64,000 nt of DNA from an uncultured Planctomycetaceae bacterium (GTDB taxonomy: Bacteria; Planctomycetota; Phycisphaerae; SM23-33), in NCBI GenBank assembly GCA_964605095.1, contig CAZSBS010000001.1, forward strand, positions 4,790 through 68,789, in the 5' to 3' direction. The position numbers and the translations under genes were made by a program. Within the stretch, counting starts at the first letter, position 1, and every line of letters begins with the position of its first letter. The notes beneath the pieces were generated by a model. That model saw only the letters and a list, made by a program, of their open reading frames with translations. It had not been told where the DNA came from and did not search any database. Of this stretch, positions 1 to 64,000 are shown one piece after another.

Positions 1-1
1 G

Positions 2-1774
2 GCGGTCTTCTGCGGGGTTGGCGGCGTCGAGGCCCAGAGCGAGACCGTCTGGCGCCAGGCCGAACATTACCGTGTGCCGCGCCTGTGCTTCATCAACAAG
101 ATGGACCGGATCGGGGCGGACTTCGAGATGGTTGTCAGTAAGATTCGCGAGCGCCTGGCCGCCAACCCGATAGTGATGCAAATCCCTATGGGCAGCGGAG
201 ATGACTTCGTCGGCCAGATCGATCTGCTTGCCCGCAAGGCATATTTCTACGATCCGGCCGAGATCGCCACCACCCTGCGCGTCGAGTGCATTCCGGACGA
301 ATACGCCGACCACGCGGAACTCGCCCGCCACGACCTTATCGAGCAGGCCGCGGAGTACGACGACGACCTGATGGCCAAGTTCATCGAGGATAAGCCCGTC
401 GAGGCCGAGGATCTCCTGCGGGCGCTGCGGATCGGCACGATCCACAACAAGTGCCAGCCGGTCTTCTGCGGCTCGGCCCTGCGGCACATGGGCGTCCGCC
501 CGCTGCTTGACGCGGTGGTCCACCTGCTGCCCAGCCCGCTCGACGTGCCACCGGTTCAAGGCCACGCCTCCCTGACAAGCCAGGAGGCAATCACCCGCCG
601 TTGCGACCCGGAGGAGCCGTTCTCGGCCCTGGTCTTCAAGATCACCTCGGACCAGCACGGCGACCTGAGTTTCATCCGCGTTTACAGCGGCACGCTGCTG
701 CCGGGCACCCGTGTCCTCAACAGCACGCGGAACATCAAGGAGAACATCACCCGCCTGTGGGAGATGCATGCCAAGCAGCGCAACCGCCGTGACGACGCCA
801 AGGCGGGCGACATCGTGGCGGTAGTGGGGCTAAAGGGCTCATTGACGGGCGACACGCTGTGCGACACGCGGCACCAGATCGTGCTGGAGCGGCTGGAGTT
901 CCCGGAGCCGGTGATCACCATGTCCATCGAACCGCGGACCAACGCCGAGAAGCAGCGGATGGTCGACGCCCTCAACACGCTGCGGCGTGAGGATCCGACG
1001 TTCAAGTACAATTACAACCCCGAGACCGGCCAGACCACCATCAGTGGGATGGGTGAGTTGCACCTGGAGATTATTCACCATAAGTTGATGCGTGACATGG
1101 GCTTGGATGTCCGCGTCGGCAAGCCGTCGGTGGCGTACAAAGAGACCATTCGCGCAGCGGCCCAGGCGGAGGGGCGGTTCATCCACCAGACCGGCGGGCG
1201 AGGCCAGTTCGCCGTGGTCCAACTCCGGCTGGAGCCGTACACGCCGGCAGCCGGGACCGAGCCGATCATCTTCGAGGACAAGACCAAGGGCGGGGTGATC
1301 CCGCGTGAGTTTGTCGCAGCCGTAGCCGAGGGCGTCAACGACGCGGCGACTTCAGGCCCGCTGGCTGGCTACCCTATGCTGAACATCCGGGCGACGCTGC
1401 TGGACGGCGAGACGCATCCTGTTGACAGTTCTGCACTTGCGTTCCAGCAGGCGGCGGTGATGGCCTTTCGGGAAGCCAGCGAGCAGGCCCACCCGATTTT
1501 CCTGGAGCCGATCATGCTCTTGCAGGTGACGGTTCCGGATGAATATCTCGGCGCGGTTACGGGCGACCTGAACAGCCGGCGCGCCGCGATTCGGGAAATG
1601 GAACAGCGTGGTTCGTTCCGGGTTCTTTCAGCCGATGCGCCGCTGGCTGAGATGTTCGGCTACTCGACCCAGTTGCGGTCTTTGACGCAGGGTCGGGGCA
1701 CCAGCACGATGGAGCCGCGGACATACGCGGCCGTGCCGGCACAGGTTGCCGAGAGCATTTTGAAGTATTATTAG
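2..1774 (+). CDS. fusA: elongation factor G, 5'-truncated at window edge
   Basis: In-frame translation from pos 2 (AVFCGVGGVEAQSETVWRQAEHYRVPRLCFINKMDRIGADF...) continues the EF-G G-domain into domains II-V; stop at 1774; ORF track 74..1774 is the same frame. Confidence 0.93.
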   Translation, partial: AVFCGVGGVEAQSETVWRQAEHYRVPRLCFINKMDRIGADFEMVVSKIRERLAANPIVMQIPMGSGDDFVGQIDLLARKAYFYDPAEIATTLRVECIPDEYADHAELARHDLIEQAAEYDDDLMAKFIEDKPVEAEDLLRALRIGTIHNKCQPVFCGSALRHMGVRPLLDAVVHLLPSPLDVPPVQGHASLTSQEAITRRCDPEEPFSALVFKITSDQHGDLSFIRVYSGTLLPGTRVLNSTRNIKENITRLWEMHAKQRNRRDDAKAGDIVAVVGLKGSLTGDTLCDTRHQIVLERLEFPEPVITMSIEPRTNAEKQRMVDALNTLRREDPTFKYNYNPETGQTTISGMGELHLEIIHHKLMRDMGLDVRVGKPSVAYKETIRAAAQAEGRFIHQTGGRGQFAVVQLRLEPYTPAAGTEPIIFEDKTKGGVIPREFVAAVAEGVNDAATSGPLAGYPMLNIRATLLDGETHPVDSSALAFQQAAVMAFREASEQAHPIFLEPIMLLQVTVPDEYLGAVTGDLNSRRAAIREMEQRGSFRVLSADAPLAEMFGYSTQLRSLTQGRGTSTMEPRTYAAVPAQVAESILKYY

Positions 1775-1837
1775 TGCTCGAAGATGGGCTTTTTTGCCCA
1801 ACTTGCGGAAAAACTTAAGAAAATTCGGCACAGGTAA

Positions 1838-1865
1838 TTGACAGACCGCGAAAAAACCGTAGATT
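1838..1865 (+). promoter_or_regulatory. candidate sigma70-like promoter TTGACA-16nt-TAGATT upstream of rpsJ
   Basis: ttgaca at 1838-1843 and tagatt at 1860-1865 in the 150-bp fusA-rpsJ spacer, preceded by small hairpin tgggcttttttgccca (1785-1800). Confidence 0.3.
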
Positions 1866-1924
1866 AAGACGACTCGGCGCTATCGAGTGATGTTCCCGTT
1901 ATTATCGGACTGGAGTCTTTCTCC

Positions 1925-2233
1925 ATGACGCAGGACAAGATACGAATAAGAATGGAAGCCTACGATCACCGGGCTCTTGATTCCTCGGCGAAGGAGATAG
2001 TGGATCACGCCGAGCGGACGGGTGCCCGAGTTTGCGGGCCGATCCCACTGCCGACGCGGATCGAGCGGTACACGGTGCTTCGAAGCCCGTTCGTGGACAA
2101 GAAGTCCCGCGAGCAGTTCGAGATGCGGACGCACAAGCGGATCATTGACATTTACGAGCCGACCGTTCGGACCATCGAGGCGTTGAACCGCCTGATCGTC
2201 CCGGCCGGCGTGTTCATCAAGATCAAGGCCTAG
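1925..2233 (+). CDS. rpsJ: 30S ribosomal protein S10
   Basis: 102 aa, [19 protein letters not shown]... canonical S10; first gene of S10 operon order. Confidence 0.95.
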
Positions 2234-2235
2234 GT

Positions 2236-2901
2236 GTGACCATGCAGCCTGCGATTCTGGGCAAAAAAATTGGCATGACGCAGGTCTACGACGACGGCGG
2301 GGTATTGCACCCCGTGACGGTCGTCCAGGCCGGCCCGTGCAGCGTCCTTCAGGTCAAGAGCGCCAAGACGGACGGATACGAGTCCGTCCAACTCGGCTTT
2401 GGGGACGTAAAGGCTCACCGTGCGACCAAGCCGCAGATCGGGCACGCCGCCAAGGCGAAGTCCGGCCCCAAGCAGTTCGTTCGGGAGGCTCGCCTGACAG
2501 TTCCGGCCGACGGGGTCGAGGCGGGCCAGAGCATCACAGTGGATGCCTTCGACGGCGTCGTTTTCGTGGACGTCATCGGCACGACCAAGGGTCGCGGCTT
2601 CCAGGGCGGCATGAAGCGTTACGGATTCAAGGGCCTCGGCGCCAGCCACGGCGTGGAGCGCAAGCACCGCAGCCCTGGCTCGATTTGCTCTCACGGCACC
2701 AACCGCGGCACTGGCGCGAAGGTTCGCAAGGGCAAGAGGATGGCTGGGCACATGGGAGCGGCCAGGCAGACCAGCCGAAACCATCGGCTCATCGGAGTTG
2801 ACAAGGAAAACAACCTTCTGTTGATCAAGGGCGCGTTGCCCGGCGCAAACGGCGGGTTCCTGTTCATTCGCAAGAGCAAGACGGCCAAGGCCGGCGCATA
2901 G
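2236..2901 (+). CDS. rplC: 50S ribosomal protein L3
   Basis: 221 aa, ...GKKIGMTQVYDDGG...; position after rpsJ. Confidence 0.95.
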   Translation: MTMQPAILGKKIGMTQVYDDGGVLHPVTVVQAGPCSVLQVKSAKTDGYESVQLGFGDVKAHRATKPQIGHAAKAKSGPKQFVREARLTVPADGVEAGQSITVDAFDGVVFVDVIGTTKGRGFQGGMKRYGFKGLGASHGVERKHRSPGSICSHGTNRGTGAKVRKGKRMAGHMGAARQTSRNHRLIGVDKENNLLLIKGALPGANGGFLFIRKSKTAKAGA

Positions 2902-2909
2902 TTCACGGG

Positions 2910-3545
2910 ATGGCAACAATGTTGGAAGTTCCAGTATACGACATCGAAGGCAAGCAGGTTGAGACGCTCCAGGTCGACGAGAACGACTTTGGCGGCTTCG
3001 TCAACGAGGACCTGCTCAAGCAGGCCATCGTGGCTTACCACGCCAACAAGCGGCAGGGATCGGCGTCCGGCCTGACTCGCGGCATGGTCGCGGGCTCGAC
3101 AGCCAAGGCCTTCAAGCAGAAGGGCACCGGCCGGGCCAGGCGAGGCGACATGCGGACGCCGCTCATTCGCGGCGGCGGCAACGCCTTTGCCAAGGCGCCT
3201 CGCGACTTCCGCAAGAAGCTGCCCCGCAAGATGCGCCGGCGGGCACTTCAGTCGGCGATCCTGGCCAAGATGCTCGGGCAGGACCTCATGGTCCTCAAGG
3301 GCCTGGCTGTCAGCGAGCCCAAGACCAAGACCCTCGTCGGAATCCTCAAGAACCTCAAGATCAACCGCTCCTGCCTTCTCGCCCTGGCCGATCGCGACCA
3401 CAACGTTCACCTCAGCTCACGGAACATCGCGGACCTCACCGTTCGCACGGCCGGCGAGCTCAACGCGTTCGACGTGGTCACCCGCCAGAAGATGATTGTC
3501 ACGAGCGAGGCCATGAGTGCCCTTTCGACTCGGGAGTCTGAGTGA
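2910..3545 (+). CDS. rplD: 50S ribosomal protein L4
   Basis: 211 aa; operon position; L4-like composition. Confidence 0.92.
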   Translation: MATMLEVPVYDIEGKQVETLQVDENDFGGFVNEDLLKQAIVAYHANKRQGSASGLTRGMVAGSTAKAFKQKGTGRARRGDMRTPLIRGGGNAFAKAPRDFRKKLPRKMRRRALQSAILAKMLGQDLMVLKGLAVSEPKTKTLVGILKNLKINRSCLLALADRDHNVHLSSRNIADLTVRTAGELNAFDVVTRQKMIVTSEAMSALSTRESE

Positions 3546-3835
3546 TGAAGAAGGACAAAACCTACACCGTGGTCATCAAGCCGCTGGTGACCGAGAAGGG
3601 CACCTTCCAGGCGACGGCGATGAACGCATATCCGTTCGAAGTGGCCACGTGGGCCAATAAGACCCAGATCAAGCTGGCAATAGAGCACATTTACAACGTG
3701 AAGGTCCTGTCAGTGCGGACGTCGTTTCGTCACGGCAAGCCGCGGCGGACCCGCACTAACCGCATGAGCGCGACCAAGCACTGGAAGAAGGCTGTTGTGG
3801 TTCTCCACGGGGAATACCACATCGACCTGTTCTAG
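3542..3835 (+). CDS. rplW: 50S ribosomal protein L23
   Basis: 97 aa; 4-bp overlap with rplD; L23-like. Confidence 0.92.
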
Positions 3836-3855
3836 CAAACCGCGGGACGAGCACG

Positions 3856-4710
3856 ATGGCAATAAAAACATACAAACCGACATCGGCAGGCCGGCGGAAC
3901 AGCACGGTCAACACGCACGAGGAAGTGACCACCACCACTCCCGAGAAGTCGCTGCTCCGCCCGCAGAAGAAGCACGGCGGGCGCAACTTCAGCGGCAAGA
4001 TCACCTGTCGGCACAAGGGCGGCGGCAACAAGCAGCACTACCGCCTGATCGACTTTAAGCGGACCAAGGATGCTCAGGCAGCGGAGGTCATGACGATCGA
4101 GTACGATCCCAACCGCACATGCCACATCGCCCTGGTCCGATACCCCGACGGCGAGAAGCGATACATCCTTGCCCCGCAGGGCCTTAAGGTCGGCAGCAAG
4201 CTCTATTCCGGCGACGACGGCGTCGAGCCGAGGCTGGGCAACTGCATGCCCCTGGCGAAGATCCCCGCCGGCTTGGAAGTACACAACATCGAGATGATTC
4301 CCGGCCAGGGCGGCAAGATGGTTCGCACGGCTGGGGCCGCGGCGCGCTTGGCGGCCAAGGATGCCGGGATGGCCCACCTGGTGCTGCCGTCTGGCGAGAC
4401 CCGCATGGTCAACGCCAAGTGCCGCGCGACGATCGGCCGCGTGGGCAACATGGAAAACCAGGGCGTTCGTGTTGGCAAGGCTGGGCGGAACCGTCACCGT
4501 GGCGTTCGGCCGTCGGTTCGCGGCTCCGCGATGAACCCGGTCGCACACCCGATGGGTGGCGGCGAGGGTCGGCGCAGCGGCGGGCGTCACCCGACCAGCC
4601 CGACGGGCAAGCTTTCCAAGGGCGGCAAGACGCGCAATCGCCGCAAGACTTCCAGCAGGCTTATCATGCGGCGCCGCAAAAATGGTCGCGGTTTGCAACT
4701 GGTTCTGTAA
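3856..4710 (+). CDS. rplB: 50S ribosomal protein L2
   Basis: 284 aa with conserved L2 C-terminal region (...[19 protein letters not shown]...). Confidence 0.95.
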
Positions 4711-4728
4711 CGCAGGAGCGAGCAGGCA

Positions 4729-5007
4729 ATGACTCGTAGCGCAAAAAAAGGTCCATACGTGGACGAGAAGCTTTACAAGAAGGTCCAACTGGCCGAGGAG
4801 CGTGGCCAGAGGGATCCGATCAAGACCTGGGCCAGGGCTTGCACGATTGTGCCGGAGTTTATCGGCCGAAACTTCCTGGTCCACAACGGCAAGATGTTCC
4901 ACAAGGTGTTCGTCACCGAGGACATGGTCGGGCACAAGCTTGGAGAGTTCAGCCCGACACGGATGTTCCGTGGCCACAGTGGCGGTCGAAGGGCCGCGGC
5001 CAAGTAA
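4729..5007 (+). CDS. rpsS: 30S ribosomal protein S19
   Basis: 92 aa, [15 protein letters not shown]... canonical S19. Confidence 0.95.
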
Positions 5008-5022
5008 GCTTAGGCGCCGCTC

Positions 5023-5379
5023 TTGCGAATGACAATGGAGCAAGCAATGGCTTGGAGAGCAATACATAAATACGCCCGCATCAGCCCCCGTAAGGTGCGG
5101 CTGGTTGCGGACCTGATTCGCGGACGTGGCGTTCAGGACGCCCTTAACCTCCTGAAGTTCAGCCCTAACAGGGCGGCGGTCATGGTCTCGAAGGTCCTGA
5201 CCAGCGCGATCGCCAACGCCAACGAGGCCGAGGCCAACGTGGAGGACCTGATCGTCGACCGGGCGTTCGTGGACGAGGGTCCGACGATCAAACGGTTTCA
5301 GCCCAAGGACCGTGGCAGGGCGAATCCGATCATGAAACGCACCAGCCACATTACCGTCGTGGTCGAGCAGGAAGAATAA
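5023..5379 (+). CDS. rplV: 50S ribosomal protein L22 (true start may be 5038 or 5047)
   Basis: 118 aa, ...[24 protein letters not shown]... L22 signature. Confidence 0.92.
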
Positions 5380-5407
5380 GCCGCTAGGCAAGCACAACGA
5401 GGCAGGT

Positions 5408-6244
5408 ATGGGTCAGAAAGTATCACCAATCGGATTCAGGACTGGCATAACGCTCGGCTGGAAGAGCCGCTGGTTCGCTCCCAAGAGCAACTTCGGCGAG
5501 TTCCTGGTCGAGGACGCCAAGATCCGAAAATTCGTGGACGCCAAGCTCAACCGCCAGCCGCCCTACGCGGCCGTCAGCGAGATCCAGATCGAGCGGACCC
5601 GCGAAGAAGTGAAGATCTTCCTGAAGACCGCCCGCCCTGGCTTGGTCATCGGCCCCAAGGGCGCGGAAGTGGACAAGCTTCGAGGTGCTCTGGAGAACCT
5701 GACCAACCGGCGCGTGAGCATCAACATCATCGAGATCAAGAACCCCGACCTCGACGCGCAGTTGGTGGCCGAGGGAATCGCCGAACAGCTCAAGCGGCGG
5801 ACCAGCTTCCGCCGGGCGATGAAGATGCGTGCCGAGACGACGATGCAGGCCGGCGCTCGCGGCGTGAAGATCACGGTTTCAGGCCGGCTCGGCGGGGCGG
5901 AGATGAGCCGCACCGAGACGCAGTTGACAGGTTCGATTCCGCTTCACACGCTGGACGCCGACGTTGACTACGGCTTTACGCCTTGCGTGACGACTTACGG
6001 CACTATCGGCGTGAAGGTGTGGATTTATCGCGGCAAGTTCGGTGAGGAGCCGCTGGTTGTCAAGCCGGAAGACCGGCCCGGCGGCGCTCGCGGGCGTCGT
6101 GGGCCGGGCCGAGGTTTCGGCGGTCCCGGTGGCCCCGGTGGCCGCGGCGGTGCCGGTGGTCGTCGTGGCCCAGGTGGGCCGAGGAGCGATCGGCCACAGG
6201 GCCAGGCAGGTGGCGCCCAGCCGGCGACCGGCTCCGAGGCGTAA
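5408..6244 (+). CDS. rpsC: 30S ribosomal protein S3 with ~58-aa Gly/Arg-rich C-terminal tail
   Basis: 278 aa, MGQKVSPIGFR...KH-domain region; tail RPGGARGRRGPGRGFGGPGGPGGRGGAGGRRGPGGPR. Confidence 0.94.
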   Translation: MGQKVSPIGFRTGITLGWKSRWFAPKSNFGEFLVEDAKIRKFVDAKLNRQPPYAAVSEIQIERTREEVKIFLKTARPGLVIGPKGAEVDKLRGALENLTNRRVSINIIEIKNPDLDAQLVAEGIAEQLKRRTSFRRAMKMRAETTMQAGARGVKITVSGRLGGAEMSRTETQLTGSIPLHTLDADVDYGFTPCVTTYGTIGVKVWIYRGKFGEEPLVVKPEDRPGGARGRRGPGRGFGGPGGPGGRGGAGGRRGPGGPRSDRPQGQAGGAQPATGSEA

Positions 6245-6292
6245 ACGGAAGATTCAGGCAATACGTTTCAGGTATAGATCACAGGTGCCATT

Positions 6293-6712
6293 ATGGCGTT
6301 GATGCCCAAAAGAATTAAGCATCGCAAGCAGATGCGAGGCAAGATCCGAGGCGAAGCGACTCGCGGCAACACGGTCGCCTTCGGGGACTTCGGGATTCAG
6401 ACGAAGGATCCGGGCTGGATTACCGGCCGGCAACTCGAGGCTGGGCGTGTCGCGGCGACTCACTACCTCCACCGTGAGGGCCGCGTGTACATTCGGGTTT
6501 TCCCGGACAAGCCCGTCAGCGCCAAGCCTCTGGAGACCCGCATGGGCAAGGGTAAGGGCGAGCCGGAGGCCTGGGTGGCGGTTGTAAAGCCAGGCACGGT
6601 CCTCTTCGAGGTAGGCGGCGTGGACGAGGTGACAGCCAAAGGCGCGCTTCGTAGGATTGCCGCGAAGATGCCCGTGCGTTGCCGAATGGCCTACCGTCGG
6701 CACGGTTTGTAA
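6293..6712 (+). CDS. rplP: 50S ribosomal protein L16
   Basis: 139 aa, M(A)[10 protein letters not shown]... canonical L16. Confidence 0.94.
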
Positions 6713-6724
6713 GGAAACGCAGCG

Positions 6725-6931
6725 ATGAAGGTGAAAGATATTCGCCAGTTGAGCGACGAGGAACTTGGGATGGAACTGGAGCGTGTCCGTCGGCACCTGT
6801 TCGACGTTCGCACCCAGGCCGTCACCGAGAAACTGGAAGACCCCAGCATGCTTACCAAGGCCAGGAAAGACATTGCGATGATCCTGACGGTCATGCGTGA
6901 GCGGCAACTTTCGGCTGAGGCCAAGGGCTAA
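6725..6931 (+). CDS. rpmC: 50S ribosomal protein L29
   Basis: 68 aa; operon position after rplP. Confidence 0.9.
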   Translation: MKVKDIRQLSDEELGMELERVRRHLFDVRTQAVTEKLEDPSMLTKARKDIAMILTVMRERQLSAEAKG

Positions 6932-6940
6932 CGGGACAAA

Positions 6941-7246
6941 GTGATGGCAGAACAACAGAAACAAGCTGGCGCTCGCAGGCAGATCAAGACGGGAACCGTC
7001 ATGTCGGCCAAGGGCGAGAAGACAATTCTGGTGCAGATCAGCAGCATGGTTAAGCATCCGGTGTACGGCAAGTACATCAAGCAGCGGACGAAGCTTGCCG
7101 CTCACGACCCGCTCAACGACGCGAAGGTCGGCGACGTGGTGGACATCGGGCTTTGTCGGCGAATGAGCAAGACCAAGAGTTGGCGGTTGGTTCGGATCGT
7201 CCGTCGCGGCGATTCGCCCATGGCCACAGGCGTGAAAGAGGAATAG
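6941..7246 (+). CDS. rpsQ: 30S ribosomal protein S17 (short C-terminal extension)
   Basis: 101 aa, ...[30 protein letters not shown]... S17. Confidence 0.93.
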
Positions 7247-7250
7247 GACC

Positions 7251-7637
7251 GTGATCCAGCAGGAAACGCGAATGGCAGTGGCTGATAACACGGGCGCCCG
7301 GGTTGTCTACTGCATCAGGGTTCTGGGCGGCTCGACGCATCGCGGCAATTTCACGCGGCGTACGGCCTCGCTGGGCGACATCATCGTCTGCTCGGTCAAG
7401 AAAGCCCAGTCCGGCGGCGAGGTCAAGCCGGGCGACATCGTAAAGTGCGTCGTCGTGCGGACCACCACTGCGGTCCGGCGATCCGACGGAAGTTACGTGA
7501 AGTTCGACAACAACGCGGCCGTAATCATCGACGCCAACAACAACCCGCGTGGTACGCGGATTTTTGGAGCCGTCGCCCGCGAGTTGCGCGAGAAGAACTT
7601 CATGAAGATAGTTTCTCTTGCGGCCGAGGTGGTGTGA
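7251..7637 (+). CDS. rplN: 50S ribosomal protein L14
   Basis: 128 aa, [17 protein letters not shown]... canonical L14. Confidence 0.95.
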
Positions 7638-7639
7638 GT

Positions 7640-7978
7640 ATGGCAATGCACGTTAAGAAAGGCGACACGGTGGTCGTGATCGCCGGTGACGACAGGGGCA
7701 AGACCGGCGAGATCATTCGTGTCGACGCCGCCAAGGGCAAGGTCCTGATCCAGGGCGTTAACCGGGTGTACCGTCACCTTCGCCCCAGCCGCCAGCACCC
7801 CCAGGGCGGCCGCATTCAGAAGGAGATGCCGATAAACATCTCGAATGTTCTGCCTCTGGACCCCAAGACGAACCAGGCGACGCGGGTGGGTTTCCGCACA
7901 GGTTCGGACGGCGCCAAGCAGCGCTACGCCAAGAAGAGCGGCGAGACGCTCGGGACCGTAAAGAAAGTAACAAGGTAA
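7640..7978 (+). CDS. rplX: 50S ribosomal protein L24
   Basis: ATG at 7640 immediately after rplN stop; MAMHVKKGDTVVVIAGDDRGKTGEII... (KOW motif); hidden in track inside longer ORF 7445..7978. Confidence 0.92.
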   Translation: MAMHVKKGDTVVVIAGDDRGKTGEIIRVDAAKGKVLIQGVNRVYRHLRPSRQHPQGGRIQKEMPINISNVLPLDPKTNQATRVGFRTGSDGAKQRYAKKSGETLGTVKKVTR

Positions 7979-7979
7979 G

Positions 7980-8534
7980 GTGCAGTCAATGCAGGCACGC
8001 CTTCACGAAAAGTACACTAAGGATGTGGCGCCGGGCCTGGTGTCGCGGTTTGGTTACACCAACCCGATGTCCGTGCCGAGGCTCGGCAAGATCGTGGTCT
8101 CGATGGGCATCGGCGACGCGCAGACGAACCAGGCTCGCCTGGAAATGGCCGTCAAGCACTTGGCCCAGATTACCGGCCAGCAGCCGGTGACGGTCAAGGC
8201 CAAGAAGTCCATCAGCAACTTCAAGCTTCGCGAGGGCTATCCTGTCGGCGTGAAGGTCACCCTGCGTGGCAAGCGGATGTGGGAGTTCCTGGACCGGCTG
8301 ATCAGCCTGGCCATTCCGCGTGTCAAGGACTTCCGCGGGCTCAACGCCTCGGGTTTCGACGGGCGTGGCAACTACAACATGGGCCTGGCTGAGCAGAGCG
8401 TCTTTCCGGAGATCGATACGGCAAGCCTGACCAGCACGCAGGGCATGAACATCGCCATGCAGACCACGGCCAGGACCGACGAAGAAGCGAGAGAACTGCT
8501 GAGCGGCCTGGGCATGCCGTTCCGCAAGAATTAA
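7980..8534 (+). CDS. rplE: 50S ribosomal protein L5
   Basis: 184 aa; L5-like; operon position. Confidence 0.93.
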   Translation: MQSMQARLHEKYTKDVAPGLVSRFGYTNPMSVPRLGKIVVSMGIGDAQTNQARLEMAVKHLAQITGQQPVTVKAKKSISNFKLREGYPVGVKVTLRGKRMWEFLDRLISLAIPRVKDFRGLNASGFDGRGNYNMGLAEQSVFPEIDTASLTSTQGMNIAMQTTARTDEEARELLSGLGMPFRKN

Positions 8535-8552
8535 ACAGAAGGTGCTTGAGGC

Positions 8553-8738
8553 ATGGCAACCAAAGCGCAAGTAGTAAAATCAAATAAGAAGCCGAAGTTC
8601 TCCACGAGGATCATCCGGCGCTGCCAGCTTTGCGGCCGGCCGCGAAGCGTTTACCAGAAGTTCCGCATTTGCCGCATCTGCCTGCGGACGCTGGCGAACG
8701 AAGGCAAGATCCCCGGGATGAGGAAGGCAAGCTGGTAA
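8553..8738 (+). CDS. rpsN: 30S ribosomal protein S14 type Z (zinc-ribbon form)
   Basis: 61 aa with CQLCGRP...CRIC two CxxC pairs. Confidence 0.93.
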
Positions 8739-8755
8739 CGTAAGGAAGCTAGACT

Positions 8756-9154
8756 ATGAGTCTGTCCGACCCAATTGCCGACATGTTGACCCGAGTCCGC
8801 AATGCATACCGCGTGCGGCAGCAGGTGGTCAACATCCGGGCGTCGAAGATCTGCGAGGGCATCAGCCGGGTGCTCAAGGACGAAGGGTACATAGCCGACT
8901 ATGCCCGCGTCGAGGACGGCAAGCAGGGCATCCTGCGGGTGTACCTGAAGTACGGCCCTCGCGGCGAGAAGGTGATGGTCGAGCTCAATCGAGTCAGCAC
9001 TCCAGGCCGGCGGGTGTATTGCGACGTGGAGCGTCTGCCTCGCCCGCTTGGCGGGATGGGAATCTCGATTATCTCGACGTCAAGGGGCGTCATGAGCGAT
9101 CGGCAGTGCCGCCAGGAGAACGTCGGCGGCGAAGTCCTCTGTACCGTCTGCTAA
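8756..9154 (+). CDS. rpsH: 30S ribosomal protein S8
   Basis: 132 aa, MSLSDPIADMLTRVRNA... canonical S8. Confidence 0.95.
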   Translation: MSLSDPIADMLTRVRNAYRVRQQVVNIRASKICEGISRVLKDEGYIADYARVEDGKQGILRVYLKYGPRGEKVMVELNRVSTPGRRVYCDVERLPRPLGGMGISIISTSRGVMSDRQCRQENVGGEVLCTVC

Positions 9155-9309
9155 GCTGCATGCATCAGCGTGCAGCTAGAGCAGGAGAAAGTAGAGAGTG
9201 GAAACAGAAATCGAGCCCGCAATTGAGGCTGGAGCAGTTTCCTTGCGGTCTACTCTCTCCTCTGAGAACTGAAAAAGAGCGCGAAGGCGGCGTAAAGCGG
9301 AATATTGAT

Positions 9310-9891
9310 ATGTCACGCATAGGAAAACAACCTGTTTCCATCCCCGACGGCATAAAGGTCGCCATCAAGGACCGCTGTGTTTCCGTCGAGGGGCCCCTGG
9401 GAAAACTCCAGTGGACGCACCGGCCTGAAATCGAGGTCCAACTCAGCCCCGACGGCAAGAGCATCGTGGTCAGCCGCAAGAGCGAGGACCGGCTCAGCCG
9501 GAGCCTTCACGGCCTGACGCGCAGCCTGATCGCGAACATGGTTCTGGGCTGCAAGACGGGTTATCTAAAGGCGATGGAGATTTACGGCGTCGGCTACGGC
9601 GTTCAGTGCCAGGCCGGCAAGTTGACGTTGAACGTGGGCAAGAGCCATCCGGTGGTGTTCGATGTCCCGGCGGGCCTGACTGTGGAAGTGCAGACTCCGC
9701 AAGCCCGCGGAGAGACCGAGCCGGCACGGTTTACCGTCAAGGGCCCCGACAAGCAGGCCGTAGGCGAGTTGGCGGCCCGTGTCCGCAAAAGCCGTCCGCC
9801 GGAGCCTTACAAGGGCAAGGGCGTCCGGTATGCGGGCGAGTACATTCGTCGCAAGACTGGCAAGGCCTTTGCGGGTGCCGGCGGCGCCTGA
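9310..9891 (+). CDS. rplF: 50S ribosomal protein L6
   Basis: ATG at 9310; MSRIGKQPVSIPDGIKV... canonical L6 (193 aa); track shows it only as part of spurious 9019..9891 ORF. Confidence 0.92.
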   Translation: MSRIGKQPVSIPDGIKVAIKDRCVSVEGPLGKLQWTHRPEIEVQLSPDGKSIVVSRKSEDRLSRSLHGLTRSLIANMVLGCKTGYLKAMEIYGVGYGVQCQAGKLTLNVGKSHPVVFDVPAGLTVEVQTPQARGETEPARFTVKGPDKQAVGELAARVRKSRPPEPYKGKGVRYAGEYIRRKTGKAFAGAGGA

Positions 9892-9932
9892 TCCAGAGTA
9901 CGCCTGGTGGCGGTTTAGCAGGATCCAAGATC

Positions 9933-10301
9933 ATGAAGCCAAGTGTCAAGAAACATGTTCGGCGGCTGCGGCGCAAGAGCCACGTTCGCAAGACGGTCTC
10001 CGGGACGCCAGACAGGCCCCGGCTGACCATCTTCCGCAGCCAGAAGAACATCTACGTGCAGATAGTGGACGACATGGCCGGACGGACGCTGGTGGCCGCG
10101 TCCAGCCAGGAAAAGCCCCTGCGGGAGAAGCTGACCCGCGGCGGCAACAGGGCCGCGGCCGAGGCGGTCGGGACCTTCCTGGCGGAAAAGGCGGTTCAGG
10201 CCGGCATAAAGAAGGTCGTCTTCGACCGCAACGGTTACCCGTTCCACGGGCGCATCAAGGAACTGGCCGAAGCCGCCCGCAAAGGCGGGCTGGAGTTTTA
10301 A
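9933..10301 (+). CDS. rplR: 50S ribosomal protein L18
   Basis: ATG at 9933; 122 aa MKPSVKKHVRRLRRKSHVRKTVSGTPDRPRLTIFRSQKNIYVQIVDD... L18; embedded in track ORF 9606..10301. Confidence 0.92.
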   Translation: MKPSVKKHVRRLRRKSHVRKTVSGTPDRPRLTIFRSQKNIYVQIVDDMAGRTLVAASSQEKPLREKLTRGGNRAAAEAVGTFLAEKAVQAGIKKVVFDRNGYPFHGRIKELAEAARKGGLEF

Positions 10302-10316
10302 ACAGGAGCACGCATC

Positions 10317-10835
10317 GTGGCGCTTGAAAGACGTCCAAGCCGTAGAGGTCGCGAAGATTTCGCCGAAGAGGGCGGACTGGAAGACAATGTCGTCCAGATC
10401 TACCGCTGCTCGAAGGTCGTAAAGGGTGGCCGGCGGTTTAGCTTCGCGGCGCTCGTCGTCGTCGGAGACCGCAACGGCACCGTCGGCATCGGCTACGGAA
10501 AGGCCAAGGAAGTGCCCGTCGCAGTCGAGAAGGGCATTGCCGACGCCAAGAAAAACATGCAGATCCTGCGCCTGAAGGGCCGGAGTATTCCGCACAAGGT
10601 CATCGGCAAGCACGGCGCCAGTTCCGTGGTGCTGGTCCCGGCCTCGGATGGCACGGGCGTGATTGCCGGCAAGAAGCTCCGCCCGCTGTTGGAGTTGGCA
10701 GGTATACACGACGTTTTGACAAAGGCCTACGGCTCGACCTCGGCCAAGAACCTGCTCAAGGCGGGGCTCAAGGCCCTCAAGCAGCTTCGAACCGCCGAGG
10801 ACATCGCCGAACTGCGAGGAGTGATCTTCTCATGA
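10317..10835 (+). CDS. rpsE: 30S ribosomal protein S5
   Basis: 172 aa; S5-like; operon position. Confidence 0.93.
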   Translation: MALERRPSRRGREDFAEEGGLEDNVVQIYRCSKVVKGGRRFSFAALVVVGDRNGTVGIGYGKAKEVPVAVEKGIADAKKNMQILRLKGRSIPHKVIGKHGASSVVLVPASDGTGVIAGKKLRPLLELAGIHDVLTKAYGSTSAKNLLKAGLKALKQLRTAEDIAELRGVIFS

Positions 10836-11278
10836 AACTCGACGATATCCTCAGCGCAGCCGGGAAGTACAAGGCCCGCACCCGCGTCGGCCGAGGCACA
10901 GGCTCCGGCCAGGGCAAGACGTCAGGCCGGGGCAGCAAGGGCTACCACTCGCGTCCGGGCAGCAACCGCGCCTTCGGCTTCGAGGGCGGGCAAAACCCGA
11001 TGCTCAAGCGCATCCCCAAGCGTGGCTTCAGCAACGAGAATTTCCGGGTGGAATACGAGGTCGTCAACCTTGCGTGCCTCCAGGAAAAGTTCGAAGACGG
11101 CGCCCGCGTTGACGCCGCCGCCCTTGTCAAGGCCCGGCTGATAAGTGGCCCGGCCGCACTTGTGAAAATCCTCGGCACCGGCGAGTTGACCAAGAAGCTC
11201 ACCGTGGCCGCCAAGAAGTTCTCGAAGTCCGCCGCCGAGAAGATCGCGCAGGCTGGCGGATCGGTGGAGTTGGTATAG
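10832..11278 (+). CDS. rplO: 50S ribosomal protein L15
   Basis: 148 aa Gly/Arg-rich N-terminus typical of L15; 4-bp overlap with rpsE. Confidence 0.92.
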   Translation: MKLDDILSAAGKYKARTRVGRGTGSGQGKTSGRGSKGYHSRPGSNRAFGFEGGQNPMLKRIPKRGFSNENFRVEYEVVNLACLQEKFEDGARVDAAALVKARLISGPAALVKILGTGELTKKLTVAAKKFSKSAAEKIAQAGGSVELV

Positions 11279-11315
11279 CGAGCAGTCCGGCATGTGCCGA
11301 TAAGGATTCGCGAAT

Positions 11316-12913
<1,598 letters not shown>

Positions 12914-12914
<1 letters not shown>

Positions 12915-13582
12915 TGAGCATGAGAATTGTGCTGATGGGTCCTCCAGGCGCGGGCAAGGGCACGCAGGCCAAGCGGCTTGTGGATAAGTTCGGCTTCGTG
13001 CATCTGTCCAGCGGCGACATCTTCCGGGCTGAGAAGGCCGGCGGATCGGACCTGGGCCGGAAACTGGCTGAGTACATGAATGCCGGCAAGCTTGTCCCGG
13101 ACGACGTCGTCGTGGAGATGATGGCCAAGGCCATCACCGCCGCGGATTCGCGCGGCGCAGGGCTGATGCTCGACGGGTTCCCGCGGACGGTCCCCCAGGC
13201 CGAGGCGTTGGATAAGCAGTTGTCGGCGGCTGGCAAACCGCTGGACGGCGTGGTGGTGATAACCTGCGACGACGAGCCGATCGTGTCGCGGATAACAGGG
13301 CGGCGTAGCTGCCCCAAGTGCGGGCGCGTTTACCACGTGAAGTACATGCCGCCCAAGAACGACAAAATGTGCGATGACTGTGCGGGCACCAAGCTGGTGC
13401 AGCGGTTGGATGACAAAGAAGAAGTTGTCCGCGACCGGCTTAAGGCTTATTATGGCCAAACTCAACCAGTGGTCGGGTACTATCGTGAGTCCGGCAAGGT
13501 CAAGGTCGTCGAGGTTGACGGCAACGGTTCGCCTGACAGCGTGACAGCCTCGCTGGCTGAGGCAGTTGGTGCTCTGGGCTAG
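12914..13582 (+). CDS. adk: adenylate kinase (zinc-lid form); start may be ATG 12920
   Basis: MRIVLMGPPGAGKGTQA P-loop; lid CPKCGRVYH...CDDC; ATG overlaps secY TGA. Confidence 0.93.
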
Positions 13583-13601
13583 GCGCCGGGATGGCGAGAT
13601 T

Positions 13602-14381
13602 GTGGCTATAAGGCTTAAAACGCCGGAGCAGATAGAGAAGATGCGGCTGGCTGGGCGGCTGGTGCATGATGTGCTCCAGCAGCTCGGAAAGCTGGCGGCT
13701 CCGGGCGTCACGACGCTGGAGCTTGACAAGGAAGCCGAGCGGCTGACGCTAGCCGCCGGTGCCCAGTGCCTGTTCAAGGGCGTGCCCGGGCGGTATGGCG
13801 CCGGGCCGTTTCCGGGCGCTACCTGCATCTCGATAAACGAGCAGGTGGTGCATGGGATACCGTCGCCGCGGAAGATTCGCGACGGCGACATAGTCAGCAT
13901 CGACTTTGGCGTGCGGCTGAACGGATGGTGCGGCGATGCGGCCGACACGTTTATTGTCGGCGAGGCGCCGACGGACGTGCGGCGGCTGGTTGGCGTGACG
14001 CGGAACTCTCTGGCGATCGCGTTGGAGATGGTCCGGCCTGGCGAGAAGTGGTCTAATATCGCCCGGGCCATGCAGGAATATGTAGAAAGCGAAGGTTTCG
14101 CCGTGGTTCGCGAGTTTGTTGGCCACGGCATTGGCACGGAGATGCACGAGGACCCGAAGGTCCCGAATTTCGTCTCTCCGGAGTTGCGTGCCAGGGACAT
14201 CGTGTTGAAGGAAGGTATGGTCCTGGCGATCGAGCCTATGGTGAACATGGGCTCCTGTGCGGTTGAGTTGGCGGCTGACCGGTGGACGGTTGTGACCAAG
14301 GATCGTCGGCCATCGGCCCATTACGAGCATAGCGTCGCGGTTCGCTCCGGCGGGGCCGATGCGCTTACCGACGGACGGTAA
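13602..14381 (+). CDS. map: methionine aminopeptidase type I (GTG start 13602 inferred; track ORF begins 13566)
   Basis: (M)AIRLKTPEQIEKMRLAGRLVHDVL...; metal ligands pattern D..D..H..E..E consistent; avoids overlap with adk. Confidence 0.85.
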   Translation: MAIRLKTPEQIEKMRLAGRLVHDVLQQLGKLAAPGVTTLELDKEAERLTLAAGAQCLFKGVPGRYGAGPFPGATCISINEQVVHGIPSPRKIRDGDIVSIDFGVRLNGWCGDAADTFIVGEAPTDVRRLVGVTRNSLAIALEMVRPGEKWSNIARAMQEYVESEGFAVVREFVGHGIGTEMHEDPKVPNFVSPELRARDIVLKEGMVLAIEPMVNMGSCAVELAADRWTVVTKDRRPSAHYEHSVAVRSGGADALTDGR

Positions 14382-14399
14382 GGTCCAGCGAGGTGTGAA

Positions 14400-14513
14400 A
14401 TGAAAGTTCGCTCATCAGTAAAGCGGATGTGTGAGAATTGCAAGGTGATCAGGCGTCGCGGGATAGTGCGCGTGATCTGCACGAACCCCAAGCACAAGCA
14501 GCGCCAGGGATAA
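14400..14513 (+). CDS. rpmJ: 50S ribosomal protein L36
   Basis: 37 aa [37 protein letters not shown]; below ORF-track length cutoff. Confidence 0.92.
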
Positions 14514-14535
14514 CAACCTGGGCAGGAGAGAGCGT

Positions 14536-14919
14536 ATGCCACGTGTGGCAGGTGTTGACATTCCTAACGACAAGCCGACGCTTTATGCGTTGCAGTACAT
14601 TTACGGCATCGGCAAGAAGTTCGCCTCTGATATCTGCAAGAAGGCCCAGGTGGAGCCGACCCGTCGAGCCAAGGAGCTGACGGAAGGCGAGCTCTCGAAG
14701 ATTGCTGGTGTTCTGGACAGCGATTACGTGATCGAGGGCCAGCTTCGCCGGCAGATATCACAGAACATTTCGCGTCTGCGCGACATAGGCTGCTATCGCG
14801 GGTTCCGCCATCGCCGCGGGTTGCCGGTTCGCGGGCAGCGCACGAAGACCAACGCCCGGACCCGCAAGGGCCCGCGAAAGACGGTTGCCGGCAAGAAGTC
14901 GGTCAAGGAGATGCGGTAA
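14536..14919 (+). CDS. rpsM: 30S ribosomal protein S13
   Basis: 127 aa [26 protein letters not shown]... Confidence 0.95.
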
Positions 14920-14922
14920 GCC

Positions 14923-15306
14923 ATGGCCCAGACACGCAAAGTCAAGAAGGTCCGTCGCAACGTCGCCCGCGGCGTGGTGTATATCAAGGCGACTTTCAAC
15001 AACACGCTGGTCGCCATCACCGACACCAGCGGCGACACGTTGGCGACCGCCTCGGGCGGGACGATTGGTTTCAAGGGTTCCCGCAAGAGCACGCCGTTCG
15101 CGGCGACGCGGGCTGCTCGCACCGCGGCCGACAAGGCCAAGAAAATGGGCCTCCACGAGGTGGAGGTCCGGGTCAACGGCCCCGGCAGCGGCCGGGAAAG
15201 CGCGATAAGCGCGCTCCAGGCGGCAGGGTTGAAGATCCTGTCGATCGAGGACGTGACCCCAATACCGCACAATGGTTGCCGCCCGCGCAAGAGACGCCGC
15301 GTGTAG
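14923..15306 (+). CDS. rpsK: 30S ribosomal protein S11
   Basis: 127 aa; S11-like ...[25 protein letters not shown]... Confidence 0.95.
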
Positions 15307-15340
15307 GCTGCGTAACAAGGCTTAAGGAGCATAACTAACG

Positions 15341-15973
15341 ATGGGACGCTATACGGGACCTGTTTGCAGGCGATGCCGCCGCGAGGGGATCAAACTGATG
15401 CTCAAGGGCACGCGGTGCGAAACCGCCAAGTGCCCGATGGAGCGCCAGTGGCGTTCCTCGCCGCCCGGCCAGCATAGCTGGCATCGCGGCAGAGGCAGCG
15501 AGTACCGCCTGCGCCTGCGCGAGAAGCAGAAGGTCAAACGATATTACGGAGTCTTCGAGCGCCAGTTCATGCGCTACTTCCATCGCGCCGAGCGCCAGAA
15601 GGGCAACACGGGCGCTGCCCTGCTGAGCCTGCTGGAGCGGCGGCTGGACAACGTCTTCTGCAAGCTGGGCTTCGCGCCGTCGCGGGCCAGCGCCCGCCAG
15701 ACCATCAGCCACGGGCACGTCCACGTAAACGGCAGGCCCGTCAGCGTGTCCAGCTACCTGGTCAAGGTTGGCGACAAGATTGCGATCAAGGATTCCGAGC
15801 GGTCAAAGAAGCTCGTACGCGTCTGGCTGGAAGAGCTTGGTGAGCCGCACTTGCAGAACTGGCTCAAGCTCGACCTGACCAAGCTTGAAGCGGAGATACT
15901 GGCCGTCCCGACTCGCGAGGACGTCCAGATCCCCGTAGAGGAACAGCTCATCGTGGAGCTCTGCGGCCAGTAA
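15341..15973 (+). CDS. rpsD: 30S ribosomal protein S4
   Basis: 210 aa MGRYTGPVCRRCRREG... zinc-finger N-term and S4 domain. Confidence 0.95.
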   Translation: MGRYTGPVCRRCRREGIKLMLKGTRCETAKCPMERQWRSSPPGQHSWHRGRGSEYRLRLREKQKVKRYYGVFERQFMRYFHRAERQKGNTGAALLSLLERRLDNVFCKLGFAPSRASARQTISHGHVHVNGRPVSVSSYLVKVGDKIAIKDSERSKKLVRVWLEELGEPHLQNWLKLDLTKLEAEILAVPTREDVQIPVEEQLIVELCGQ

Positions 15974-16037
15974 GCCGCAGCCGGATGGCCAAACGGCACC
16001 AACTGTAGAATGCCCCGAAGGATACGGAGATAGGCGA

Positions 16038-17057
16038 ATGCGAATCAGGTGGCGCGGTCTGGAATTGCCCACGCGGGTTGTGAACGATCAAGAGGTGTCC
16101 ACGCCGATGTACGGGAGGTTCTCTATAGAACCTTTCGAACGCGGCTTCGGCATCACCGTGGGAAACTCAATCAGGCGGATTCTGCTCAGCAGCCTTCAAG
16201 GCGCGGCGATCACCAGCATCAAGATCGTCGGGGCCGAGCACGAGTTCACCAGCCTGCCCGGAGTGCTGGAGGATGTCACCGACATCATCCTTAACATCAA
16301 GAACCTCGTGGTCAAGAGCCACAATGAGGAGCCCAGGGCCCTGCGCCTGCACAGCGAGGTCAAGGGCCCCGTCAAGGCTGGAATGATCGAGTGTGATCCG
16401 TCGATCGAGATAATCAACAGGGACCTCGTGCTGGCGACGCTGACCGACAACGTCCCGTTCAACATGGAACTGATCGCCGAGACCGGGCGCGGGTTCCTGC
16501 CGGCCGATGAAATGATCGACCCCGACTCCGACCAGGAGGCCGGGCGGATTTTCGTCGATGCGTCGTTCTCGCCGGTTACCCGGGTGCGATACCGCACCGA
16601 GGACACCCGCGTCGGCCAGAGGACCAACTACGACCGCCTGGTGATGGAGATCTGGACCAACGGCACGATCACGCCGGAGATGGCGATGGTCGAGGCGGGC
16701 AAGATTCTCCGCAAGCACCTCAACCCGTTCGTCCAGTACTTCGAGCTCGGCGAGCAGATCGTCGAGTCCGGCACGCCCGAGGTGGTGCAGGATGTGGATA
16801 CCGAACTGGACCGCAAGCTTCACATGCCGACCCACGAGTTGGAACTTTCGGTCCGCGCCAACAACTGCCTCGAGGCAGTCAAGATCGAGTTCGTCGGGCA
16901 ACTGGTCCAGTTGGCCGAGGTGGACCTGCTGAAGATCCGCAGTTTCGGCAAGACATCCCTCCGCGAGATCAAGAGGAAGCTCCAGGACATCGGGCTGTCG
17001 CTGGGGATGACCGTGAAGTTCGATATCCCCGTGCCGGAGATTCCGGACGACGAATAG
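16038..17057 (+). CDS. rpoA: DNA-directed RNA polymerase alpha subunit
   Basis: 339 aa ...FSIEPFERGFGITVGNSIRRILLSSLQGAAITSIKI... alpha NTD and CTD. Confidence 0.94.
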   Translation: MRIRWRGLELPTRVVNDQEVSTPMYGRFSIEPFERGFGITVGNSIRRILLSSLQGAAITSIKIVGAEHEFTSLPGVLEDVTDIILNIKNLVVKSHNEEPRALRLHSEVKGPVKAGMIECDPSIEIINRDLVLATLTDNVPFNMELIAETGRGFLPADEMIDPDSDQEAGRIFVDASFSPVTRVRYRTEDTRVGQRTNYDRLVMEIWTNGTITPEMAMVEAGKILRKHLNPFVQYFELGEQIVESGTPEVVQDVDTELDRKLHMPTHELELSVRANNCLEAVKIEFVGQLVQLAEVDLLKIRSFGKTSLREIKRKLQDIGLSLGMTVKFDIPVPEIPDDE

Positions 17058-17103
17058 CCCACGGGCAACCGGGAAAACCGACAAATAAGAAAGTCCCCAG
17101 ATT

Positions 17104-17688
17104 ATGCGTCATCGTGTTTCAGGCAGAAACCTCAGCCGCAGCAGCAGCCATCGCAGTTCGCTGCGTCGTAACATGGCCGCGTCACTTTTCCAGTACGGCG
17201 CGATTCGCACCACAGCCCCAAAGGCCAAGGAGCTGCGCCGCTTCGTCGAGAAGCTCATTACGCACGCCAAGAAGAACACGCTTCACGCCCGGCGGATGGT
17301 GATCTCCGCGCTGGGCCGCGACAGGGCCATGTTCGGCGTCGACGAGGAGCGGATGGACAAGACCATCGTGCAGAAGCTCTTCGACGAGATCGCCCCGAGT
17401 TATGCCGAGCGCCCCGGCGGGTACACCCGCATCATCCGCCTGGCTGAACGGCGGATCGGCGACGCCGGCGAGCAGGTGATACTCCAGTTGGTTGAGGAAG
17501 GCAAGGCCGCCCCGACCGCCGCGGCCGCCGGCACATCACGCCGCCGACGCCGCGCCACCAAACGCCACGCAGCCGCCACCGACGCTGCCGCCCAAACCGC
17601 CCAGGCCACAACCGCCAAGGCCGATGAGGCACAGGCGGAGGAAGCACCAGCCGATGAGGCCGACGCCGGCGAGAAGACTCAAGAGTAA
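17104..17688 (+). CDS. rplQ: 50S ribosomal protein L17 with ~60-aa Ala/Thr/Glu-rich C-terminal tail
   Basis: 194 aa MRHRVSGRNLSRSSSHRSSLRRNMAASLF... L17 core then low-complexity tail. Confidence 0.93.
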   Translation: MRHRVSGRNLSRSSSHRSSLRRNMAASLFQYGAIRTTAPKAKELRRFVEKLITHAKKNTLHARRMVISALGRDRAMFGVDEERMDKTIVQKLFDEIAPSYAERPGGYTRIIRLAERRIGDAGEQVILQLVEEGKAAPTAAAAGTSRRRRRATKRHAAATDAAAQTAQATTAKADEAQAEEAPADEADAGEKTQE

Positions 17689-17712
17689 CAAGAACAGCCT
17701 TTCGTACTAACA

Positions 17713-17805
17713 GGCGGCAGCCATGGCGCTGCCGAGATCGAAACACACGGCGGCTTGGGATGCCCGCAAGGGCGAGTGAATCCCAAGCCGCCGTTCTATT
17801 GCGTT
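17713..17805 (+). terminator. two stem-loops downstream of rplQ; second followed by T-rich run
   Basis: cggcagc-catggc-gctgccg (17715-17734) and acggcggcttggga-20nt-tcccaagccgccgt (17747-17794) then tctattgcgtttgt. Confidence 0.5.
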
Positions 17806-17894
17806 TGTAGTGACGCCGTAAGGCGTTATGTTTATTTGCAATGTCTGCCGCGCGAGGTCCATTCGGGTCGCGCATAACGCCGGCCTGGGCGATG

Positions 17895-18290
17895 TCAGAT
17901 GATTCCCACGGGCACGGCGTCCACGTCCTGGGCAAGGGGTGTGGTTTGCTTGCAGAGGCACAGGACCGCTCCCTGGCCGATGGGCATCTTCAATCGCTCC
18001 AGGGCCTTGAACGGCTCAACCAACTCTCGTCTGGGACTGGCCGTCTTCTTCACCTCGGCCGGATAGAAGACCTGGTCCTGCTGGAACAGGAAATCGACTT
18101 CTGTTCCATCCCGGTCACGGTAGTAATAGAGTTGAGGCGTCTTGCCGCGGTGCCACCAGCTCTTGAGCAATTCACATAGCACGTGCGTCTCAAGGATGGC
18201 TCCGGACATGGCCACGATCAGCCTTGATGACCTGAAGGAATTGCTTACCGTCGAGTCGATCTTGCTGTATCTGAAGGACAAACTCAGCAA
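17895..18290 (-). pseudogene. DUF4143-family (AAA+ ATPase-associated) C-terminal gene fragment
   Basis: 131-aa ORF ...GAILETHVLCELLKS...LYYYRDRDGTEVDFLF...PAEVKKTASP... resembles only the C-terminal DUF4143 domain; no ATPase N-domain; abuts inverted-repeat element. Confidence 0.45.
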
Positions 18291-18310
18291 GACCGCCGGC
18301 TAGCCTCTCT

Positions 18311-18578
18311 AGCCCCGTTCACGGGGCTTCGCCCCCGCGACAGCGGGGGTCTAGACCAGGCCTTTTAGGCCTGGGTAGGCGTCTACGCGCCACCCCTTCT
18401 TTTTGTTTTTCCCTTAGCCCGCTTCAGCGGGCTTACAGGCTCTCGAAAGCCTTCAGGCTAAAGCCGCGCAGAAAGCACGCCGAGGCGTGCTAAACAGAAA
18501 CAACAGGGGTGGGCTGACTCCCCAGGGCTGGAAGCCCTGGTCTATACCCCTTCGGGGCGAAGCCCCGTGAACGGGGCT
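18311..18578. repeat. 268-bp element bounded by ~45-bp imperfect terminal inverted repeats, internal perfect hairpins (MITE-like or structured RNA)
   Basis: left agccccgttcacggggcttcgcccc...ggggtctagaccagg vs right cctggtctataccccttcggggcgaagccccgtgaacggggct; internal gcacgccgaggcgtgc, ccagggctggaagccctgg, caggccttttaggcctg. Confidence 0.55.
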
Positions 18579-18636
18579 GAAAAGCATGGCGGCTAGGGCG
18601 GGAATCTGGTATAAACTTACGCATCATGCATAGGGC

Positions 18637-19113
18637 ATGATGCTGGTCCGGCTTTTCAGGCTCCGAGAAAGTTCCGCTTTGGCGCAAAGGCCCATGAGAG
18701 ACCCCAACTGCATATTCTGCAAGATTATCGACGGTAAGATTCCTGCCGTGAAGGTTCTGGAAACGCCCGAGTTCCTGGCCTTCATGGACATTGGCCCGCT
18801 TGCCGAGGGGCATGTGCTGCTGATCCCGGCTGGGCATTATGAGACGATCGACCAGATGCCGGCCGAGCTGGCCGGGGCAATGCTGGCCCAACTGCCGCGG
18901 CTGGTTCGCGGCGTCCGGGCCGCGACGCTCTGCCAGGGCGTGAACATCCTCCAGAACAACGGCGCAGTCGCCCACCAGGAAGTCATGCACGTACACTTCC
19001 ACATCATCCCCCGCAAGGCCGGCGACGCGTTCAGGTTCAACTGGCCGGCTGGGAAATATCCCCATGGGCGGATCGAGGAGATTGCCGAAGCTATCCGCCA
19101 GAAGCTGGATTGA
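18637..19113 (+). CDS. HIT-family (histidine triad) hydrolase; likely start Met 18694
   Basis: ...CIFCKIIDGKIPA... and HVHFHIIPR histidine-triad motif. Confidence 0.85.
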   Translation: MMLVRLFRLRESSALAQRPMRDPNCIFCKIIDGKIPAVKVLETPEFLAFMDIGPLAEGHVLLIPAGHYETIDQMPAELAGAMLAQLPRLVRGVRAATLCQGVNILQNNGAVAHQEVMHVHFHIIPRKAGDAFRFNWPAGKYPHGRIEEIAEAIRQKLD

Positions 19114-19172
19114 TTGGTCGGGTAGCGCCGGCGGTGCGTGGCACGCCCGTAAGCGACCGCTAATCGGAAAGG

Positions 19173-19356
19173 CAATCTCGAATCTCGAAATACGAAACAA
19201 ATCCCAAATTCCAAATTCAAATGTTCAAAACGCCGGGAGATGGCGTCATACTTGCCTGTGAGGGATCTGAGCGCCGCCTTGGAGCTTTTGTTTTGGTTTT
19301 TGTATTTTGAGATTGTTTCGGATTTCGTGCTTCGGATTTCGGATTTTTCTGTTTCG
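19173..19356. repeat. long imperfect inverted repeat of simple-sequence arms (A/C-rich then G/T-rich)
   Basis: caatctcgaatctcgaaatacgaaacaaatcccaaattccaaattcaaatgttcaaaac ... cttttgttttggtttttgtattttgagattgtttcggatttcgtgcttcggatttcggattttt. Confidence 0.6.
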
Positions 19357-19369
19357 CAAGGAGCAACAT

Positions 19370-20017
19370 ATGCGCATCTGGACAAATGCAGGCAGGATCG
19401 CGGCCCTGGCCGTCGCGTCGGCAGCCTTGGTGCTGGGCGGGTGTGATAAGTACGGTGCCGGCCGGTCCGGCAGCTTCCCGGTGGTGGATATCGTTACCTC
19501 GGCCGGGACAATCCGGGCCGAGCTCTGGCCTGACAAGGCCCCGAATACCGTCGCCAACTTCCTCCAATACGCCGATGGGGGGTTCTACGACAACACGATC
19601 TTCCATCGGTGCATCGTTGGGTTCATGATCCAGGGCGGGGGGCTTACGCCGGACTGGAAGGAAAAGCCCGCCCGGGCCGCCATCCGCAACGAGGCGGACA
19701 GCGGCCTGCGGAACGTTCGCGGCACGCTGTCGATGGCCCGCACAAGCGATCCTCACAGCGCCACCTGCCAGTTCTTCATCAACACGGCCGACAACTCCAA
19801 GCTCGACCACGAGGGTAAAACCGACGCAGGCTGGGGCTACTGCGTGTTCGGGCAGGTCACATCCGGCATGGAGGTTGTCGACGCCATCGTACAAGCCCCG
19901 ACGGTGGGTCCCGAGCAGAACGGTCGGCCCGCCAAGCCCGTGGTTATCAAGTCTATCCGGCGCGTGGGCGGCCCGAAGCCCGCCCCGGCCAAGGCCAAGG
20001 CGGGCAGTAAGGGATAG
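19370..20017 (+). CDS. cyclophilin-type peptidyl-prolyl isomerase, lipoprotein (periplasmic)
   Basis: RBS aaggag 19358; MRIWTNAGRIAALAVASAALVLGGC lipobox; ...FHRCIVGFMIQGGG... cyclophilin core. Confidence 0.88.
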   Translation: MRIWTNAGRIAALAVASAALVLGGCDKYGAGRSGSFPVVDIVTSAGTIRAELWPDKAPNTVANFLQYADGGFYDNTIFHRCIVGFMIQGGGLTPDWKEKPARAAIRNEADSGLRNVRGTLSMARTSDPHSATCQFFINTADNSKLDHEGKTDAGWGYCVFGQVTSGMEVVDAIVQAPTVGPEQNGRPAKPVVIKSIRRVGGPKPAPAKAKAGSKG

Positions 20018-20132
20018 CTATTGTTTCCTGCTCGCCGAAGCGAGCAGGCCTGCCGGCTTCGCCTTCCCCGGCGCGCCGGGGCGGCAAGCCCGGCTACCGT
20101 CTACCGTCTACTGATGACCAAGAAAGGACTAC

Positions 20133-20633
20133 ATGCTGATAACGATCCAGACATCCGAAGGGACCATCAAGGCCGAGCTCGACGAGGAGAAGGCCCCCGT
20201 AACGGTTGAAAACTTCATGCTTTACGTAGACGATGGCCAGTATGACGGCACGATCTTCCACCGCGTGATCCCCAGTTTCATGATCCAGGGCGGCGGATTC
20301 TTGCCCGACATGAAGCAGAAGCCCACCAAGGCGCCGATCCGCAACGAGGCCGGCAACGGTCTGACCAACGACCGTGGCACGCTGGCGATGGCGAGGACCA
20401 GCGTTGTCGACAGCGCCACCAGCCAGTTCTTCATCAACACCGCCGACAATGGTTTCCTCAACCACCGCGGCGAGACGCCAGACGCCTTCGGCTACGCGGT
20501 GTTCGGTAAGGTCGTCGATGGCATGGACGTGGTTGACCGCATCGAGAAGCTGCCCACCGGCCGGGCCGGGCACCACGACGACGTGCCCGTCAAGCCGGTG
20601 GTGATCCAGTCCATCCGGCGGGCCGAGGACTAA
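20133..20633 (+). CDS. cyclophilin-type peptidyl-prolyl isomerase (cytoplasmic, PpiB-like)
   Basis: 166 aa ...[15 protein letters not shown]... Confidence 0.9.
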
Positions 20634-20776
20634 GCGCCGCGCCCGACGGCGAAACATCCGCATCCCGGGCGCGACTTATCCCGCGAGTCCGGCGGCGGCG
20701 ATTCGGCAATGCCTGTTCAGCCAAGCAGTTGCCTTCGGTCGTAGGTTTGTGTACGATCTTCGCTCAAGGAGGCAGG

Positions 20777-21178
20777 ATGGCCACGAAAAAGCAAACAACC
20801 GGCACCTTGCAAGACAGATGCGCCTGTGAAGGCGGGAGCTTGGATCGGCTTATCCAACCGGCGGTCCTGGCAGCCTTGGCCAAAGAACCCCTTCATGGCT
20901 ACGCGCTGGTTATGCGCCTCAGCGAAATGCCGACGTTCGCAGGGCAGTCGCCCGACACGTCGGGGGTCTATCGCGTGCTGACCTGGCTTGAGTCGCGCGG
21001 CATGGTCACCTCTTCCTGGGACACGTCAAGTTCCGGACCGGCGAAGAAGACCTACCATATCACTGACAAAGGGCGCCTATGCCTTCGCACCTGGGTGAAG
21101 ACTCTCCGCGGATACTCCCTGGCAATCGAGGAACTCATCGAGATCACCAGCCAGGCCGCCAGCCGCGGCAAGGGCTGA
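20777..21178 (+). CDS. PadR-family transcriptional regulator
   Basis: ...PLHGYALVMRLSE...SGVYRVLTWLESRGMV...KKTYHITDKGR winged-helix PadR pattern. Confidence 0.7.
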   Translation: MATKKQTTGTLQDRCACEGGSLDRLIQPAVLAALAKEPLHGYALVMRLSEMPTFAGQSPDTSGVYRVLTWLESRGMVTSSWDTSSSGPAKKTYHITDKGRLCLRTWVKTLRGYSLAIEELIEITSQAASRGKG

Positions 21179-21368
21179 GAACGGATCGCCCGGCTGAGGT
21201 CTGTTTGCTCATTGGCCAGGGGTTTTCCAGCTTGACAGTTTTCAGACCGCCAGTAGGATTGCGGCGGTAGCTGACACTCTCCTGTATATGAGGCCATCCT
21301 ATATCGGCCCTGGAAGCCCGCAGGAGTTGGCTGCCAACAGGTGTGAGCGCTTACAGGAAGGTCAAAGC

Positions 21369-22829
21369 ATGATGATAAGGCGGGGTGTTTGGCGGGCGGC
21401 CTGGGCTTCCGTAATCCTCCCAGTGATGCTTCTCTCGTCAACCTGCCTGGCTGCGGCCAATGGCGCCACGACGGCTCCAGCCGGTGAGGCAGCCAAGCCA
21501 GCCGAGACGCCGGGTTCGGTCGGGAAGCCTTCGACCGAGCCGCACGACTGGTTCAAGCCTCTCAAGGATATTCCCGCTGGGCCTGGCCTTCTCAGCGTGG
21601 ACATGAACGTTCGGACGCGCTACGAGTGGCAGGACAATTTCAACATCAAGGGCTACGGCACGGACACCAGGGACGACCTGCTGATGATGCGTACTCAGTT
21701 GGGCCTGGACTATCGCCTTGTGTGCCCGTCGGGCGCGACTGCCCCGCACTTCTACGTGCAGGCTCAGGACAGCCGGTACTGGCTCAGCGAGCTGGCGCGG
21801 GATGGTTTTCCGACCAACTGCCCGCATTTCGACCAGTTCGACCTCCGCCAGGCGTACGCCGAGTGGCGGCGTATCGCCGGCAGCCCGGTAGGCTTCAAAG
21901 TCGGGCGGCAGTCGATATTCTATCGCGATAAGCGGGTTTTTGGCCCAGGGGACTGGGGCAACGTGGGCGGGTACTGGTGGGACGCTGCCAAGCTCTACAT
22001 CGAGACAGAGGCCGTGGACGTTGACCTGATCTACGGCAAGAGGATCATCAGCGAGCAGACACGCTTCAACGACGAGTGGTACGACTTCGACATGGCCGCC
22101 GCATACGTCCAGATCAAGAACCTCCCGTTCATACTGGACCTCTTCTACCTGCTCAAGTACGACGACGAGGGGAAGGTTTCCGGCGAGACGGGCACGGGCG
22201 ACGAGAAACGCCACACCTTCGGCCTGCACGCCGAGGGCAAAGTCGAGCGGTGGGATTACGCGACGACCCTGGCCTGGCAGACCGGCGAGATTGGGCCCGA
22301 CGAGATCTGCGCGTTCGGCGGTAATGCGGGCGCCGGCTACACGTTCGACGCCCCATGGAAGCCGCGCGTCGGCGCGGCCTTCGCCTACGCCTCCGGCGAC
22401 CGTAAGCCTCATGACGGCAGGTCTAACACCTTCGACGGCATGTTCGCAGGCGTGGGAGGAGTCTACGGGTGGATGAACCTCGTCTCGTTGAAGAATATCG
22501 AGGACTACGAGATCAAGTTCAGCGTTCAGCCGTGCAAGAATCTGACCTTGGCGATGGAGTACCACATATTCCACTTGGCCTCAGACACGGACGGTTGGTA
22601 CTGGTGCAATGGCAAGAGCATCCGCCGAGACTCCGGCGGCGACAGTGGAAACAACATCGGCAACGAGATCGACATTTACGCGAAGTGGAAGATCTGCGCG
22701 AACCTGGAATTGCAGGCCGGCTACAGCCATTTCTGCGCCGGCTCGTTTGTAAGCGGCACCAGCCCCAACAAAATGGGCGGCAACGACAACGCCGATTGGG
22801 TCTACACCCAGTTGACCTTCAAGTTCTGA
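21369..22829 (+). CDS. outer-membrane beta-barrel protein (alginate-export/porin-like), signal peptide, C-terminal Phe
   Basis: MMIRRGVWRAAWASVILPVMLLSSTCLAAANG signal; alternating amphipathic strands; ends ...YTQLTFKF. Confidence 0.6.
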   Translation: MMIRRGVWRAAWASVILPVMLLSSTCLAAANGATTAPAGEAAKPAETPGSVGKPSTEPHDWFKPLKDIPAGPGLLSVDMNVRTRYEWQDNFNIKGYGTDTRDDLLMMRTQLGLDYRLVCPSGATAPHFYVQAQDSRYWLSELARDGFPTNCPHFDQFDLRQAYAEWRRIAGSPVGFKVGRQSIFYRDKRVFGPGDWGNVGGYWWDAAKLYIETEAVDVDLIYGKRIISEQTRFNDEWYDFDMAAAYVQIKNLPFILDLFYLLKYDDEGKVSGETGTGDEKRHTFGLHAEGKVERWDYATTLAWQTGEIGPDEICAFGGNAGAGYTFDAPWKPRVGAAFAYASGDRKPHDGRSNTFDGMFAGVGGVYGWMNLVSLKNIEDYEIKFSVQPCKNLTLAMEYHIFHLASDTDGWYWCNGKSIRRDSGGDSGNNIGNEIDIYAKWKICANLELQAGYSHFCAGSFVSGTSPNKMGGNDNADWVYTQLTFKF

Positions 22830-22842
22830 AAACGGGCAAGGT

Positions 22843-24021
22843 GTGACCATGAGACACATGACAAGGGCTATGCGGGTTTGGCTGTTTGCCTTTCTGGCGG
22901 CGGTCCTTGCCACCCCAGGCTGCCGCGACCAAAGCACCACAAGTAAAAGCAATTCGGTACCCGCAACCATAAAGGTGGGCCACGCGGGACACGACCACCA
23001 GCTCGCGTTGTACGTCGCAGCCCTCGAGGGCGAGAGGTTCCGGCAGCGAGGTTGCCCGTACCTCCGCGAGGTTAAGCAGTTCGAGATCTACGACCTCGTC
23101 GAGGGCGAGAAGGTTCTGGCCAGATTGCAGTTCATCAAGATGGGCGGTGGGAGTAATATTCCGGCCGCCCTGAGCCGTGGCGAGATCGATATCGGCTTTG
23201 GCGGGGTCACGTCGGCCGCCAAGTTCGCCGACGAGGGTCAGCCATTCAAGATCATCTGCCCGCTTCAGACCGACGGCGACATGCTCGTGATGCACAAGGA
23301 CTCTCCGGTGACCGACTGGGCGTCGTTTGTAGCGGCCGCCAGGTCCGGACCCAGGCCGCTACGGATCGGTTACAAGGCCCCGATGGCCGTGGCAAAGGCG
23401 GTATTCGAGGGCGGCCTGCTTGCCGAGGGCGTGAGTTTCGGGCCGAGCCTCGACGAAGGCCAAACTGGCGTGATAATGGTCAACTTCGGCTCGGAAAAAG
23501 GCCCCATCCCCTTGCTGGACAGCAAGTCGCTCGACGGGTTCGTCATGAACCAGCCCGGCCCCGCCCTGGCCGTCAACAAGGGCGTTGGCAAGATCATCTG
23601 CCACCTTCGCGATCTTCCCCCGGCCGGCAAGTGGATTGACCATCCCTGCTGCTGTGTGATGACACGCGAGCAGACAATTGCGTCGAGTCCAGAGGCGATC
23701 AAGGCCCTGCTCAAGACGATCCACCTCGGCACCCGGGAGATTCGCGACAATGTCGAGCTCGGCATCGACTGCGCCCACCGCTGGGCGAAGTATCCGCTGG
23801 AGGTCGAGAAGGCATCCGTACCGACTGTGACTTACGTCAGCGAGCCGTCGGAGACGTGGATCGAGGGCCTCAAGACCTGGCTGCCGATTGCGCAGAGTCA
23901 GAACTACTTCACGGGCAAGTACAAACAGGCCTCCGGCGAGCAGTTCGTGCAGGACCTCTGCTCGCTTGATCTCTGTCGCCAGGCTGCGGCGGAACTGCGA
24001 GATAAGGGCCTGCTCAAGTAG
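22843..24021 (+). CDS. ABC transporter substrate-binding lipoprotein (NMT1/SsuA/NrtA-like)
   Basis: 392 aa, lipobox LATPGC; adjacent permease and ATPase. Confidence 0.7.
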   Translation: MTMRHMTRAMRVWLFAFLAAVLATPGCRDQSTTSKSNSVPATIKVGHAGHDHQLALYVAALEGERFRQRGCPYLREVKQFEIYDLVEGEKVLARLQFIKMGGGSNIPAALSRGEIDIGFGGVTSAAKFADEGQPFKIICPLQTDGDMLVMHKDSPVTDWASFVAAARSGPRPLRIGYKAPMAVAKAVFEGGLLAEGVSFGPSLDEGQTGVIMVNFGSEKGPIPLLDSKSLDGFVMNQPGPALAVNKGVGKIICHLRDLPPAGKWIDHPCCCVMTREQTIASSPEAIKALLKTIHLGTREIRDNVELGIDCAHRWAKYPLEVEKASVPTVTYVSEPSETWIEGLKTWLPIAQSQNYFTGKYKQASGEQFVQDLCSLDLCRQAAAELRDKGLLK

Positions 24022-24038
24022 CCGGTGACGAAAGCACT

Positions 24039-24884
24039 ATGGCCGTGCCGTTGTCAAAGACGCTTAAGAAACTTGCACTGGGCGCCATCGTCCCGCTGGC
24101 GATCCTGGCACTCTGGCACTGGGCGTCTTCGGCGAGCGTTGTCGTCCCTTCGATCTCGCGGGTGGCTGACGTGTTGGCACACCCACTCCGCAGGCCGCCC
24201 GACCTCGACGCCACCAGCCTGGCTGACGGACTGACCGTCAGCGTGCTCCGGGTCGCCCTGGGCTTCGGCTTGGCGGCCCTGACGGCCATCCCGGCCGGGC
24301 TGCTCATCGGGCGGTGCGCCGCCGCCAGGGCGATTTTTCAGCCGACTATTTCCGCGGCGATGTCCATCAGCCCCATCGCCTGGATGCCTATCGCGATCAT
24401 AACCTTCGGTCTGGCAAGCCCGGCTACCGTAGCTTACGGCGACGGCGCGTGGCGCCACGATGTGCTGGACCAACTCCGCTTCGCCGTCGTTGCCGTGATC
24501 TGGCTGGCGTCGTTTTTCCCGATCGTTGTCAACACGGCCGCGGGCGCCGGCGGGGTCAAACAAGCCCACTTGGAGGCGGCGCGGGTGCTGGGTGCGAGTC
24601 GGAGGGCGCTGCTGACGAAGGTCGTCATTCCTTCGGCCGTGCCGTCAATTGTGACCGGGCTGCGGCTTGGCGCGGGAATCGCCTGGCGGGTGATCGTGGC
24701 GGCGGAGATCTTTCCGGGCACGCGCAGTGGGCTCGGCTACATGATCGCCACGTCTCACGAGCAGGCCAGCTACGAGTACGCCTTCGCGGCCATCATCGTC
24801 ATCGGGGCCATCGGCATCAGCCTGGACGGCGTCTTTCGCCTCCTGGCCAGCCGCGTCGGCCACTGGCAGAGCAAGGAAAGGTGA
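24039..24884 (+). CDS. ABC transporter permease (SsuC/TauC/NrtB family)
   Basis: 281 aa, 6 TM segments, EAA-like loop ...GASRRALLTKVVIPSAVPSIVTGLRLGAGIAW... Confidence 0.85.
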   Translation: MAVPLSKTLKKLALGAIVPLAILALWHWASSASVVVPSISRVADVLAHPLRRPPDLDATSLADGLTVSVLRVALGFGLAALTAIPAGLLIGRCAAARAIFQPTISAAMSISPIAWMPIAIITFGLASPATVAYGDGAWRHDVLDQLRFAVVAVIWLASFFPIVVNTAAGAGGVKQAHLEAARVLGASRRALLTKVVIPSAVPSIVTGLRLGAGIAWRVIVAAEIFPGTRSGLGYMIATSHEQASYEYAFAAIIVIGAIGISLDGVFRLLASRVGHWQSKER

Positions 24885-24886
24885 CC

Positions 24887-25648
24887 ATGCCGGAGCCAGA
24901 CGAGGCCATCCGCTTCGAGTCTGTCAGCAAGTGTTTCCTCGCGCCCGTCCGTGGCGAGGTCTGGGCACTGCGGGACATCGACCTGGCCTGCGAGGCCGGC
25001 AAGTTAACCTGCGTTCTCGGACCCTCCGGGTGCGGCAAGACGACGCTGCTTCGCATCGCGGCAGGGCTTGACCAGCCGACGTCGGGGCAGGTGCTGGTGA
25101 ATTGCCGCTGCCGTGCAGGCCGGCCCGGGCTGGTCAGCCAGGAAGGCGACCTGCTGCCCTGGCGAAGGGCACTGGCGAACGTTTTGCTCGGGCTGGAAGT
25201 CCAAAGCGTGCCCAGGGCTCAGAGGAAAGCCCGGGCAAGGGCCGCGCTGCGGCGAGTCGGGCTGGGAGAGGAACTCGAGGAGTGCTTCCCCCACGAGCTG
25301 TCCGGCGGGATGAGGCAGCGGGTCGCCATCGCCCGCGCCCTTTGCCCCAACCCCAGGATCATCTTGATGGATGAACCTTTCGCCAGCCTGGACGAGCCCA
25401 TGCGATACAGGCTCCAGGAAGAGCTGCTGGCCCTGTGGGCCCAAGACCCGCGGACCATCGTGTTCGTCACGCACAGCATTGAGGAGGCGGTCTTCCTGGC
25501 CGACCGAATCGTCATCCTGGCCGAAGGCCGAAAAGTCCGGGAGTTCGCCATTGAGTTGCCGCGCCCGCGCGATCGCCTCGCTGCGGAGTTCGCACGACTG
25601 CTCTTGGACGTCCGACGAAGCGTGGCAATTAGAGCATTTCACGCTTGA
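24887..25648 (+). CDS. ABC transporter ATP-binding protein
   Basis: ATG 24887 (track ORF starts spuriously at 24314); Walker A GPSGCGKTT, signature LSGGMRQR, Walker B IILMDEP. Confidence 0.9.
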   Translation: MPEPDEAIRFESVSKCFLAPVRGEVWALRDIDLACEAGKLTCVLGPSGCGKTTLLRIAAGLDQPTSGQVLVNCRCRAGRPGLVSQEGDLLPWRRALANVLLGLEVQSVPRAQRKARARAALRRVGLGEELEECFPHELSGGMRQRVAIARALCPNPRIILMDEPFASLDEPMRYRLQEELLALWAQDPRTIVFVTHSIEEAVFLADRIVILAEGRKVREFAIELPRPRDRLAAEFARLLLDVRRSVAIRAFHA

Positions 25649-25857
25649 ATGTATCCGCACGACTGGAACCAATTGCGGGCGTCGGAGCCGAACACTTCCT
25701 GCAGCGCGACCTTGATGGCTGCCAAGAGAGCCTCCCATGTTCGGGCCTGGCTTTTTGTAGGAACGTTTCGATTTTAGACCACATCGATTCGCCAAAGCCT
25801 TGACTGTTTACTGGTTCCCGGCATAAGATAGTCGTTAGTCTGCAAGAGCGACTGGCG

Positions 25858-27447
25858 TTGTTGGCGAAGTTTCCGTCGTTGGCGTCGTTGAAAAACTCTC
25901 ATCGAGCGAGCCTTATGGACTGGTCGGACCTGGTAAGCACGATCTTCATGACGATTTACACCTTCAGCCTCGTGATGGTGTCGGCTTACGGTCTGCACAG
26001 GTACGTGATCGTCTATCTTTATTACAAGAACCGTCGCAAGGCCCCTCAGGCGCCGGGCCGGTTCGAAGACCTGCCGCCAGTGACGGTCCAGCTTCCGATG
26101 TACAATGAGCAGCACGTGGCGCGGCGGATCATCGAAGGCGCCTGCCGCATCGACTACCCCAAAGACAAGCTCCAGATACAGGTGCTTGACGACAGTATCG
26201 ACGAGACCTGTCAGTACGCCCAGGCCGCGGTGAGCGAGGCTCGGGCCAAGGGGTTCGACATCGAGTACATCCACCGCGGCGACCGCACCGGCTACAAGGC
26301 CGGGGCGCTGGAGAACGGCCTCAAGACCGCCAAGGGCGAGTTCGTCACGATCTTCGACGCCGACTTCGTGCCCGCGACGGACATCCTCCAGCGGTCGATC
26401 CACTACTTCACCGATCCCAAGGTCTGCGTCGTCCAGACGCGGTGGGATCACATCAACCGCAACGACAACATGCTGACCCGCACCCAGGCCATCCTTCTGG
26501 ACGGGCACTTCGCCATCGAGCACGTGGCACGCAATCGCAGCAACCGGTTCATGAGCTTCAACGGCACGGCTGGAACGTGGCGGAGAACGGCAATCGCCGA
26601 TGCCGGCGGCTGGCAGCACGACACGCTGACGGAGGACTTGGATCTTTCCTACCGCGCGCAGATGCGTGGCTGGAAGTTCGTCTTTCTGCCGGAGTTGACG
26701 GCCCCGGCTGAGCTGCCGCCGGAGATGACGGCCTTCAAGGCCCAGCAGTTCCGCTGGACCAAGGGCGGTGCGCAGACCACCATCAAATTGCTGCCCAAGG
26801 TTCTGCTCAGCAAACTGCCGCTGAAGGTCAAGATCGAGGCGTTTTTCCACCTGACCGGCTTCACGATGCACATATACATGTTTACGCTTGTGGTGCTGAT
26901 GTACCCGGCGATGGTCCTCCAAACCGTTCCGCTGGAGAGCGGCTCGATGTGGCGTGGCGTGTTCGACCTGGGTGTGTTCACCTTGGCAACGCTGTCGGCC
27001 AGCGTGTTCTACGTCGCCAGCCAGATCGAGTTGTTCGGCAACTGGCGGCAGGTTGTCAAATACTTGCCCGTGCTGATGGCGGTAGGGGTGGGCCTTAGCG
27101 TCTCAAACGCCAAGGCGGTCCTGGAGGCGGTCTTTGGCCGGAAAAGCGAGTTCATCCGCACGCCCAAGTACGGCGGGTGCTCCACGGGCCTGCACCTGTC
27201 CGCGCCGCTGTCCAGCCGCGGCCGAAAGAAAAGAAGCCTGCTCCCGTACGTCGAACTGCTGTTCGGCGTCTACATGGCCGGCTGCACGATCCACAGCCTG
27301 ATGCACATAAAGGCGGCGCTGACGGCGCCGTTCCTGGTGATCTTCACGTTCGGCTTCTTCTACGTGGCGGTAACGAGCTTCATTTCCCAGCGGGTTGTTG
27401 CCCCCGCGGCGTCGGCTGAGCCGGCAGCGGCGCCGGCACGCGACTGA
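25858..27447 (+). CDS. family-2 glycosyltransferase, cellulose-synthase-like processive type (start may be 25918)
   Basis: DDS, DAD and QQFRWTKG (QxxRW) motifs; N- and C-terminal TM segments. Confidence 0.85.
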   Translation: MLAKFPSLASLKNSHRASLMDWSDLVSTIFMTIYTFSLVMVSAYGLHRYVIVYLYYKNRRKAPQAPGRFEDLPPVTVQLPMYNEQHVARRIIEGACRIDYPKDKLQIQVLDDSIDETCQYAQAAVSEARAKGFDIEYIHRGDRTGYKAGALENGLKTAKGEFVTIFDADFVPATDILQRSIHYFTDPKVCVVQTRWDHINRNDNMLTRTQAILLDGHFAIEHVARNRSNRFMSFNGTAGTWRRTAIADAGGWQHDTLTEDLDLSYRAQMRGWKFVFLPELTAPAELPPEMTAFKAQQFRWTKGGAQTTIKLLPKVLLSKLPLKVKIEAFFHLTGFTMHIYMFTLVVLMYPAMVLQTVPLESGSMWRGVFDLGVFTLATLSASVFYVASQIELFGNWRQVVKYLPVLMAVGVGLSVSNAKAVLEAVFGRKSEFIRTPKYGGCSTGLHLSAPLSSRGRKKRSLLPYVELLFGVYMAGCTIHSLMHIKAALTAPFLVIFTFGFFYVAVTSFISQRVVAPAASAEPAAAPARD

Positions 27448-27502
27448 CCTTTCCGGACGTCATGACGTCGGGCTTTCGCCCCGACGCCTCTTCTAATGGC
27501 AA

Positions 27503-27584
27503 TGCGAGAGGCGGGACTCGAACCCGCACCCCTTTCGGGACCAGGACCTAAACCTGGCGCGTCTGCCAATTCCGCCACCCTCGC
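27503..27584 (-). tRNA. tRNA-Leu (anticodon TAG), type II with long variable arm
   Basis: rc: GCGAGGGTGGCGGAATTGGCAGACGCGCCAGGTTTAGGTCCTGGTCCCGAAAGGGGTGCGGGTTCGAGTCCCGCCTCTCGCA; TPsiC-loop TTCGAGT; anticodon loop TTTAGGT. Confidence 0.85.
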
Positions 27585-27661
27585 GCGACCGCTGCCGCTC
27601 ACGGCGGAACATTGTCGCTTATAGAACTTATAGAAAAAGCCGGCCCGCCTTGCCAGCGTAT

Positions 27662-27706
27662 TCCGCCTTTTCCAGGTTCCGCCTTTTCCAGGTTCCGCCT
27701 TGTCTT
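27662..27706. repeat. tandem direct repeat of 16-mer ccgccttttccaggtt (2.7 copies)
   Basis: ttccgccttttccaggttccgccttttccaggttccgccttgtc in 690-bp noncoding region. Confidence 0.7.
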
Positions 27707-28151
27707 TTCCGTCGTTTCCCGAGTTCCGAGGGGCCTCCAGGGCTTCATTGTCCCCTGAAACTTGCAAAAACCCGACAATAAGAACGAGAATTACCATTGT
27801 CTTACACGGGGCGCCACGTTATGATTAGGTTAAGAGGCTGGATGTTTGGCTGCTCAGGCTTGATGGCAGGCCGGTTGCGTGAGCACATCGTCGGTGGCCC
27901 TGCGGCGCCGTACGAAAATATAAGTGAATGTTCGAATCTGGTTCTAGCTCTCCGGGCGAGCCGTTTCCAGGCTTGCCCAAGCGGGTCCACATCGGGCGGC
28001 CGCAAGGCGCCTTGGCCCGTCATGCCGATGGAGTACGTCTGGGCGATTTGGCCCGGCCGTACGTTTGCAAAGTGCCGCGTGCTCGGGTAATGCCTCCGGC
28101 GGGAGCACAGTTGCTTTTCCGTCGCGGCGCGAAGGTCGGGCATTGGCTCTC

Positions 28152-28276
28152 TTTTGCCGATTGCAACGGGCGCGACAGGCAGGTGGAAATGCGGTTCTCC
28201 GACAGGCCAGGCCTTTCGTGTCGGTAGGGACGCCCCGTTGCCGACGCCGAGGCCGCAGCGATGAGGAGATGCAATC
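28152..28276 (+). promoter_or_regulatory. conserved leader upstream of vWA paralog 1 (copy 1 of duplicated ~130-nt leader)
   Basis: ~80% identity over ~130 nt with 29527..29657 incl. shared RBS context gcgatgaggagatgcaaNcATGACC. Confidence 0.5.
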
Positions 28277-29491
28277 ATGACCATTGATTTCCGATGCGAA
28301 AACTGCGGGAAGCTGTTGAGTGTCGACGATCAGACCGGCAGCGCGGCGCGATGTCCGCATTGCCGCAAGAAAGTCACGGTCCCGGCCGCCCTGGCCGCAT
28401 TGCCCCGTCCGCACGTGCCGCCCACCGCCAGGTGCGCCACTGCTGGCTTGCCCGCCGTCGCGCAGGCGTCTGGCCAGGCTGATGGCCGGCCGGGGGAGCA
28501 AGAGCCCGTCGAGGGCGAGGCCGTCGCCGGCGCCATGGCCACGGCCATGCCATGGGTAATCAGCGCCTTCATGCACCTGGGCGTGTTCCTGGTCATGATC
28601 TTCTTCGTCATGGTGACGGTGGTCACCAAGATTCCGATTACTATCGACATACCTGAGGGGGTGAATGTCCATGAGAATCCTGGGGGCGTGATGAACCCCA
28701 AGACCGAGACGGTCTCCAAGATCGAAAGTGATCGACGGAGAGTCGTCAAGCGGGACGACCCCAAGCGGGAGGAACAGGTCGAGAGGGGCAAGACCGGCAA
28801 GAGGGTTGATCTTCTTGCTCCCTCGTCGGGTGGTGCCCGGGGCGGGGCGGCCGAATTGGGCCTGGACAACAGCGACGCGACGGGGGGGCCAGAGAGCACG
28901 TTCATCGGCGGTGGCGGCAGCGGTTTCCACATCGTGTTTGTGGTTGACCGTTCTGGCTCGATGGCTCCGACTTTCGAGCGAGTCAGGTTCGAGATGCTCA
29001 AGACCATCGCCCACTTTAAGAAGGAACAGGACTTTACGATCATCCTCTTCTCCGACAACCAGTACATCGAAGGGCCGCAGAAGCGCCTGGTCTTGGCGAC
29101 TGATGAGATCAAGGACGCGGCGACCGATTTTCTCAAGGACATAACCGCCAGCAACACGACCACGGTTTTACCAGCCCTGAAACGCGCGTTCGAGGTCCTC
29201 AAGTATGCCGACAAGGAGAAACCCGGCCGGCTCGTTTACCTGCTGAGCGACGGCGACTTTGCGGGCATGTCCGGCGGCTCGACATACACCGGCGCCGATG
29301 GCAGGGTCCTTAACGGCAACGAGGCCGTGGTCCAGTGGCTGCGGGACAACAACCCCAAGGATGAGGCGAAGGGCAGGATGCACGTTCACACGTTCCTCTA
29401 CCTCAGCAAAGACGAAGAGGCCATGAAGGTAATGAGAACCATCGCCCATGAGAACGGCGGGTGGTTCAAGCCAATTAGCGCCGATGAGTGA
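28277..29491 (+). CDS. zinc-ribbon / single-TM / periplasmic vWA-domain protein (paralog 1)
   Basis: FRCENCGKLL...CPHCRKKV C4 ribbon; TM WVISAFMHLGVFLVMIFFVMVTVV; vWA MIDAS VFVVDRSGSM...TT...LLSDGDF. Confidence 0.85.
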   Translation: MTIDFRCENCGKLLSVDDQTGSAARCPHCRKKVTVPAALAALPRPHVPPTARCATAGLPAVAQASGQADGRPGEQEPVEGEAVAGAMATAMPWVISAFMHLGVFLVMIFFVMVTVVTKIPITIDIPEGVNVHENPGGVMNPKTETVSKIESDRRRVVKRDDPKREEQVERGKTGKRVDLLAPSSGGARGGAAELGLDNSDATGGPESTFIGGGGSGFHIVFVVDRSGSMAPTFERVRFEMLKTIAHFKKEQDFTIILFSDNQYIEGPQKRLVLATDEIKDAATDFLKDITASNTTTVLPALKRAFEVLKYADKEKPGRLVYLLSDGDFAGMSGGSTYTGADGRVLNGNEAVVQWLRDNNPKDEAKGRMHVHTFLYLSKDEEAMKVMRTIAHENGGWFKPISADE

Positions 29492-29505
29492 TTCCGAGAA
29501 AACGC

Positions 29506-29661
29506 ATGTGTCAGACAAATGACTTTTTTGCCGATTGCCACCAGCGCGACGGGCTGGTAAAAATACGGTTCTCTGACAGGCAAGGGCTTTTGGCTTTTGT
29601 GTCGGCCGGGATGCCCCGTAGCCGACGGCGCCAGCGCAGCGATGAGGAGATGCAAGCATGA
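29506..29661 (+). CDS. 51-codon upstream ORF in leader of paralog 2; stop overlaps main ATG (ATGA)
   Basis: MCQTNDFFADCHQRDGLVKIRFSDRQGLLAFVSAGMPRSRRRQRSDEEMQA; homologous in-frame to 5' end of gene 30890 (MRQTTVIFAGICLAGG). Confidence 0.4.
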   Translation: MCQTNDFFADCHQRDGLVKIRFSDRQGLLAFVSAGMPRSRRRQRSDEEMQA

Positions 29662-30875
29662 CCGTTGATTTCCGATGCGAGAACTGCGGGAAGATGTTGA
29701 GTGTCGACGATCAGCCCGGCAACGCGGTTCGTTGTCCACATTGCCGCAAGAAAGTCACGGTGCCCGCGGTCCTGGCCGCGTTGCCCCGTCCGCACGTGCC
29801 CCCGAACGCCAGGCATGCCGGCTCTCATTCCGGCGGGCAGTCGCAAGGCCAGGCCGATGGCGAGCAGGACGAGCAGGGCGAGGAAGAGCCCGAAGAGGAG
29901 GGCCAGGCTGTAATGGGCGCCATGGCAACGATCATGCCCTGGGTCATCAGCGTCTTCCTGCACTTGGGCGTGTTCCTGGTCATGCTCTTCTTCGTCATGG
30001 TCGTGGTGAACACCAAGATTCCGCCGGAGATCATCATTCCGGACGCCGCGCTGAGCCTGGACAATCCCGGCGGCGTGATGGACCCCAAGACCGCGACGGT
30101 TTCCAAGAGCGAGAATGATCGGCGGACGGTCGTCAAGCGGTACACCAAGCGGGAGGACCAGGTCGACAAGGGCAAGACCGAGCAGACGGTTCAGCTTCTC
30201 GCGGCCTCATCGGACGGCGCTCACGGCGGCGCGGCCGACCTGGGCCTGACCAACAGTGACGCCGCCGGCGGACCCAAGAGCCGGTTCTTCGGCTCCGGCG
30301 GCAACGCATACCACATCGCGTACGTGGTGGACCGTTCGGGCTCGATGGCCCCGACGTTCGAGCAAGTCCGTATCGAGATGCTCAAGTCCATCAGCGGCCT
30401 TAAGGCGGTGCAGGACTTCACGATCATCCTTTTCTCCGACAACCAGTTCATCGAGGGTCCGCAGAAGCGGCTGGTCTCGGCGGAGCTTGAGAACAAGCTC
30501 GCGGCGAACAATTTCCTCAAGGACATAACCGCCCAGAGTTCGACCACGGTTTTGCCGGCCCTGAAGCGGGCGTTCCAGGTCCTCAAGTATGCCGACGCCA
30601 GCAAGCCAGGCCGGCTGGTTTACCTGCTGAGCGACGGCGACTTCGCGGGCATGTCCGGCGGCTCGACGTACACCAGCGCCGACGGCAGGGCCCTTAACGG
30701 CAACGAGGCCGTGATTCAGTGGCTGCGGGACAACAACCCCAAGGATGAGAAGAAGGGGCTGGTTCACGTCAACACGTTCCTCTACCTCAACAAGGACGAG
30801 GACGCCATGAAGGTAATGAAAACCATCGCCAAAGAGAACGCCGGCCGGTTCAAGCTCATCAGCTCCGACGAGTGA
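29658..30875 (+). CDS. zinc-ribbon / single-TM / periplasmic vWA-domain protein (paralog 2)
   Basis: 405 aa, ~70% identical to paralog 1; same C4 ribbon, TM and MIDAS motifs. Confidence 0.85.
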   Translation: MTVDFRCENCGKMLSVDDQPGNAVRCPHCRKKVTVPAVLAALPRPHVPPNARHAGSHSGGQSQGQADGEQDEQGEEEPEEEGQAVMGAMATIMPWVISVFLHLGVFLVMLFFVMVVVNTKIPPEIIIPDAALSLDNPGGVMDPKTATVSKSENDRRTVVKRYTKREDQVDKGKTEQTVQLLAASSDGAHGGAADLGLTNSDAAGGPKSRFFGSGGNAYHIAYVVDRSGSMAPTFEQVRIEMLKSISGLKAVQDFTIILFSDNQFIEGPQKRLVSAELENKLAANNFLKDITAQSSTTVLPALKRAFQVLKYADASKPGRLVYLLSDGDFAGMSGGSTYTSADGRALNGNEAVIQWLRDNNPKDEKKGLVHVNTFLYLNKDEDAMKVMKTIAKENAGRFKLISSDE

Positions 30876-30889
30876 TTCCGGGAGATAGC

Positions 30890-31963
30890 ATGCGTCAGAC
30901 AACTGTCATTTTCGCGGGGATATGCCTGGCCGGCGGGCTGGCCTTTGCGGACTCGCTGACCATCAACAACCTCCCGTATGACAATGTGCGCGTCACCGAC
31001 GTTTCCAAAGGCACGATAACCTACGAGCTTAGCGGGCGCAGGTACGACAAGCCTCTGGCCGAAGTCAGCCGCGTGGTGCTGAGCGGCCAGAGGGACTTCA
31101 ACAAGGCCGAGGACGCCTTCAAGGCCGGCAAGTTTGCCGATGCCGTCGCGGCCTACACCGAGGCTGAAAAGTCCACCGATAAGCTCGACTGGCTGCGTCG
31201 GCTGATCCGCTATCGCCGCATTCCCGCGGCCGACGCGGCGAAAATGCCGGGCCAGGCCGTCGCGGACTGGTTGAGCGTCGTCGACGACGCCGGTGCCAGC
31301 CGGGCCGTGATAGCCATGGCCCCGGAAGCGGTCGCCCCCAAGGGCTCGCCCGATAACGCCTTGGCGATGGAGCTGCTGAAAAAACGCCTCGGCAAGGGCG
31401 ATCCGATATTCCGCGCCAAGGTCAAGGACCTGCTGCTTAATCTCTATGCTGCCGAGGACCTCAAAGACAAGGCGATGCTGCTCCAGGGCGAAGGGCCGGC
31501 CACCGCCCCCGGCGGCGAGCAGGCGCCCCCGCCGCTGGTGGTCTCGGTCGAGCAGGTCTCCAGGCAGTTGCAGGAGGCCGCCAGCCAGATCAAGCTCGGC
31601 CAGTACGACGCCGCGGCTGAGAGCATAAAGGCGAAGCTTAACCGGTTTACCAGCAGTGAGCTTCCAGGCGCGCTGGTGCTTCGGGGCAAGGCGCTTCAGT
31701 TGTCATACGAGAAGGGCGGCTCCAAGGATGTCAAGAAGCTCAAGGAGGCTGGGCTGTGCTTCATGCGCGTTGCGGCATGTTGCGACCCTACCACCCCGCA
31801 GGTGCCGGAGGCCCTTTACCTCGCGGCGATGGTCGAGCGTGTACTGGGCAACCATGTCGCGGCCGCCAATGCGATGCGGATGTTGATCGCCCGGTACGCC
31901 GCGAGCGAGTGGGCCCAGAGGGCCCAGACCGCGTTGGGCGGTGCCGCCGGGCCGGAGAAGTAA
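30890..31963 (+). CDS. secreted alpha-helical protein of unknown function
   Basis: RBS ggaga 30881; signal peptide MRQTTVIFAGICLAGGLAFA; Ala/Lys-rich helical composition. Confidence 0.65.
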   Translation: MRQTTVIFAGICLAGGLAFADSLTINNLPYDNVRVTDVSKGTITYELSGRRYDKPLAEVSRVVLSGQRDFNKAEDAFKAGKFADAVAAYTEAEKSTDKLDWLRRLIRYRRIPAADAAKMPGQAVADWLSVVDDAGASRAVIAMAPEAVAPKGSPDNALAMELLKKRLGKGDPIFRAKVKDLLLNLYAAEDLKDKAMLLQGEGPATAPGGEQAPPPLVVSVEQVSRQLQEAASQIKLGQYDAAAESIKAKLNRFTSSELPGALVLRGKALQLSYEKGGSKDVKKLKEAGLCFMRVAACCDPTTPQVPEALYLAAMVERVLGNHVAAANAMRMLIARYAASEWAQRAQTALGGAAGPEK

Positions 31964-32085
31964 GAGTTGCCGCGCGGTTTTTGGGACTATCGAGTACAAT
32001 CCCCGGCCGGGCCGGCCAGGGTTGAAAAGGACACTTAAGGCAGGCAGCGAGACAGGAACCCTGTAGAACAGAGGAGATCGAGAGC

Positions 32086-32763
32086 ATGTGGGATTTTCAA
32101 TGGGCGACATTGGCGCAGATACAGCCCTCCGGCAATCTGGACTACTTCGAGATGCTGGTCTGGCCGGGCGGCGGGAGTATCGGCATTCTGCTGTGGCTGT
32201 TGAGCGTCGTGCTGGTTGCGCTGTGCATCCAGTTCTTCATCACGATCCGCCAGGGCAACATCATGCCCGACCTGGTCAAGCAGCAGATACAGACTCTTTT
32301 CGACAATAAGCAGTACCGCGAAGCGATCGAGGTGACGGCCACCGAGCCGAGCATGCTCAGCTACGTGGTTCATGCGGCGCTATCAGAGGCGGCGCACGGA
32401 TACGCCTCGATGGAGCGCGCCATGGAAGAGTCGGCCGAGGAAAAAAGCTCGGGCATGCTCCGCAAGATCGAGTGGCTGAATCTGCTGGGCAACATCAGCC
32501 CGATGCTTGGCCTGTTGGGAACCGTCTGGGGCATGATCCTGGCCTTCATGGCGATCGTCGCGGCCAAGGGCATCCCCTCGCCGGACGCGCTGGCTAAATC
32601 GATCGGCATCGCGCTGGTGACGACCCTGCTGGGCCTTATGGTGGCGATTCCGGCGCTAGGGGTCTTTGCCATTCTGCGCAACCGCATCGATGCGCTGAGC
32701 AACCAGGTGATCATGCAGTCGCAGGAGTTGATTTCGACGTTTCGCCCGGCCCCCAAGGGCTGA
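32086..32763 (+). CDS. MotA/TolQ/ExbB-family proton-channel stator subunit
   Basis: 225 aa; three TM helices; C-terminal MotA_ExbB region ...ISPMLGLLGTVWGMILAFMAI... Confidence 0.85.
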   Translation: MWDFQWATLAQIQPSGNLDYFEMLVWPGGGSIGILLWLLSVVLVALCIQFFITIRQGNIMPDLVKQQIQTLFDNKQYREAIEVTATEPSMLSYVVHAALSEAAHGYASMERAMEESAEEKSSGMLRKIEWLNLLGNISPMLGLLGTVWGMILAFMAIVAAKGIPSPDALAKSIGIALVTTLLGLMVAIPALGVFAILRNRIDALSNQVIMQSQELISTFRPAPKG

Positions 32764-32814
32764 TCGGCGCGGGCGTCATTAGACATTGCAGTCGCCAGGA
32801 CGGGTAAGGAGTAC

Positions 32815-33375
32815 ATGACAATGGCAACGAAAAAGTTTCGTTCATGCAGTGACGTCGGGTTCAACATGACCCCCATGATCGACTGCACGTTCCAGTTGAT
32901 CATCTTCTTCATCCTTGTCGGCCAGGTTGCCAACGAAACCTATGCCAAGAACGTGAAGCTCGTCAGGCCGGTCGACAGCCAGGCCATACCGTCGTCGGTG
33001 GCCAAGTTCACCAACAAGGTGACGGTGAACGTTGTCTCGGCCGCGGCCGGGGAGTTGAACCCGGACCCTGCCACGGCTTCGGAGTTGAAGTTCTACCAGA
33101 TTCTCACCGTGAAGTACCATGTCGGCGAGATTGACCGGATGATCGACGTAATCAAGAAACTCAGGAGCGACTACGAGAAGCAATTCGGCACGACCGTTTC
33201 GCCAACGGCAGGCGCAGGCGGCAAGGAAGGCGATGACAACCGGATGTTCTTCCTTGAGATCCGTGCCGACGAGCGCGTCAACTGGCAGGATGTGGCGCCC
33301 GTCATCCGTGCCGGCGTCGAGGCCGGCATCAACAAGATGAACATCACCGCCCTGACGGCACGGATCGGAGACTAA
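32815..33375 (+). CDS. ExbD/TolR-family protein (paralog 1)
   Basis: N-terminal MTPMIDCTFQLIIFFILV single TM typical of ExbD/TolR. Confidence 0.75.
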   Translation: MTMATKKFRSCSDVGFNMTPMIDCTFQLIIFFILVGQVANETYAKNVKLVRPVDSQAIPSSVAKFTNKVTVNVVSAAAGELNPDPATASELKFYQILTVKYHVGEIDRMIDVIKKLRSDYEKQFGTTVSPTAGAGGKEGDDNRMFFLEIRADERVNWQDVAPVIRAGVEAGINKMNITALTARIGD

Positions 33376-33376
33376 C

Positions 33377-33883
33377 ATGGCTATTACAGCAAACAAACCG
33401 GTGGAAGGCGACGAGACAGTCCACCATGTATCGCCCAGCAAGGAAAAGGACAAGCCGAAGGCGAGCATGCAGCCGCCGATGACGCCGATGATCGACGTCA
33501 CGTTCCAGTTGCTGCTGTTCTTCATCCTCACGTTCGAGTTCCGCGAGTCGGAAGGCATGATCCCGGGCACGCTGCCGAACAAGGGCTCCATTGCCCAGTC
33601 GGTCACCGACACTCCGCCGCCGGACCCGATCCAGATCCGCGTGATCCCCTCGGCAAACAAGGAAACCGCCAGCTACGAGATGACCGGAATCGGCGTGGCG
33701 ATTGCGACCCCGCACGATCTCGGTGAGCTTCTCAAGCAGCGGCGGGAGCAGATAGGCAGCACGGAAGTGCCCATAGTGATATTTCCCAGCCAGGACGTGC
33801 CCTGGGGGTTCGTCGTCGAGGCGTTCAACCAGGCCAAGAGGGCGAATTTCCAGAAGATCGGTTTTGCCCAGCAGATAATGTGA
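33377..33883 (+). CDS. ExbD/TolR-family protein (paralog 2)
   Basis: ...QPPMTPMIDVTFQLLLFFILTFEF... ; C-term ...VPWGFVVEAFNQAKRANFQKIGFAQ. Confidence 0.78.
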   Translation: MAITANKPVEGDETVHHVSPSKEKDKPKASMQPPMTPMIDVTFQLLLFFILTFEFRESEGMIPGTLPNKGSIAQSVTDTPPPDPIQIRVIPSANKETASYEMTGIGVAIATPHDLGELLKQRREQIGSTEVPIVIFPSQDVPWGFVVEAFNQAKRANFQKIGFAQQIM

Positions 33884-33985
33884 CTTATCCGCGCCGGGCG
33901 GGTGATGCCGCGGCAGGCTGGGCATGAGAAGAATGAGCGACATCGCCCGTTTGGATGGCGAAAGGCTCTGCCAAGGGAGACTATC

Positions 33986-34492
33986 ATGGCGATTTCTACA
34001 AGCAGGACGGTAGAAGGCGACGAGAAAGTCCACCATAAGGCGCCCGCCGGAAAGCCAAAGGGCTCAGCCAACCTCCAGCCGCCCATGACCCCGATGATCG
34101 ACGTGACGTTCCAACTGCTGCTGTTCTTCCTGCTGACCTGCGAGTTCCGAGAGTCCGAAGGGGCGATACCCGGCACGCTGCCCCGGATCGACAATGGGCT
34201 GGTTGTTAGGCCTCCAGTTCCGCCCCAGTCGGACCCGATCGAGATCCGGCTGCGTCCCTCCGCCGACCGGCAGTCGGCAAGTTACCAACTGACCGGAGTG
34301 GCCACGGTTATCACGAGCGTCCGTGAGTTGGGCGACCTGCTCCGGGTTCGCCAGGAGCAGCTTGGCAGCGGGGAGGTGCCGGTGGTGATATACCCCAACC
34401 CGGATGTGCCCTGGGGGTTTGTCGTTGAGGCGTTCAACCAGGCCAAGAGGGCGAGGTTCAGCAAGATCGGCTTTGCCCAGGGAATACTGTAA
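33986..34492 (+). CDS. ExbD/TolR-family protein (paralog 3, recent duplicate of paralog 2)
   Basis: ATG 33986; ...QPPMTPMIDVTFQLLLFFLLTCEF...VPWGFVVEAFNQAKRARFSKIGFAQ near-identical blocks to paralog 2. Confidence 0.78.
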   Translation: MAISTSRTVEGDEKVHHKAPAGKPKGSANLQPPMTPMIDVTFQLLLFFLLTCEFRESEGAIPGTLPRIDNGLVVRPPVPPQSDPIEIRLRPSADRQSASYQLTGVATVITSVRELGDLLRVRQEQLGSGEVPVVIYPNPDVPWGFVVEAFNQAKRARFSKIGFAQGIL

Positions 34493-34545
34493 GCCAGCCG
34501 GTCCGCGGCGGGCAAGTGATAAGCTAGAGCGAGTGTGAGATAGGT

Positions 34546-37500
34546 ATGACGAAGATTCGCATCGGCCTGCCCAAGCTGGCTGCAATCGGCATAATCGCGG
34601 TGGCGAGCCTGTCGTGCGCGGCTGTGGCGCAAGAAAAGAAGATACCCAGCGCCTACGAGCAACTGCCGATAGACAGGCTCATCAAGCAGCTTTCGCAGTT
34701 GGGGATGACCGAACTGTTGCAGGCCATCGAGGACGATATTCCGGCCGAGGACAAGTCCTTCCGGGCTCTGACGCTCCGCGGCCGCGTCCGCATGGGTCAG
34801 GCCAACGCCATGGCCAAGCCGGAAGACCAGAACGCGAAGATGGACGAGGCCATCGTGATTCTGCGTGCCGCGGTTAAGAAGGGCCAAGAGGAGGACAGCG
34901 CCGACGCCGGCGACCAGCTCGAGTTGTATCGGGTCATGTTGGAGTTGGCGACGGCGGAGGGGCGGTACCGCATTGAAAGCCCGCACATTCTCCGCCTGCG
35001 AATGCTGCTGGGCAACGACGCCGACCGCAAGATTATACTCCGATTCACCAAGGAGGCCGTGGAACTGTCCTACATCCTTGAGGACAAGATCTCCCGCGCG
35101 CTTACGGGGTTGCGGTCGAACATGGGCGATTACATGCGATACGGACCCGCAATGGAGGACCTCCAGCGGGAGATGCGCTACAACTCCGGATGGATCCGCC
35201 TGCACCGCGCCATGGCCCTGCCAGCCGGGAGCGAGCGGGCTGAACTCTGCCGCAACGTCATCGCCGACATGAAGGAGTTCTCCGAAGACCCCGACAGCGG
35301 CGTTATGGGCTGGGCCATGTTTGCCACGGGAGCCGCCCAACGCATGCTGGGCAATTGGGCCGATGCCGATGATGTGCTCAAGAAGGTCGCCGAAAACCCC
35401 AACGAGGACAAGGAACTGCGCCAGCGGGCGTGGTTCGAACGGGTTCGAAACTGCATCGACGAGGGTGCCGACGCGAAGATCGACCGCGCCCTGGCTGATT
35501 TCGAGGCCGGCTCCCTGGCCATCTGGGGCGAGGAAAAACGGGTCATCGTCGATCTGCGTCTGGTGCTGCTGCGGAGCTATCGAGTCGAGTTGGCGGCAGT
35601 CAAGGAAACCAACGCCGCCAAGAGGAAGGCCCTGTTCGCCCAGGCCCAGGCCGAACTGCTGAAGTTCGTCGAGAAGTACGCCGACCGCCCGGACCTGATC
35701 AGGCCCTTCCTTGAAATGGTCAATACCAAGTTCGCGGGCGACGACGACCTGACCAACGCTAGCGCCATCGTCTGCATGGCAAGGGCCTATGCCAAGCTCG
35801 CCAGCGAGAAGCCCCAGGACAAGGCCGAGGGGGAAAAGCTCCTGCTGAGGGTGCTGAATCACAAGGACCTCGACAACCCCAAGATCGCCCAGGCTATCGA
35901 GCCCGGTGTGCTCTACGAGCTTGCCTTCATAATGAACCAGCGCAAGCTCAACGTCGAGGCGTCCAAGTACTTCGTCAGGCTTGCCCGCAAGTATCCCAAG
36001 CACGACCTGGCCGAGAAGTCAGCCATGTTCGCGGTCCGAAGCCTCTACGGCGTTTTAGCCGAACGCCAGGAAAAGGGCGAGGAGATTTCCCCGAGCCTTC
36101 GCCTGGAATACATCCGCGCCCTGGAAACGTTGCTGGGAAACTGGTCAACCGCGAAAGACGCCGTCAAGTGGAACTTCGACCTTGCCGCCCAGTGCATCAA
36201 GCTGGCCGGGCAGTCCGAGGAACCAGCCGTCAAGTTCTACTGGCAGGTCCGGGCAATCGCCGCCAACGAGAAGATCCCCCTGGCGATGCTGGAGTACATG
36301 GAGGCTCAGCATGCCGCCCTGGAAATGCGATACCAGATCGTGCTGAACCGCGACGAGTTGGCCGAGGTGCTCGGCGGCGGCCCCGAGCGGCTCAAGCAGT
36401 CTCTGGGCCGGCTGGCCGAGACGCTTGTGGAGCTGGACAACGTCGTCCTGCCGCCGGAGGCGTCCGCGACGTCGGCCCCGGCCGAGGACGCCGAGGTGAA
36501 GGTCTCCGCGGAAGCCCGCGACAAGAAGATCACCGAGACGGGCAAGCTGCTCAACGACAGCCTCAAGACGTACTCGGACCCGACAGCCCTTGTCGAGCAA
36601 CTCAAGAAGTACTCCGTCGACGCCCTGGCCGAGAGCAAGAAGGCGGCTGAGAAGGCCGCGTCGGTTGGGGGCGAGGAGAAGGCGCAGTTCCAGGCCAACG
36701 CCGATGGGCTCAAGGAGTGGTCCGCCCAGGCCGAATACCAGGCCGCTGTCATCAAGTACGAGCAGTTTCCCAAACTGCTCTCCAAGGACAATGCCGAGGG
36801 GCGACAGAAGATCGAACAGGAGGCCCTGGGGGATCTGCGGGCGCTGATAGCCAGGCTGACGGCCGAGGGAAAGTCCAATGGCGCCTCGGCCCGCGAGCAT
36901 TCGCCGGTCCTGCCGATGGCCCACGAGTTCGAGATACGCAAGCTCATCGAACTCGGGCGGACCGACGAGGCGATCGCCAAGATCCAGGATTTCAAGAAGT
37001 CCTTCCCCGATCAGGCCAAGCAACTTATTCAGTTGCTGGTCCAGCAGATTCAGGAGCAGATCATCCGGCTGGAGAAGCGCCTCAAGAGTGCCGTGACCCA
37101 GGCCCAGGCCGATGAGGTCCGCCAGGCGCTGGATCGCTACCAGACGGCTTACGTGAACTTCGCCAAGGACCTGTATGACCCCGTGGCAGGCAAGCCTCTC
37201 AAACTGCCTGAGTTGGAAGCCATGCGGCGCGATCTGCGGGCACTGGAGCAGAAGCGCGATTTTGACGGCCTGTTGGCAAAGGCCCAGGGCCTGCCCGCTC
37301 TGGCGGCCGAGAACGACGTGAAGCTCGAGGACCTCAAGGGCAAGGAAGTGCTGGATAGCTGGATTGCCGGCGCAAAGGCGCCGGGCGCCGACCGCAACAA
37401 CATCCTGCCCAAGCTGGCCGCGGCCACGATGAACATGGTGCTGAACATCCGCGACGTTGTCATGGAACGCTACGGACTCGTCCAGATGTACGCCGACTCG

Positions 37501-38226
37501 CTTCTGAACAGGGGCAAGGCCGAACATTTGGCCAAGCGGGACGACTCGTCCAAGGCTGCCTACAAGGAGGCCCTGGACCTGTTCAAGAAGTGCTTCGATC
37601 TGGACGACGCCTGCCGCAAGGGCGAGGCTGCATGGCTGGCCAAGAAGTACAGCCCGTTCATCGAGGACGTCAAGGCCAACGCCAAGAGCATGGGCGCCGT
37701 CAGCAGGATGGTCGAGGCCTTCCGGAAGGAGTTGAAGGACGCCGAGCAGATCCAGGCCATGTCCGCGGACATGTCGTCGATGGAGTATGCCGATAAGTAT
37801 GTCCGCGGCGCAGCCAATCAGCAGCAGGAGCAGGAGCGGCTGCCGCGTGCGGTGGAGATGCTGGTTCGCGGGTGGAACAACCTGGTGCGGACATTGCAGA
37901 ACCAGACCATTATTGACCACCTGAACATTATCGGCATGGCCCGGGCGCAGCGTGGGCTGGGCAACTATGGCGAGGCAATGGCGCTGTATCGCCGTTACAC
38001 CGAGGGTCTCCCCAGAGACAAGTTCCCCTCGAAATACTGGCATGCCGAACTGGAGCGGTGCCAGTGCAACCTGGACGGCTACCTGAGCAACCCCGAGGCC
38101 ATGAAGAACTTGGTGATCCAGATAAACTCCCTGAGGATCAAGGACAAGGAAATGGGAGGCATGGCTGCCGAGTTTGAGCAGATAAAGAAGACGGCAGGCG
38201 GCAAGGCCGGCCAGGGCGGCAAGTGA
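34546..38226 (+). CDS. 1226-aa secreted all-alpha (TPR/coiled-coil-like) protein of unknown function
   Basis: signal peptide MTKIRIGLPKLAAIGIIAVASLSCAAVA; uninterrupted ORF with protein-like K/E/A/L composition; antisense ORFs are GC-artifacts. Confidence 0.8.
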   Translation: MTKIRIGLPKLAAIGIIAVASLSCAAVAQEKKIPSAYEQLPIDRLIKQLSQLGMTELLQAIEDDIPAEDKSFRALTLRGRVRMGQANAMAKPEDQNAKMDEAIVILRAAVKKGQEEDSADAGDQLELYRVMLELATAEGRYRIESPHILRLRMLLGNDADRKIILRFTKEAVELSYILEDKISRALTGLRSNMGDYMRYGPAMEDLQREMRYNSGWIRLHRAMALPAGSERAELCRNVIADMKEFSEDPDSGVMGWAMFATGAAQRMLGNWADADDVLKKVAENPNEDKELRQRAWFERVRNCIDEGADAKIDRALADFEAGSLAIWGEEKRVIVDLRLVLLRSYRVELAAVKETNAAKRKALFAQAQAELLKFVEKYADRPDLIRPFLEMVNTKFAGDDDLTNASAIVCMARAYAKLASEKPQDKAEGEKLLLRVLNHKDLDNPKIAQAIEPGVLYELAFIMNQRKLNVEASKYFVRLARKYPKHDLAEKSAMFAVRSLYGVLAERQEKGEEISPSLRLEYIRALETLLGNWSTAKDAVKWNFDLAAQCIKLAGQSEEPAVKFYWQVRAIAANEKIPLAMLEYMEAQHAALEMRYQIVLNRDELAEVLGGGPERLKQSLGRLAETLVELDNVVLPPEASATSAPAEDAEVKVSAEARDKKITETGKLLNDSLKTYSDPTALVEQLKKYSVDALAESKKAAEKAASVGGEEKAQFQANADGLKEWSAQAEYQAAVIKYEQFPKLLSKDNAEGRQKIEQEALGDLRALIARLTAEGKSNGASAREHSPVLPMAHEFEIRKLIELGRTDEAIAKIQDFKKSFPDQAKQLIQLLVQQIQEQIIRLEKRLKSAVTQAQADEVRQALDRYQTAYVNFAKDLYDPVAGKPLKLPELEAMRRDLRALEQKRDFDGLLAKAQGLPALAAENDVKLEDLKGKEVLDSWIAGAKAPGADRNNILPKLAAATMNMVLNIRDVVMERYGLVQMYADSLLNRGKAEHLAKRDDSSKAAYKEALDLFKKCFDLDDACRKGEAAWLAKKYSPFIEDVKANAKSMGAVSRMVEAFRKELKDAEQIQAMSADMSSMEYADKYVRGAANQQQEQERLPRAVEMLVRGWNNLVRTLQNQTIIDHLNIIGMARAQRGLGNYGEAMALYRRYTEGLPRDKFPSKYWHAELERCQCNLDGYLSNPEAMKNLVIQINSLRIKDKEMGGMAAEFEQIKKTAGGKAGQGGK

Positions 38227-38314
38227 TCCGGCGCCGGAGAACATTGCCGGACAGATGTTTGAAAACCAGCGGTTGACGCGGGATTGCCTGATACTATACT
38301 GGCGCGGACAAAAC

Positions 38315-38388
38315 GGCGGCGTAGCCAAGCGGACCAAGGCGACGGATTGCAAATCCGTTATTCGTGGGTTCGAATCCCACCGCCGCCT
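38315..38388 (+). tRNA. tRNA-Cys (anticodon GCA)
   Basis: GGCGGCGTAGCCAAGCGGACCAAGGCGACGGATTGCAAATCCGTTATTCGTGGGTTCGAATCCCACCGCCGCCT; 7-bp acceptor stem, TTCGAAT T-loop. Confidence 0.88.
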
Positions 38389-38424
38389 GTTGATAGCCCT
38401 TAAGGCTTTTATCCGAGGTGAATT

Positions 38425-39681
38425 ATGCTGAAGCACGCGTATCTTTCCATGCTGTGCTGCCTCTTGCTGGCTTGCGGTTATTGCTTTGCCGAGAAAAAGC
38501 AGATCAAGCTCAAGAGCGGCGAGACCATCATTGGCGAGGTTGTCGAGCAGACTCCCGAGGGGATAAAAGTCAAGCGCCCCCTGGCGACGGTGTTCTATCC
38601 GAAGGACCAGATCGTCTCGATCGAGCCGGTATACGACGTTAAGGAAGATTACGCGAATCGTCTGTCCAAGCTCAAGAAGGACGACTTCGAGGGCCAGTTG
38701 GCACTTGGGCAGTGGGCCTTGGAGAACAAGCTCTATCCCGAGGCCGTCAAGCACCTTGAAGAGGCCGTGAAGCTCAAGAACGAGGAGCGCGCCCGCTTGC
38801 TGCTTCGCCAGGCCCAGGCCAGGCTCGAGGATGCCGAGAAAGCCAAGGAGACTCCCTCCAAGGGCGGCGACAAGTCGGGGTCCTCGGCAGGCGGCGATGG
38901 TGCCACGTTCAGCATGAAGCAAATGGTCAGCGACGATGACATCCAGCGGATTCGCATGGCGGAACTCTCGGATGACGACCGGGTGAAAGTCGAGTTTCGC
39001 AAGGACGTGGTCGACAGGTTCTTGGAGCAGGTTCGTGGGCGGGGCAAATTCGCGGAGGAAACCGACGTCGCCAAGTTCCGCCGCCTGCCGGCCTTGCGCC
39101 AGGCCAAGATCATCATCGAGGAAGTCGGCCCCGGCGACCCACTCAGGAACGACATCATCATCAAGTCGGACCCGGCTTCAATGCGCGAGTTCCACTCGGG
39201 CGTCTGGCGGTGGGTTTCGACCAGTTGTGCCGCGGCGACCTGTCACGGCTCGGCCAAGGGTCAGGGCGGGCTGAAGCTCTGGAACGTTACCGCCCGAAGC
39301 GACAACGTGGACTACACCAACTTCCTGATCCTCGACGCGTTTCACACCAAGGGCGGCCTTCAGGTGATCCGGCGCGATGAGCCGGAAGAGTCGCTGCTGT
39401 TGCAGTTCGGCCTGCCGGACAACCAGGCCAAGCACCGTCATCCGAAGGAGAAACGCCCGCCGTTTTCCAGCAAGACCTCGCCGCTCTACAAGCAGACGCT
39501 GGATTGGATTCTGTCTTTGAAGCGCCCGCTGCACCCGGAGTACGGCCTCAAGAGCATTCCGCCGCACGTGATGAAGCGAATCGACCCGTTGTTCGGGCTG
39601 CCCACTTCACCGGTGCCCAAGGATAAGGGCGCCAAGGACAAGTCTGGCAAGTCTGATAAGTCAAGCAAGCCGCCTTTCTGA
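38425..39681 (+). CDS. secreted protein with C-terminal PSCyt1-like (planctomycete cytochrome-c-like) region carrying a CX4CH motif
   Basis: signal peptide MLKHAYLSMLCCLLLACGYCFA; ...WRWVSTSCAAATCHGSAKGQGGLKLWN... Confidence 0.55.
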   Translation: MLKHAYLSMLCCLLLACGYCFAEKKQIKLKSGETIIGEVVEQTPEGIKVKRPLATVFYPKDQIVSIEPVYDVKEDYANRLSKLKKDDFEGQLALGQWALENKLYPEAVKHLEEAVKLKNEERARLLLRQAQARLEDAEKAKETPSKGGDKSGSSAGGDGATFSMKQMVSDDDIQRIRMAELSDDDRVKVEFRKDVVDRFLEQVRGRGKFAEETDVAKFRRLPALRQAKIIIEEVGPGDPLRNDIIIKSDPASMREFHSGVWRWVSTSCAAATCHGSAKGQGGLKLWNVTARSDNVDYTNFLILDAFHTKGGLQVIRRDEPEESLLLQFGLPDNQAKHRHPKEKRPPFSSKTSPLYKQTLDWILSLKRPLHPEYGLKSIPPHVMKRIDPLFGLPTSPVPKDKGAKDKSGKSDKSSKPPF

Positions 39682-39712
39682 ACCGTGCGGCTTTCCTGGC
39701 CGCGGCGAGGCT

Positions 39713-40378
39713 TTGGCGATGGAGCAGATTCAATACGCCTTCGTGGCTGTGCTGGTCGGCGTGCTGGTCGCCGCCAGCGTTTCTTTCGCGGTGATGGGCC
39801 TGGGCAAGGTTCTTCGGCGTCGCCGGTTGGCTCGCGACGCCCACCAGCGCGGGCTGAGGTTCTTTCCTGACGATCCTTACGACGTGCCGAGGCGTTATGC
39901 GGACTTCGCGGTGATATCCTCCGGGCACAGCCCGTGCGCTAACAACGTAACTGCCGGCGGGATAGTCGGCAGGACGGTGCGAGCATTCGATTTTCGCTGC
40001 GAGTTGGGCCACGGAACTCGCAGGCTCACGCGGCGCTATAGCGTGGCCATTGCCGAGACTCGCCTGAGTCAGCCGAGCCTGCTGATGTGGCACACGGGCG
40101 ACGGCGAGTTGGCCCCGCTGGCGGCAAGGGATGTCCAGGGCCGGGTCGGACAGTGGAGTTTCCGCGGGTCGCGGGAGTTGGCTGAGACTGTCGAGGCCGC
40201 GTGCCGACATCTCGGCCCGGCCCAGCCGAGCGTCGAGATTCGCGGCTCGGTCGTCCTGATAGCCGTGTCGGTGCGGCGGGCCATTCGCCAGTACGCCCTT
40301 GCCTTGGACGAAGTTTCGGGCATTATAGAGGCCCTGGACGGCCCCCGTGGCCCCAGGCCACCCGCGGTGGGGGCCTGA
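39713..40378 (+). CDS. hypothetical membrane-anchored protein
   Basis: 221 aa; N-terminal TM FVAVLVGVLVAASVSFAVMGL; coding-like GC3. Confidence 0.5.
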   Translation: MAMEQIQYAFVAVLVGVLVAASVSFAVMGLGKVLRRRRLARDAHQRGLRFFPDDPYDVPRRYADFAVISSGHSPCANNVTAGGIVGRTVRAFDFRCELGHGTRRLTRRYSVAIAETRLSQPSLLMWHTGDGELAPLAARDVQGRVGQWSFRGSRELAETVEAACRHLGPAQPSVEIRGSVVLIAVSVRRAIRQYALALDEVSGIIEALDGPRGPRPPAVGA

Positions 40379-40549
40379 CCGTGGGCCGGGCCGCCGGGCA
40401 GTCGGCGAGAATCGAGAATATCGCGTCGAAGTTGTTGGACAAGATGTATGCAGGCCGTTGCAAACGGCCCTCCGGTGTGTTAGAAAGTTGCTTGCGAGAT
40501 TCCACTGGCCGTGCCAATGCCGGCTGCGGACATATTGGGAGAGGACATC

Positions 40550-42205
40550 GTGCAAAAGGACAAACGTTTCGGTTGCGTCGCGCTGAGCTTGGTCTGCCTG
40601 TCCGCGGCGCTACTCGCGGGATGCCGCAGCACCGCCAGCCCACTGGCAGAAGCCACCGCCCGCGCTGGTCGGCTCTATGATCGGGCGTGCAGCCTGCTTA
40701 ACGACACGCCCTACATGGTCCGCCAGCAGTATGCGCCCTTCGCCAAGCCGATCGAGCTGCCCTCGGATCCCAATGCGGCGGTAAAGCTGGTCCAGCTTAC
40801 CGCGCTGGGGCAGATCAACCCGCGGGCCGACAAGACGCTCAACGAGGCCATCGACGGCCTGACCAAGGCCCTGGCTGGGGCCGAAGGCCGGCCGGAGATC
40901 GAAAAAGTCAACGCGCAGGCTGTCTTGGCCCGGCTGTACGCTCTGCGCGGCTACCGCATGTCGATCGAGGCCGGCCTGAGGTGCCGACAGGCATGGGACC
41001 TCGCCGGCCTGGTGGAAAGCGACGCAGTCCGCATCAGCGGGTTGGGCAAGCGGATCGCCAGCTACGACCAGATCCTTAGCGTCACGGACGAGTCGCTCGG
41101 CAAGATGGCCGAGGCCGCCAAGACGCAGCAGTCGGCCGCCGAGGATAAGATCGCCGAGGCCAACACGAAAATCGCGGCCCTGGACAAGGAAGAGGCGGAC
41201 CTGAAGGCTGCAAACGTCACAATCTCCGAGGAGTCGCGAAAGCTTCTCACTGAAAGCCAGATTGCTGACCCGATCAAGGGCGTCGCGATTTATGACGAGG
41301 CCAAGACTAAGGAAGACAAGGCCAGCGTGAACTCCGCCCGCATAGCGCAGATCGAAGAGGCCATGCAGACCATCAAGTCACAGGTGGCGGAGTTCGAGGT
41401 GGTTCGGGTGGCCGCGGTTAATCAGGCGAAAGTGGCTGGCGATATGGCCGATACCCGCCAGAAGAGCCGCTCCGAAACCGATCAGGCGCGGAAGGCCCAG
41501 ATTGACAAGTTGACCGAGGCCCAGAAGCAGGCGGAGACGCTGGCGGGGCAGGTCGTCGAGGTATCCAAGGCCGCCGCCGCCGCCGAGGCCAAGGCCCTGG
41601 GCGACTACGACAAGGCTGTCAAGACCTACGAGACCTATGGGCAAATCACGGAATCGTACGCCAAGGATCCAGGCGCCGATGCCTTCCTCAAGCCCGACCC
41701 CGCCATTATTGCGATGCTTGGCGACGTGCAAATGGCGCGGGCGGACCTCAGGGTCCAGGCCCTCCTGCTTCAGCATCGCCTGCAAACCGTCGTCGCGGAG
41801 ACATCCGGCATATGGTCCAGCCTGCCGACGCAGAACACCACGCCCGCGGTTATCGGACAGATGAAGGATTACGTCCCCAATCCGGGCAAGCTTAAGGAAG
41901 ATGCCCAGCGCGACTTCAGTTGGGCCGCGAGGGCCTACGAGAAGGCCAAAGAGGCTGTTATTGACCCGAAGCTCAAGTGGGCCTACGTGCTCCAGCAGTC
42001 GGCCGCGAACGTCAGCCTCTACCGCCTGTCCGGCGACGCCGACGCCAAACAGAAGGCGACAGCGGAACTGGACTCCCTCGGCACAGAGGAAGCCTCGCCC
42101 CTGATCGCCCCAACGGCTGACGGTTTCCGCAAGCTGCTGGCCGCCCCGGCCCTGCTTGGCTCCGAGGCGCCTTTCAGCCCGGCGCCCACCCAGCCCGCGC
42201 CGTGA
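40550..42205 (+). CDS. coiled-coil lipoprotein of unknown function (GTG start after RBS gggagagga)
   Basis: (M)QKDKRFGCVALSLVCLSAALLAGC lipobox; long Ala/Lys/Glu-rich coiled-coil segments. Confidence 0.6.
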   Translation: MQKDKRFGCVALSLVCLSAALLAGCRSTASPLAEATARAGRLYDRACSLLNDTPYMVRQQYAPFAKPIELPSDPNAAVKLVQLTALGQINPRADKTLNEAIDGLTKALAGAEGRPEIEKVNAQAVLARLYALRGYRMSIEAGLRCRQAWDLAGLVESDAVRISGLGKRIASYDQILSVTDESLGKMAEAAKTQQSAAEDKIAEANTKIAALDKEEADLKAANVTISEESRKLLTESQIADPIKGVAIYDEAKTKEDKASVNSARIAQIEEAMQTIKSQVAEFEVVRVAAVNQAKVAGDMADTRQKSRSETDQARKAQIDKLTEAQKQAETLAGQVVEVSKAAAAAEAKALGDYDKAVKTYETYGQITESYAKDPGADAFLKPDPAIIAMLGDVQMARADLRVQALLLQHRLQTVVAETSGIWSSLPTQNTTPAVIGQMKDYVPNPGKLKEDAQRDFSWAARAYEKAKEAVIDPKLKWAYVLQQSAANVSLYRLSGDADAKQKATAELDSLGTEEASPLIAPTADGFRKLLAAPALLGSEAPFSPAPTQPAP

Positions 42206-42416
42206 CTTGGCCGGGCCAGGCCCCGGCGTAATTCATCCATGCACCACCCACCGGCTCCGGCCGCCGGGGCGCATGCGCCTTGGCCGCGAACCGGTGCCGA
42301 TTCCCTCGGAGAAGCCCTTGTCAACTTCAGCATCAGGGGGCATACTGTATAAATAACCGGTGGCGTTATCGGCTCGATTGGGCCCGGCCGTGGTCGTCGG
42401 ATGAGGGCGGCGCCGA

Positions 42417-44108
42417 ATGCGTAAGTATGCGAATAAGTCCATGGAGGCGCTGGCTGCGGAGTTGACCGCAGGCCTCAAGAGGCTCCGCAAGGGGTATGCG
42501 GACGCGGCCGAGGGGCTGCTTGAAATCCTCGACCCGCACAGGGAGTATCCTTACGAGTTCGTCGTCTATCGCCTGACGGGCTATCGCCCGCCGACGGGCA
42601 TCGCGGGCGAGCCGATGTCTTACAAGTCGCTGGGCGGGGACCTGCTCCTGCTCATCCTGGACATCTGCGACAGCACGAACCTGTCCACGGAGGACTATCC
42701 CGAGAGTGTCTACGACACGCCGGCGCTAGCGCAAAGGTTCAACGTTTCATCCAAGACGATCCAGCGATGGTGCCGCGGCGGGCTCGTGGCCAGGCGGCTT
42801 GTCTTTCCGGACGGGCGGCGGCGTGTGGCGTTCCTGGAAAGCTCCGTGCGGCGCTTCTCGCACGACCGGCGAGGGCAGCTCACCCGGTCAGGGCGGTTCA
42901 CGCAAATGACGGAGGGCCAGCGGCAGGACATCATCCGCCGCGCCCGGCGGATGGCGGAGTTTTGCCCATGCACCCTCAGCGACGTTGTGCGGCGTCTGGC
43001 CGGGCGGATCGGCAGGGCCAAGGAGACCATCCGCCACACCATCCGCAAGCATGACGCCGAGCATCCGGACCAGGCGATCTTCCCGCGGCTCGCCAGGGCG
43101 CGCAGGCTTAGCGACCAGGAGAAGCTCGCCATCTACCGCGGGTTCCTGCGAGGCGTGCCGGCCCAGGCCCTTGCAATGCGGTATCATCGCACCCGGGGCA
43201 GCGTCTATCGGGTCATCAACGACATGCGGGCCCAGCGCCTGCTCGAGCGCCCGATACGGTACGTCCACAACCCGCAGTTTGACCTGCCCAATGCCGACGA
43301 GCAGATCATCAACTCGGCCGCGGACGCCGGCTTTGCCGACGGGCATACGTCAGACGAGCTTGCCCACGCCGAGATGCCCAAGAACCTGCCGCCTTACCTC
43401 AAAACGCTCTACGAGGTCCCGCTGCTGTCGGCGGCGCAGGAGCGCGACCTGTTTCGGCTGTACAACTACCTCAAGTACAAGGCCGACAAACTCCGCGGCA
43501 AGCTGGACCTCAATCGCATACGCACCACGCAGCTTCGCGAGATCGAGCAACTTCTGCTCCAGGCCAACGTGGCCAAGAACAAAATGGTCCGCGCCAACCT
43601 CAGGCTGGTCGTCTCCATCGCCAAGAAACACGTTGGCGGCGTGCAGAACCTCTTCGAGCTCATAAGCGACGGCAATGTATCGCTGATGATGGCCGTCGAG
43701 AAGTTCGACTACTCTCGTGGCAACCGCTTCTCGACCTACGCCTCGTGGGCGATCATCCGCAATTTCGCCCGATCAGTGCCGCGGGAACGCTATCAACTCG
43801 ACCGTTTCGCCACCGGCCACGATGGTATCCTCGACGTCGCCGCGGGTATGCAGACTTATGACCCTAACGACGTCAACCCGTCAGAGTTGCGAGAGAGCAT
43901 CGACGTCGTCCTGGCGCAACTAAACCCGCGGGAACGGGCCGTACTTATCGAACATTACGGCCTGGACGAGCGCAACACGCCGTTCACGTTCGACCAACTC
44001 GGACGCCACATGGGCATCTCCAAGGAGCGAGTCCGCCAGATCGAAATCCAGGCCCTTAAGAAACTCCGAAGCATACTTCGCCCAAAGAGGGCGGACCTGA
44101 TGTGGTGA
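42417..44108 (+). CDS. sigma-70 family RNA polymerase sigma factor with ~325-aa N-terminal extension
   Basis: regions 2-4: ...LISDGNVSLMMAVEKFDYSRGNRFSTYASWAIIRNF... and ...FDQLGRHMGISKERVRQIEIQALKKLR; N-terminal part has HTH-like TPALAQRFNVSSKTIQRWCRGG. Confidence 0.85.
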   Translation: MRKYANKSMEALAAELTAGLKRLRKGYADAAEGLLEILDPHREYPYEFVVYRLTGYRPPTGIAGEPMSYKSLGGDLLLLILDICDSTNLSTEDYPESVYDTPALAQRFNVSSKTIQRWCRGGLVARRLVFPDGRRRVAFLESSVRRFSHDRRGQLTRSGRFTQMTEGQRQDIIRRARRMAEFCPCTLSDVVRRLAGRIGRAKETIRHTIRKHDAEHPDQAIFPRLARARRLSDQEKLAIYRGFLRGVPAQALAMRYHRTRGSVYRVINDMRAQRLLERPIRYVHNPQFDLPNADEQIINSAADAGFADGHTSDELAHAEMPKNLPPYLKTLYEVPLLSAAQERDLFRLYNYLKYKADKLRGKLDLNRIRTTQLREIEQLLLQANVAKNKMVRANLRLVVSIAKKHVGGVQNLFELISDGNVSLMMAVEKFDYSRGNRFSTYASWAIIRNFARSVPRERYQLDRFATGHDGILDVAAGMQTYDPNDVNPSELRESIDVVLAQLNPRERAVLIEHYGLDERNTPFTFDQLGRHMGISKERVRQIEIQALKKLRSILRPKRADLMW

Positions 44109-44122
44109 ACCGATTGCGGATT

Positions 44123-44140
44123 GTCCCGGCGCGCCGGGAC
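44123..44140 (+). terminator. perfect 18-bp palindrome hairpin just after sigma gene stop, flanked by ggattgcggattg direct repeats
   Basis: gtcccggcgcgccgggac; flanks cgattgcggattg / ggattgcggattgcggattg. Confidence 0.45.
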
Positions 44141-44339
44141 GGATTGCGGATTGCGGATTGTCCCTGGAGCAAGCTGACGTTCTGAACGCGACGCCTGATG
44201 GGAAATGGTTCTGAAGCCCAGGGACCCCTTGGGGGCAGGTAGCAATCCCTGGGTGCAGCGCAATCTTTCCGATCCGCGATCGACTAAAACGCGGAACCAA
44301 TCGCTCATGCGGTGCGTCAAACGGGCAGAGGTGGTGGTC

Positions 44340-45422
44340 ATGAAGCGATGGATTCTATATGTGGCCGGGATGGTGGCGGCAGGGTTTGTTCTTGGGGTCG
44401 TGCTTGGCAACGGGTTCTCGCAACCGTTGCCCGCGGCCGCCGCCGTGGGTGCGGCGGATCCCAATAACAAACCAGCCATGGCCGGCGGCGCCAGCCCGTC
44501 GGCCCAGCCCGCTGCCGCGCGCCCGCAGGCAACCCAGGCGCCAGCGCCGGTTCGAGACGCCCGCGCGCCTCAATCGCCGCTCCGGAAAGCGGCTTCCGCA
44601 AATGCCCCGACCGCTGCCGCCGCGGCCCCGGAATATCCCCCGGTCGAACTGGTCGCCGCCTGCGGCCGAAAGGCGGCGGAAATCCGCGGGCAGTATGGCG
44701 CCAAGCTCAACGTGGTCGCTCATCCGCCGTTCGTGATCGCCGGCGACATGAGCGTCTCACGGCTTGAATCCTACGCCAAGGCCTCCGTGGTTCGCCCGGC
44801 CAGGGCGATGTGGGCGGCCTATTTCGACAAGAAGCCCGACCAGGTGATAACCACTTTCCTTTTCGCCGGCCAGGACAACTACAAGCTGCACGCCCGCAAG
44901 GACTATCCCGACGGGGGCGCGCCGTATTACGGGTACTACAGCCCGGCGGGGCGGACGATGGTGATGAACATCAATACCGGCACGGGCACGCTGGTCCACG
45001 AGCTTACGCACGCGCTGATAGTCTACGATTTCCCGAATCTGCCGACGTGGTTCAACGAGGGGCTCGCCAGCCTGCACGAGCAGTGCAACGTCGAGGAAGA
45101 TGGCATCACGGGCCTGCCCAACTGGCGCCTGCCGGGCCTCCAGGCCGCCATCAGCGCCGGTAAGCTTCGCCCGCTGGTGGAGCTCGTAACCAGGCGGGAC
45201 TTCTACGGCCCGGCCCAGGGGATCAACTACGCCCAGGCCCGGTACTTCGTGATGTACATGCAGCACAAGGGGCTGCTGCGCGAGTTCTACCGCTACTTCC
45301 GCGGCCACGCCGATGGCGACGCCGCGGACGTCCGCGCGATCGAACACGTCTTCGGACGGAAGATCACGGAGATCGAGCCCGCCTTCATTGCGTGGGTCAA
45401 GACGCTCAAGTTCGAGCGGTAA
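44340..45422 (+). CDS. DUF1570-like putative zinc metallopeptidase (HEXXH), N-terminal TM, Ala/Pro-rich linker
   Basis: MKRWILYVAGMVAAGFVLGVVLG TM; ...TGTLVHELTHALIVYDF... HEXXH. Confidence 0.6.
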   Translation: MKRWILYVAGMVAAGFVLGVVLGNGFSQPLPAAAAVGAADPNNKPAMAGGASPSAQPAAARPQATQAPAPVRDARAPQSPLRKAASANAPTAAAAAPEYPPVELVAACGRKAAEIRGQYGAKLNVVAHPPFVIAGDMSVSRLESYAKASVVRPARAMWAAYFDKKPDQVITTFLFAGQDNYKLHARKDYPDGGAPYYGYYSPAGRTMVMNINTGTGTLVHELTHALIVYDFPNLPTWFNEGLASLHEQCNVEEDGITGLPNWRLPGLQAAISAGKLRPLVELVTRRDFYGPAQGINYAQARYFVMYMQHKGLLREFYRYFRGHADGDAADVRAIEHVFGRKITEIEPAFIAWVKTLKFER

Positions 45423-45490
45423 GGAAGAGGAAAGACAAGGCCTTACGCGGAGGACGCAGAGGAGAAGAAAGAGAAGAAGAGTAAGCAATG

Positions 45491-45585
45491 ATAAACGCAG
45501 ACCCACGGTCCCTTCGGGATAAACGCAGATGAAAACTATCCTCTCATCCGCGTTCATCCCGAAGGGACCGTGGGTCTGCGTTTAT
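45491..45585. terminator. 28-bp perfect inverted repeat (bidirectional terminator-like) between convergent genes, embedded in purine-rich/pyrimidine-rich symmetric flanks
   Basis: ataaacgcagacccacggtcccttcggg ... cccgaagggaccgtgggtctgcgtttat. Confidence 0.6.
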
Positions 45586-45619
45586 CGCTGCAGAGAACTC
45601 TTTAGTCTCTTATTTCTTG

Positions 45620-46507
45620 TTACTTGCCGGATCCTGCGGCGATTTCCTTGGCGGTGTCGTTGAAGAACTTCACGCACGCGGCCAGGTCGGCCAGGGTGAA
45701 CTGGTGCTCGTACTCGATGGAGAACACACCCTTGAAGCCCTGGGCGTGGAGTTCCGCCAGCACGGCCTTGACGTCGCCCTTGCCGGTGCCCCAGGGCACG
45801 TCATGGCCGTTTCCGAACTCGTTGAGATCCTTGAAGTGCAGGCTTACGATCCGGCCCTTGAGCATCTTGATGGCGTCAAGGGGCTTGATGTTGCGGCGCA
45901 TCCAGTGCCCGGTGTCGGAGCAGGAGCCTATGCGTTTGCTCTTGCCCTCGCAGGCGGCCAGGACCTTTTCCGGCGGCCAGGAGTTCGGGTGGTTGTGCAG
46001 GGCCGCGTTGATGCCGTACTCGTTGCAGAGCTTGTCGAGGAACGGCGGGGTGGATTCGGTAACGATGGTTTCCAGGCCCATTACCTTGGCCCAGTCGAAC
46101 AGCTTGCGGGCGTCGGCCTCGTTGCCCGGAATGCCCGTGACGCCGAAGTTCACCAGCGTGACGCCCTTTTCCTTGAGCTTGGCCTTGACGGCGGCGATGG
46201 TCTCCTTCTTCATTTCCGGGCCCATCTTTTCGTCGATGTCCTTGCTGACCTTTTGGCCCGGGTAGGCCTCGATGTACTTCACACCGATGGCGGCTGTCTT
46301 GTCGATGGCCTCGAAGAACGTCCCGCCGCGGAACGTGTATGCCTGCGTCGCCAGGCGCCAGCCGAGCTTCTCGGCGTCCGGCGAGCCCATGGCCTGGAAC
46401 GCCGGCCCTGGCACATCCTTCGCCGCATTCGCGACGGCGGTGCCGATAAACCACAATGCCGCGGCCAAAACAGCGCCAACTGCGATTCTGCTCTTGCTCA
46501 TCTTCAT
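45620..46507 (-). CDS. secreted sugar-phosphate isomerase/epimerase (xylose-isomerase-like TIM barrel)
   Basis: signal peptide MKMSKSRIAVGAVLAAALWFIGTAVANA; TIM-barrel family pattern ...FKGVFSIEYEH... Confidence 0.7.
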   Translation of the reverse strand: MKMSKSRIAVGAVLAAALWFIGTAVANAAKDVPGPAFQAMGSPDAEKLGWRLATQAYTFRGGTFFEAIDKTAAIGVKYIEAYPGQKVSKDIDEKMGPEMKKETIAAVKAKLKEKGVTLVNFGVTGIPGNEADARKLFDWAKVMGLETIVTESTPPFLDKLCNEYGINAALHNHPNSWPPEKVLAACEGKSKRIGSCSDTGHWMRRNIKPLDAIKMLKGRIVSLHFKDLNEFGNGHDVPWGTGKGDVKAVLAELHAQGFKGVFSIEYEHQFTLADLAACVKFFNDTAKEIAAGSGK

Positions 46508-46823
46508 TCTCCAGTAACGGTAGGTAAGTTAGGTCGAGGCCATCATATCAGCAGCTAGCCCGGCAGCACAATAGTGCGGGTGTTTCGCAATCCGCGCGGC
46601 GCGGATCATTCGCTTGCGGGTTCCACCAAGAGGCGGCATAGTGCAACCGAGCCGCGCCAACAAGGCTTGAACAGTCCGGCAGGTCAACAGGTTACGGCAG
46701 GCGAGCGGATTGTGTTTTGCGATGTCCGGGCGGATATTGTGGCCCGGGTGTTTCCTATGTTCCGCAGTTTTGCCGCCCGCCCGGCTTGGGCGGCGGTGGG
46801 TCCTTGATTAATGACGAGCAGAA

Positions 46824-47576
46824 ATGGCGAAATCCGATAAGGCAACCCCGCAGCTTTCCATCATCATTCCGGCCTACAACGAGGGCCGCAGGCTGGGTCC
46901 GGCCCTGGAGCAGATCAGGCGGCACTTCGAGTCGTCGGACATGTCGGCGGAGGTGATCGTTGTCGATGACGGCTCGTCGGACGACACGGCCGCGGTGGCT
47001 CTGGCGTTCGATCCCGGCCCGCTTGCGTTTCGGCTGATCCGCAACCGCACCAACCAGGGCAAGGGCTTCAGCGTGCGGCGGGGGATGCGCAAGGCAGCCG
47101 GGGCGATGATGCTCATGACTGATGCCGACCAGTCCACGCCGATCTACGAACTTGCCAAGGCCCTGCCGTATCTCAACGACGGCTTCGACGTGGTCATCGG
47201 CTCGCGCGACCTGGCCGAGTCGGTCATCTCCAAGCGCCAGCCGGGGTATCGCCACGGCCTGGGGCTGATAATGCGCGGCCTGCGGCGGATGCTGATGCTG
47301 CGGGACATCAAGGACACACAGTGCGGCTTCAAGCTTTTCAGCCGGCGTGCGGCGAAGGCGATTTTTCCTCGCGTGCGCGAGCGTGGCTTCGCGTTCGACT
47401 GCGAGGCGCTCCTGGTGGCCCGGCAGATGGGCTGCCGGATCAAGGAAATCGGCGTGCTGTGGTGCAACGACCCCGATAGCCGGGTGCGCCCGGTCCGCGA
47501 CTCGCTGGGCATGCTCATCGCCCTGGCGAGGATCCACTGGCGGATCAGGCATGTGAAGCATCCGCAGAATTGCTAG
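46824..47576 (+). CDS. family-2 glycosyltransferase (dolichyl/polyprenyl-phosphate mannose synthase-like)
   Basis: LSIIIPAYNE...VIVVDDGSSDDT...DADQS GT-A fold motifs. Confidence 0.8.
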   Translation: MAKSDKATPQLSIIIPAYNEGRRLGPALEQIRRHFESSDMSAEVIVVDDGSSDDTAAVALAFDPGPLAFRLIRNRTNQGKGFSVRRGMRKAAGAMMLMTDADQSTPIYELAKALPYLNDGFDVVIGSRDLAESVISKRQPGYRHGLGLIMRGLRRMLMLRDIKDTQCGFKLFSRRAAKAIFPRVRERGFAFDCEALLVARQMGCRIKEIGVLWCNDPDSRVRPVRDSLGMLIALARIHWRIRHVKHPQNC

Positions 47577-47914
47577 CCCCCGCCCAGAATTCCCTGTAGC
47601 GACACGATCAAAGGTGGCAGGTCCTCTTTCACCGTGCGTCGGAGCAAGTCCAGATCAATAACATCGTAGCCGTGAACGAGACGGTTCCGCATGCCGATAA
47701 TCTGAGGCCAGGGAATACCTGTGATTCTCTGCCGCGCCTCAGGCGAAACACGATTTGCCGCCTCTCCCACAATTTCCACCAGCCGTGTCAGCGCCAACTG
47801 AATCACGCGGTTTTGCCCCAAATCTTCCAGGCTCAAATCCCCCAACAACTCCGCCGCTTCGCGAGAGTGGCTGAGCATGTCCGTCAGGCTCACCCGGTCG
47901 TCATGCAGCGTCAT
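47573..47914 (-). CDS. HepT-like (DUF86) toxin of HepT/MNT toxin-antitoxin pair
   Basis: RNRLVHGY (Rx4HxY) motif; overlaps upstream MNT gene. Confidence 0.7.
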   Translation of the reverse strand: MTLHDDRVSLTDMLSHSREAAELLGDLSLEDLGQNRVIQLALTRLVEIVGEAANRVSPEARQRITGIPWPQIIGMRNRLVHGYDVIDLDLLRRTVKEDLPPLIVSLQGILGGG

Positions 47915-48236
47915 ACAACACCTCCGCTTCACCCAACACCCGGTCCCGGAAGAGCGGATTAAGCCCCCGGTACGTGTGTATTTCCGCCTTTCGCTCTAGG
48001 ATTCGGCTTAATTCAATCTCCATTCCCGCCAGAGCGATCATCCCTACTCCGCAATCCGGATCGAACTCCACCAGTAGGTCCACATCGCTCTCTGGCGAGA
48101 AATCGTCCCGCACGACCGACCCGAAGACCGCCAGCCGGCGAATTCGGTTGCGGCGGCAGAATTGGTCAATCTTCTCTTTCGATATCGATATCTTGACGCT
48201 CATGCCTGCATCTCCAGAAAGCACAGATAGCGGCAA
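47901..48236 (-). CDS. MNT-type nucleotidyltransferase antitoxin (start may be 48203)
   Basis: ...LAVFGSVVRDDFSPESDVDLLVEF... minimal nucleotidyltransferase motif GSxxR..D..SDxDL. Confidence 0.7.
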   Translation of the reverse strand: MPLSVLSGDAGMSVKISISKEKIDQFCRRNRIRRLAVFGSVVRDDFSPESDVDLLVEFDPDCGVGMIALAGMEIELSRILERKAEIHTYRGLNPLFRDRVLGEAEVLYDAA

Positions 48237-48391
48237 ACGTGCTGAAAATCAAGACTAAACGGACAGGCCTGCCTGCTGCCCATGGCCGAAGGCCGCAGCC
48301 CAACAAAAGGGCCGCGACCGGTTGATCCGATCGCGGCCCTTGTTTGCTTTTTGTGCGACGCCGAACTTTTTCGGGCCTTGGCCTGTCGGCC

Positions 48392-49801
48392 TCAGGCCTG
48401 GGCGGGCATATCGAGCTTCTTGCTCTGGAGGCCTATGGCGGCCAGGATGATGTAGAGCACGAAGCCGACGATGAAAGCCGCCACCGGCGGGCAGGGCACC
48501 TTGTCGGCGATGTCTTTCATGCGTTCTATGCGCCCGATGAACGGGGCGGCGCCGACGGCGAAGCCGACGATCCAGGAGATCCATCCAGCCATGTTGAACC
48601 CGGCTCGCGGGCCGGGCCACTTGCGGCCGGCCAGGAGGTAGTCGGCCATCATGGCGCCGCAGACCGGGCCGAATGAAGCGCCGATGAGGGTGAACACGTC
48701 GGCAGCCTGGCCGGCCCAGCCGCTGATGGCCAGGGCGATGGCGACGGCGGTGCCAATGCCGCAGGAGATCAGCGGGTTGACCTTCGGCAGGGTGGTCTTG
48801 AAGCTGTTTGCGGCGATGAAGGCTGAGAAGCAGGCAGCCGGGAAAGCCGCGATGGCCAGCAGGTACATGAACACTACCCCGACCTTGGAACCCATGATCG
48901 CGCCCATCATCTCAGTGGGATTGAGGCCCTTGAGGCCGGTCGGATACATTCCGTAGGCGCCGGCGACGATCAGCAGGGCCAGTCCGCCGGCGAAGATGGT
49001 GGAAAGCGCCACACCGAAGAGCCCACCGAGCTGGACATCCTTGCCGTTGCGGTTGTTCATGGCGATGTCAACGCCCGCTGCCCCGGCCGTCGCGAAGAAG
49101 CCGACGACGTAAGCGATCATCAGGGCGAAGATGGCGAACGTCGACAGCGGCGAGGCCGCCCCGGCCGCCTGGGCCGAGGTCACCAGGGCGTTGGCGTCGA
49201 ACTTGCCCAGCCCGCCGACCGTCGCGACGAAGAGCACTATCAGGATGACAAACGGGATCAGCGGCAGGAAGGTGGCCACGCGGGCGACGTACTTGATGCC
49301 CTTGAGGCCCATGAATGCCCCGAGGATGGCCCACAAGGCCGCCACGATCATGTGCGGCACCGAATTCATCGCGTCAGCGGCCTTCTCGAAAAAGGGCATG
49401 ACCAGCAGCAAAGCGGAGAAGTACGCGTTGACGGCGAGCCATCCGAACTGGAGCACGCCCATCAGGAAGCCCGGCATCAGGAACCCGCCCTGCACGCCGT
49501 AGGTGCTCGTGCCGACGATGTACAGCGGCAGGCCCGTCTTCATGCCCATCAAGCCCGGCACGAGGTAGAACAGGAAGTGGCAGATCAGTGCCGCCGCGAC
49601 GAGGGCCAGAATCGCCGTGCCCAGGCCGTGGGCCAGAAAGCCGCCGGGCGCCGCGCTGCTACCGAAGGGAACCTGCTGCCAGAAAACAAACCACAGCATG
49701 ATGCCCGCGTACGTCTGGGCCGTGCTCTTGTACCACGGCACCCTGGCAGTCATCGGCAGGGGCTTGGCTGACGCGACATAATCCGGCAAGTTCGAAGCCA
49801 T
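48392..49801 (-). CDS. NCS1-family nucleobase (cytosine/purine-like) permease; track ORF N-terminus to 49945 is likely spurious
   Basis: 12 TM; ...GMKTGLPLYIVGTSTYGVQGGFLMPGFLMGVLQFGWLAVNAYF... resembles CodB-type core. Confidence 0.55.
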   Translation of the reverse strand: MASNLPDYVASAKPLPMTARVPWYKSTAQTYAGIMLWFVFWQQVPFGSSAAPGGFLAHGLGTAILALVAAALICHFLFYLVPGLMGMKTGLPLYIVGTSTYGVQGGFLMPGFLMGVLQFGWLAVNAYFSALLLVMPFFEKAADAMNSVPHMIVAALWAILGAFMGLKGIKYVARVATFLPLIPFVILIVLFVATVGGLGKFDANALVTSAQAAGAASPLSTFAIFALMIAYVVGFFATAGAAGVDIAMNNRNGKDVQLGGLFGVALSTIFAGGLALLIVAGAYGMYPTGLKGLNPTEMMGAIMGSKVGVVFMYLLAIAAFPAACFSAFIAANSFKTTLPKVNPLISCGIGTAVAIALAISGWAGQAADVFTLIGASFGPVCGAMMADYLLAGRKWPGPRAGFNMAGWISWIVGFAVGAAPFIGRIERMKDIADKVPCPPVAAFIVGFVLYIILAAIGLQSKKLDMPAQA

Positions 49802-50179
49802 GCGTGTTCTCCTTAATTCAGGGCTTCCTACTACGACTGGTCGCTTGGCCAGTCGCTCCTGCGCCACCGCTACCGGCTTGGCGCCGCGCGGCGGCAAGCC
49901 ATAACACGATCCTGAACCGCGCCCAGGCCGCTGCGGAACCGCCAATTCACGTGCAAAACTCTTGCGATGTGCGGTTCGCCAACCGATCCGACGCGAACAG
50001 TCAGGCCAACGGGTGCCGGCCGGACTTGAAACAATCTACCAGAGGTCCATAACGTTCCGCAAGTCCCTATCCGGGCAAATCATCCGGCGAATTGTCGATT
50101 TCCCAGCCGGCGGCCTTCTTGACCAAGGCCGTCCAATAGCGAAATCGTCTTCCCATTCTACTGCGATTGGGTACTCTGT

Positions 50180-51433
50180 ATGCCCATGCAAGCGATTATA
50201 TACGAGGTCAATCCGGTGGGCTGGGCAACGTGCAAGTGGCTTCGGTACTTCTGGCCCGGATGCCTGCTTTCGCGGCTTGCGGGCCTGAGCCTCCGGCACG
50301 TCGAGCCGCCGAGCCTTCCCGCCGACGACTGGGTCCGCGTTCGGACCCTTATGGCAGGCATCTGCGGGACGGACCTGTCGCTGCTGGCCCAGAAGCAGCC
50401 GCCGAACTCGCTGCTCCAGGCGTTCAGTTCCATGCCGATGGTCCTCGGGCACGAGGCGCTCGGCGAGGTCGTCGAGGTCGGCCCGGCGGTCGATCGCACC
50501 TGGCTGGGTCGCCGCGTATGCGTCGATCCGACGCTTGCCTGTGAGGCCCGGGGCATCGCTCCGCCATGCCCGCGCTGCATGGAGGGGCTCTACGGCGCCT
50601 GCCAGAACTTCGGGGCTTCTGGCCTGGGGCGCTCGAAGCTGCCTCCGGGCACGAGCATCGGCTACAACAGCCGGACCGGAGGGGCGTTCGCGGAAAACTT
50701 CGTCGCCCACGTCAGCCAGCTCGTCGCCGTTCCCGAAGGCGTGCCCGACGAACAGGCCGTACTTACCGACCCGGTGGCGTGCAGCCTGCACGCGGTGCTA
50801 CGCCTGGACCTGTCCCGCGTACGCAACCTGCTTATCTACGGCACCGGCGTGCTGGGCCTGGGGGCGGTGGCGGCGCTGCGGGCCGTCGGCTATGCCGGCC
50901 GGATCGACACGCTCGACATCTGCGCGTACCTCGGGGCGCTGGCGGGGGCTTTCGGGGCCGACGAGATGCTCCATCTTCCTGGCGACAGCCGCGAGCGGTT
51001 CGAGATTATCGCCCGGCGCACGGGCGGCACCGTGCAGCGAGCCCGGTTCGGCAACTACATGCTCTCCGGCGGCTACGATGCTGTGATAGACTGCGTGGGC
51101 TCGAAGCGGTCCATAACCGAATCGCTCAAGTGGACCACCAGCCGCGGGCAGATGGTTATGCTGGCCACCGGTCACGGACGAGGCGTGGACCTCACGCCGA
51201 TCTGGTTCACCGAACTGACTGTTCTTGGTACCTACGGCCGGCAGATTGAGAACTGGCAGGGCAGGCGGATTGGAACGTACCAACTCGTGCATGAGTTGAT
51301 GGCCGTGGGAAAGCTGAACGTCTCGGCGATGCTGACGCACAAGTTCCCCCTGGCCGAGTACCGCAGGGCGCTGGAGACGGGCATGTACAAGTCCGCCCAC
51401 AAGGCGGTGAAGGTGGCTTTTGACATGCGGTGA
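50180..51433 (+). CDS. zinc-dependent alcohol/threonine dehydrogenase-like (MDR superfamily)
   Basis: ...MAGICGTDLS...GHEALGEVVEVG...; Cys cluster CPRC...C for structural zinc. Confidence 0.75.
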   Translation: MPMQAIIYEVNPVGWATCKWLRYFWPGCLLSRLAGLSLRHVEPPSLPADDWVRVRTLMAGICGTDLSLLAQKQPPNSLLQAFSSMPMVLGHEALGEVVEVGPAVDRTWLGRRVCVDPTLACEARGIAPPCPRCMEGLYGACQNFGASGLGRSKLPPGTSIGYNSRTGGAFAENFVAHVSQLVAVPEGVPDEQAVLTDPVACSLHAVLRLDLSRVRNLLIYGTGVLGLGAVAALRAVGYAGRIDTLDICAYLGALAGAFGADEMLHLPGDSRERFEIIARRTGGTVQRARFGNYMLSGGYDAVIDCVGSKRSITESLKWTTSRGQMVMLATGHGRGVDLTPIWFTELTVLGTYGRQIENWQGRRIGTYQLVHELMAVGKLNVSAMLTHKFPLAEYRRALETGMYKSAHKAVKVAFDMR

Positions 51434-51454
51434 ACGTGAGACAATGCCGAGCCG

Positions 51455-51617
51455 AATGTTCAATACTCAATGCTCAATGTTCAATGAAGAGCTCCTTGTA
51501 GCAGTAGGTTGGAGAGTCCGGATGAGCGGTAAGAACGCGTGAAACGGCTGATGCCAGTTGAACATTTGAGATTGAACATTGAATTGAGCATTGAACATTG
51601 AGCATTGGACATTCGAC
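51455..51617. repeat. inverted repeat built from caatgttcaatgctcaat units flanking ~70-bp spacer
   Basis: aatgttcaatactcaatgctcaatgttcaatg ... gttgaacatttgagattgaacattgaattgagcattgaacattgagcattggacattcgac. Confidence 0.65.
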
Positions 51618-51644
51618 AGGCACCATATAAGGAAGGCACGAATA

Positions 51645-52172
51645 ATGGCTAAGACCGTCATGAAGAAGGCAAAGCCAGTGTGTTCGGTCGGTGTGGTTAT
51701 GGGCAGTGACAGCGACCTGCCAGTCATGCAGCGGTGCCTGGAGACTCTGGAGTCGTTTGGCATCGGCTACGAGGTGCGGATAATCTCCGCCCATCGGACG
51801 CCGGAGATCGCCCACGAGTACGCCGTGACGGCGGCGGCAAGGGGCCTGAAGGTGCTGATAGCCGCGGCTGGAATGAGTGCGGCCCTTGGCGGGGTGTTGG
51901 CGGCCGGGACCACGTTGCCCGTTATCGGCGTGCCGATGGCCAGCGGGCCGCTTGCGGGCATGGACGCCGCCATTAGCACCATGCAGATGCCGCCCGGCGT
52001 GCCGGTCGCCTGCATGGCAATCGACAAGGCCGGGGCGACCAACGCCGGCATATTCGCCGCCCAGATTCTCGCCGTCGCCGACAAGTCCGTCGCGGCAAGG
52101 CTGGTGGAGTTCAAGAAAGACCAGGCCCGCAAGGTCGTAGATCAAGACCAAGCGCTGAAACCTAAGGCGTGA
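51645..52172 (+). CDS. purE: N5-carboxyaminoimidazole ribonucleotide mutase
   Basis: RBS aaggaagg; VGVVMGSDSDLPVM...IAAAGMSAALGGVLAAGTTLPVIGVP PurE signature. Confidence 0.9.
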   Translation: MAKTVMKKAKPVCSVGVVMGSDSDLPVMQRCLETLESFGIGYEVRIISAHRTPEIAHEYAVTAAARGLKVLIAAAGMSAALGGVLAAGTTLPVIGVPMASGPLAGMDAAISTMQMPPGVPVACMAIDKAGATNAGIFAAQILAVADKSVAARLVEFKKDQARKVVDQDQALKPKA

Positions 52173-52737
52173 TTATGCTCTTGCCCTTGCCGCCCGAAGG
52201 AGATACGGTCGGGTTTGCCGACTCCTCGGCCTGGCCGTCAGCCGCTGCGCCATCGGGATTGGGGTCCAGCTTCTCGCCGCCCTTGGCGGAGTTTGCGCTT
52301 ATCACGCAGGTGTTGGTGTTGTAATACCAGCTGGATGTGGAGTTGCGGGGTGGGGTGGTTTCTGTGCCGAATAGAACGGTCCCAGCCGTCCCGGCCGACG
52401 TGATGAACGGGTTTGTCGGCCAGTCCACCATGTACGGACCGCACGTGCCGTTGGGAGTGATCTTGCCGTCTGGGTTGGTCCGCCCGGTCAGGCGGGCCTG
52501 GAAGTTGGTCTTGTCCAGGTTGCCATCGGCGTCGAGGTGTGGCCCGTTTCCCCCATGGTGGACCTTGTAGACAAGTATTTGCCGGCGCATCATCTGGATG
52601 TCCGTTTCGATGGCCGATTCGCGGGCGTCATCCTGCGCGTTGACGATGTGCGGCACGATCATGGCCGCGAGAATCGCCAGCAGCATGATGACGATCATTA
52701 TCTCAATCAGTGTAAACCCGTGTTGGCGGTTTGTCAT
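52162..52737 (-). CDS. prepilin-type N-terminal cleavage/methylation domain protein (DUF1559-like pseudopilin)
   Basis: MTNRQHG/FTLIEIMIVIMLLAILAAMIVP class III signal; DUF1559-like C-terminus. Confidence 0.85.
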   Translation of the reverse strand: MTNRQHGFTLIEIMIVIMLLAILAAMIVPHIVNAQDDARESAIETDIQMMRRQILVYKVHHGGNGPHLDADGNLDKTNFQARLTGRTNPDGKITPNGTCGPYMVDWPTNPFITSAGTAGTVLFGTETTPPRNSTSSWYYNTNTCVISANSAKGGEKLDPNPDGAAADGQAEESANPTVSPSGGKGKSIITP

Positions 52738-52787
52738 ATTGGCGATCCCCTTATGTCCTGTCACTCAACGCCTGGAATCGATTTTCG

Positions 52788-53672
52788 TCATATCCGAATA
52801 GTGAACCGCTTTCCGTTGGCTGTCAGTTCCACTTCGTACTGGCCGATTTTCACTACTAGGGCGCCTTGTATGGTCTGGCCTTCCCTGTATAGTCCACCGT
52901 TGATCAGCGCCACGTTTCCGCCGGGGCCCCGCATTATCGCGGTGACGCGAAGTTTCGAGGGGTCCAGATTGTCCGAAGGCTCCGGCGCGGGTTTGGCTGG
53001 CGCGGTCGTGGCCGGTGGGGCGGCTGGCGCGGCGCTGGGCGGGGCCGAGGGCGGCTCGCCTGGCTGGGCTGGGTCAGTTGCGGGCGGGGTCGCCGAATCG
53101 CCCTGTTGCGGCCTGGCCGGAGATGGTTGACCGGTTTCGTCAGCCTGCGGCCCGGCCTTGGCCAGGCCCGCGGACTCGTCGGCCCGCTCATTCTGCCGGG
53201 CCTCCTGGAGCTTTCGCATCGCCGCCGTGAAGGCGTCCTTGACATTGCTCGCGACGATGCCGCCCTTGGTGCCGCCCTTTGCTGCGGCATTGTCACGGGC
53301 CTGGCTGTCAGTATTGTGCCCGTTGAGCGACGGGTCGGGCGCGGATCGCTCAGCCGCCGCTTGCATCTGCGCTGGCGTCATGGGCTTTTCTACATCTTGC
53401 ATCGACTCACCGGATGCGCTTGCCGGACCTACCTGCCCGGTGGACCGGCCCCAGAAATACCAGGCGGCGAAACACGCCGTCGCCACCAGTGCGAGCATCA
53501 GCAGCCTGGACGTCGGACGCCGCGGGCGGCGAGGTTCTTCAACCGTCGGCCTTGCGGGCGGGGGGACGTCGTCACCCTCAGGCATCATGACCGTCAGGTT
53601 GTTGAAGTAAGGCGAAGAGTTGCGGAGCTTGTCGCTCTCGGAACGCTTGAGCGCCTCGTTTATCAGGCTCAT
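52788..53672 (-). CDS. GspB/ExeB-like membrane protein with Pro/Ala-rich linker
   Basis: N-term cytoplasmic, TM LLMLALVATACFAAWYFW, Pro-rich PATDPAQPGEPPSAPPSAAPAAPPATTAP, C-terminal beta-rich domain; translationally coupled to exeA-like gene. Confidence 0.5.
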   Translation of the reverse strand: MSLINEALKRSESDKLRNSSPYFNNLTVMMPEGDDVPPPARPTVEEPRRPRRPTSRLLMLALVATACFAAWYFWGRSTGQVGPASASGESMQDVEKPMTPAQMQAAAERSAPDPSLNGHNTDSQARDNAAAKGGTKGGIVASNVKDAFTAAMRKLQEARQNERADESAGLAKAGPQADETGQPSPARPQQGDSATPPATDPAQPGEPPSAPPSAAPAAPPATTAPAKPAPEPSDNLDPSKLRVTAIMRGPGGNVALINGGLYREGQTIQGALVVKIGQYEVELTANGKRFTIRI

Positions 53673-54493
53673 CAGCCTGCCTCCTTAAGCTCGTTAAGCG
53701 CTAGCTGTACTATCCCGCGGTCTATCGTCGCGGTCCTGTAGACGTATCCGGCCAGCAGGGCCTTGTCGCTTATGGCGTTTATCATTCGCGGCGTGCCATT
53801 GGAGTACCTGAATATCTCGCGAACCGCGCCGTAATCGAAACGAACCGCGTTTTGGTCGCTGTCGTCCTGCCCCGCTATCTTCAAGCGGTGGCGGATATAC
53901 CCGGCCGTGTCCTCCGCGGACATCGTCTTGAGGTGATAACGGACGGTTATCCGCTGGGCCAACTGCCGCAGGGCGGGGTTGTTCAGCGTCGTGCGCAGCT
54001 CCGGCTGGCCTACAAGGACGATCTGCAACAGCTTCTGACGCTCCGTCTCGAGGTTGCTCAGAAGGCGGACCATCTCCAGGCCCTGGATCGTCATGTCCTG
54101 GGCCTCGTCGATTATCAGCACCGCGTCCTGCCCGTAAGAATTGATCCGCAGCAGGAACTCGTTGAGCAACTGGAGATACCCCAGGCGGTCCTTGCGATTG
54201 GTGTGGATGCCGAACTCGTCGACGATCGCGCGGATCATCTGCGTTTCGGTCAGCATCGGGTTTAGGATAAGGGCGGTCTGGCAGGTGTCGCCCAGTTCCT
54301 TGAGCAGCGCTCGGCAGAGTGTGGTCTTGCCCGCTCCGACCTCGCCGGTCAGGCAGATGAACCCCTTGCGTTGGCGTATTCCGTAGAGCAGGTGGTTCAT
54401 CGCCTCGCGATGCTGCTCCGTCAGGTACAGGTATCGCGGATCTGGTGTGATGGTGAAAGGCTCTTCCTGAAGCCGGTAGTAATCCCTGTACAT
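53672..54493 (-). CDS. ExeA/GspA-family AAA ATPase
   Basis: 273 aa; Walker A GEVGAGKTT; Walker B LIIDEAQ; ExeA-like flanks. Confidence 0.75.
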   Translation of the reverse strand: MYRDYYRLQEEPFTITPDPRYLYLTEQHREAMNHLLYGIRQRKGFICLTGEVGAGKTTLCRALLKELGDTCQTALILNPMLTETQMIRAIVDEFGIHTNRKDRLGYLQLLNEFLLRINSYGQDAVLIIDEAQDMTIQGLEMVRLLSNLETERQKLLQIVLVGQPELRTTLNNPALRQLAQRITVRYHLKTMSAEDTAGYIRHRLKIAGQDDSDQNAVRFDYGAVREIFRYSNGTPRMINAISDKALLAGYVYRTATIDRGIVQLALNELKEAG

Positions 54494-54753
54494 GGTCCTA
54501 TACCTTGCCTCTGCGGCATTGTGTGCCGGTCCCTGCTCCTTTCCAAAAGCGGCAGATGCCGCCGAACACCCGGCACCGGGTTAGCTCCATCATTCATTCG
54601 GCAGCCGGGAGGGTGTACTTAATCAACAAACCGGCAAAAACCACACCCCTCTGTCCAGTTTGACCGGCGGGGAAGAATCGTTTGCGCGCAGAAAAAGCCA
54701 CACTCGGATTCGCCCGACGATATAATGAATCGTAGCTTTCCAGGGAAGTCCCA

Positions 54754-55245
54754 ATGGGCGGCCGGCCAGCAACGAAAGCTCCGGCCAGATGGGACGCACT
54801 GGAGGCATTGGATAACATGCGGCGAATTATAGGATTAGCTTTGCTGATTGGCGTATTCCTGGGCGGTTACCACCTTGGCCGGCAAAAGGACAGCCCGGAC
54901 ATCGTCGGCTATGCGCGCCAGGCGGTGGTGGCTGTGGCGACCGTCGCCGGCGACATAGCCGAGTCATTCTCCACCAAAAACGCCGACCGCGGCGACCAGA
55001 CCGACCGCACCAGCCGTAGCGTAACACGCGCCGATAACCGCGCTGGTGTCGATCCCGCCGGCGACACGCGAGCCTATGTCAATCAGTACTACGCCCCCGG
55101 GCCCTCGCGCTACGCCCTGGCCGAGGACCAGCCGACGCCGTCCCAGGCGGATGCCCCGGCCGCCGCCCAGACGACAGCCCAGCCGGGCGTCGACTGGGTC
55201 GCCCGCGTCTGGCAGTCTCTCCAGCAGCCCAAACAAGAGAAATGA
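54754..55245 (+). CDS. hypothetical small membrane protein (start may be 54817)
   Basis: TM IIGLALLIGVFLGGYHL; coding-like GC3; tataat at 54722. Confidence 0.4.
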   Translation: MGGRPATKAPARWDALEALDNMRRIIGLALLIGVFLGGYHLGRQKDSPDIVGYARQAVVAVATVAGDIAESFSTKNADRGDQTDRTSRSVTRADNRAGVDPAGDTRAYVNQYYAPGPSRYALAEDQPTPSQADAPAAAQTTAQPGVDWVARVWQSLQQPKQEK

Positions 55246-55543
55246 AGCATTGATTCACGCTCCCGCCCGGGATGTGTTGTTTGCAGTTGTTTGCATAAGA
55301 CCATCAACCCCGCCAACGGAAGCCCCACATCCGATTCGACCTGAAAGTGTTATCCTGCCTTCGGGCCCCTTTCCCTCAGCCGGTCGTCATGCGTCGGCAG
55401 CCTAGCGCTATCGCCCGCGAGCTGATGGAAGTCCTTGCCAGAACTTCTTACAGAAAGACAGAAAGGCTTCACATAATAGCTTGCATACCTGTTCGTGTAG
55501 TATTACCATGCCTCCTATCTTATATCTTTGAAAGGAAACGAAT

Positions 55544-56272
55544 ATGCCACGGCCGAAGCTATCCAACATTCCTATTGAGACATTGAAGAAGGAACTAGAT
55601 CGCCGCATTGCCAGGGTTGAGGCACTCAAGGCCCAGCGCGACAAGCTGGACCGGGAGATAGCGAAACTAGAAGGGTTGGCGGTGCAAACTGTCAGTAAGC
55701 CGGGTCCCAAGCCGGGCCGCAAGCCGGGTCCGAAGCCGGGCCGCAAACGCGGCCCCAAGCCCGGCCGAAAGCCCAGGGCCGCCCGCGGCGGCGCCAAGCC
55801 GCTGGGACAGTACGTTCGTCAGGTTCTTGCCGGTGCGCCGGGCGGAATGAACATTGCCGCCATAGAAAAGGCCGTCATCGTCGCTGGTTATCAGACCAGG
55901 GCCGAGTCGATCTACAATCCCATCCTGAAGGTCATTCGCAAGGGCGGGTACAAGAAGGTCTCGCGCGGCGTGTACGCATTGAAGTCCGCGCTGACCGCCG
56001 CGAAGCCGGCAAAGAAGGCCGCGAAGAAGGCCCCCGCGCCCGCCAAGGCCAAGGGTGCTCGCAAACGCAAGAAATACGATCAGACAGCCGAGCAGTTCGT
56101 CCTCGGTCTCGTCAAGGACAAGGGCGATTCCTCGTCTGACATCAACAAGGCGTGGAAGGCTGCGGGCAGGACCGGCCGGGCCGACAACACGCTCAATAAG
56201 ATGCTCAAGGCCGGCAAGCTCAAGAGGCAGAAGATCGTGGGAACAAAGGGCAGCATGTACACCGTTGCCTGA
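55544..56272 (+). CDS. lysine-rich DNA-binding protein with AT-hook-like KPGRKPG repeats (histone-like)
   Basis: N-terminal coiled coil then GPKPGRKPGPKPGRKRGPKPGRKP; C-terminal Lys/Ala-rich tail; AT-rich upstream region. Confidence 0.6.
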   Translation: MPRPKLSNIPIETLKKELDRRIARVEALKAQRDKLDREIAKLEGLAVQTVSKPGPKPGRKPGPKPGRKRGPKPGRKPRAARGGAKPLGQYVRQVLAGAPGGMNIAAIEKAVIVAGYQTRAESIYNPILKVIRKGGYKKVSRGVYALKSALTAAKPAKKAAKKAPAPAKAKGARKRKKYDQTAEQFVLGLVKDKGDSSSDINKAWKAAGRTGRADNTLNKMLKAGKLKRQKIVGTKGSMYTVA

Positions 56273-56478
56273 GCCGAGTCGCCGCCGCGAGCGGCCACGG
56301 GCTCTCCCATAGCCAAACGTTGCCACCAAGCGGGCGGATGTCACTATCCGCCCGTTGGCATGCGCAATTGCACTTGCTGTGTGCTCATGTTCATCGGGTG
56401 TCGAACGGCATGTGGCTATTCGTCTTCGGGGCCTGTCGAGCACTTCCGGGAAACGCTCCAGCGGGCGATCGGGTTCTG

Positions 56479-57522
56479 TCAGGCGTTGTTTCCTTGTGCT
56501 TGGGCTTGTTCGGTGGGGCGCCTGGCGCCGGCTTTTCGGGCGACGAGGCGGACCGGGGCGTGGTAGGGGTTCTCGTGCGGTCGTTCGGCGGCGAACAAGC
56601 ACATGCCGCCCCAGCCCGCGCGGCAAGTTTCGCCCATGTCGCAGCCGGTGGATCGGCCCTGGGGTTGCATCGGGCGGACGCGGCGGCTGTAGGAGAACGC
56701 CCCCGGGCTTCGCCATATTTCGGCGAGCGTCTGGGTGTGCAGGTTGCCCTCGATGAACCGCTCGTCGGCGAGCGCCTGGCATCCCCTTACGTTGCCGGCG
56801 CTGTCGATGCCCACTCCGCGCAGTCCGGCCTGGCAGCCGATGTCGTTGGTCGCGTAGATGCTCATTTTGCCTTCGGCGCATTTTTCGGCGATGAATCGTG
56901 CTACCTCGGGCATCCGCCGGGGGCTAAGCGCTGGGTCCGACGGCGCGGCTTGGCTTGCCGCGGGCGCAGCGAACTGAATCTGCCAGAGTCCCACTCCCAG
57001 GCCCGCCAGCATGTCGTACATGGCGGGCAGGTCGCCGGCGTTGGATTCCAGCAGGCTCGTCACCACACCGACCGGGAACCCCTCGGCCCGTAGGCTGCCC
57101 ACCAGGTCACAGGCGCGCCGGAACGAGCCCGGCACGCCCCTGATGCTTTCGTGGCTGGCTTTCATGCCGTCAATGGCCACGCCGATGTTCGCCGGGCGGG
57201 CGCGGCGAAGCTGGTCGATCAGCTTCCGGCCGGACAGCAGGCCGTTGGTGATGACGTTCACCCGGACCTTGCCGTCGCCCAGCCGCCGGGCTATCCTGTC
57301 CCAGCCCTCGTACAGGAAGGCCTCCCCGCCGATAAGCGTAACCTGCCGGCAGCCCTGCTCGATAAGTTGCTCAGCCACTCGCAGGCATTCGTGCAAGGTC
57401 AACTCGCCCAGGGCGCTTGTGGCGCCGGGGGATTCGCAATTCAAGCACCGCATGTTGCAGCGCAGGGTCAGTTCCCAGACGCATTGCTCGATTTTGTATG
57501 GAAACTCGCTCATTGCGTACAT
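56479..57522 (-). CDS. radical SAM protein with C-terminal Cys-rich (SPASM-like) region; in-frame upstream extension to 57702 possible
   Basis: CNMRCLNC (Cx3Cx2C) near N-terminus; C-terminal cysteines ...GCQA...CDMGETC...C. Confidence 0.7.
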   Translation of the reverse strand: MYAMSEFPYKIEQCVWELTLRCNMRCLNCESPGATSALGELTLHECLRVAEQLIEQGCRQVTLIGGEAFLYEGWDRIARRLGDGKVRVNVITNGLLSGRKLIDQLRRARPANIGVAIDGMKASHESIRGVPGSFRRACDLVGSLRAEGFPVGVVTSLLESNAGDLPAMYDMLAGLGVGLWQIQFAAPAASQAAPSDPALSPRRMPEVARFIAEKCAEGKMSIYATNDIGCQAGLRGVGIDSAGNVRGCQALADERFIEGNLHTQTLAEIWRSPGAFSYSRRVRPMQPQGRSTGCDMGETCRAGWGGMCLFAAERPHENPYHAPVRLVARKAGARRPTEQAQAQGNNA

Positions 57523-57732
57523 GCTCCCAGGCGAAATGCCTCTAGAACAGAATTGTTTCCGGCCCTCTCGACGCGTCGTTCCGTCGCCCGGCAAGCCGCG
57601 CCCCGCCGTGGGCGGGCACATGAGTTGCAAACCGCCAGTAGATCTTAGTACTCTCCGGCCGATTTTGCCAAGAGGAATTGATGAATGAATTTGCCGGAGC
57701 ACTTGCGGGGCGAGGAATCGGGGCTGGCGGGA

Positions 57733-58155
57733 TCATTCCTCGCCGGCTGGTCTGCGGCGGAGGCGTTTGGTGTCGGAACGGGTGCGTTTGGTTTCGAGGC
57801 GTTTGGTTCGCGATGCGGCGGTGGGGGCGGTGGGCTTGCGGCATTTTGGTGGGCGGGCGGCCTGGCGGATGAGCTCGACGAGCCGCTCGATAGCGGCCTG
57901 GCGGTTGGCGGCCTGCGAGCGGGATTCGCGGGAGTCGAGGATCAGCTCTCCGTCGTCGGTCATGCGGGCGCCCGCGAGTTTGCCCAGGCGGGCCTTGACG
58001 GGCTCGGAAAGGCTTGGCGAGTTTCGCACGTCGAACCTCAACTGCACGGCCGTGGCGACCTTGTTGACGTGCTGGCCGCCGGGGCCGCCGGCGCGGATGA
58101 AGGACATGTGGATTTCGCTCTCGCCTATCGAGATGGATTGAGTTATCTGGATCAT
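57733..58155 (-). CDS. arfB: peptidyl-tRNA hydrolase ArfB (alternative ribosome-rescue factor B)
   Basis: MIQITQS...FIRAGGPGGQHVNKVATAVQLRFD GGQ motif; basic C-terminal tail. Confidence 0.85.
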   Translation of the reverse strand: MIQITQSISIGESEIHMSFIRAGGPGGQHVNKVATAVQLRFDVRNSPSLSEPVKARLGKLAGARMTDDGELILDSRESRSQAANRQAAIERLVELIRQAARPPKCRKPTAPTAASRTKRLETKRTRSDTKRLRRRPAGEE

Positions 58156-58170
58156 TCTTCCCAAGGCTCA

Positions 58171-58245
58171 CAGGACCCATGCCATAGGACCTACAAGACC
58201 TGTAGGACTCATAGGTCTCATAAGTCCCATAGGACCTATTCCATG
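58171..58245. repeat. simple-sequence block of ataggacct / aggtcctat-type palindromic units
   Basis: ccataggacctacaagacctgtaggactcataggtctcataagtcccataggacctattccatgg. Confidence 0.55.
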
Positions 58246-58255
58246 GGAGCATCTT

Positions 58256-59026
58256 TTACGTTTCAGCCTCCAACCCCCCGAAGCGGCGTTTTCTTCCCGC
58301 GTAGTCGCGCAGTGCCTTGTGGAGCTCTTCTTCGGTGAAGTCAGGCCAGTAGAGGTCGGTGACGTAGAACTCGGCGTATGACAGTTGCCAGAGCAGGAAG
58401 TTGCTGATTCTCAGTTCGCCGGAGGTTCGGATGAGCAGGTCCGGGTCGGGCACGCCGTGGGTGTCCAGCGACCGGGAGATGAGGTCCTCGTCGACGTCGT
58501 CGGGGGCGAGCTTGCCCTGTGCGACGGATCGTGCGATGTTGCGGATGGCGTCGGTCATCTCGACGCGGGCGGCGTAGTTCAGGGCCAGGCACAGGTACAT
58601 GCCCGTGCAGGCGGCGGTGGCTTCGGTGGAGGAGTCGATCTCGCGGAGCACGCCGTCGGGCAGGCCCGTGCGCCGGCCTATGTGGCGGAAGCGGATGTTA
58701 TGCTCCGACATCGTCTGGCGCTCGCGGGCGAGGTAGCGGGCGTAGAGGCTCATCAGGGCCGCGACTTCCTCAGCCGGGCGGTGCCAGTTCTCGATGGAGA
58801 AACTGTAGAGCGTAAGCGCGTCGAGCCCGATGTGGGCGGCCTCGGTCACGATTCTTCGGACGACCTCGGCCCCGGCAGCGTGCCCGGCTGTGCGAGGCAG
58901 GCCGCGCTGACGGGCCCATCGCCCGTTGCCGTCGAGGATGATGGCGACCGACCGCGGGATGTGCTCGACGCTCAACCCGAGCCTCGCGTGTGCGGCGGCG
59001 GTGGTTTGGGGCGTAACGCGGCTCAT
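58256..59026 (-). CDS. uppS: undecaprenyl-diphosphate synthase (cis-prenyltransferase)
   Basis: 256 aa; ...HIAIILDGNGRWA... and ...LTLYSFSIENWHRP..., ...RTSGELRISNFLLWQ... UppS signatures; track ORF N-terminus beyond 59026 spurious. Confidence 0.88.
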   Translation of the reverse strand: MSRVTPQTTAAAHARLGLSVEHIPRSVAIILDGNGRWARQRGLPRTAGHAAGAEVVRRIVTEAAHIGLDALTLYSFSIENWHRPAEEVAALMSLYARYLARERQTMSEHNIRFRHIGRRTGLPDGVLREIDSSTEATAACTGMYLCLALNYAARVEMTDAIRNIARSVAQGKLAPDDVDEDLISRSLDTHGVPDPDLLIRTSGELRISNFLLWQLSYAEFYVTDLYWPDFTEEELHKALRDYAGRKRRFGGLEAET

Positions 59027-60336
59027 TCCTTGAAGCCCCGGACCTGCGTGTTGTGGACGATTGTGGCCTCGCGGTCCGCCCCGACGCCGATGAATCCCAC
59101 GGGCCTGCCGATGAGGCCCTCGACGGCCTGGACGTACTCGCGGGCCTCGATGGGCAGATCCTCGAATCGTCGGGCGTCGGATATCTCCTGCTTCCAGCCC
59201 GGCAGGGTTTCGTAGACGCACTCGACGCCCTGAAGGGCCGTGGCGTCGAAGTCCAGCACGGCCTCTCCGGCGACGCGGTAGCCGGTGCATATTTTCAGTT
59301 CGTCGAATCCGCTGAGCACATCCAGCAGCGCCAGGGCCAGTTCGTTGGCGCCGGAGAGGTCCGCGGCGTACTTGACGGCGAATGCGTCGAACCATCCGCA
59401 GCGTCTGGGCCGGCCCGTGGTGGTGCCGTATTCGTGCCCCCGCTCGCGGATGCGGCAGCCGGAGGCGTTGTCCTGCTCGGTGGGCATAGGCCCGGCGCCG
59501 ACCCGCGTGGTGTAGGCCTTGACGAGCCCCACGACTCGCCCGACCGCCGACGGCGGCACGCCGGCGCCGGCGGGCACGCCGCAGGCCGTCACGGACGAGC
59601 TTGTTACGAACGGGTACGTGCCGTGATCGACATCCAGCAGGCTGCCCTGTCCGCCCTCGAAGAGGATCGGCTCGCGGACGGCGATGGCTCGGCGGAGCCT
59701 GGCGCCGGTGTTGGCGACCATGCCGGCAAGCTTTCGCCCGTAGTCGCAAAACTCCTGGACGATGGCTTCGACGTCCATCGGCTCGCTGGAGTAAAGGGCG
59801 GCGAAGGTGCGGTTCTTGATGTCGGCGATGCGGCGGATCTTCTCGCCCAGTTCGGCCTCATTCAGCAGATCGGCCACGCGGATGGCGGTCGATCGGCGGG
59901 CCTTGTCGGCGTAGCACGGGCCTATGCCGCGGGCGGTGGTGCCGATCTTGCCCTCGCCGAGGGAGCCTTCCGAGCCCGTGTCCTCGATTTTGTGCCACGG
60001 CATGACGACCTGGGCGGCGGCGCTTATCAGGAGGTTGCCGGGTCCGACGCTGACGCCGCGTTGCCGGAGGTGCTCGATCTCCTGCCAGGCGATGGTCGGG
60101 TCGAAGACCACGCCGTTGCCGATGACGTTCAGGACCTCCGGGCGGAGGATGCCGCAGGGGATCAGGTGCAGGGCGTACTTCTCGCCGCCGACGTGGACGG
60201 TGTGACCCGCGTTGGCGCCGCCGCAGAAGCGGACGACGTACTTGCAGACGCCCGAAAGGGCGTCAACCACCTTGCCTTTGCCCTCATCGCCCCACTGAAG
60301 GCCCACAACCGTGACGTTGACGTTCTGTGTGTCCAT
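59023..60336 (-). CDS. purA: adenylosuccinate synthetase
   Basis: MDTQNVNVTVVGLQWGDEGKGKVVD... P-loop and GNGVV...; 4-bp overlap with uppS. Confidence 0.9.
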   Translation of the reverse strand: MDTQNVNVTVVGLQWGDEGKGKVVDALSGVCKYVVRFCGGANAGHTVHVGGEKYALHLIPCGILRPEVLNVIGNGVVFDPTIAWQEIEHLRQRGVSVGPGNLLISAAAQVVMPWHKIEDTGSEGSLGEGKIGTTARGIGPCYADKARRSTAIRVADLLNEAELGEKIRRIADIKNRTFAALYSSEPMDVEAIVQEFCDYGRKLAGMVANTGARLRRAIAVREPILFEGGQGSLLDVDHGTYPFVTSSSVTACGVPAGAGVPPSAVGRVVGLVKAYTTRVGAGPMPTEQDNASGCRIRERGHEYGTTTGRPRRCGWFDAFAVKYAADLSGANELALALLDVLSGFDELKICTGYRVAGEAVLDFDATALQGVECVYETLPGWKQEISDARRFEDLPIEAREYVQAVEGLIGRPVGFIGVGADREATIVHNTQVRGFKE

Positions 60337-60493
60337 TACGCTACCATGAAAGGGGAGAAACTCCGCGGTCAACACAACCTGCTAAGGATAGCCCAAGCGG
60401 CGGGGCTGTCAAGTGGTTGGATTAAAACAGCCGGGAGCGCAGGGGCTCTCGCCAGGCCGCAAGCGACCGCCGCCGGTAAAGGATCCATTGGCA

Positions 60494-60794
60494 GACAAGG
60501 ACCAAATGACAAGCACCAAAATCCAAACAAGGACCAAGAAGATAAACAGCAAATCTCAAACAGGACAAAGAACCCCGGCGCCTTAAACCCCTAGGCCTTG
60601 CCGGGAGAGGTTTTTGACAGCCCGAAGGCCCGGGTCAGGGCGTCGCGGTTTGCCGAAGCCCTCTGGGCTGAGACACCATTGATGGGCGTCCTGTCTTTTC
60701 TTTGTTTCTTGTTTGGAATCTGCCTGCCGGCAGGTTTGCTGTTTTGCTGTTTGGTCCTTGTTTGTTCCTTGGTGCTTGCAACTTGGTCCTTGCC
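60494..60794. repeat. ~85-bp imperfect inverted repeat arms (A/C-rich vs G/T-rich) flanking ~110-bp GC-rich core
   Basis: gacaaggaccaaatgacaagcaccaaaatccaaacaaggaccaagaagataaacagcaaatc... vs rc of ...tttgctgttttgctgtttggtccttgtttgttccttggtgcttgcaacttggtccttgcc (~80% identical). Confidence 0.65.
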
Positions 60795-60974
60795 TAGAAG
60801 CGGCATCCCGCAGAGGTTTGTTGCACGCAACTTTGGATTTTGGCCACCCGTGCCGGCCCCGGCCGGGCGGCAAAAAAACTTGCTCGCGAAAAGGTGAAAT
60901 TGACTTTGTTCGCCCAGAGCGACTTGTATACAATACAGGCGTCGAATAATCATCTCTGCTTCAAGGAGTCGATC

Positions 60975-61241
60975 TTGGAAGCACCGCGCAGCAAGGCGAT
61001 GTTGTTAGGTTTGGGCCTGGACAATTATGACGGGCATACCCGCGTCACCCGCGGCGAGAACTTCCACCTGCTTGGCGGGTCGCAGGAGACCCACGAGGTC
61101 ATGCAGGACAAGTGCATCAGGTTTAACGAGAAGCTCCAGGCACGCGGCAAACACATGGGTGAGTTGGTGCGCCAGGAGTTTCTGGACATCGCGGCCGAGT
61201 GCGAGATGGCCGTCGCCACGCCGCGTCCCAGGCAGCCTTGA
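60975..61241 (+). CDS. hypothetical small protein (start uncertain: TTG 60975 after aaggag, or ATG 60999)
   Basis: ...MLLGLGLDNYDGHTRVTRGENFHLLGGSQETHEVMQDKCIRFNEKLQARGKHMGELVRQEFLDIAAECEMAVA; no family recognised. Confidence 0.35.
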   Translation: MEAPRSKAMLLGLGLDNYDGHTRVTRGENFHLLGGSQETHEVMQDKCIRFNEKLQARGKHMGELVRQEFLDIAAECEMAVATPRPRQP

Positions 61242-61398
61242 AACGGCCCCGGAAAAACATTTTTTTTGACTTGTCAGAAAACGCCAGAAGCTGCAAAATA
61301 TTGGTTGGCATATCGCATCGTCAGTAGTGGACAGGAGGTCCGGCAACACACCCAAGCGTTCCTGGGAGGGAACCTGGTTGTGCATATGGAGGCGGAGT

Positions 61399-61581
61399 AT
61401 GCGTGCATTTCGTCCGAGCCGGTTTGCGCCCGCGGAAGAATACGACGAGGATAACCAGCGGATCAAGGCCGCCAATCTCGAGCGCTACGTCAAGCGCGCC
61501 GAGAAGGGCACACCCCTCTTTGAAAGGGTGCGTTCAATGGCCGACATCAGGCGGGCTATCGATTTTTTCATGCGGGACTGA
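61399..61581 (+). CDS. hypothetical 60-aa protein
   Basis: RBS ggagg 61388; MRAFRPSRFAPAEEYDEDNQRIKAANLERYVKRAEKGTPLFERVRSMADIRRAIDFFMRD. Confidence 0.35.
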   Translation: MRAFRPSRFAPAEEYDEDNQRIKAANLERYVKRAEKGTPLFERVRSMADIRRAIDFFMRD

Positions 61582-61913
61582 GCTAGCAGGGCAGTGAACA
61601 AACTGTCTGTGCGCGTCCGGGCGTTTGCGGGTCCCCGGCCAGCCGCTGGACCGGTAGCGTTTTGGCCCGCCAAAGAGGCTGCGAACGCTCAGGTCGCAGT
61701 CTGGCGCCAAGGCGCAAACTCTTATTGCGGACTCGCTTCGGCACTGTCCTTCCCCCGTTTCCCGCTCGTTTTTTCGTTCCTGCCGATTCTTGTTATTGAC
61801 AAGTGGGTCCGCCTCCCGTAATAAGTTTCGAGCATAACGTATGCGCAGTGGCGGTCCTTGTCTCTCAGGCCACAGGGGTCGGATGGGCCGGATCGCCAAG
61901 GCGGCAGGAAAGG

Positions 61914-63221
61914 ATGAATCCAATGGATTTCACCAAAACCTTGTCGGGGCGAATGATTCCGCGGGCCATTCTGGCCGGCCTGTGCCTGGCTGGCGTCGCT
62001 GCTGGCGGACAGGAGCCAAACGCCCCGGCCCCCGCGGCAAACTGGCTGGAGGCCCTCGGTTCCCGCGAGTCCCTGACCGACGGCTTTGGTGGGGCAGCCC
62101 AGCCGCTCGAGGACCGGGGCATTCACTGGTGCCTGGCCGCGACGCAGGTCTACCAACTCAACCTCCACGGCGGCCAGGCCACGCACCGCCGGGCGGGGCG
62201 GTACGAAGGCAGCTACGACCTCGACCTCGAGTTCGACCTGGAGAAACTCGCCGCTCTTCGCGGCGGCAAGTTCTTCATGGGAGTCGAGGGAAGTTGGTCC
62301 GACGGGTTGGACGCATCGTCGATCGGCAGCCTTTTCGGCGTCAATGACGCCGCCGCCGGTGACGAGGCCGTCATGCTCAGCGAAGCATGGTACGAGCAGA
62401 GTTGGCTCGACGGGCGGATGTTGCTGCGCGTCGGCAAGGTGGACCTGACGGGCACGGTGCTGTGCCACAACTGCCCCGTGGCCTTCGACGGCAGCATGTA
62501 TGCCAACAACGAGACTGCCCAATTCCTCGATGGCGCCCTGGTAAACAACCCGACGATCCCGTTCCCGGACAATGGACTGGGCATGATGCTGCACACGGAG
62601 CCTCTGGAGGGGTTCTACATGTCGGCCGGCGTGGCCGACGCCCAGGGCGACGCCCGCGAAACCGGCTTCCGCACGGCCTTCCACGGGCCGGACAACTTCT
62701 TCGGGATATTCGAGACGGGCGTCGTTCCGCGTCTGGGCGGGATGGACGGCGCCTACCGCGCGGGCTTCTGGTACGATCCCCAGCCGAAGGACCGGCTGAC
62801 ACATGGAGTAAAGCGCGACGACATGGGCCTGTACGTCTCCTGCGACCAGATGGTCTACAAGGAGGTAAAGGACGACCCGAACGACAGCCAGGGCCTGGGC
62901 CTCTTCACTCGTTGGGGCTATGCCCATAGCGACGTGGCGGAGATCACGCACTTCTGGTCGGCGGGCGGGCAATACCAGGGCCTTCTGCCCGGCCGGGACA
63001 ACGACGTACTTGGCGTTGGTGTCGCCCAGGGCCTGCTTAGCGATTATGCCTCTCCGGCCGGGCGGGAAACCAACGAGACGGCCATCGAGGCCTACTATAA
63101 CGCGAGGGTCTGCCCCTGGCTGAACATCACGGGCGACGTGCAGTACATCATCCATCCCGGCGCCAATTCTGGCGAGGACGACGCCGTGGTAATTGGCGCA
63201 CGCGCGCAGATGAGTTTTTGA
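61914..63221 (+). CDS. carbohydrate-selective porin OprB family
   Basis: signal peptide MNPMDFTKTLSGRMIPRAILAGLCLAGVAAG; OprB-like beta-barrel; ends ...ARAQMSF. Confidence 0.7.
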   Translation: MNPMDFTKTLSGRMIPRAILAGLCLAGVAAGGQEPNAPAPAANWLEALGSRESLTDGFGGAAQPLEDRGIHWCLAATQVYQLNLHGGQATHRRAGRYEGSYDLDLEFDLEKLAALRGGKFFMGVEGSWSDGLDASSIGSLFGVNDAAAGDEAVMLSEAWYEQSWLDGRMLLRVGKVDLTGTVLCHNCPVAFDGSMYANNETAQFLDGALVNNPTIPFPDNGLGMMLHTEPLEGFYMSAGVADAQGDARETGFRTAFHGPDNFFGIFETGVVPRLGGMDGAYRAGFWYDPQPKDRLTHGVKRDDMGLYVSCDQMVYKEVKDDPNDSQGLGLFTRWGYAHSDVAEITHFWSAGGQYQGLLPGRDNDVLGVGVAQGLLSDYASPAGRETNETAIEAYYNARVCPWLNITGDVQYIIHPGANSGEDDAVVIGARAQMSF

Positions 63222-63296
63222 TGGCCGATAGGGCCGGCATTACCGCACTGTCCAGGAGAGCCCCACTCAATTTGGCTTGGTTCGGGACCGGGATTG

Positions 63297-63328
63297 TAGT
63301 ATTACGATATTTTGAGAACGTAATATTC
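63297..63328 (+). promoter_or_regulatory. dyad-symmetric candidate operator TATTACG-N12-CGTAATA upstream of cbiM
   Basis: agtattacgat attttgag aacgtaatatt, 22 bp upstream of cbiM ATG, overlapping -10-like taatat. Confidence 0.3.
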
Positions 63329-63349
63329 TCAGAGAAGAGGAGAGCAACG

Positions 63350-64000
63350 ATGCACATGGCTGACGCACTGATTTCGCCCGCGGTCGGCGGGACGATGTGG
63401 GCTGTTGCCGGCGGGCTGATCGGCTACAGCGCCCGGAAGATGCGGCACTGCCTCGACAGCAGCCGAGTTCCGCTGATGGGGGTGTTGGGCGCGTTCGTGT
63501 TCGCCGCCCAAATGGTGAACTTCTCCATTCCGGGCACCGGTTCCAGCGGGCACCTGGGCGGCGGGCTGTTGCTGGCGATCATGCTGGGTCCGCCAGCGGC
63601 GTTTATAACCATCGCATCCATCCTCACCGTGCAGGCGATGTTCTTCGCCGATGGCGGCCTGCTCGCGCTGGGATGCAACATCGTCAACATGGGCCTGATG
63701 CCATGCTTTATCGCGTATCCGCTGTTGTACCTGCCCCTGGTGGGCAAGAAGCCCACGCGGGGGCGCATCGCCCTGGCGGCGACAGTGGCGGCGGTGGTGG
63801 GCCTGCAACTCGGGGCACTGGGCGTGGTTTTCGAGACAACGATGTCGGGCATTTCCGATTTGCCGATCGGCAAGTTCATGCTCCTGATGCAGCCGATCCA
63901 TTTGGCGATCGGCCTGGTCGAGGGGCTGGTCACGACGGCGGTGGTGACCTTCATTTGGCAGGCCCGGCCGGAGGTGCTCGACCTTGCCGATTCTGTCGGC
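63350..64000 (+). CDS. cbiM: ECF-transporter substrate-specific component CbiM/NikM, 3'-truncated at window edge
   Basis: RBS agaagaggagag; MHMADALISPAVGGTMWAVAGGLIGYS... canonical CbiM N-terminus; ORF runs to window end (not in track). Confidence 0.8.
   Translation, partial: MHMADALISPAVGGTMWAVAGGLIGYSARKMRHCLDSSRVPLMGVLGAFVFAAQMVNFSIPGTGSSGHLGGGLLLAIMLGPPAAFITIASILTVQAMFFADGGLLALGCNIVNMGLMPCFIAYPLLYLPLVGKKPTRGRIALAATVAAVVGLQLGALGVVFETTMSGISDLPIGKFMLLMQPIHLAIGLVEGLVTTAVVTFIWQARPEVLDLADSVG

Follow-up and report, generated by a model that had tools for sequence, protein, structure and literature searches.

Tandem zinc-ribbon vWA proteins heading a conserved ExbB/ExbD gene cluster in uncultured Phycisphaerae: candidate motor-docked transducers

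The window analysed here is a stretch of 64,000 nucleotides from an uncultured Planctomycetaceae bacterium (GTDB lineage Planctomycetota, Phycisphaerae, SM23-33; assembly GCA_964605095.1, contig CAZSBS010000001.1, positions 4,790 to 68,789). Two tandem paralogs, A and B, lie on the same strand with a gap of 166 nt between them and head a conserved ExbB/ExbD motor cluster. The features of the locus, in positions of the window, are as follows.

25858-27447, +, processive-type GT2 glycosyltransferase (cellulose/PNAG-synthase-like), a frequent upstream neighbour (Pfam, NCBIfam)
28150-28276, +, A: duplicated upstream block with degenerate promoter-like site, 5' UTR of about 88 nt and SD GAGGAG (alignment)
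28277-29491, +, paralog A, 404 aa: zinc ribbon, transmembrane helix, linker, vWA; the faster-evolving copy
28277-28423, +, A: predicted cytoplasmic C4 zinc ribbon (aa 1-35) and VPAxLAxLPRPxVPP motif (aa 35-49) (conservation; RpoP-like)
28532-28624, +, A: transmembrane helix, M91-P-W-V-x-S96-x3-H100-x-G102 (alignment, one hydrophobic segment)
28637-28657, +, A: putative post-helix strand, ITIDIPE, resembling a motor box but drifted away from the consensus (alignment)
28922-29488, +, A: predicted periplasmic vWA, MIDAS D224-x-S226-x-S228, T295, D325 (Pfam, alignment, PDB profile)
29525-29657, +, B: duplicated upstream block with promoter-like TTGCCA-N18-AAAAAT (29535-29564), 5' UTR and SD (alignment)
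29658-30875, +, paralog B, 405 aa: architecture as in A; the conservative copy, closest to single-copy orthologues
29904-30008, +, B: transmembrane helix (AlphaFold2 helix 83-117), M93, S98-x3-H102, G104 (AlphaFold2, alignment)
30027-30044, +, B: putative post-helix strand EIIIPD, fitting the family motif [VI][IV][VI]P[DE] (alignment)
30276-30872, +, B: vWA (aa 207-405, pLDDT >90) (AlphaFold2, Foldseek, PDB profile)
30890-31963, +, secreted protein of 357 aa (363 aa from a GTG at 30872): N-terminal five-stranded beta domain and two TPR modules (AlphaFold2)
32086-32763, +, ExbB/TolQ-like proton channel subunit (Pfam MotA_ExbB E 1.7e-27; best NCBIfam TolQ, sub-cut-off)
32815-33375, +, ExbD/TolR-like protein 1, heterologous to ExbD2 and ExbD3 (transmembrane Asp in MTPMIDCTFQL)
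33377-33883, +, ExbD/TolR-like protein 2
33983-34492, +, ExbD/TolR-like protein 3, 61% identical to ExbD2 (start at the ATG aligning with ExbD2)
34546-38226, +, secreted TPR-rich protein of 1,226 aa, the conserved last gene of the core cluster
38425-42205, +, three conserved neighbours past tRNA-Cys: a secreted 418-aa protein, a 221-aa membrane-anchored protein and a 564-aa coiled-coil lipoprotein (tblastn)

Both paralogs have exactly the coordinates and lengths given in a preliminary description of this DNA, and its estimate of about 70% identity agrees with the BLASTP value of 73% (296/408). The outline that it drew of the two proteins was also confirmed: CENCGK...CPHCRKK is found at both N-termini, one hydrophobic segment is present in 90 of 90 family members, and Pfam, a PDB profile search and Foldseek agree on a C-terminal vWA domain with an intact MIDAS. 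Pfam VWA_2 was matched above its cut-off by both copies (A with E 2.3e-9; B with 27.1 bits vs a cut-off of 27), the profile search found the ITIH4 vWA at E 1e-15, and the Foldseek matches were the vWA domains of ITIH1/4, SpaC, alpha2delta and ANTXR2 (E 1e-10 to 1e-6). The MIDAS D-x-S-x-S is invariant in the family and its Thr and second Asp are conserved in at least 90% of members; paralog A keeps all family-invariant residues. Between the end of the helix (about residue 117) and the start of the vWA domain (about 207), AlphaFold2 leaves a disordered linker of about 90 residues.

The vWA domain is predicted to be extracytoplasmic, as previously proposed, because A and B have no signal peptide and begin with a Cys4 ribbon, the C-terminal half of family proteins is essentially Cys-free, and in relatives this vWA domain (53-77% identical) follows a lipoprotein signal peptide or secreted domains. 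The positive-inside rule was uninformative, since both flanks of the helix are near neutral (mean net charge -0.4 over the 15 residues before it and -0.7 over the 15 after it).

All four ribbon Cys are invariant in the 90 homologues, and P36, L39, A40, L42, P43 and P45 of the adjoining proline-rich motif are each conserved in at least 90% of them. The ribbon segment resembles the archaeal RpoP zinc ribbon (NCBIfam E 5e-8; PDB sequence E 7e-5; PDB profile E 2e-5) and is modelled by AlphaFold2 as four strands with pLDDT of about 87-93; Pfam zinc-ribbon models matched it only at sub-cut-off scores. Of the 150 nearest cluster representatives, 107 have the ribbon together with the VPAGLASLPRP motif; a sister subfamily lacks them. 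A protein that had seemed to lack the ribbon (P0335) turned out to have a mis-called start, with the ribbon upstream in frame. Because genuinely ribbon-less relatives retain the same helix, the vWA domain and the whole gene cluster, the ribbon is probably an add-on, dispensable for the core function, and the link of helix, vWA domain and motor is probably the core. The 221-aa membrane protein (39713-40378) was considered as a cytoplasmic partner of the ribbon, an idea that found no support: among three informative ribbon-less loci, L075 has it, and L072 and L074 are without it.

Judged by conservation, no part of the protein is as constrained as the helix. Against a family average column identity of 44%, M93, S98 and H102 (B numbering) occur in 90 of 90 homologues, P94 in 89, G104 in 88 and W95 in 87, and the position seven residues after the His is Met or Leu in 84. 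S-x3-H is the core of the motor-docking motif of TonB and TolA. The full SHLS motif is defined as Ser-3X-His-6X-Leu-3X-Ser, its Ser and His forming a contact hub with TM1 of ExbB/TolQ in cryo-EM structures (reviewed in PMC12905483). The fourth SHLS position is Val instead of Ser in most family members. A short stretch, [VI][IV][VI]P[DE], follows 7-11 residues past the helix (P in 74 and D in 56 of the 90), within a region (residues 118-205) that AlphaFold2 gives as low-confidence coil. A Pfam search of the helix region (residues ~75-215, E<=10) returned nothing relevant to TonB or TolA, and the likeness to these proteins, as read from the sequences, is one of motif plus context and not of profile-level similarity. 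The helix of A, B and the family contains no Asp.

The two copies differ unevenly along their length. The preliminary description had divergence concentrated in the linkers, which holds (60-64% identity); its view of ribbon and vWA domain as almost invariant was overstated, as these are 86% and 78% identical. Segment-wise dN/dS was lowest in the ribbon (0.19) and highest in the cytoplasmic linker (0.74) and the first 29 post-helix residues (0.82), with the transmembrane helix at 0.49 and the vWA domain at 0.39; overall dS was 0.40. A is farther than B from every outgroup tested, and A-clade-specific substitutions at otherwise conserved positions number only nine, scattered and none in Cys, S/H or MIDAS residues. 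The upstream block of A aligns with the block 5' of B and with that of single-copy relatives (L006-L011); its 5' UUCUCC pairs with the SD in MFE folds, and an Rfam scan of the duplicated 5' UTRs found only a tRNA-Leu. We suggest that A and B arose within this lineage when promoter, 5' UTR and gene were duplicated in tandem, with B retaining the ancestral sequence and A diverging faster, chiefly in the post-helix strand and linkers. Most relatives have a single vWA copy; tandem duplication is nevertheless recurrent in the family (one to three vWA genes per locus), and it is the upstream copy that evolves faster. How many vWA copies a locus has does not track its number of ExbD copies, as combinations of 1+3, 1+2, 2+2, 2+3 and 3+3 all occur.

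For the gene neighbourhood we compared the related Planctomycetota/Phycisphaerae loci whose sequence reaches far enough downstream, 46 in all, drawn from about 55 species-level MAGs. ExbB and ExbD genes lie downstream on the same strand in 43 of the 46, a TPR gene directly follows the vWA gene(s) in 41, and a TPR protein of about 1,100-1,200 aa is encoded beyond the motor genes. The same-strand linkage to ExbB/ExbD is near-universal down to vWA identities of about 30%. The residues expected of a motor are in place: all three ExbD proteins have the transmembrane Asp, and ExbB has the GLLGTVWG and VAIPA motifs. Homologues of the 418-aa, 221-aa and 564-aa neighbours, for which Pfam gave no family match, were found by tblastn downstream of the cluster in 36, 32 and at least 7 loci, respectively. 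The GT2 gene is upstream on the same strand in 14 of 32 loci and also occurs at the ribbon-less loci L073 and L075. The 357-aa TPR protein shows weak YbgF/CpoB similarity, and its homologues are labelled 'TolA-binding protein' by JGI; it is at most a possible CpoB/YbgF orthologue, with a sub-threshold NCBIfam score (30 bits vs a cut-off of 90) and an AlphaFold2 model matching generic TPR proteins (OGT, PilW, LapB and BamD). Among the cluster genes we recognised no TolB, Pal or TonB-dependent receptor and no further candidate of the TonB/TolA type, and the cluster yielded no outer-membrane partner, no TonB box and no component that binds peptidoglycan.

The family is large, with about 1,000 cluster representatives at E<=1e-30, a count to which lipoprotein and secreted fusions of this vWA domain also contribute. 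The search matches with a named source were from Planctomycetota or Phycisphaerae, and all carriers found are uncultured. In some genomes orphan copies lie away from motor genes (L013, L014 and L035), and the lipoprotein forms have no helix at all; because such forms exist, the vWA head can work, or can at least be retained, when it is not directly tethered to a motor. A lipoprotein-vWA gene at a motor cluster (L067), a paralog that elsewhere sits at a SASA-esterase/RuvC locus, is a recombinant or an assembly chimera and was left out of the evidence.

On these observations we consider it fairly likely (a probability of roughly 65%) that A and B are inner-membrane proteins built on the plan of TonB and TolA, in which a vWA head replaces the C-terminal domain, and that they act as motor-docked transducers driven by the PMF. 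Like TonB and TolA, they have an N-in anchor that crosses the membrane once and carries Ser-x3-His, then a putative short strand and a long, flexible spacer in the periplasm; their genes stand beside ExbB/TolQ and ExbD/TolR homologues, with a TPR protein nearby, as CpoB is in tol-pal. Unlike TonB and TolA, they lack the last SHLS Ser, their spacer is neither proline-rich nor helical, and the head is a metal-dependent vWA domain instead of TonB_C or TolA domain III; Pfam, NCBIfam and PDB profile searches gave no TonB_C, TonB_2 or TolA match in either protein. Partner capture would therefore not be by beta-strand addition.

A class of vWA-type periplasmic force transducers was proposed from sequence analysis in 2025, with a protein of Tichowtungia aerotolerans as the prototype and with members reported in Planctomycetes among other phyla (Mol Biol Evol; PMC12204202). 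The SHLS motif was noted in 'many' of them with stress on the His, which AF3 models put at the TonB/TolA site on the motor (PMC12204202). That proposal was itself computational, and our literature search found no follow-up or experiment on these transducers. A and B resemble them in the single helix with the SHLS Ser and His, the disordered linker with a putative short post-helix strand, the distance of about 100 residues from helix to C-terminal vWA domain, and the adjoining motor genes with a heterologous ExbD1. They differ in carrying about 85 cytoplasmic residues (Cys4 ribbon, VPAGLASLPRP and acidic linker) before the helix, which moves the conserved His from position 35 to ~100; in lying upstream and not downstream of the TPR and motor genes; and in the tandem duplication and third ExbD. 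The ribbon-less form of the architecture was thus already described, and the vWA domain across the membrane is not new. The main text of PMC12204202 does not contain the word 'zinc' and does not mention the ribbon with VPAGLASLPRP or recurrent tandem duplication. A and B are best read as members of this class to which a zinc ribbon has been added, rather than as a novel type of receptor, and are set beside the Tichowtungia protein by their shared features.

If A and B are such transducers, the helix would dock on the outside of the ExbB pentamer through its Ser and His, as TonB and TolA do, and the [VI][IV][VI]P[DE] strand would be a 'motor box' gripped by the periplasmic domain of ExbD. Proton flow through ExbB/ExbD would pull on, or cycle, the vWA head, whose metal site may bind an acidic residue of a periplasmic or outer-membrane partner; the TPR proteins of the cluster would be the obvious candidates. 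Through the ribbon and VPAGLASLPRP, the cytoplasm could have a grip on the transducer that serves to localise it or to switch it on and off, in analogy to the GltJ ZnR. Outer-membrane tethering, polysaccharide handling, adhesion and gliding are candidate processes.

Alternatively, A and B might be passive: inner-membrane-anchored periplasmic adhesion modules forming a static envelope complex with the TPR proteins, as proposed for vWA-TPR systems of the BatA/BatB type, with the motor energising something else and the helix residues serving oligomerisation or another membrane partner. The 'aerotolerance' operons of Bacteroides and Leptospira likewise encode tandem membrane-anchored vWA proteins (BatA/BatB) followed by TPR proteins. 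This combination is recurrent, and here too a TPR gene with a generic scaffold fold comes directly after the vWA gene(s); the orphan copies, the lipoprotein paralogs without motor genes and the lack of profile-level TonB/TolA similarity in the helix also agree with a static role. However, Bat operons contain MoxR ATPase and DUF58 genes and are not known to carry ExbB/ExbD, and Bat proteins are not known to have a ribbon or an S-x3-H helix, whereas ExbB/ExbD stand at our locus and neither MoxR nor DUF58 was found among the genes scanned from 19307 to 45422. A passive role would also leave unaccounted for a polar Ser and His held invariant in a single-pass helix at TonB/TolA spacing, a motor linkage that persists as the vWA domains diverge, and a motor cluster in which no other TonB/TolA-like protein was recognised. 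We therefore regard a purely structural role as unlikely.

The preliminary description had called the architecture an unusual one for signalling or anchoring. The architecture is real, but the ExbB/ExbD context had been missed and nothing suggests signalling. In such a scheme, ligand binding by the periplasmic vWA domain would act through the helix on the ribbon, which would sequester or release a cytoplasmic regulator in the manner of zinc-binding anti-sigma factors. One helix does join a cytoplasmic zinc-binding module to a periplasmic ligand-binding domain, the proline-rich motif by the ribbon could bind a partner, and no segment is under stronger purifying selection than the ribbon. On the other hand, the genes have no conserved neighbour that is a sigma factor, a kinase or another regulator: no kinase was found among the genes scanned on either side (19307 to 45422), and the only sigma-70-family protein there (42417-44108) lies beyond the cluster and recurs in only two related loci. 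Moreover, relatives without the ribbon keep everything else, and a disordered linker of this length is poorly suited to relay a conformational signal, which makes this scheme improbable. Least probable by far is that the helix takes the position of an ExbD within the ExbB pentamer, as for the second (TPH-vWA) family of PMC12204202, which typically has heterologous vWA gene pairs beside a tolQ-like gene, as the two copies here might recall: that family has an ExbD-like proton-binding Asp in its helix, no SHLS residues and no neighbouring tolR/exbD genes (PMC12204202), whereas A and B have no such Asp, three ExbD genes with the transmembrane Asp are present and most relatives have one vWA copy, and these sequence features already contradict it.

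Returning to the motor-docked transducer, its cytoplasmic module has a counterpart in GltJ of the Myxococcus xanthus Agl-Glt gliding machine, which combines an N-terminal Cys4 ZnR (C5, C8, C28 and C31) acting as a regulatory switch with one helix and a periplasmic domain and works with a TolQR-like motor (PMC11135422, PMC11761067); the machine also includes the vWA lipoprotein adhesin CglB and TPR proteins (PMC11761067). A and B share this layout of Cys4 module, helix, periplasmic domain and motor. Unlike GltJ and CglB, they unite ribbon and vWA domain in one polypeptide, and the GYF and TonB-C-like periplasmic domains of GltJ are found in neither. The PDB sequence matches of the ribbon up to E = 10, with archaeal RpoP as the best, include no GltJ or ZitP chain, and among the cluster genes we recognised neither MglA/MglB nor a Glt outer-membrane barrel. 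The parallel is one of analogy only.

By this analogy, and very tentatively, the ribbon-bearing vWA proteins might be imagined as cytoplasmically controlled 'grappling hooks' of an undescribed trans-envelope machine of about 10 genes in uncultured Phycisphaerae, a picture that we think possible but doubtful. It would consist of the vWA transducer(s), the TolQ/TolR-like motor, two secreted TPR proteins, the three conserved proteins that lack a known domain and, often, the processive GT2 synthase. Ribbon and motif would recruit or gate the transducer at particular sites of the cell, as the GltJ ZnR does at myxobacterial focal adhesions; the machine would replace Tol-Pal-like tethering or drive polysaccharide-linked adhesion or gliding, and tandem heads would have different partners.

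To our knowledge, TonB and TolA were long the only known means by which proton energy of the inner membrane reaches the outer one. The vWA transducers put forward in 2025 would add a third type of head, one whose binding depends on a metal, and the present locus contributes to them a well-populated Phycisphaerae branch. In this branch, the putative motor-docking helix is conserved more rigidly than any other part of the protein, a transducer can acquire a cytoplasmic zinc-ribbon input domain in parallel with GltJ, the head has been repeatedly duplicated and also released as a lipoprotein, and a defined set of partner genes travels with the transducer. Although the uncultured state of the carriers limits immediate testability, the locus supplies defined constructs and possible partners with which vWA-headed transducers could be put to a first test at the bench.

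Two adjacent paralogous genes, here called A and B, are followed on the same strand by motor and TPR genes, which the preliminary description had left out and which form the core of our reading:

25858-27447: processive-type GT2 glycosyltransferase, preceding the vWA genes in 14 of 32 loci
28150-28276: upstream block of A, with a counterpart upstream of the vWA gene in related loci L006-L011
28277-29491 (+): A, ORF of 404 aa
29525-29657: upstream block of B, with the same counterpart
29658-30875 (+): B, ORF of 405 aa
30890-31963 (+): secreted beta-domain/TPR protein
32086-32763 (+): ExbB/TolQ homologue
32815-34492 (+): three ExbD/TolR homologues (ExbD1-3)
34546-38226 (+): secreted 1,226-aa TPR protein
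38425-39681, after tRNA-Cys: 418-aa secreted protein, downstream of the cluster in 36 loci
39713-40378, after tRNA-Cys: 221-aa membrane-anchored protein, likewise in 32 loci
40511-42205, after tRNA-Cys: 564-aa coiled-coil lipoprotein, likewise in at least seven loci

The preliminary description of A and B, which gave tandem paralogs of 404/405 aa at 28277-30875, a CENCGK...CPHCRKK start, a single hydrophobic helix and a vWA domain with metal-site residues, was real and well above chance; the two same-strand ORFs match those coordinates exactly. The two proteins are 73% identical (296/408) and share an N-terminal FRCENCGK...RCPHCRKK. All four Cys of this zinc ribbon are invariant in 90 homologues. 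Its sequence resembles the zinc ribbons of archaeal RNA-polymerase subunit P (NCBIfam E 5e-8; PDB E 7e-5; profile E 2e-5), and AlphaFold2 (AF2) models it as four strands (pLDDT ~87-93). Exactly one hydrophobic segment was found in 90/90 family members. The AF2 helix spans residues 83-117, and residues 118-205, disordered in the model, are about as long as domain II described for the published vWA force transducer class (PMC12204202). The vWA assignment was supported by Pfam, by a PDB profile match to ITIH4 (E 1e-15) and by Foldseek matches to the vWA domains of ITIH1/4, SpaC, alpha2delta and ANTXR2; every homologue has the MIDAS D-x-S-x-S, and at least 90% keep its Thr and second Asp. Divergence between A and B is indeed greatest in the linkers (60-64% identity), as had been described, but the near invariance claimed for the ribbon (86%) and vWA domain (78%) was overstated; the helix is 79% identical. 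The dN/dS values were 0.19 (ribbon), 0.49 (helix), 0.39 (vWA) and 0.49-0.82 (linkers), with an overall dS of 0.40.

Both helix flanks are near neutral in charge, so the positive-inside rule is undecided on topology. However, the N-terminus has a Cys4 metal site and no signal peptide, essentially no Cys follows the helix, and in relatives a lipoprotein signal peptide (LAAGC) precedes this vWA domain, which is there 53-77% identical. On this basis the N-in/C-out orientation proposed earlier, with a cytoplasmic ribbon and a periplasmic vWA domain, is right. Two related proteins add to this by carrying the same domain behind a signal-peptide-bearing FGE-sulfatase domain (P0103) or a repeat domain (P0084).

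The family has a mean column identity of 44% (90 sequences), and its helix retains M93, S98 and H102 (B numbering) in 90/90 members, P94 in 89, W95 in 87 and G104 in 88, with Met or Leu at position H+7 in 84. The SHLS motif of TonB and TolA is Ser-3X-His-6X-Leu-3X-Ser, and its Ser and His form a contact hub with TM1 of ExbB/TolQ in cryo-EM structures (PMC12905483). The A/B helix shares the Ser-x3-His core of this motif, whereas its fourth position is Val, not Ser. Moreover, a conserved [VI][IV][VI]P[DE] stretch 7-11 residues past the helix sits at the place of the TonB/TolA 'motor box', the strand bound by ExbD/TolR (PMC12204202).

A pattern scan with one genome per species yielded 61 loci, and every locus encoding the complete protein is from an uncultured member of Planctomycetota, in most cases labelled Phycisphaerae. 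Among the 46 loci with 4 kb or more of sequence downstream, ExbB and ExbD follow on the same strand in 43, and a TPR gene lies between the vWA gene(s) and motor genes in 41; this arrangement persists where vWA identity is as low as about 30%. Three loci lack motor genes (L013, L014 and L035), and the source MAGs of the first two hold a motor-linked locus too. Translations of the motor genes show what an active motor should have: each ExbD protein contains a TM Asp, and ExbB contains GLLGTVWG and VAIPA motifs. We take E. coli D25, T148 and T181 to be the equivalents, by our own reading rather than a computed alignment. ExbD2 (33377-33883) and ExbD3 (33983-34492) are paralogs (61% identical), and the likeness of ExbD1 (32815-33375) to them is confined to the TM segment; the ORF-finder GTG start of ExbD3 (33902) is probably too far upstream. 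Neither the NCBIfam match nor AF2-model comparison tied the TPR neighbour at 30890-31963 specifically to CpoB.

The 418-, 221- and 564-aa proteins had no Pfam family match. The first begins with a beta domain and also has a TPR stretch and a C-x4-CH segment (SCAAATCHGSAKGQGGLKL), the latter presumably resembling planctomycete cytochrome-like PSCyt domains; in the second, an RRRR stretch follows the helix. The best NCBIfam matches of the GT2 protein, below cut-off, are cellulose and PNAG synthases, and its identity stays at 60-88% even at loci where that of the vWA protein falls to ~35-40%. At L004/L029, a distant locus, MBOAT and two AlgX-domain genes take its place. Such neighbours hint at a polysaccharide link and, together with the TPR proteins, at envelope or polysaccharide biology.

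Two tRNA genes flank the core cluster, tRNA-Leu (27503-27584, -) and tRNA-Cys (38315-38388, +). Beside tRNA-Leu, a perfect 16-nt tandem repeat, TTCCGCCTTTTCCAGG (27661-27701, 2.6 copies), sits within a ~690-nt stretch without a convincing gene. An AlgE-type 'Alginate export' outer-membrane barrel (21288-22829; Pfam E 1.5e-64) is followed by three ABC-transporter genes (22843-25648), annotated in the 100%-identical contigs L001/L002 as NMT1-type binding protein, permease and ATPase. Positions 1-17700 are apparently a ribosomal-protein/SecY/RNA-polymerase alpha region, judged by ORF starts; part of the ribosomal-protein region also lies upstream of the GT2-vWA cluster in L073 and L076, and long-range synteny is thus conserved.

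The ~85-residue cytoplasmic extension comprises the Cys4 ribbon, a nearly invariant VPAGLASLPRPxVPP motif (P36, L39, A40, L42, P43 and P45 in at least 90%) and an acidic linker; the word 'zinc' is absent from the main text of PMC12204202. In a full HMM search, 1,001 of 1.84 billion cluster representatives matched at E<=1e-30. Among the best 150 of these, 107 bear the ribbon, 103 of them with Ser/Thr-x3-His in a hydrophobic helix context, and 35 more have the helix motif without the ribbon. Some of the latter are shortened gene calls, as confirmed for P0335, but the ribbon is truly missing at five inspected loci, which have in-frame stops upstream. Since these retain the MPWVISLLFHVG helix and IIIPD strand within the same cluster (GT2 is also found upstream at ribbon-less loci), the ribbon would serve a conserved core as an accessory input module. 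Its closest functional parallel, by analogy, is GltJ of the Myxococcus Agl-Glt system, in which a cytoplasmic Cys4 ZnR before a single helix is a regulatory switch, GltJ itself operating with a TolQR-like motor (PMC11135422, PMC11761067); no sequence relationship was detectable by PDB sequence matches. Similar ribbons occur at the N-terminus of unrelated multi-pass membrane proteins in Thermoguttaceae, and reuse of the ribbon as a cytoplasmic N-terminal module seems to be widespread among Planctomycetota membrane proteins. In one Thermoguttaceae MAG (L064, 9230-12995), four tandem genes combine an N-terminal FRCxxCGxLL...CPxCG ribbon with differing multi-pass membrane domains.

The duplicated unit takes in ~125 nt upstream, including a conserved promoter-like site (CCGATTGCC...TGGTAnAAAT) and a 5' UTR, so each copy probably has its own promoter. 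In the ~88-nt 5' UTR, a 5' UUCUCC is predicted to pair with the Shine-Dalgarno GAGGAG, enclosing a GC-rich hairpin, in all eight single-sequence folds except that of L008 and in the RNAalifold consensus. Rfam gave no match there; the element may act in translational control. The nearest single-copy relatives are 64-77% identical to B versus 57-66% to A (L006, the best relative, 70% to A). A groups with two A-type proteins whose contigs also hold B-type ones, and for each outgroup tested its distance exceeds that of B (in one case, 0.33 versus 0.23). It retains all invariant residues, and just nine of the positions conserved elsewhere carry clade-specific changes. P0039/P0043 represent an independent duplication in another lineage, and further lineages hold older upstream copies (25-35% identical); motor-linked loci comprise 25 single, 17 double and 1 triple. 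In relatives, the head domain also exists as lipoprotein paralogs encoded at a separate locus: L067-L071 encode a 259-aa lipoprotein form beside SASA-esterase/RuvC genes. Contig L067 joins the upstream half of that locus to the TPR-ExbB cluster, reflecting either recombination through shared vWA sequence or a metagenome-assembly chimera.

The helix motif and motor-gene context suggest a TonB/TolA-like role. Such a role for vWA proteins was in print before this analysis, so the motor-coupled reading has a published computational precedent (PMC12204202). In that class, found in Proteobacteria, Planctomycetes, Verrucomicrobia, Bacteroidetes and Rhodothermaeota, a C-terminal vWA domain replaces the TolA/TonB one, and in AF3 models the TonB/TolA site is occupied by a conserved His (His35 in the example shown); no phenotypes are reported (PMC12204202), and our literature search found no later experimental work on these transducers. 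A and B share with the class the single helix with its conserved Ser and His, a domain II of about 100 residues, the C-terminal vWA fold and the neighbouring motor genes, and the stretch after the helix is a candidate motor box. TonB/TolA proper was ruled out by the lack of a TonB_C or TolA domain III, and Bat operons by the lack of MoxR or DUF58 genes in 19307-45422.

Building on the directly observed architecture, conservation pattern and synteny, we propose, with a probability of about 0.65, that A and B would dock by the S-x3-H helix on ExbB/ExbD and transmit PMF-derived force to a partner bound at the MIDAS, while the ribbon would supply cytoplasmic control or placement. A static scaffold of vWA and TPR proteins is an unlikely alternative. 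Less probable still is a signalling device; the 'unusual signalling architecture' of the preliminary description is superseded by the TonB/TolA-like, motor-coupled reading, given the S-x3-H helix and ExbB/ExbD context. A plug-type vWA, the second family of PMC12204202, can practically be dismissed, since ExbD genes are present and the Asp is missing from the helix.

The ribbon extension, the duplication, the third ExbD and the lipoprotein head paralogs in relatives go beyond the published class. All carriers are uncultured. Rather than opening a new question, this locus sharpens a recently opened one, and adds to the published class a ribbon-bearing, duplicated form with a defined extended gene set.

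Follow-up and report, generated by a model that had tools for sequence, protein, structure and literature searches.

The analyzed window, a stretch of 64,000 nt from an uncultured Planctomycetaceae bacterium with a GC content of 62%, contains two adjoining vWA genes on the + strand, and the gap between them is bridged by a 51-codon ORF that ends on the start codon of the second gene. This arrangement raises the question whether translation of the second gene is coupled to that of a short upstream ORF or whether the overlap has another origin, and it also raises the question where the leaders that precede both genes came from. The explanation that we consider the best one as a whole, and quite probably the correct one, is that one tandem duplication copied an ancestral promoter/5′-UTR leader together with the gene, and that the ORF is a by-product. 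The features of the locus are compiled in Table 1.

Both vWA proteins consist of an N-terminal zinc ribbon, a transmembrane (TM) helix and a VWA_2 domain (Pfam), and they are 74% identical. The genes 3′ of the paralogs encode, in this order, a signal-peptide/TPR-like protein of 357 aa, the start of which is called 15 nt after the stop codon of paralog 2 (14-nt spacer), a MotA/ExbB protein, three ExbD proteins and a large TPR protein. Upstream of the vWA genes, a tRNA-Leu gene is located on the minus strand (27503-27584). Homologs of the vWA proteins are abundant in Planctomycetota metagenomes. Inner-membrane-tethered vWA proteins that are encoded beside TPR, tolQ-like and paired tolR-like genes have been described for the PVC group, and they were proposed to be TolA/TonB-like force transducers, the function of which is not known (PMC12204202). 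By sequence and gene neighbourhood, the paralogs appear to fit into this family. They share the TM helix, in which S98 and H102 do not vary among 31 homologs, the linker and the C-terminal vWA domain, and they are likewise encoded beside TPR-like, MotA/ExbB and three ExbD genes. In contrast to the described cases, the vWA genes are located upstream of the motor genes, and the proteins have an N-terminal zinc ribbon. The recently proposed family of vWA force transducers and its link to ExbB/ExbD-type motors make the surroundings of the junction ORF of more value than the ORF itself.

Table 1. Positions of genes, duplicated units, regulatory elements (observed or predicted) and the junction ORF in the window.
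Feature	Position	Strand	Remarks
Upstream promoter-like site	27797-27825	+	TTGTCT-17-TATGAT; precedes the RNA motif by about 120 nt; consensus scan
Three-helix RNA motif	27945-28032	+	88 nt; upstream of leader 1, outside the duplicated unit; covariation
Leader 1	28149-28276	+	−35-like TTGCAA at 28161-28166; degenerate −10 TGGAAAT; SD GAGGAG
Duplication unit, copy 1	28149-29522	+	leader 1, paralog 1 and the first ~35 nt past its stop; repeats, local alignment
vWA paralog 1	28277-29491	+	404 aa; the faster-evolving copy; Pfam, tree, identities
Junction relic	29489-29527	+	paralog stop, 14-nt spacer, start codon and ~6-7 codons of the downstream gene
Junction ORF	29506-29661	+	51 codons; from the relic ATG through promoter and 5′-UTR (both predicted) to ATGA
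Leader 2	29523-29657	+	ancestral promoter/5′-UTR element (promoter predicted); aligns with single-copy leaders
Duplication unit, copy 2	29523-30906	+	leader 2, paralog 2 and the authentic 5′ end of the downstream gene
Predicted sigma-70-like promoter	29535-29564	+	TTGCCA 29535-29540, 18-nt spacer, AAAAAT 29559-29564; consensus scan
Conserved GTTCTC(C/T)	29568-29574	+	predicted anti-SD strand at the predicted mRNA 5′ end; pairs with GGAGAT in RNAalifold
7-nt tandem duplication	29585-29598	+	GGCTTTT GGCTTTT; in 1 of 14 aligned leaders (leader 2 of the window)
Shine-Dalgarno motif	29644-29649	+	GAGGAG, 8 nt before the paralog-2 ATG; AGGAG core invariant; spacing of 7-8 nt in outgroups
vWA paralog 2	29658-30875	+	405 aa; the slower-evolving copy
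Downstream gene	30890-31963	+	357 aa; signal peptide, weak TPR matches; start region partly duplicated

The repeats within the locus form two head-to-tail units of about 1.38 kb. Four repeat families (D1-D4) are spaced by 1374-1387 nt, and the local alignment of the two units begins at 28149 and 29523, respectively. The first-pass annotation had stated that the sequence after the stop codon of paralog 1 aligns with that after the stop codon of paralog 2, and this was confirmed: 29489-29527 and 30873-30911 share 32 of 39 bases, and the local score of 38 was not reached by any of 1000 dinucleotide shuffles (mean 11.0, sd 2.0). Past the junction, the similarity between 29528-29657 and 30912-31100 was at chance level, with 486 of 1000 shuffles scoring as well. 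An apparent 8/10 match to the downstream gene at 29549-29558 lies inside this non-significant stretch and was thus discarded. The unit had been proposed to comprise the vWA gene and about 100 bp of the next gene; it does reach into that gene, but only by about 20 coding nt (39 nt aligned). When compared with single-copy relatives, both breakpoints lie in a T-run microhomology that they share, with CTCTTTTGCC on the upstream side and CATTTTCGC on the downstream side.

The contigs of homologs yielded three further two-copy loci (L161, L163 and L081). The same junction is present in all of them, which argues for one old event. The annotation had also postulated at least two rounds of duplication with loss of an upstream copy. 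A second, older duplication should have left a relic 5′ of leader 1, but a comparison of the 100 nt upstream of 28149 with the end of paralog 1 revealed none (494/1000 shuffles), and one event is sufficient. The duplication architecture is thus firmly established; judged from the sequences, a single tandem duplication explains the whole structure, and it is older than the split of the lineages of the window, L161 and L163/L081.

In the proposed mechanism, one ancient duplication of about 1.38 kb copied an existing regulatory leader, the vWA gene and the ~35 nt that follow its stop codon. The left breakpoint is situated about 10 nt 5′ of the −35 hexamer in the predicted promoter that belongs to the vWA gene, and the right breakpoint about 20 nt into the next gene. 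The junction places the ribosome-binding site of the next gene, now decayed, its ATG and 6-7 codons directly before the second copy of the promoter/5′-UTR. Because the unit spans promoter and 5′-UTR, each paralog would have inherited its own transcription and translation signals. Two head-to-tail units with a single novel junction, breakpoints in T-rich microhomology and a truncated start of the next gene at the junction all resemble tandem duplications by unequal or microhomology-mediated recombination. The present case is notable only in that the unit starts just 5′ of the promoter, so that the copy is regulatorily self-sufficient, and in this respect it is a clean textbook case of how a self-sufficient second gene copy can be formed. 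The duplication junction itself is an ordinary feature on an ancestral promoter/5′-UTR.

The origin of the leaders was analyzed with an alignment of 14 leaders, which included the two copies of the window as well as leaders from two-copy and single-copy loci. The leaders have a length of 128-135 nt. Leader 1 (28149-28274) and leader 2 (29523-29655) are clearly homologous, with a z-score of 47 and an identity of 85.7% over the aligned bases. An identity of about 80% and a 7-nt indel that disrupts leader 1 had been reported before. Homology and indel are real, but the indel is an insertion in leader 2 and not a lesion in leader 1. It was absent from the 13 other aligned leaders; it is private to leader 2, and copy 2 therefore represents the derived state. 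This shows that the direction of an indel can only be assigned with outgroups.

The annotation had interpreted the leaders as degenerate copies of the 5′ end of the downstream gene, and it had named in advance the observation that would speak against this view, i.e., orthologous single-copy loci that already carry the leader. Such loci were found. The leader is present directly 5′ of the lone vWA gene in at least 10 single-copy loci (L162, L164, L173, L165-L168, L174, L002 and L175). In addition, a comparison of leader 1 with the initial 210 nt of the downstream gene revealed no similarity (972/1000 shuffles; z = 2.0 for a non-collinear match), and leader 2 did not exceed the chance level mentioned above. 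In the protein tree, L162 and L164 group with paralog 2, and L165 and L167 fall outside the clades of both paralogs. The single-copy loci with a position outside these clades are L165-L168, L174, L002/L175, L169 and L082. L162 and L164 were also considered as secondary collapses by recombination between paralogs, but sliding-window identities did not reveal a mosaic of a 5′ part from paralog 1 and a 3′ part from paralog 2. For the ancestry of the leader this question is immaterial, because true outgroups also carry it. The comparative data leave the ancestry of the leader in no real doubt: the leader is evidently an ancestral element that is older than the duplication, and not a relic of the duplication.

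The divergence of the two leaders is 14%, compared with a pS of 0.31 for the adjacent coding sequences. The leaders diverge less than synonymous sites, which indicates that the leader is under constraint. A conserved small protein in the leader was considered and discarded, as in-frame stop codons occur in L165 and L167 and the indels are not multiples of three.

The pattern of conservation most likely represents a sigma-70-type promoter, followed by a 5′-UTR of about 90 nt that ends with the SD motif GAGGAG, with the reservation that the promoter activity is deduced from consensus and conservation and promoters of Planctomycetota are poorly characterized. In the 5′ part of the 14-leader alignment, CCGATTGCCA is conserved and is followed by a spacer of fixed length and variable sequence. 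The spacer is followed by a conserved TGGTA(A/G)AAAT and then by ACGGTTCTCCGACAGG(C/A)CAGGACTTTCG..TCGGCCGG, the conservation of which is very high. After a variable stretch, the leaders end with an invariant SD motif (GAGGAG or AGGAGA) at a distance of 7-8 nt from the ATG. The conserved hexamers and the fixed spacer length were also found in the leaders of L174 and L002.

In a consensus scan, the site TTGCCA-18-AAAAAT of leader 2 scored 9/12, and only one other promoter-like site was called in the 3.9 kb scanned. It can alternatively be read with a 17-nt spacer that ends with TGG and is followed by TAAAAA (TTGCCA-N17/18-TAAAAAT). Promoter-like sites were called at the orthologous positions in L162 (TTGCCA-18-AAAAAT) and L174 (TTGCCA-18-TAAGAT); the number of sites expected by chance is 0.2-0.7 per region. 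The scan called no promoter at leader 1. The −10 hexamers of L165-L168 (AGAAAT or AATAAT) do not pass it, and the site of L165 (AGAAAT) was not called either. Based on the promoter, the transcription start is predicted to be near 29570, about 65 nt 3′ of the ATG of the junction ORF.

The conserved 5′ end of the UTR, GUUCUCC, may pair with the SD motif. The predicted GUUCUCC/GGAGAU helix has 5-7 bp and is preserved in the majority of the leaders, L002 shows one compensatory change, and GTTCTCC is retained in L174 though the remainder of the UTR has diverged. The covariation term of RNAalifold for the leader is small (−1.02 kcal/mol), and the promoter part remains unpaired. The z-scores for the folding of the UTRs were inconsistent (−3.1, −2.3, +0.5, −0.4 and −0.1). 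A stable fold of the 5′-UTR was therefore discarded, as the energies are not consistently better than those of shuffled sequences and covariation is minimal. A scan of the leader against Rfam at permissive thresholds yielded no family match. RNA thermometers and the platforms of translational riboswitches are 5′-UTRs that sequester the SD motif. The predicted pairing, which would close the UTR of about 90 nt, resembles these elements, but they differ from the present case, which has no Rfam match, a helix of only 5-7 bp, minimal covariation and inconsistent stability.

The region upstream of leader 1 contains a further conserved element. The sequence 27945-28032 has nucleotide identities of 74-89% in loci that encode vWA proteins with identities of only about 40-70%. 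The three-helix structure of this RNA motif has standard base pairs in 93.5% of the cells (24 sequences), 11 of 20 pairs are changed on both sides, and none of 500 shuffles reached any of five measures. When the pairing partner was slid by 1-3 columns as a control, only 31-54% of the cells could pair. The frequent G-U pairs indicate that it is the + strand that is transcribed. A covariance model found one copy in the window and matches in about 35 Planctomycetota loci, five of which had not been used for building the model. With one marginal exception, the matches are located upstream of the first vWA gene and have the same orientation. Comparison of the motif with Rfam at permissive filters yielded only ASpks (14 bits, cut-off 52) and isrB (14 bits, cut-off 35), and the tRNA-Leu was the sole real match of the Rfam scan.

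A covarying hairpin is located 3′ of the motif, and further hairpins extend to about 28150. The distance between the end of the motif and the ATG is only 72 nt in L087. A natural deletion of about 165 nt in L161 joins the motif directly to the GTTCTCC of the paralog-1 5′-UTR, and the gene is intact. Both arrangements are compatible with a cis-regulatory role of the motif. The duplicated unit begins just 3′ of the structured region, and paralog 2 therefore has the leader without the motif. The upstream promoter-like site was also called at orthologous positions in L162, L174 and L165, with the consensus TTGTC(T/C)-17-TAT.AT. As this conserved site and the RNA motif both precede the leader, and as the deletion in L161 fuses the motif to the 5′-UTR, the leader could also be transcribed from upstream, as part of a long 5′-UTR. 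The conserved predicted promoter/5′-UTR and the RNA motif offer handles on the regulation of a vWA-ExbB/ExbD-type motor system. A literature search for RNA motifs described in connection with these genes yielded nothing but the force-transducer paper (PMC12204202).

The ORF in the gap is intact, as had been annotated, with 51 codons, the quoted translation and a stop codon (TGA, 29659-29661) that overlaps the ATG of paralog 2 at 29658. The letters shared in the ATGA are TG, however, and not the A. The ATG of the ORF is the duplicated start codon of the downstream gene, and it is the private 7-nt insertion that brings this ATG into the reading frame of the TGA. The ATGA overlap exists because the second codon of the gene is ACC. 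It occurs in all 10 aligned copies with ACC as second codon, which include paralog 1 as well as the single-copy loci L162, L164 and L173.

Peptide, frame and start codon of the ORF are plainly not conserved among the other two-copy genomes. The relic ATG of L161 does open an ORF that extends to the start codon of the gene (TAATG), but most of this ORF, including its middle, corresponds to another frame of the homologous DNA. L163 and L081 have a GTG in place of the relic ATG, and the frame runs past the ATG of paralog 2, out of frame. In L165 and L167, stop codons are present in the corresponding frames. The frame was open in 836 of 5000 dinucleotide shuffles (17%), and the window has 265 ATG-ORFs of at least 51 codons. 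At a GC content of 62%, ATGA overlaps and open frames of 50 codons are weak evidence.

The ATGA stop-start overlap is known from the trp operon of E. coli, in which it couples adjacent genes. The junction ORF resembles this case in that it ends in an ATGA on the start of paralog 2. It differs in that the upstream frame is not a conserved gene, in that the overlap is also found where no upstream ORF exists, and in that the ORF starts 5′ of the predicted transcription start. Short ORFs 5′ of a gene are also known as regulatory leader peptides and upstream ORFs of the trpL, ermCL and tnaC types. In contrast to these, neither regulatory codons nor an attenuator were identified for the junction ORF, its peptide, start codon and frame are not conserved, and it is the product of the duplication junction and of the private insertion of 7 nt.

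A functional role would require that ribosomes leaving paralog 1 reinitiate at the ATG at 29506, terminate at the ATGA and reinitiate again, so that paralog 2 alone would be coupled in this way, as the annotation had proposed. The ORF starts 14 nt after the stop codon of paralog 1, a spacing as in the real downstream gene. No terminator was found in a scan of the region between the paralogs, which makes read-through transcripts that contain the ORF plausible. A bridging ORF is kept in two of three independent two-copy lineages (the window and L161), which is mildly unlikely at an estimated chance of roughly 0.07 per lineage. Furthermore, the intergenic region is identical in three samples of the same population (L170-L172); these contigs came from a search for further two-copy lineages, which otherwise yielded only the single-copy loci L173-L175. 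These observations, together with the intact frame and its overlap, favor coupling. They are outweighed by the missing conservation of the peptide, the GTG starts in L163 and L081 with their out-of-frame passage across the gene start, the dependence of the frame on a private insertion, the fraction of shuffles with an open frame and the origin of the ATGA in an ACC codon. In addition, the SD motif of the relic has decayed from GGGAGA to CGAGAA (weakened to GAGAAA), and paralog 2 has its own conserved SD motif and a predicted promoter 3′ of the ATG of the ORF. Transcripts from this predicted promoter would lack that ATG, and the ORF would be translatable only on read-through transcripts from paralog 1. 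We thus regard coupling by the ORF as very unlikely. The ORF is most likely an accidental by-product of the duplication junction, which brought a relic ATG into frame, through the 7-nt duplication of this lineage, with the TGA that every ATG-ACC start contains. This illustrates how, in a GC-rich genome, an upstream ORF that looks plausible can arise by accident at a duplication junction. That the similarity of the leaders is caused by gene conversion between the tandem copies, and not by selection, appears extremely unlikely to us. The leaders, 86% alike, do exceed the similarity at synonymous sites, and the first ~220 nt of the units are their most similar block (87%, repeat family D3). However, the leader is also kept in single-copy genomes, in which conversion is impossible. 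Moreover, paralog-specific differences are common across genomes (the −10 hexamer, ATC versus ATA/AGC before the ATG, and ACC ATT versus ACC GTT), which shows that the copies have evolved apart since before those lineages split.

A further alternative concerns the nature of the leader and not its age. The leader could be the expression platform of a long 5′-UTR that starts at the promoter-like site at 27797-27825 and runs through the RNA motif; the duplication would have copied the platform only, and paralog 2 would escape the motif. The covarying motif is located 5′ of the first vWA gene and shares its orientation, and the arrangements in L087 and L161 bring it close to the gene or to GTTCTCC. 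The helix with the SD motif, its compensatory change in L002 and the retention of GTTCTCC in L174 also agree with this view. In contrast, the core of the leader is conserved like a promoter, i.e., in two hexamers and in the length of a variable spacer, and not like a helix, RNAalifold leaves this core unpaired with hardly any covariation, and the z-scores of the UTRs range from −3.1 to +0.5. On balance, a platform of this kind seems rather improbable to us, albeit worth considering. The two models are compatible with one another, as tandem promoters are possible. An extended version, in which a cis-acting RNA without an Rfam match controls the vWA/TPR/ExbB-ExbD operon and in which platform and internal promoter were duplicated but the sensing motif was not, is likewise given a minor share of our confidence. 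If it were true, one paralog would be under riboregulation and the other would have escaped it.

The dN/dS values were 0.35-0.38 for paralog 1 and its orthologs and 0.29-0.30 for paralog 2, and values of 0.29-0.38 indicate that both paralogs are under purifying selection. Paralog 1 is evidently evolving faster than paralog 2, as seen from identities to the outgroups of 64-68% and 72-80%, respectively. Paralog 1 has a degenerate −10 hexamer (TGGAAAT) not only in the window but also in L163 and L081 (first copies, L163_a and L081_a), and in L161_a the deletion removes the whole promoter part of the leader. The hexamer of the upstream copy would thus have decayed after the duplication. Copy 2, with an intact predicted promoter, fronts the rest of the operon. 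As a separate observation, the fusion of the RNA motif to the paralog-1 5′-UTR by the deletion of about 165 nt in L161 counts against a reading of the leader as a promoter only.

A three-helix RNA motif was identified upstream of the first zinc-ribbon/vWA gene, outside of the duplicated unit (see the table). Its structure was supported by covariation: 11 of the 20 pairs vary on both sides, 93.5% of the cells are paired, and none of 500 shuffles was as good. A comparison with Rfam did not yield a credible family match for the motif. It is present at about 35 loci of Planctomycetota, where it precedes the first zinc-ribbon/vWA gene and shares its orientation, with one marginal exception among the matches, and it occurs only once in the window. 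The motif is a candidate for a new cis-regulatory RNA or a small RNA.

Features at and around the vWA locus
Feature	Position	Strand	Basis or remark
Perfect tandem repeat, 16-nt unit, TTCCGCCTTTTCCAGG x2	27661-27692	+	
Promoter-like site TTGTCT-17-TATGAT	27797-27825	+	~120 nt 5′ of RNA motif
Three-helix RNA motif, 88 nt	27945-28032	+	covariation
Hairpin region after RNA motif	28033-28150	+	predicted stems; covariation of first hairpin
Deletion of ~165 nt in L161	L161 4554-4560 = window 28033-28195		one relative
Second and third ExbD genes	33377-33883 and 33902-34492	+	N-terminal similarity

Counterparts of the promoter-like site were also called at the orthologous positions of three single-copy loci (L162, L174, and L165), and at distant loci TGTAGAAT or TATAAT was found 60–70 nt 5′ of the motif. 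Directly 3′ of the motif, a first hairpin (GUACG..CUGGGC/GCCCGG..CGUAC, followed by GUUUGC) was predicted, and its stem covaries to GUGCG/CGCAC in the comparison with L162 and L165. A second, larger stem-loop is predicted to extend to the duplication breakpoint. In distant loci, GCGGTG is conserved 3′ of the motif. A natural deletion in L161, a two-copy relative, removed the hairpins together with the promoter-like part of leader 1 and joined the RNA motif directly to the GTTCTCC of the 5′-UTR, and nevertheless the paralog-1 gene remained intact.

Adjacent zinc-ribbon/vWA gene pairs were also found in many distant relatives (L088, L090, L098, L017, L008, L005, L011, L100, and L104). At these loci the C-terminal end of a further vWA protein is encoded immediately 5′ of the gene that was matched, and therefore tandem pairs in this family arose or persisted more than once. 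Short-read assemblies from the population of the window itself end at or near the duplicated leader: the L001 contig begins 33 nt before paralog 2, and the L170–L172 contigs stop just after paralog 1. The repeat thus fragments assemblies, and metagenomes may give too low a copy number.

Further downstream, the N-terminal halves of the second and third ExbD proteins are closely alike, e.g., MAITANKPVEGDETVHH...MTPMIDVTFQLLLFF versus MAISTSRTVEGDEKVHH...MTPMIDVTFQLLLFF, and judged by sequence the two genes look like a further tandem duplicate. L162 has only two ExbD genes, and most relatives have three. At the other end of the region, the short tandem repeat lies about 75 nt away from a tRNA-Leu gene.

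Follow-up and report, generated by a model that had tools for sequence, protein, structure and literature searches.

A gene cluster recently described in the PVC bacteria, with a Tichowtungia protein as its reference transducer, encodes a vWA force transducer of the inner membrane together with a TPR protein, a TolQ-like channel and an unlike pair of TolR-like proteins (PMC12204202), and a literature search on the function of planctomycete ExbD and TolQ proteins retrieved nothing beyond that work. An unlike TolR-like pair of the AglQ/AglS type is predicted to form a heterodimer (AglR5QS; PMC11761067), and tonB-exbB-exbD1-exbD2 operons are present in Sphingobium sp. SYK-6 and Xanthomonas campestris (PMC8599685). 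In this study, a 64,000-nucleotide stretch of DNA from an uncultured planctomycete of the Phycisphaerae (the window) was analysed, in which one ExbB/TolQ-type gene is followed by three ExbD/TolR paralogues, D1, D2 and D3. The best reading is that this locus belongs to the cluster type already described in PMC12204202, since it is matched by that description.

Gene organisation and protein families

The cluster belongs to the core, syntenic part of the genome, flanked on one side by the rpoA/L17 genes and on the other by a sigma-70 gene; its features are listed in Table 1. D1, called from 32821, starts 57 nt 3' of the ExbB gene, and D2 starts 1 nt past the D1 stop. The distance between the D1 stop and the D2 start was 1 to 16 nt in the window and its relatives, and this spacing suggests that the expression of D1 and D2 is coupled. 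D3 retains its own RBS. The longest D3 ORF (196 aa) opens at GTG 33902; this start was dropped in favour of ATG 33986, which gives a protein of 168 aa, the length of D2, and is the most likely start because the repeat register and the gene calls on six metagenome contigs agree. A promoter and terminator scan of positions 27400 to 42500 gave nothing above the shuffled expectation, with no terminator in the gaps between the ExbB and ExbD genes, and an Rfam scan of positions 27300 to 34600 returned tRNA alone. Five antisense ORFs over the ExbD genes had no Pfam match and were taken as high-GC artefacts.

Table 1. Features of the cluster, with positions in the window
Feature	Position	Strand	Evidence
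vWA-a	28277..29491	+	Pfam VWA_2, 38.2 bits (cut-off 27)
vWA-b	29658..30875	+	Pfam VWA_2, 27.1 bits (cut-off 27)
357-aa secreted TPR protein	30890..31963 (ORF opening 30872)	+	Weak TPR and CpoB-like matches, sub-threshold
ExbB/TolQ-type proton-channel subunit	32086..32763	+	PF01618, E = 1.7e-27
ExbD1 (D1), ExbD/TolR paralogue	32821..33375	+	PF02472, 47.6 bits
ExbD2 (D2), ExbD/TolR paralogue	33377..33883	+	PF02472, 56.6 bits
ExbD3 (D3), tandem D2 copy	33986..34492	+	PF02472, 54.1 bits
Tandem-duplication footprint	33367..34505	+	Repeat search; units 33367-33896 and 33976-34505
1226-aa secreted TPR-rich protein	34546..38226	+	Several TPR matches below threshold
418-aa conserved protein, signal/lipoprotein-like N-terminus	38425..39681	+	Conserved synteny; weak family matches
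~219-aa conserved protein, N-terminal TM segment	39713..40378	+	Conserved synteny; no Pfam match
564-aa predicted lipoprotein (LAGC lipobox, from sequence)	40511..42205	+	Conserved synteny; no Pfam match

A first-pass annotation, made from the letters of the window, had described one ExbB-type gene followed by three ExbD/TolR paralogues. Pfam searches confirmed this arrangement, with the ExbB gene (32086-32763) lying just outside the interval that the annotation had assigned to the group. ExbB scored 96.1 bits for PF01618 (cut-off 22.9), and D1, D2 and D3 all exceeded the PF02472 gathering threshold of 25.4 bits. The NCBIfam equivalog cut-offs were missed by ExbB for both TolQ (TIGR02796, 71.8 against 221) and ExbB (TIGR02797, 51.7 against 206), and the TolR cut-off of 127.3 (TIGR02801) was missed by D1 (16.5), D2 (26.4) and D3 (21.0). 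The closest solved relative of the window ExbB was E. coli TolQ (8odt, E = 6.3e-13), with an alignment that spans residues 96-205 and takes in the conserved segments GTVWG and TT; judged from its NCBIfam and PDB matches, the protein is nearer to TolQ than to ExbB. It was 85% identical to its orthologue in L007, the locus of a related genome, with a dN/dS of 0.12.

D1, D2 and D3 are all full length and carry, in a single N-terminal transmembrane (TM) helix, the motif MTPMID[C/V]TF (MTPMIDCTF in D1), whose Asp was aligned by the family profile to TPFIDV of ExbD and PLLDV of TolR. The annotation had proposed a check of this residue in each copy; each of the three has it, and none of them is a pseudogene in the window. 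This Asp is the counterpart of the proton-binding residues D25 of E. coli ExbD and D23 of E. coli TolR. The residue was kept in 53 of 53 D1-type ORFs and in at least 66 of 70 D2/D3-type ORFs, and D40 was invariant in an alignment of the D2 family (54 sequences). Single-sequence phmmer searches of PDB sequences with D1 and D2 did not find ExbD or TolR, and a D2-family profile aligned end to end with the ExbD and TolR chains. In an AF2 model of D2, residues 81-160 had block-mean pLDDT values of 88-95, and the periplasmic domain was matched by Foldseek to TolR (5by4, E = 3.3e-05) and ExbD (8vgc, TMt 0.80, rmsd 2.2). This fold was read from the D2 model, to which D3 is linked by 63% sequence identity with D2. 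The periplasmic domain of D1 has insertions; the cytoplasmic tail of D2 carries a conserved VEGDETVHH, of which D3 keeps a D2-like version.

The vWA gene had also been noted as duplicated at this locus, and vWA-a and vWA-b were indeed found to be 73% identical. Both are inner-membrane proteins that begin with a CxxC...CxxC zinc ribbon; a TM helix and a charged linker follow, and the C-terminus is formed by a vWA domain with a DxSxS MIDAS motif. The TM helix of vWA-a carries S-x3-H (VISAFMHLG); VIS[AV]F[ML]HLG was present in both window copies and nearly all relatives, and P-W-V-I-S-x-F-x-H was conserved. When this helix is compared with SHLS of TonB, the Ser and His are matched, and the Leu and Ser positions are Met and Val or Phe. 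Since vWA-b is 69-76% identical to the vWA proteins of L007 and three further loci (L008, L010 and L011), it is orthologous to the one vWA gene that the closest relatives have, and vWA-a is the extra paralogue; vWA-b is a putative force transducer of the TonB/TolA type.

The order vWA-TPR-ExbB-D1-D2 was found across 27 Phycisphaerae loci, nearly all of which contain the 357-aa TPR gene, and the 1226-aa TPR-rich gene lies directly 3' of the ExbD genes in 26 of them; the order in Planctomycetia was vWA-gap-ExbB-D1-D2. The 357-aa protein showed a weak CpoB/YbgF-like match (E = 5.5e-07; tol_pal_ybgF, 30.2 against a cut-off of 90.1). The 31 distinct plus-strand window proteins scanned gave no hit to TonB_C or to a TonB-dependent receptor, and the cluster proteins had no match to TolA, TolB or Pal in Pfam or NCBIfam.

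History of the ExbD genes

D1 and D2 are ancient paralogues that are co-conserved across the phylum. Each of the 27 complete Phycisphaerae loci has the order ExbB-D1-D2, as do many of the recovered Planctomycetia loci, including those of Gimesia and Thalassoglobus; in both classes, the first gene past ExbB matched D1 alone, and the second matched D2/D3 alone. The TM helices of D1 and D2 are identical at 14 of 17 positions, while overall identity is ca. 25% and the remainder is unrelated by BLASTP, which agrees with the earlier description of D1 as divergent.

The D2 and D3 proteins are 61% identical by BLASTP (E = 7e-69) and 63% identical by global alignment, and their DNA is 71% identical (dN 0.27, dS 0.83); the motif blocks quoted in the annotation as shared by the two are present. 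The repeat has a spacing of 609 nt at the DNA level, with ca. 79 nt of unique junction between the units, and begins 10 nt 5' of each ATG, covering the RBS and the D1 end (GGAGACTAAcATG versus GGAGACTATcATG). The pair had been called a recent tandem duplication. The tandem origin stands on the 609-nt footprint and on the alignment and phylogeny, the checks which the annotation had suggested, where D2 and D3 are each other's closest paralogues. The recent date does not stand, given the dS of 0.83 and the orthologues of both genes in L007. Window D2 is 72% and window D3 is 67% identical to its L007 orthologue, compared with 63% between D2 and D3. Because both copies have L007 orthologues, each nearer than its own paralogue, the duplication is not recent, and the D2/D3 split is older than the divergence of the window and L007 lineages, between which synonymous sites already approach saturation (dS 0.7-1.0).

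In neighbour-joining (NJ) trees, built from proteins of ca. 165 residues and with deep-node supports of 4-43, the window and L007 orthologues were paired with bootstrap values of 99% (D2) and 73% (D3), and window D3 was nested in the D2 clade (97%). Continued conversion of D2 and D3 by each other since the window/L007 split was rejected because the orthologues pair at these values; older conversion may have occurred. Metagenome proteins formed separate D2 and D3 clades, the latter with ca. 16 distinct 90%-identity clusters. The dN/dS of D3 against its L007 orthologue was 0.35, within a range of 0.26-0.35 across the D2/D3 comparisons. D3 is an old lineage-specific tandem copy of D2 that is intact and under purifying selection.

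Among the 27 Phycisphaerae loci, a third, D2-derived copy was intact in 6, decayed to a truncated or frameshifted remnant in 2 and absent from 19. Third copies were 47-48% identical between the same genome pairs whose first copies were 62-69% identical, and third copies evolve faster than D2. They form at least three separate lineages that arose or diverged separately; the tally of independent duplications is uncertain because the deep nodes of the NJ trees are unresolved. A common ancient origin of every third copy was weighed and not favoured: window D3 lies in the D2 clade and is separated from its counterparts in L010 and L011, in a tree with weak deep nodes. No consistent association between a third ExbD gene and a second vWA gene was found. 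Repeated duplication across the relatives has affected both the vWA gene and the D2-type ExbD gene, and the suggestion that the region is prone to the duplication of its modules is thus upheld.

Given the decayed third copies of some relatives and the faster evolution of such copies, D3 could be largely redundant. A more extreme version, in which D3 has no distinct role and is heading for loss while D1 and D2 alone matter, would fit the 19 loci that lack a third copy and the two remnants; against it, window D3 is intact with its Asp, D2-like cytoplasmic motif and own RBS, its dN/dS against L007 is low, and its clade is diverse in metagenomes. We regard this version as rather unlikely.

Plug assembly and alternative functions

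With moderate confidence, we favour the view that the cluster encodes a proton-driven envelope motor of the 5:2 type with a heterodimeric plug of the D1:D2 type, for which D3 would be an alternative D2-type subunit. Five ExbB subunits would enclose a pair of plug helices, of which D1 supplies one and a D2-type protein the other, as predicted for AglQ/AglS of the Myxococcus gliding motor, and D3 could take the D2 position to give an alternative D1:D3 motor. Proton flow via the Asp residues would turn or stroke the complex. The vWA proteins may dock outside ExbB through their TonB-like Ser-x3-His helix and pull a periplasmic or outer-membrane partner held by the MIDAS site, and the TPR proteins and lipoproteins would complete the bridge.

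The annotation had argued from several ExbD genes per ExbB gene to heteromeric or alternative stator-plug assemblies, which is plausible; the argument for a heteromer is stronger for the ancient, co-conserved D1 and D2 than for D2 and D3. D1:D2, D1:D3, D2:D3 and homodimeric plugs are all possible pairings. If each ExbD protein were homodimeric, the operon would supply up to three ExbB5:ExbD2 motors, perhaps for different transducers. Homodimers are present in the solved ExbBD and TolQR motors in the PDB, and D1, D2 and D3, which all carry the Asp and resemble one another closely in the TM helix, would be suited to form them; however, the strict phylum-wide co-conservation and tight coupling of the dissimilar D1 and D2 are more typical of obligate partners, and a heterodimer is what has been predicted for AglRQS, the one comparable motor with three genes. 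We therefore give the homodimeric arrangement only a minor share of the probability. An extension of the heterodimeric motor, in which D1 is fixed, D2 and D3 are exchangeable and the choice of the D2-type subunit, through its periplasmic domain and tail, sets which vWA protein is driven, is speculative and in our judgement unlikely. If true, the duplication of plug and transducer would be a route to varied outputs from one proton motor in Phycisphaerae.

The functional assignment has alternatives as well. The cluster might be a planctomycete counterpart of Tol-Pal that serves outer-membrane integrity or division, with vWA in place of TolA and TPR in place of CpoB. TolQ and TolR being the best NCBIfam and PDB matches, the weak CpoB/YbgF-like match of the 357-aa TPR protein and the housekeeping-like, syntenic position of the locus between rpoA/L17 and sigma-70 are consistent with this, but TolA, TolB and Pal homologues are absent from the cluster, the equivalog scores for TolQ, TolR and YbgF (71.8, 26.4 and 30.2) are well under their cut-offs, and Pal is required by definition (PMC12204202). 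We consider this counterpart unlikely and a classical TonB-ExbB-ExbD energiser of outer-membrane nutrient uptake, with the extra ExbD proteins as redundant isoforms, somewhat less likely still. One ExbB with two ExbD proteins is known for the classical system in Sphingobium and Xanthomonas (PMC8599685), and the window ExbB weakly matches TIGR02797; on the other hand, TonB_C and TonB-dependent receptors were not found in the cluster or the other window ORFs scanned, the ExbB/ExbD equivalog scores are far under cut-off with ExbB nearer to TolQ, and the genes conserved next to the motor code for TPR proteins and for vWA proteins that have a TonB-like helix. A PADLOC scan of the ten cluster proteins gave faint, unrelated matches only and no match to a Zorya model. 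Zorya phage-defence modules use a 5:2 motor of the MotAB type, and the locus would then be a defence module on a MotA/MotB-like motor; since it is a core syntenic locus and not a variable island, we find this extremely improbable.

Several textbook envelope systems are not known from planctomycetes. The window locus shows that a cluster of TolQ, two unlike TolR proteins and a vWA transducer belongs to the syntenic core of Phycisphaerae genomes. Through repeated duplication and loss of the D2-type plug and vWA genes, natural variants have come to differ in their number of plugs (two or three) and of transducers (one or two), and these could serve tests of heterodimeric or exchangeable plugs in 5:2 motors. 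The third ExbD gene alone is a modest lineage-specific elaboration.

Comparison with known systems

The 5:2 motors of E. coli, TolQ-TolR-TolA and ExbB-ExbD-TonB (8odt, 6tyi, 5by4 and 8vgc), share with the window proteins the TM Asp and the periplasmic fold seen for D2. The window proteins resemble them little in sequence and reach none of the NCBIfam equivalog cut-offs; besides, a vWA head replaces the C-terminal domain of TonB/TolA, and the plug is probably heteromeric here. The tonB-exbB-exbD1-exbD2 operons (PMC8599685) resemble the window in having one ExbB followed by tandem ExbD paralogues, all with the Asp25-equivalent residue, but contain TonB and serve TonB-dependent transporters, whereas the window has vWA transducers and three ExbD genes.

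The AglR-AglQ-AglS gliding motor of Myxococcus xanthus (PMC11761067) likewise combines one TolQ-like protein with two different TolR-like proteins, and its partners, TonB-like transducers and a vWA adhesin, are also a point of likeness. The Glt proteins are absent from the window locus, where a third TolR-like gene doubles one partner, and the likeness is one of analogy only.

The PVC vWA cluster (PMC12204202) agrees with the window locus in its phylum-level distribution, in its parts list and in the order of one TolQ/ExbB followed by two unlike TolR/ExbD proteins, and its transducer likewise combines a TM helix, a linker that is charged or disordered and a vWA domain at the C-terminus. A Ser and a His of the TonB/TolA type are found in the TM helix on both sides, with the Leu and Ser positions of SHLS unmatched in the window. 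The window differs in having three TolR/ExbD and two vWA genes, and its vWA genes lie 5' of the motor genes, while the published description places vWA 3' of them. The Phycisphaerae vWA proteins have an extra N-terminal cytoplasmic zinc ribbon, and four more conserved genes, those for the 1226-aa TPR-rich protein and the 418-, 219- and 564-aa proteins, accompany the cluster here.

ExbB and three ExbD/TolR-type genes

Every gene from 28277 to 44108 lies on the + strand. The first-pass annotation had read an ExbB gene followed by three ExbD/TolR genes (D1, D2 and D3, in order) in this region, and family searches confirmed this layout, with all three ExbD genes scoring above the PF02472 cut-off of 25.4 bits. 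The Asp of the MTPMID[C/V]TF segment was present in D1, D2 and D3 and, in a profile alignment, coincided with the transmembrane Asp in ExbD and TolR chains of known structure; no copy in the window lacks this residue or is a truncated pseudogene. The periplasmic domain of D2 was confidently modelled by AlphaFold2 (input, 54 family members) and resembled those of E. coli TolR (5by4, E=3.3e-05) and ExbD (8vgc, TM-score 0.80, rmsd 2.2 Å). The longest reading frame of D3 begins at GTG 33902, a start disfavoured by metagenome gene calls and the repeat register: D3 was called as 168 aa from an ATG on six metagenome contigs with identical D2, and this ATG is consistent with the DNA repeat register. 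None of the five antisense ORFs over the ExbD genes had a family match.

Features of the window (positions in window coordinates)
Feature	Position	Strand	Match or remark
AlgE-type 'Alginate export' outer-membrane porin	21288-22829		E=1.5e-64
Family-2 glycosyltransferase, membrane-embedded	25858-27447		Glyco_tranf_2_3, E=2.2e-29; synthase-like architecture
tRNA-Leu(TAG)	27503-27584	-	long gap between glycosyltransferase and first vWA gene
vWA-a	28277-29491	+	
vWA-b	29658-30875	+	
ExbB (MotA/TolQ/ExbB family)	32086-32763	+	PF01618, E=1.7e-27
D1 (ExbD/TolR family)	32821-33375 (ORF from 32815)	+	PF02472, 47.6 bits
D2 (ExbD/TolR family)	33377-33883	+	PF02472, 56.6 bits
D3 (ExbD/TolR family)	33986-34492	+	PF02472, 54.1 bits
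tRNA-Cys(GCA)	38315-38388	+	inside conserved cluster, between 1226-aa TPR gene and 418-aa gene
418-aa conserved protein	38425-39681	+	lipoprotein-like signal L-L-A-C, by sequence reading
564-aa conserved protein	40511-42205	+	classical lipobox L-A-G-C, by sequence reading

An old D2/D3 duplication and a conserved D1/D2 pair

The D2 and D3 proteins were 61% identical (BLASTP, E=7e-69; 63% in global alignment) and their DNA 71%. The tandem footprint consists of two DNA units spaced 609 nt apart, each starting 10 nt before the ATG, and GGAGACTATcATG upstream of D3 is a derivative of GGAGACTAAcATG, which holds the last codons of D1 and the start of D2. Tandem duplication, proposed earlier from motif blocks that were all found again, was thus borne out, but its description as recent was not. 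D2 and D3 have diverged to dN 0.27 and dS 0.83, and L007, a relative locus whose ExbB is 85% identical to that of the window, carries the same three ExbD genes. Orthologues were closer (D2, 72%; D3, 67%) than D2 and D3 within a genome (window, 63%; L007, 56%) and were paired by neighbour-joining (bootstrap 99% for D2 and 73% for D3); therefore, the D2/D3 split is older than the divergence of these lineages, between which synonymous sites are already close to saturation (dS 0.7-1.0). Metagenome homologues also fell into D2-like and D3-like groups. On these sequence comparisons, the duplication is real, but old. The dN/dS of 0.26-0.35 across all three ExbD genes indicates that each has been kept by selection.

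One genome per species was scanned with an ExbB alignment, and 80 loci were annotated by script; those extending from ExbB through the large TPR gene were taken as complete (27 in Phycisphaerae). ExbB-D1-D2 was found in all 27 and, in the same order, in many recovered Planctomycetia loci, including Gimesia and Thalassoglobus, where matches were exclusively to D1 for the first ExbD gene and to D2/D3 for the second. The pairing of D1 with D2 is therefore ancient and extends across the phylum. The earlier view of D1 as divergent holds for its overall identity to D2 (ca. 25%), with likeness confined to the transmembrane helix (14/17 residues identical), but, judged by gene order, D1 is a conserved partner of D2 and no outlier. 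Over 50 nt of helix DNA, D1 (32866-32915) was 84% identical to D2 (33479-33528) and 76% to D3 (34085-34134), in contrast to the low protein identity elsewhere, a pattern explained by very strong constraint on this segment or, alternatively, by local gene conversion long ago.

A third, D2-type copy was intact in six of the complete Phycisphaerae loci (window, L007, L009, L010, L011 and L025), decayed in two (L008 and L012) and absent from 19. The L008 copy (10598-10816) is a 72-aa stub that keeps the transmembrane segment and reads into the next gene, and that of L012 (10739-11250) is frameshifted and split over three reading frames; each could be a genuine pseudogene or an artefact of MAG assembly. 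Window D3 was nested (97% bootstrap) in the clade formed by D2 of its closest relatives, apart from two further groups of third copies, one from L010 and L011 (67%) and one from L009 and L025 (86%). Thus, third copies arose, or at least diverged, in at least three lineages, and L074 suggests a fourth. Between the same genome pairs they were less conserved than D2 (47-48% vs 62-69%), and the VEGDE.VHH cytoplasmic tail motif of D2, kept in window D3, was lost in most others.

vWA proteins and gene neighbourhood

The proteins of the two vWA genes are 73% identical, and both combine a vWA domain with a charged linker, a single transmembrane helix and a cytoplasmic CxxC...CxxC zinc ribbon. Within that helix is a Ser-x3-His motif (VISAFMHLG in one copy, VISVFLHLG in the other). 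Almost all relatives, Planctomycetia among them, conserve this motif, which corresponds to only the Ser/His portion of the TonB/TolA 'SHLS' motif. The nearest relatives have one vWA gene, the orthologue of vWA-b (69-76% identity), which makes vWA-a the additional copy. Other lineages have vWA duplicates of their own, spanning identities from 27-35% (very divergent) up to 88% in L014 (very recent), and a second vWA gene showed no consistent association with a third ExbD gene across the annotated loci. The distant L009 and L025, a small sample with a third ExbD gene, have lost the helix His in some vWA copies (SLFATL, SISINA, SIFVVG).

The ribbon M-x-V-D-F-R-C-E-N-C-G-K...C-P-H-C opens the Phycisphaerae vWA proteins (window 28277-28380 and 29658-29760) and is missing from the Planctomycetia homologues in L037, L040 and L055. 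It recalls Myxococcus GltJ, which has a zinc-ribbon domain, and may be a cytoplasmic input into a periplasmic force transducer. The non-coding leaders of ca. 130 nt (28149-28276 and 29523-29657) were duplicated along with the genes. Since they are more alike (82-87%) than the coding body (78%), a conserved 5' regulatory element is suggested; Rfam gave no match for them.

In Phycisphaerae, wherever enough flanking sequence was available, the gene order was the same: ribosomal genes, rpoA, L17, cyclophilin, family-2 glycosyltransferase, one or two vWA genes, 357-aa TPR gene and ExbB; the ExbD genes come next, then a TPR-rich protein of 1000-1260 aa, three conserved proteins that match no family and a sigma-70 gene. 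From their signals, the 564-aa and 418-aa proteins may anchor the system in the outer membrane. The glycosyltransferase precedes the vWA/ExbB cluster in every locus with enough upstream sequence, so that the motor could possibly be linked to a surface polysaccharide process. In the window, a PadR regulator, the AlgE-type porin and an NMT1-like ABC transporter (20729-25648) are inserted between cyclophilin and glycosyltransferase; this block was missing at the corresponding position in L007-L009.

Proposed plug composition and known systems

The locus encodes a TolQ-like channel, TonB-like vWA proteins and three TolR/ExbD proteins that each bear the Asp. Among the cluster proteins and the others scanned in the window, neither TonB nor a TonB-dependent receptor appeared, and the NCBIfam equivalog score for ExbB was far under the cut-off, which disfavours a classical Ton system. 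The lack of TolA, TolB and Pal among the same proteins and the TolQ and TolR equivalog scores, likewise far under their cut-offs, speak against a true Tol-Pal system. A Zorya-type defence system is also disfavoured on the features tested.

We propose a 5:2 motor whose two central helices would be those of D1 and a D2-type protein, because their genes always occur together and are translationally close (1-16 nt apart), because their transmembrane helices are near-identical while the periplasmic domains and tails are unrelated, and because an AglQ:AglS heterodimer is predicted in AglR-AglQ-AglS of Myxococcus, the sole comparable three-gene motor (PMC11761067). D3 might stand in for D2, since window D3 retains the tail motif of D2. 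Homodimeric plugs or a D2:D3 pair are possible, as is simple redundancy of D3; by sequence and analogy, heteromeric assembly is a reasonable reading, with a better case for D1/D2 than for D2/D3.

The arrangement of a single ExbB gene ahead of two ExbD genes is known elsewhere, as in tonB1-exbB1-exbD1-exbD2 of Sphingobium (PMC8599685). A vWA/TolQ/TolR-pair cluster of PVC bacteria was described in 2025, with the vWA helix predicted on the side of the motor (PMC12204202). The window locus corresponds to this description, with a third TolR/ExbD gene and a second vWA gene in addition. The contribution of the window is a case with three plugs and two transducers, and that of the comparison of loci is the repeated duplication and loss of plug and transducer modules in Phycisphaerae.
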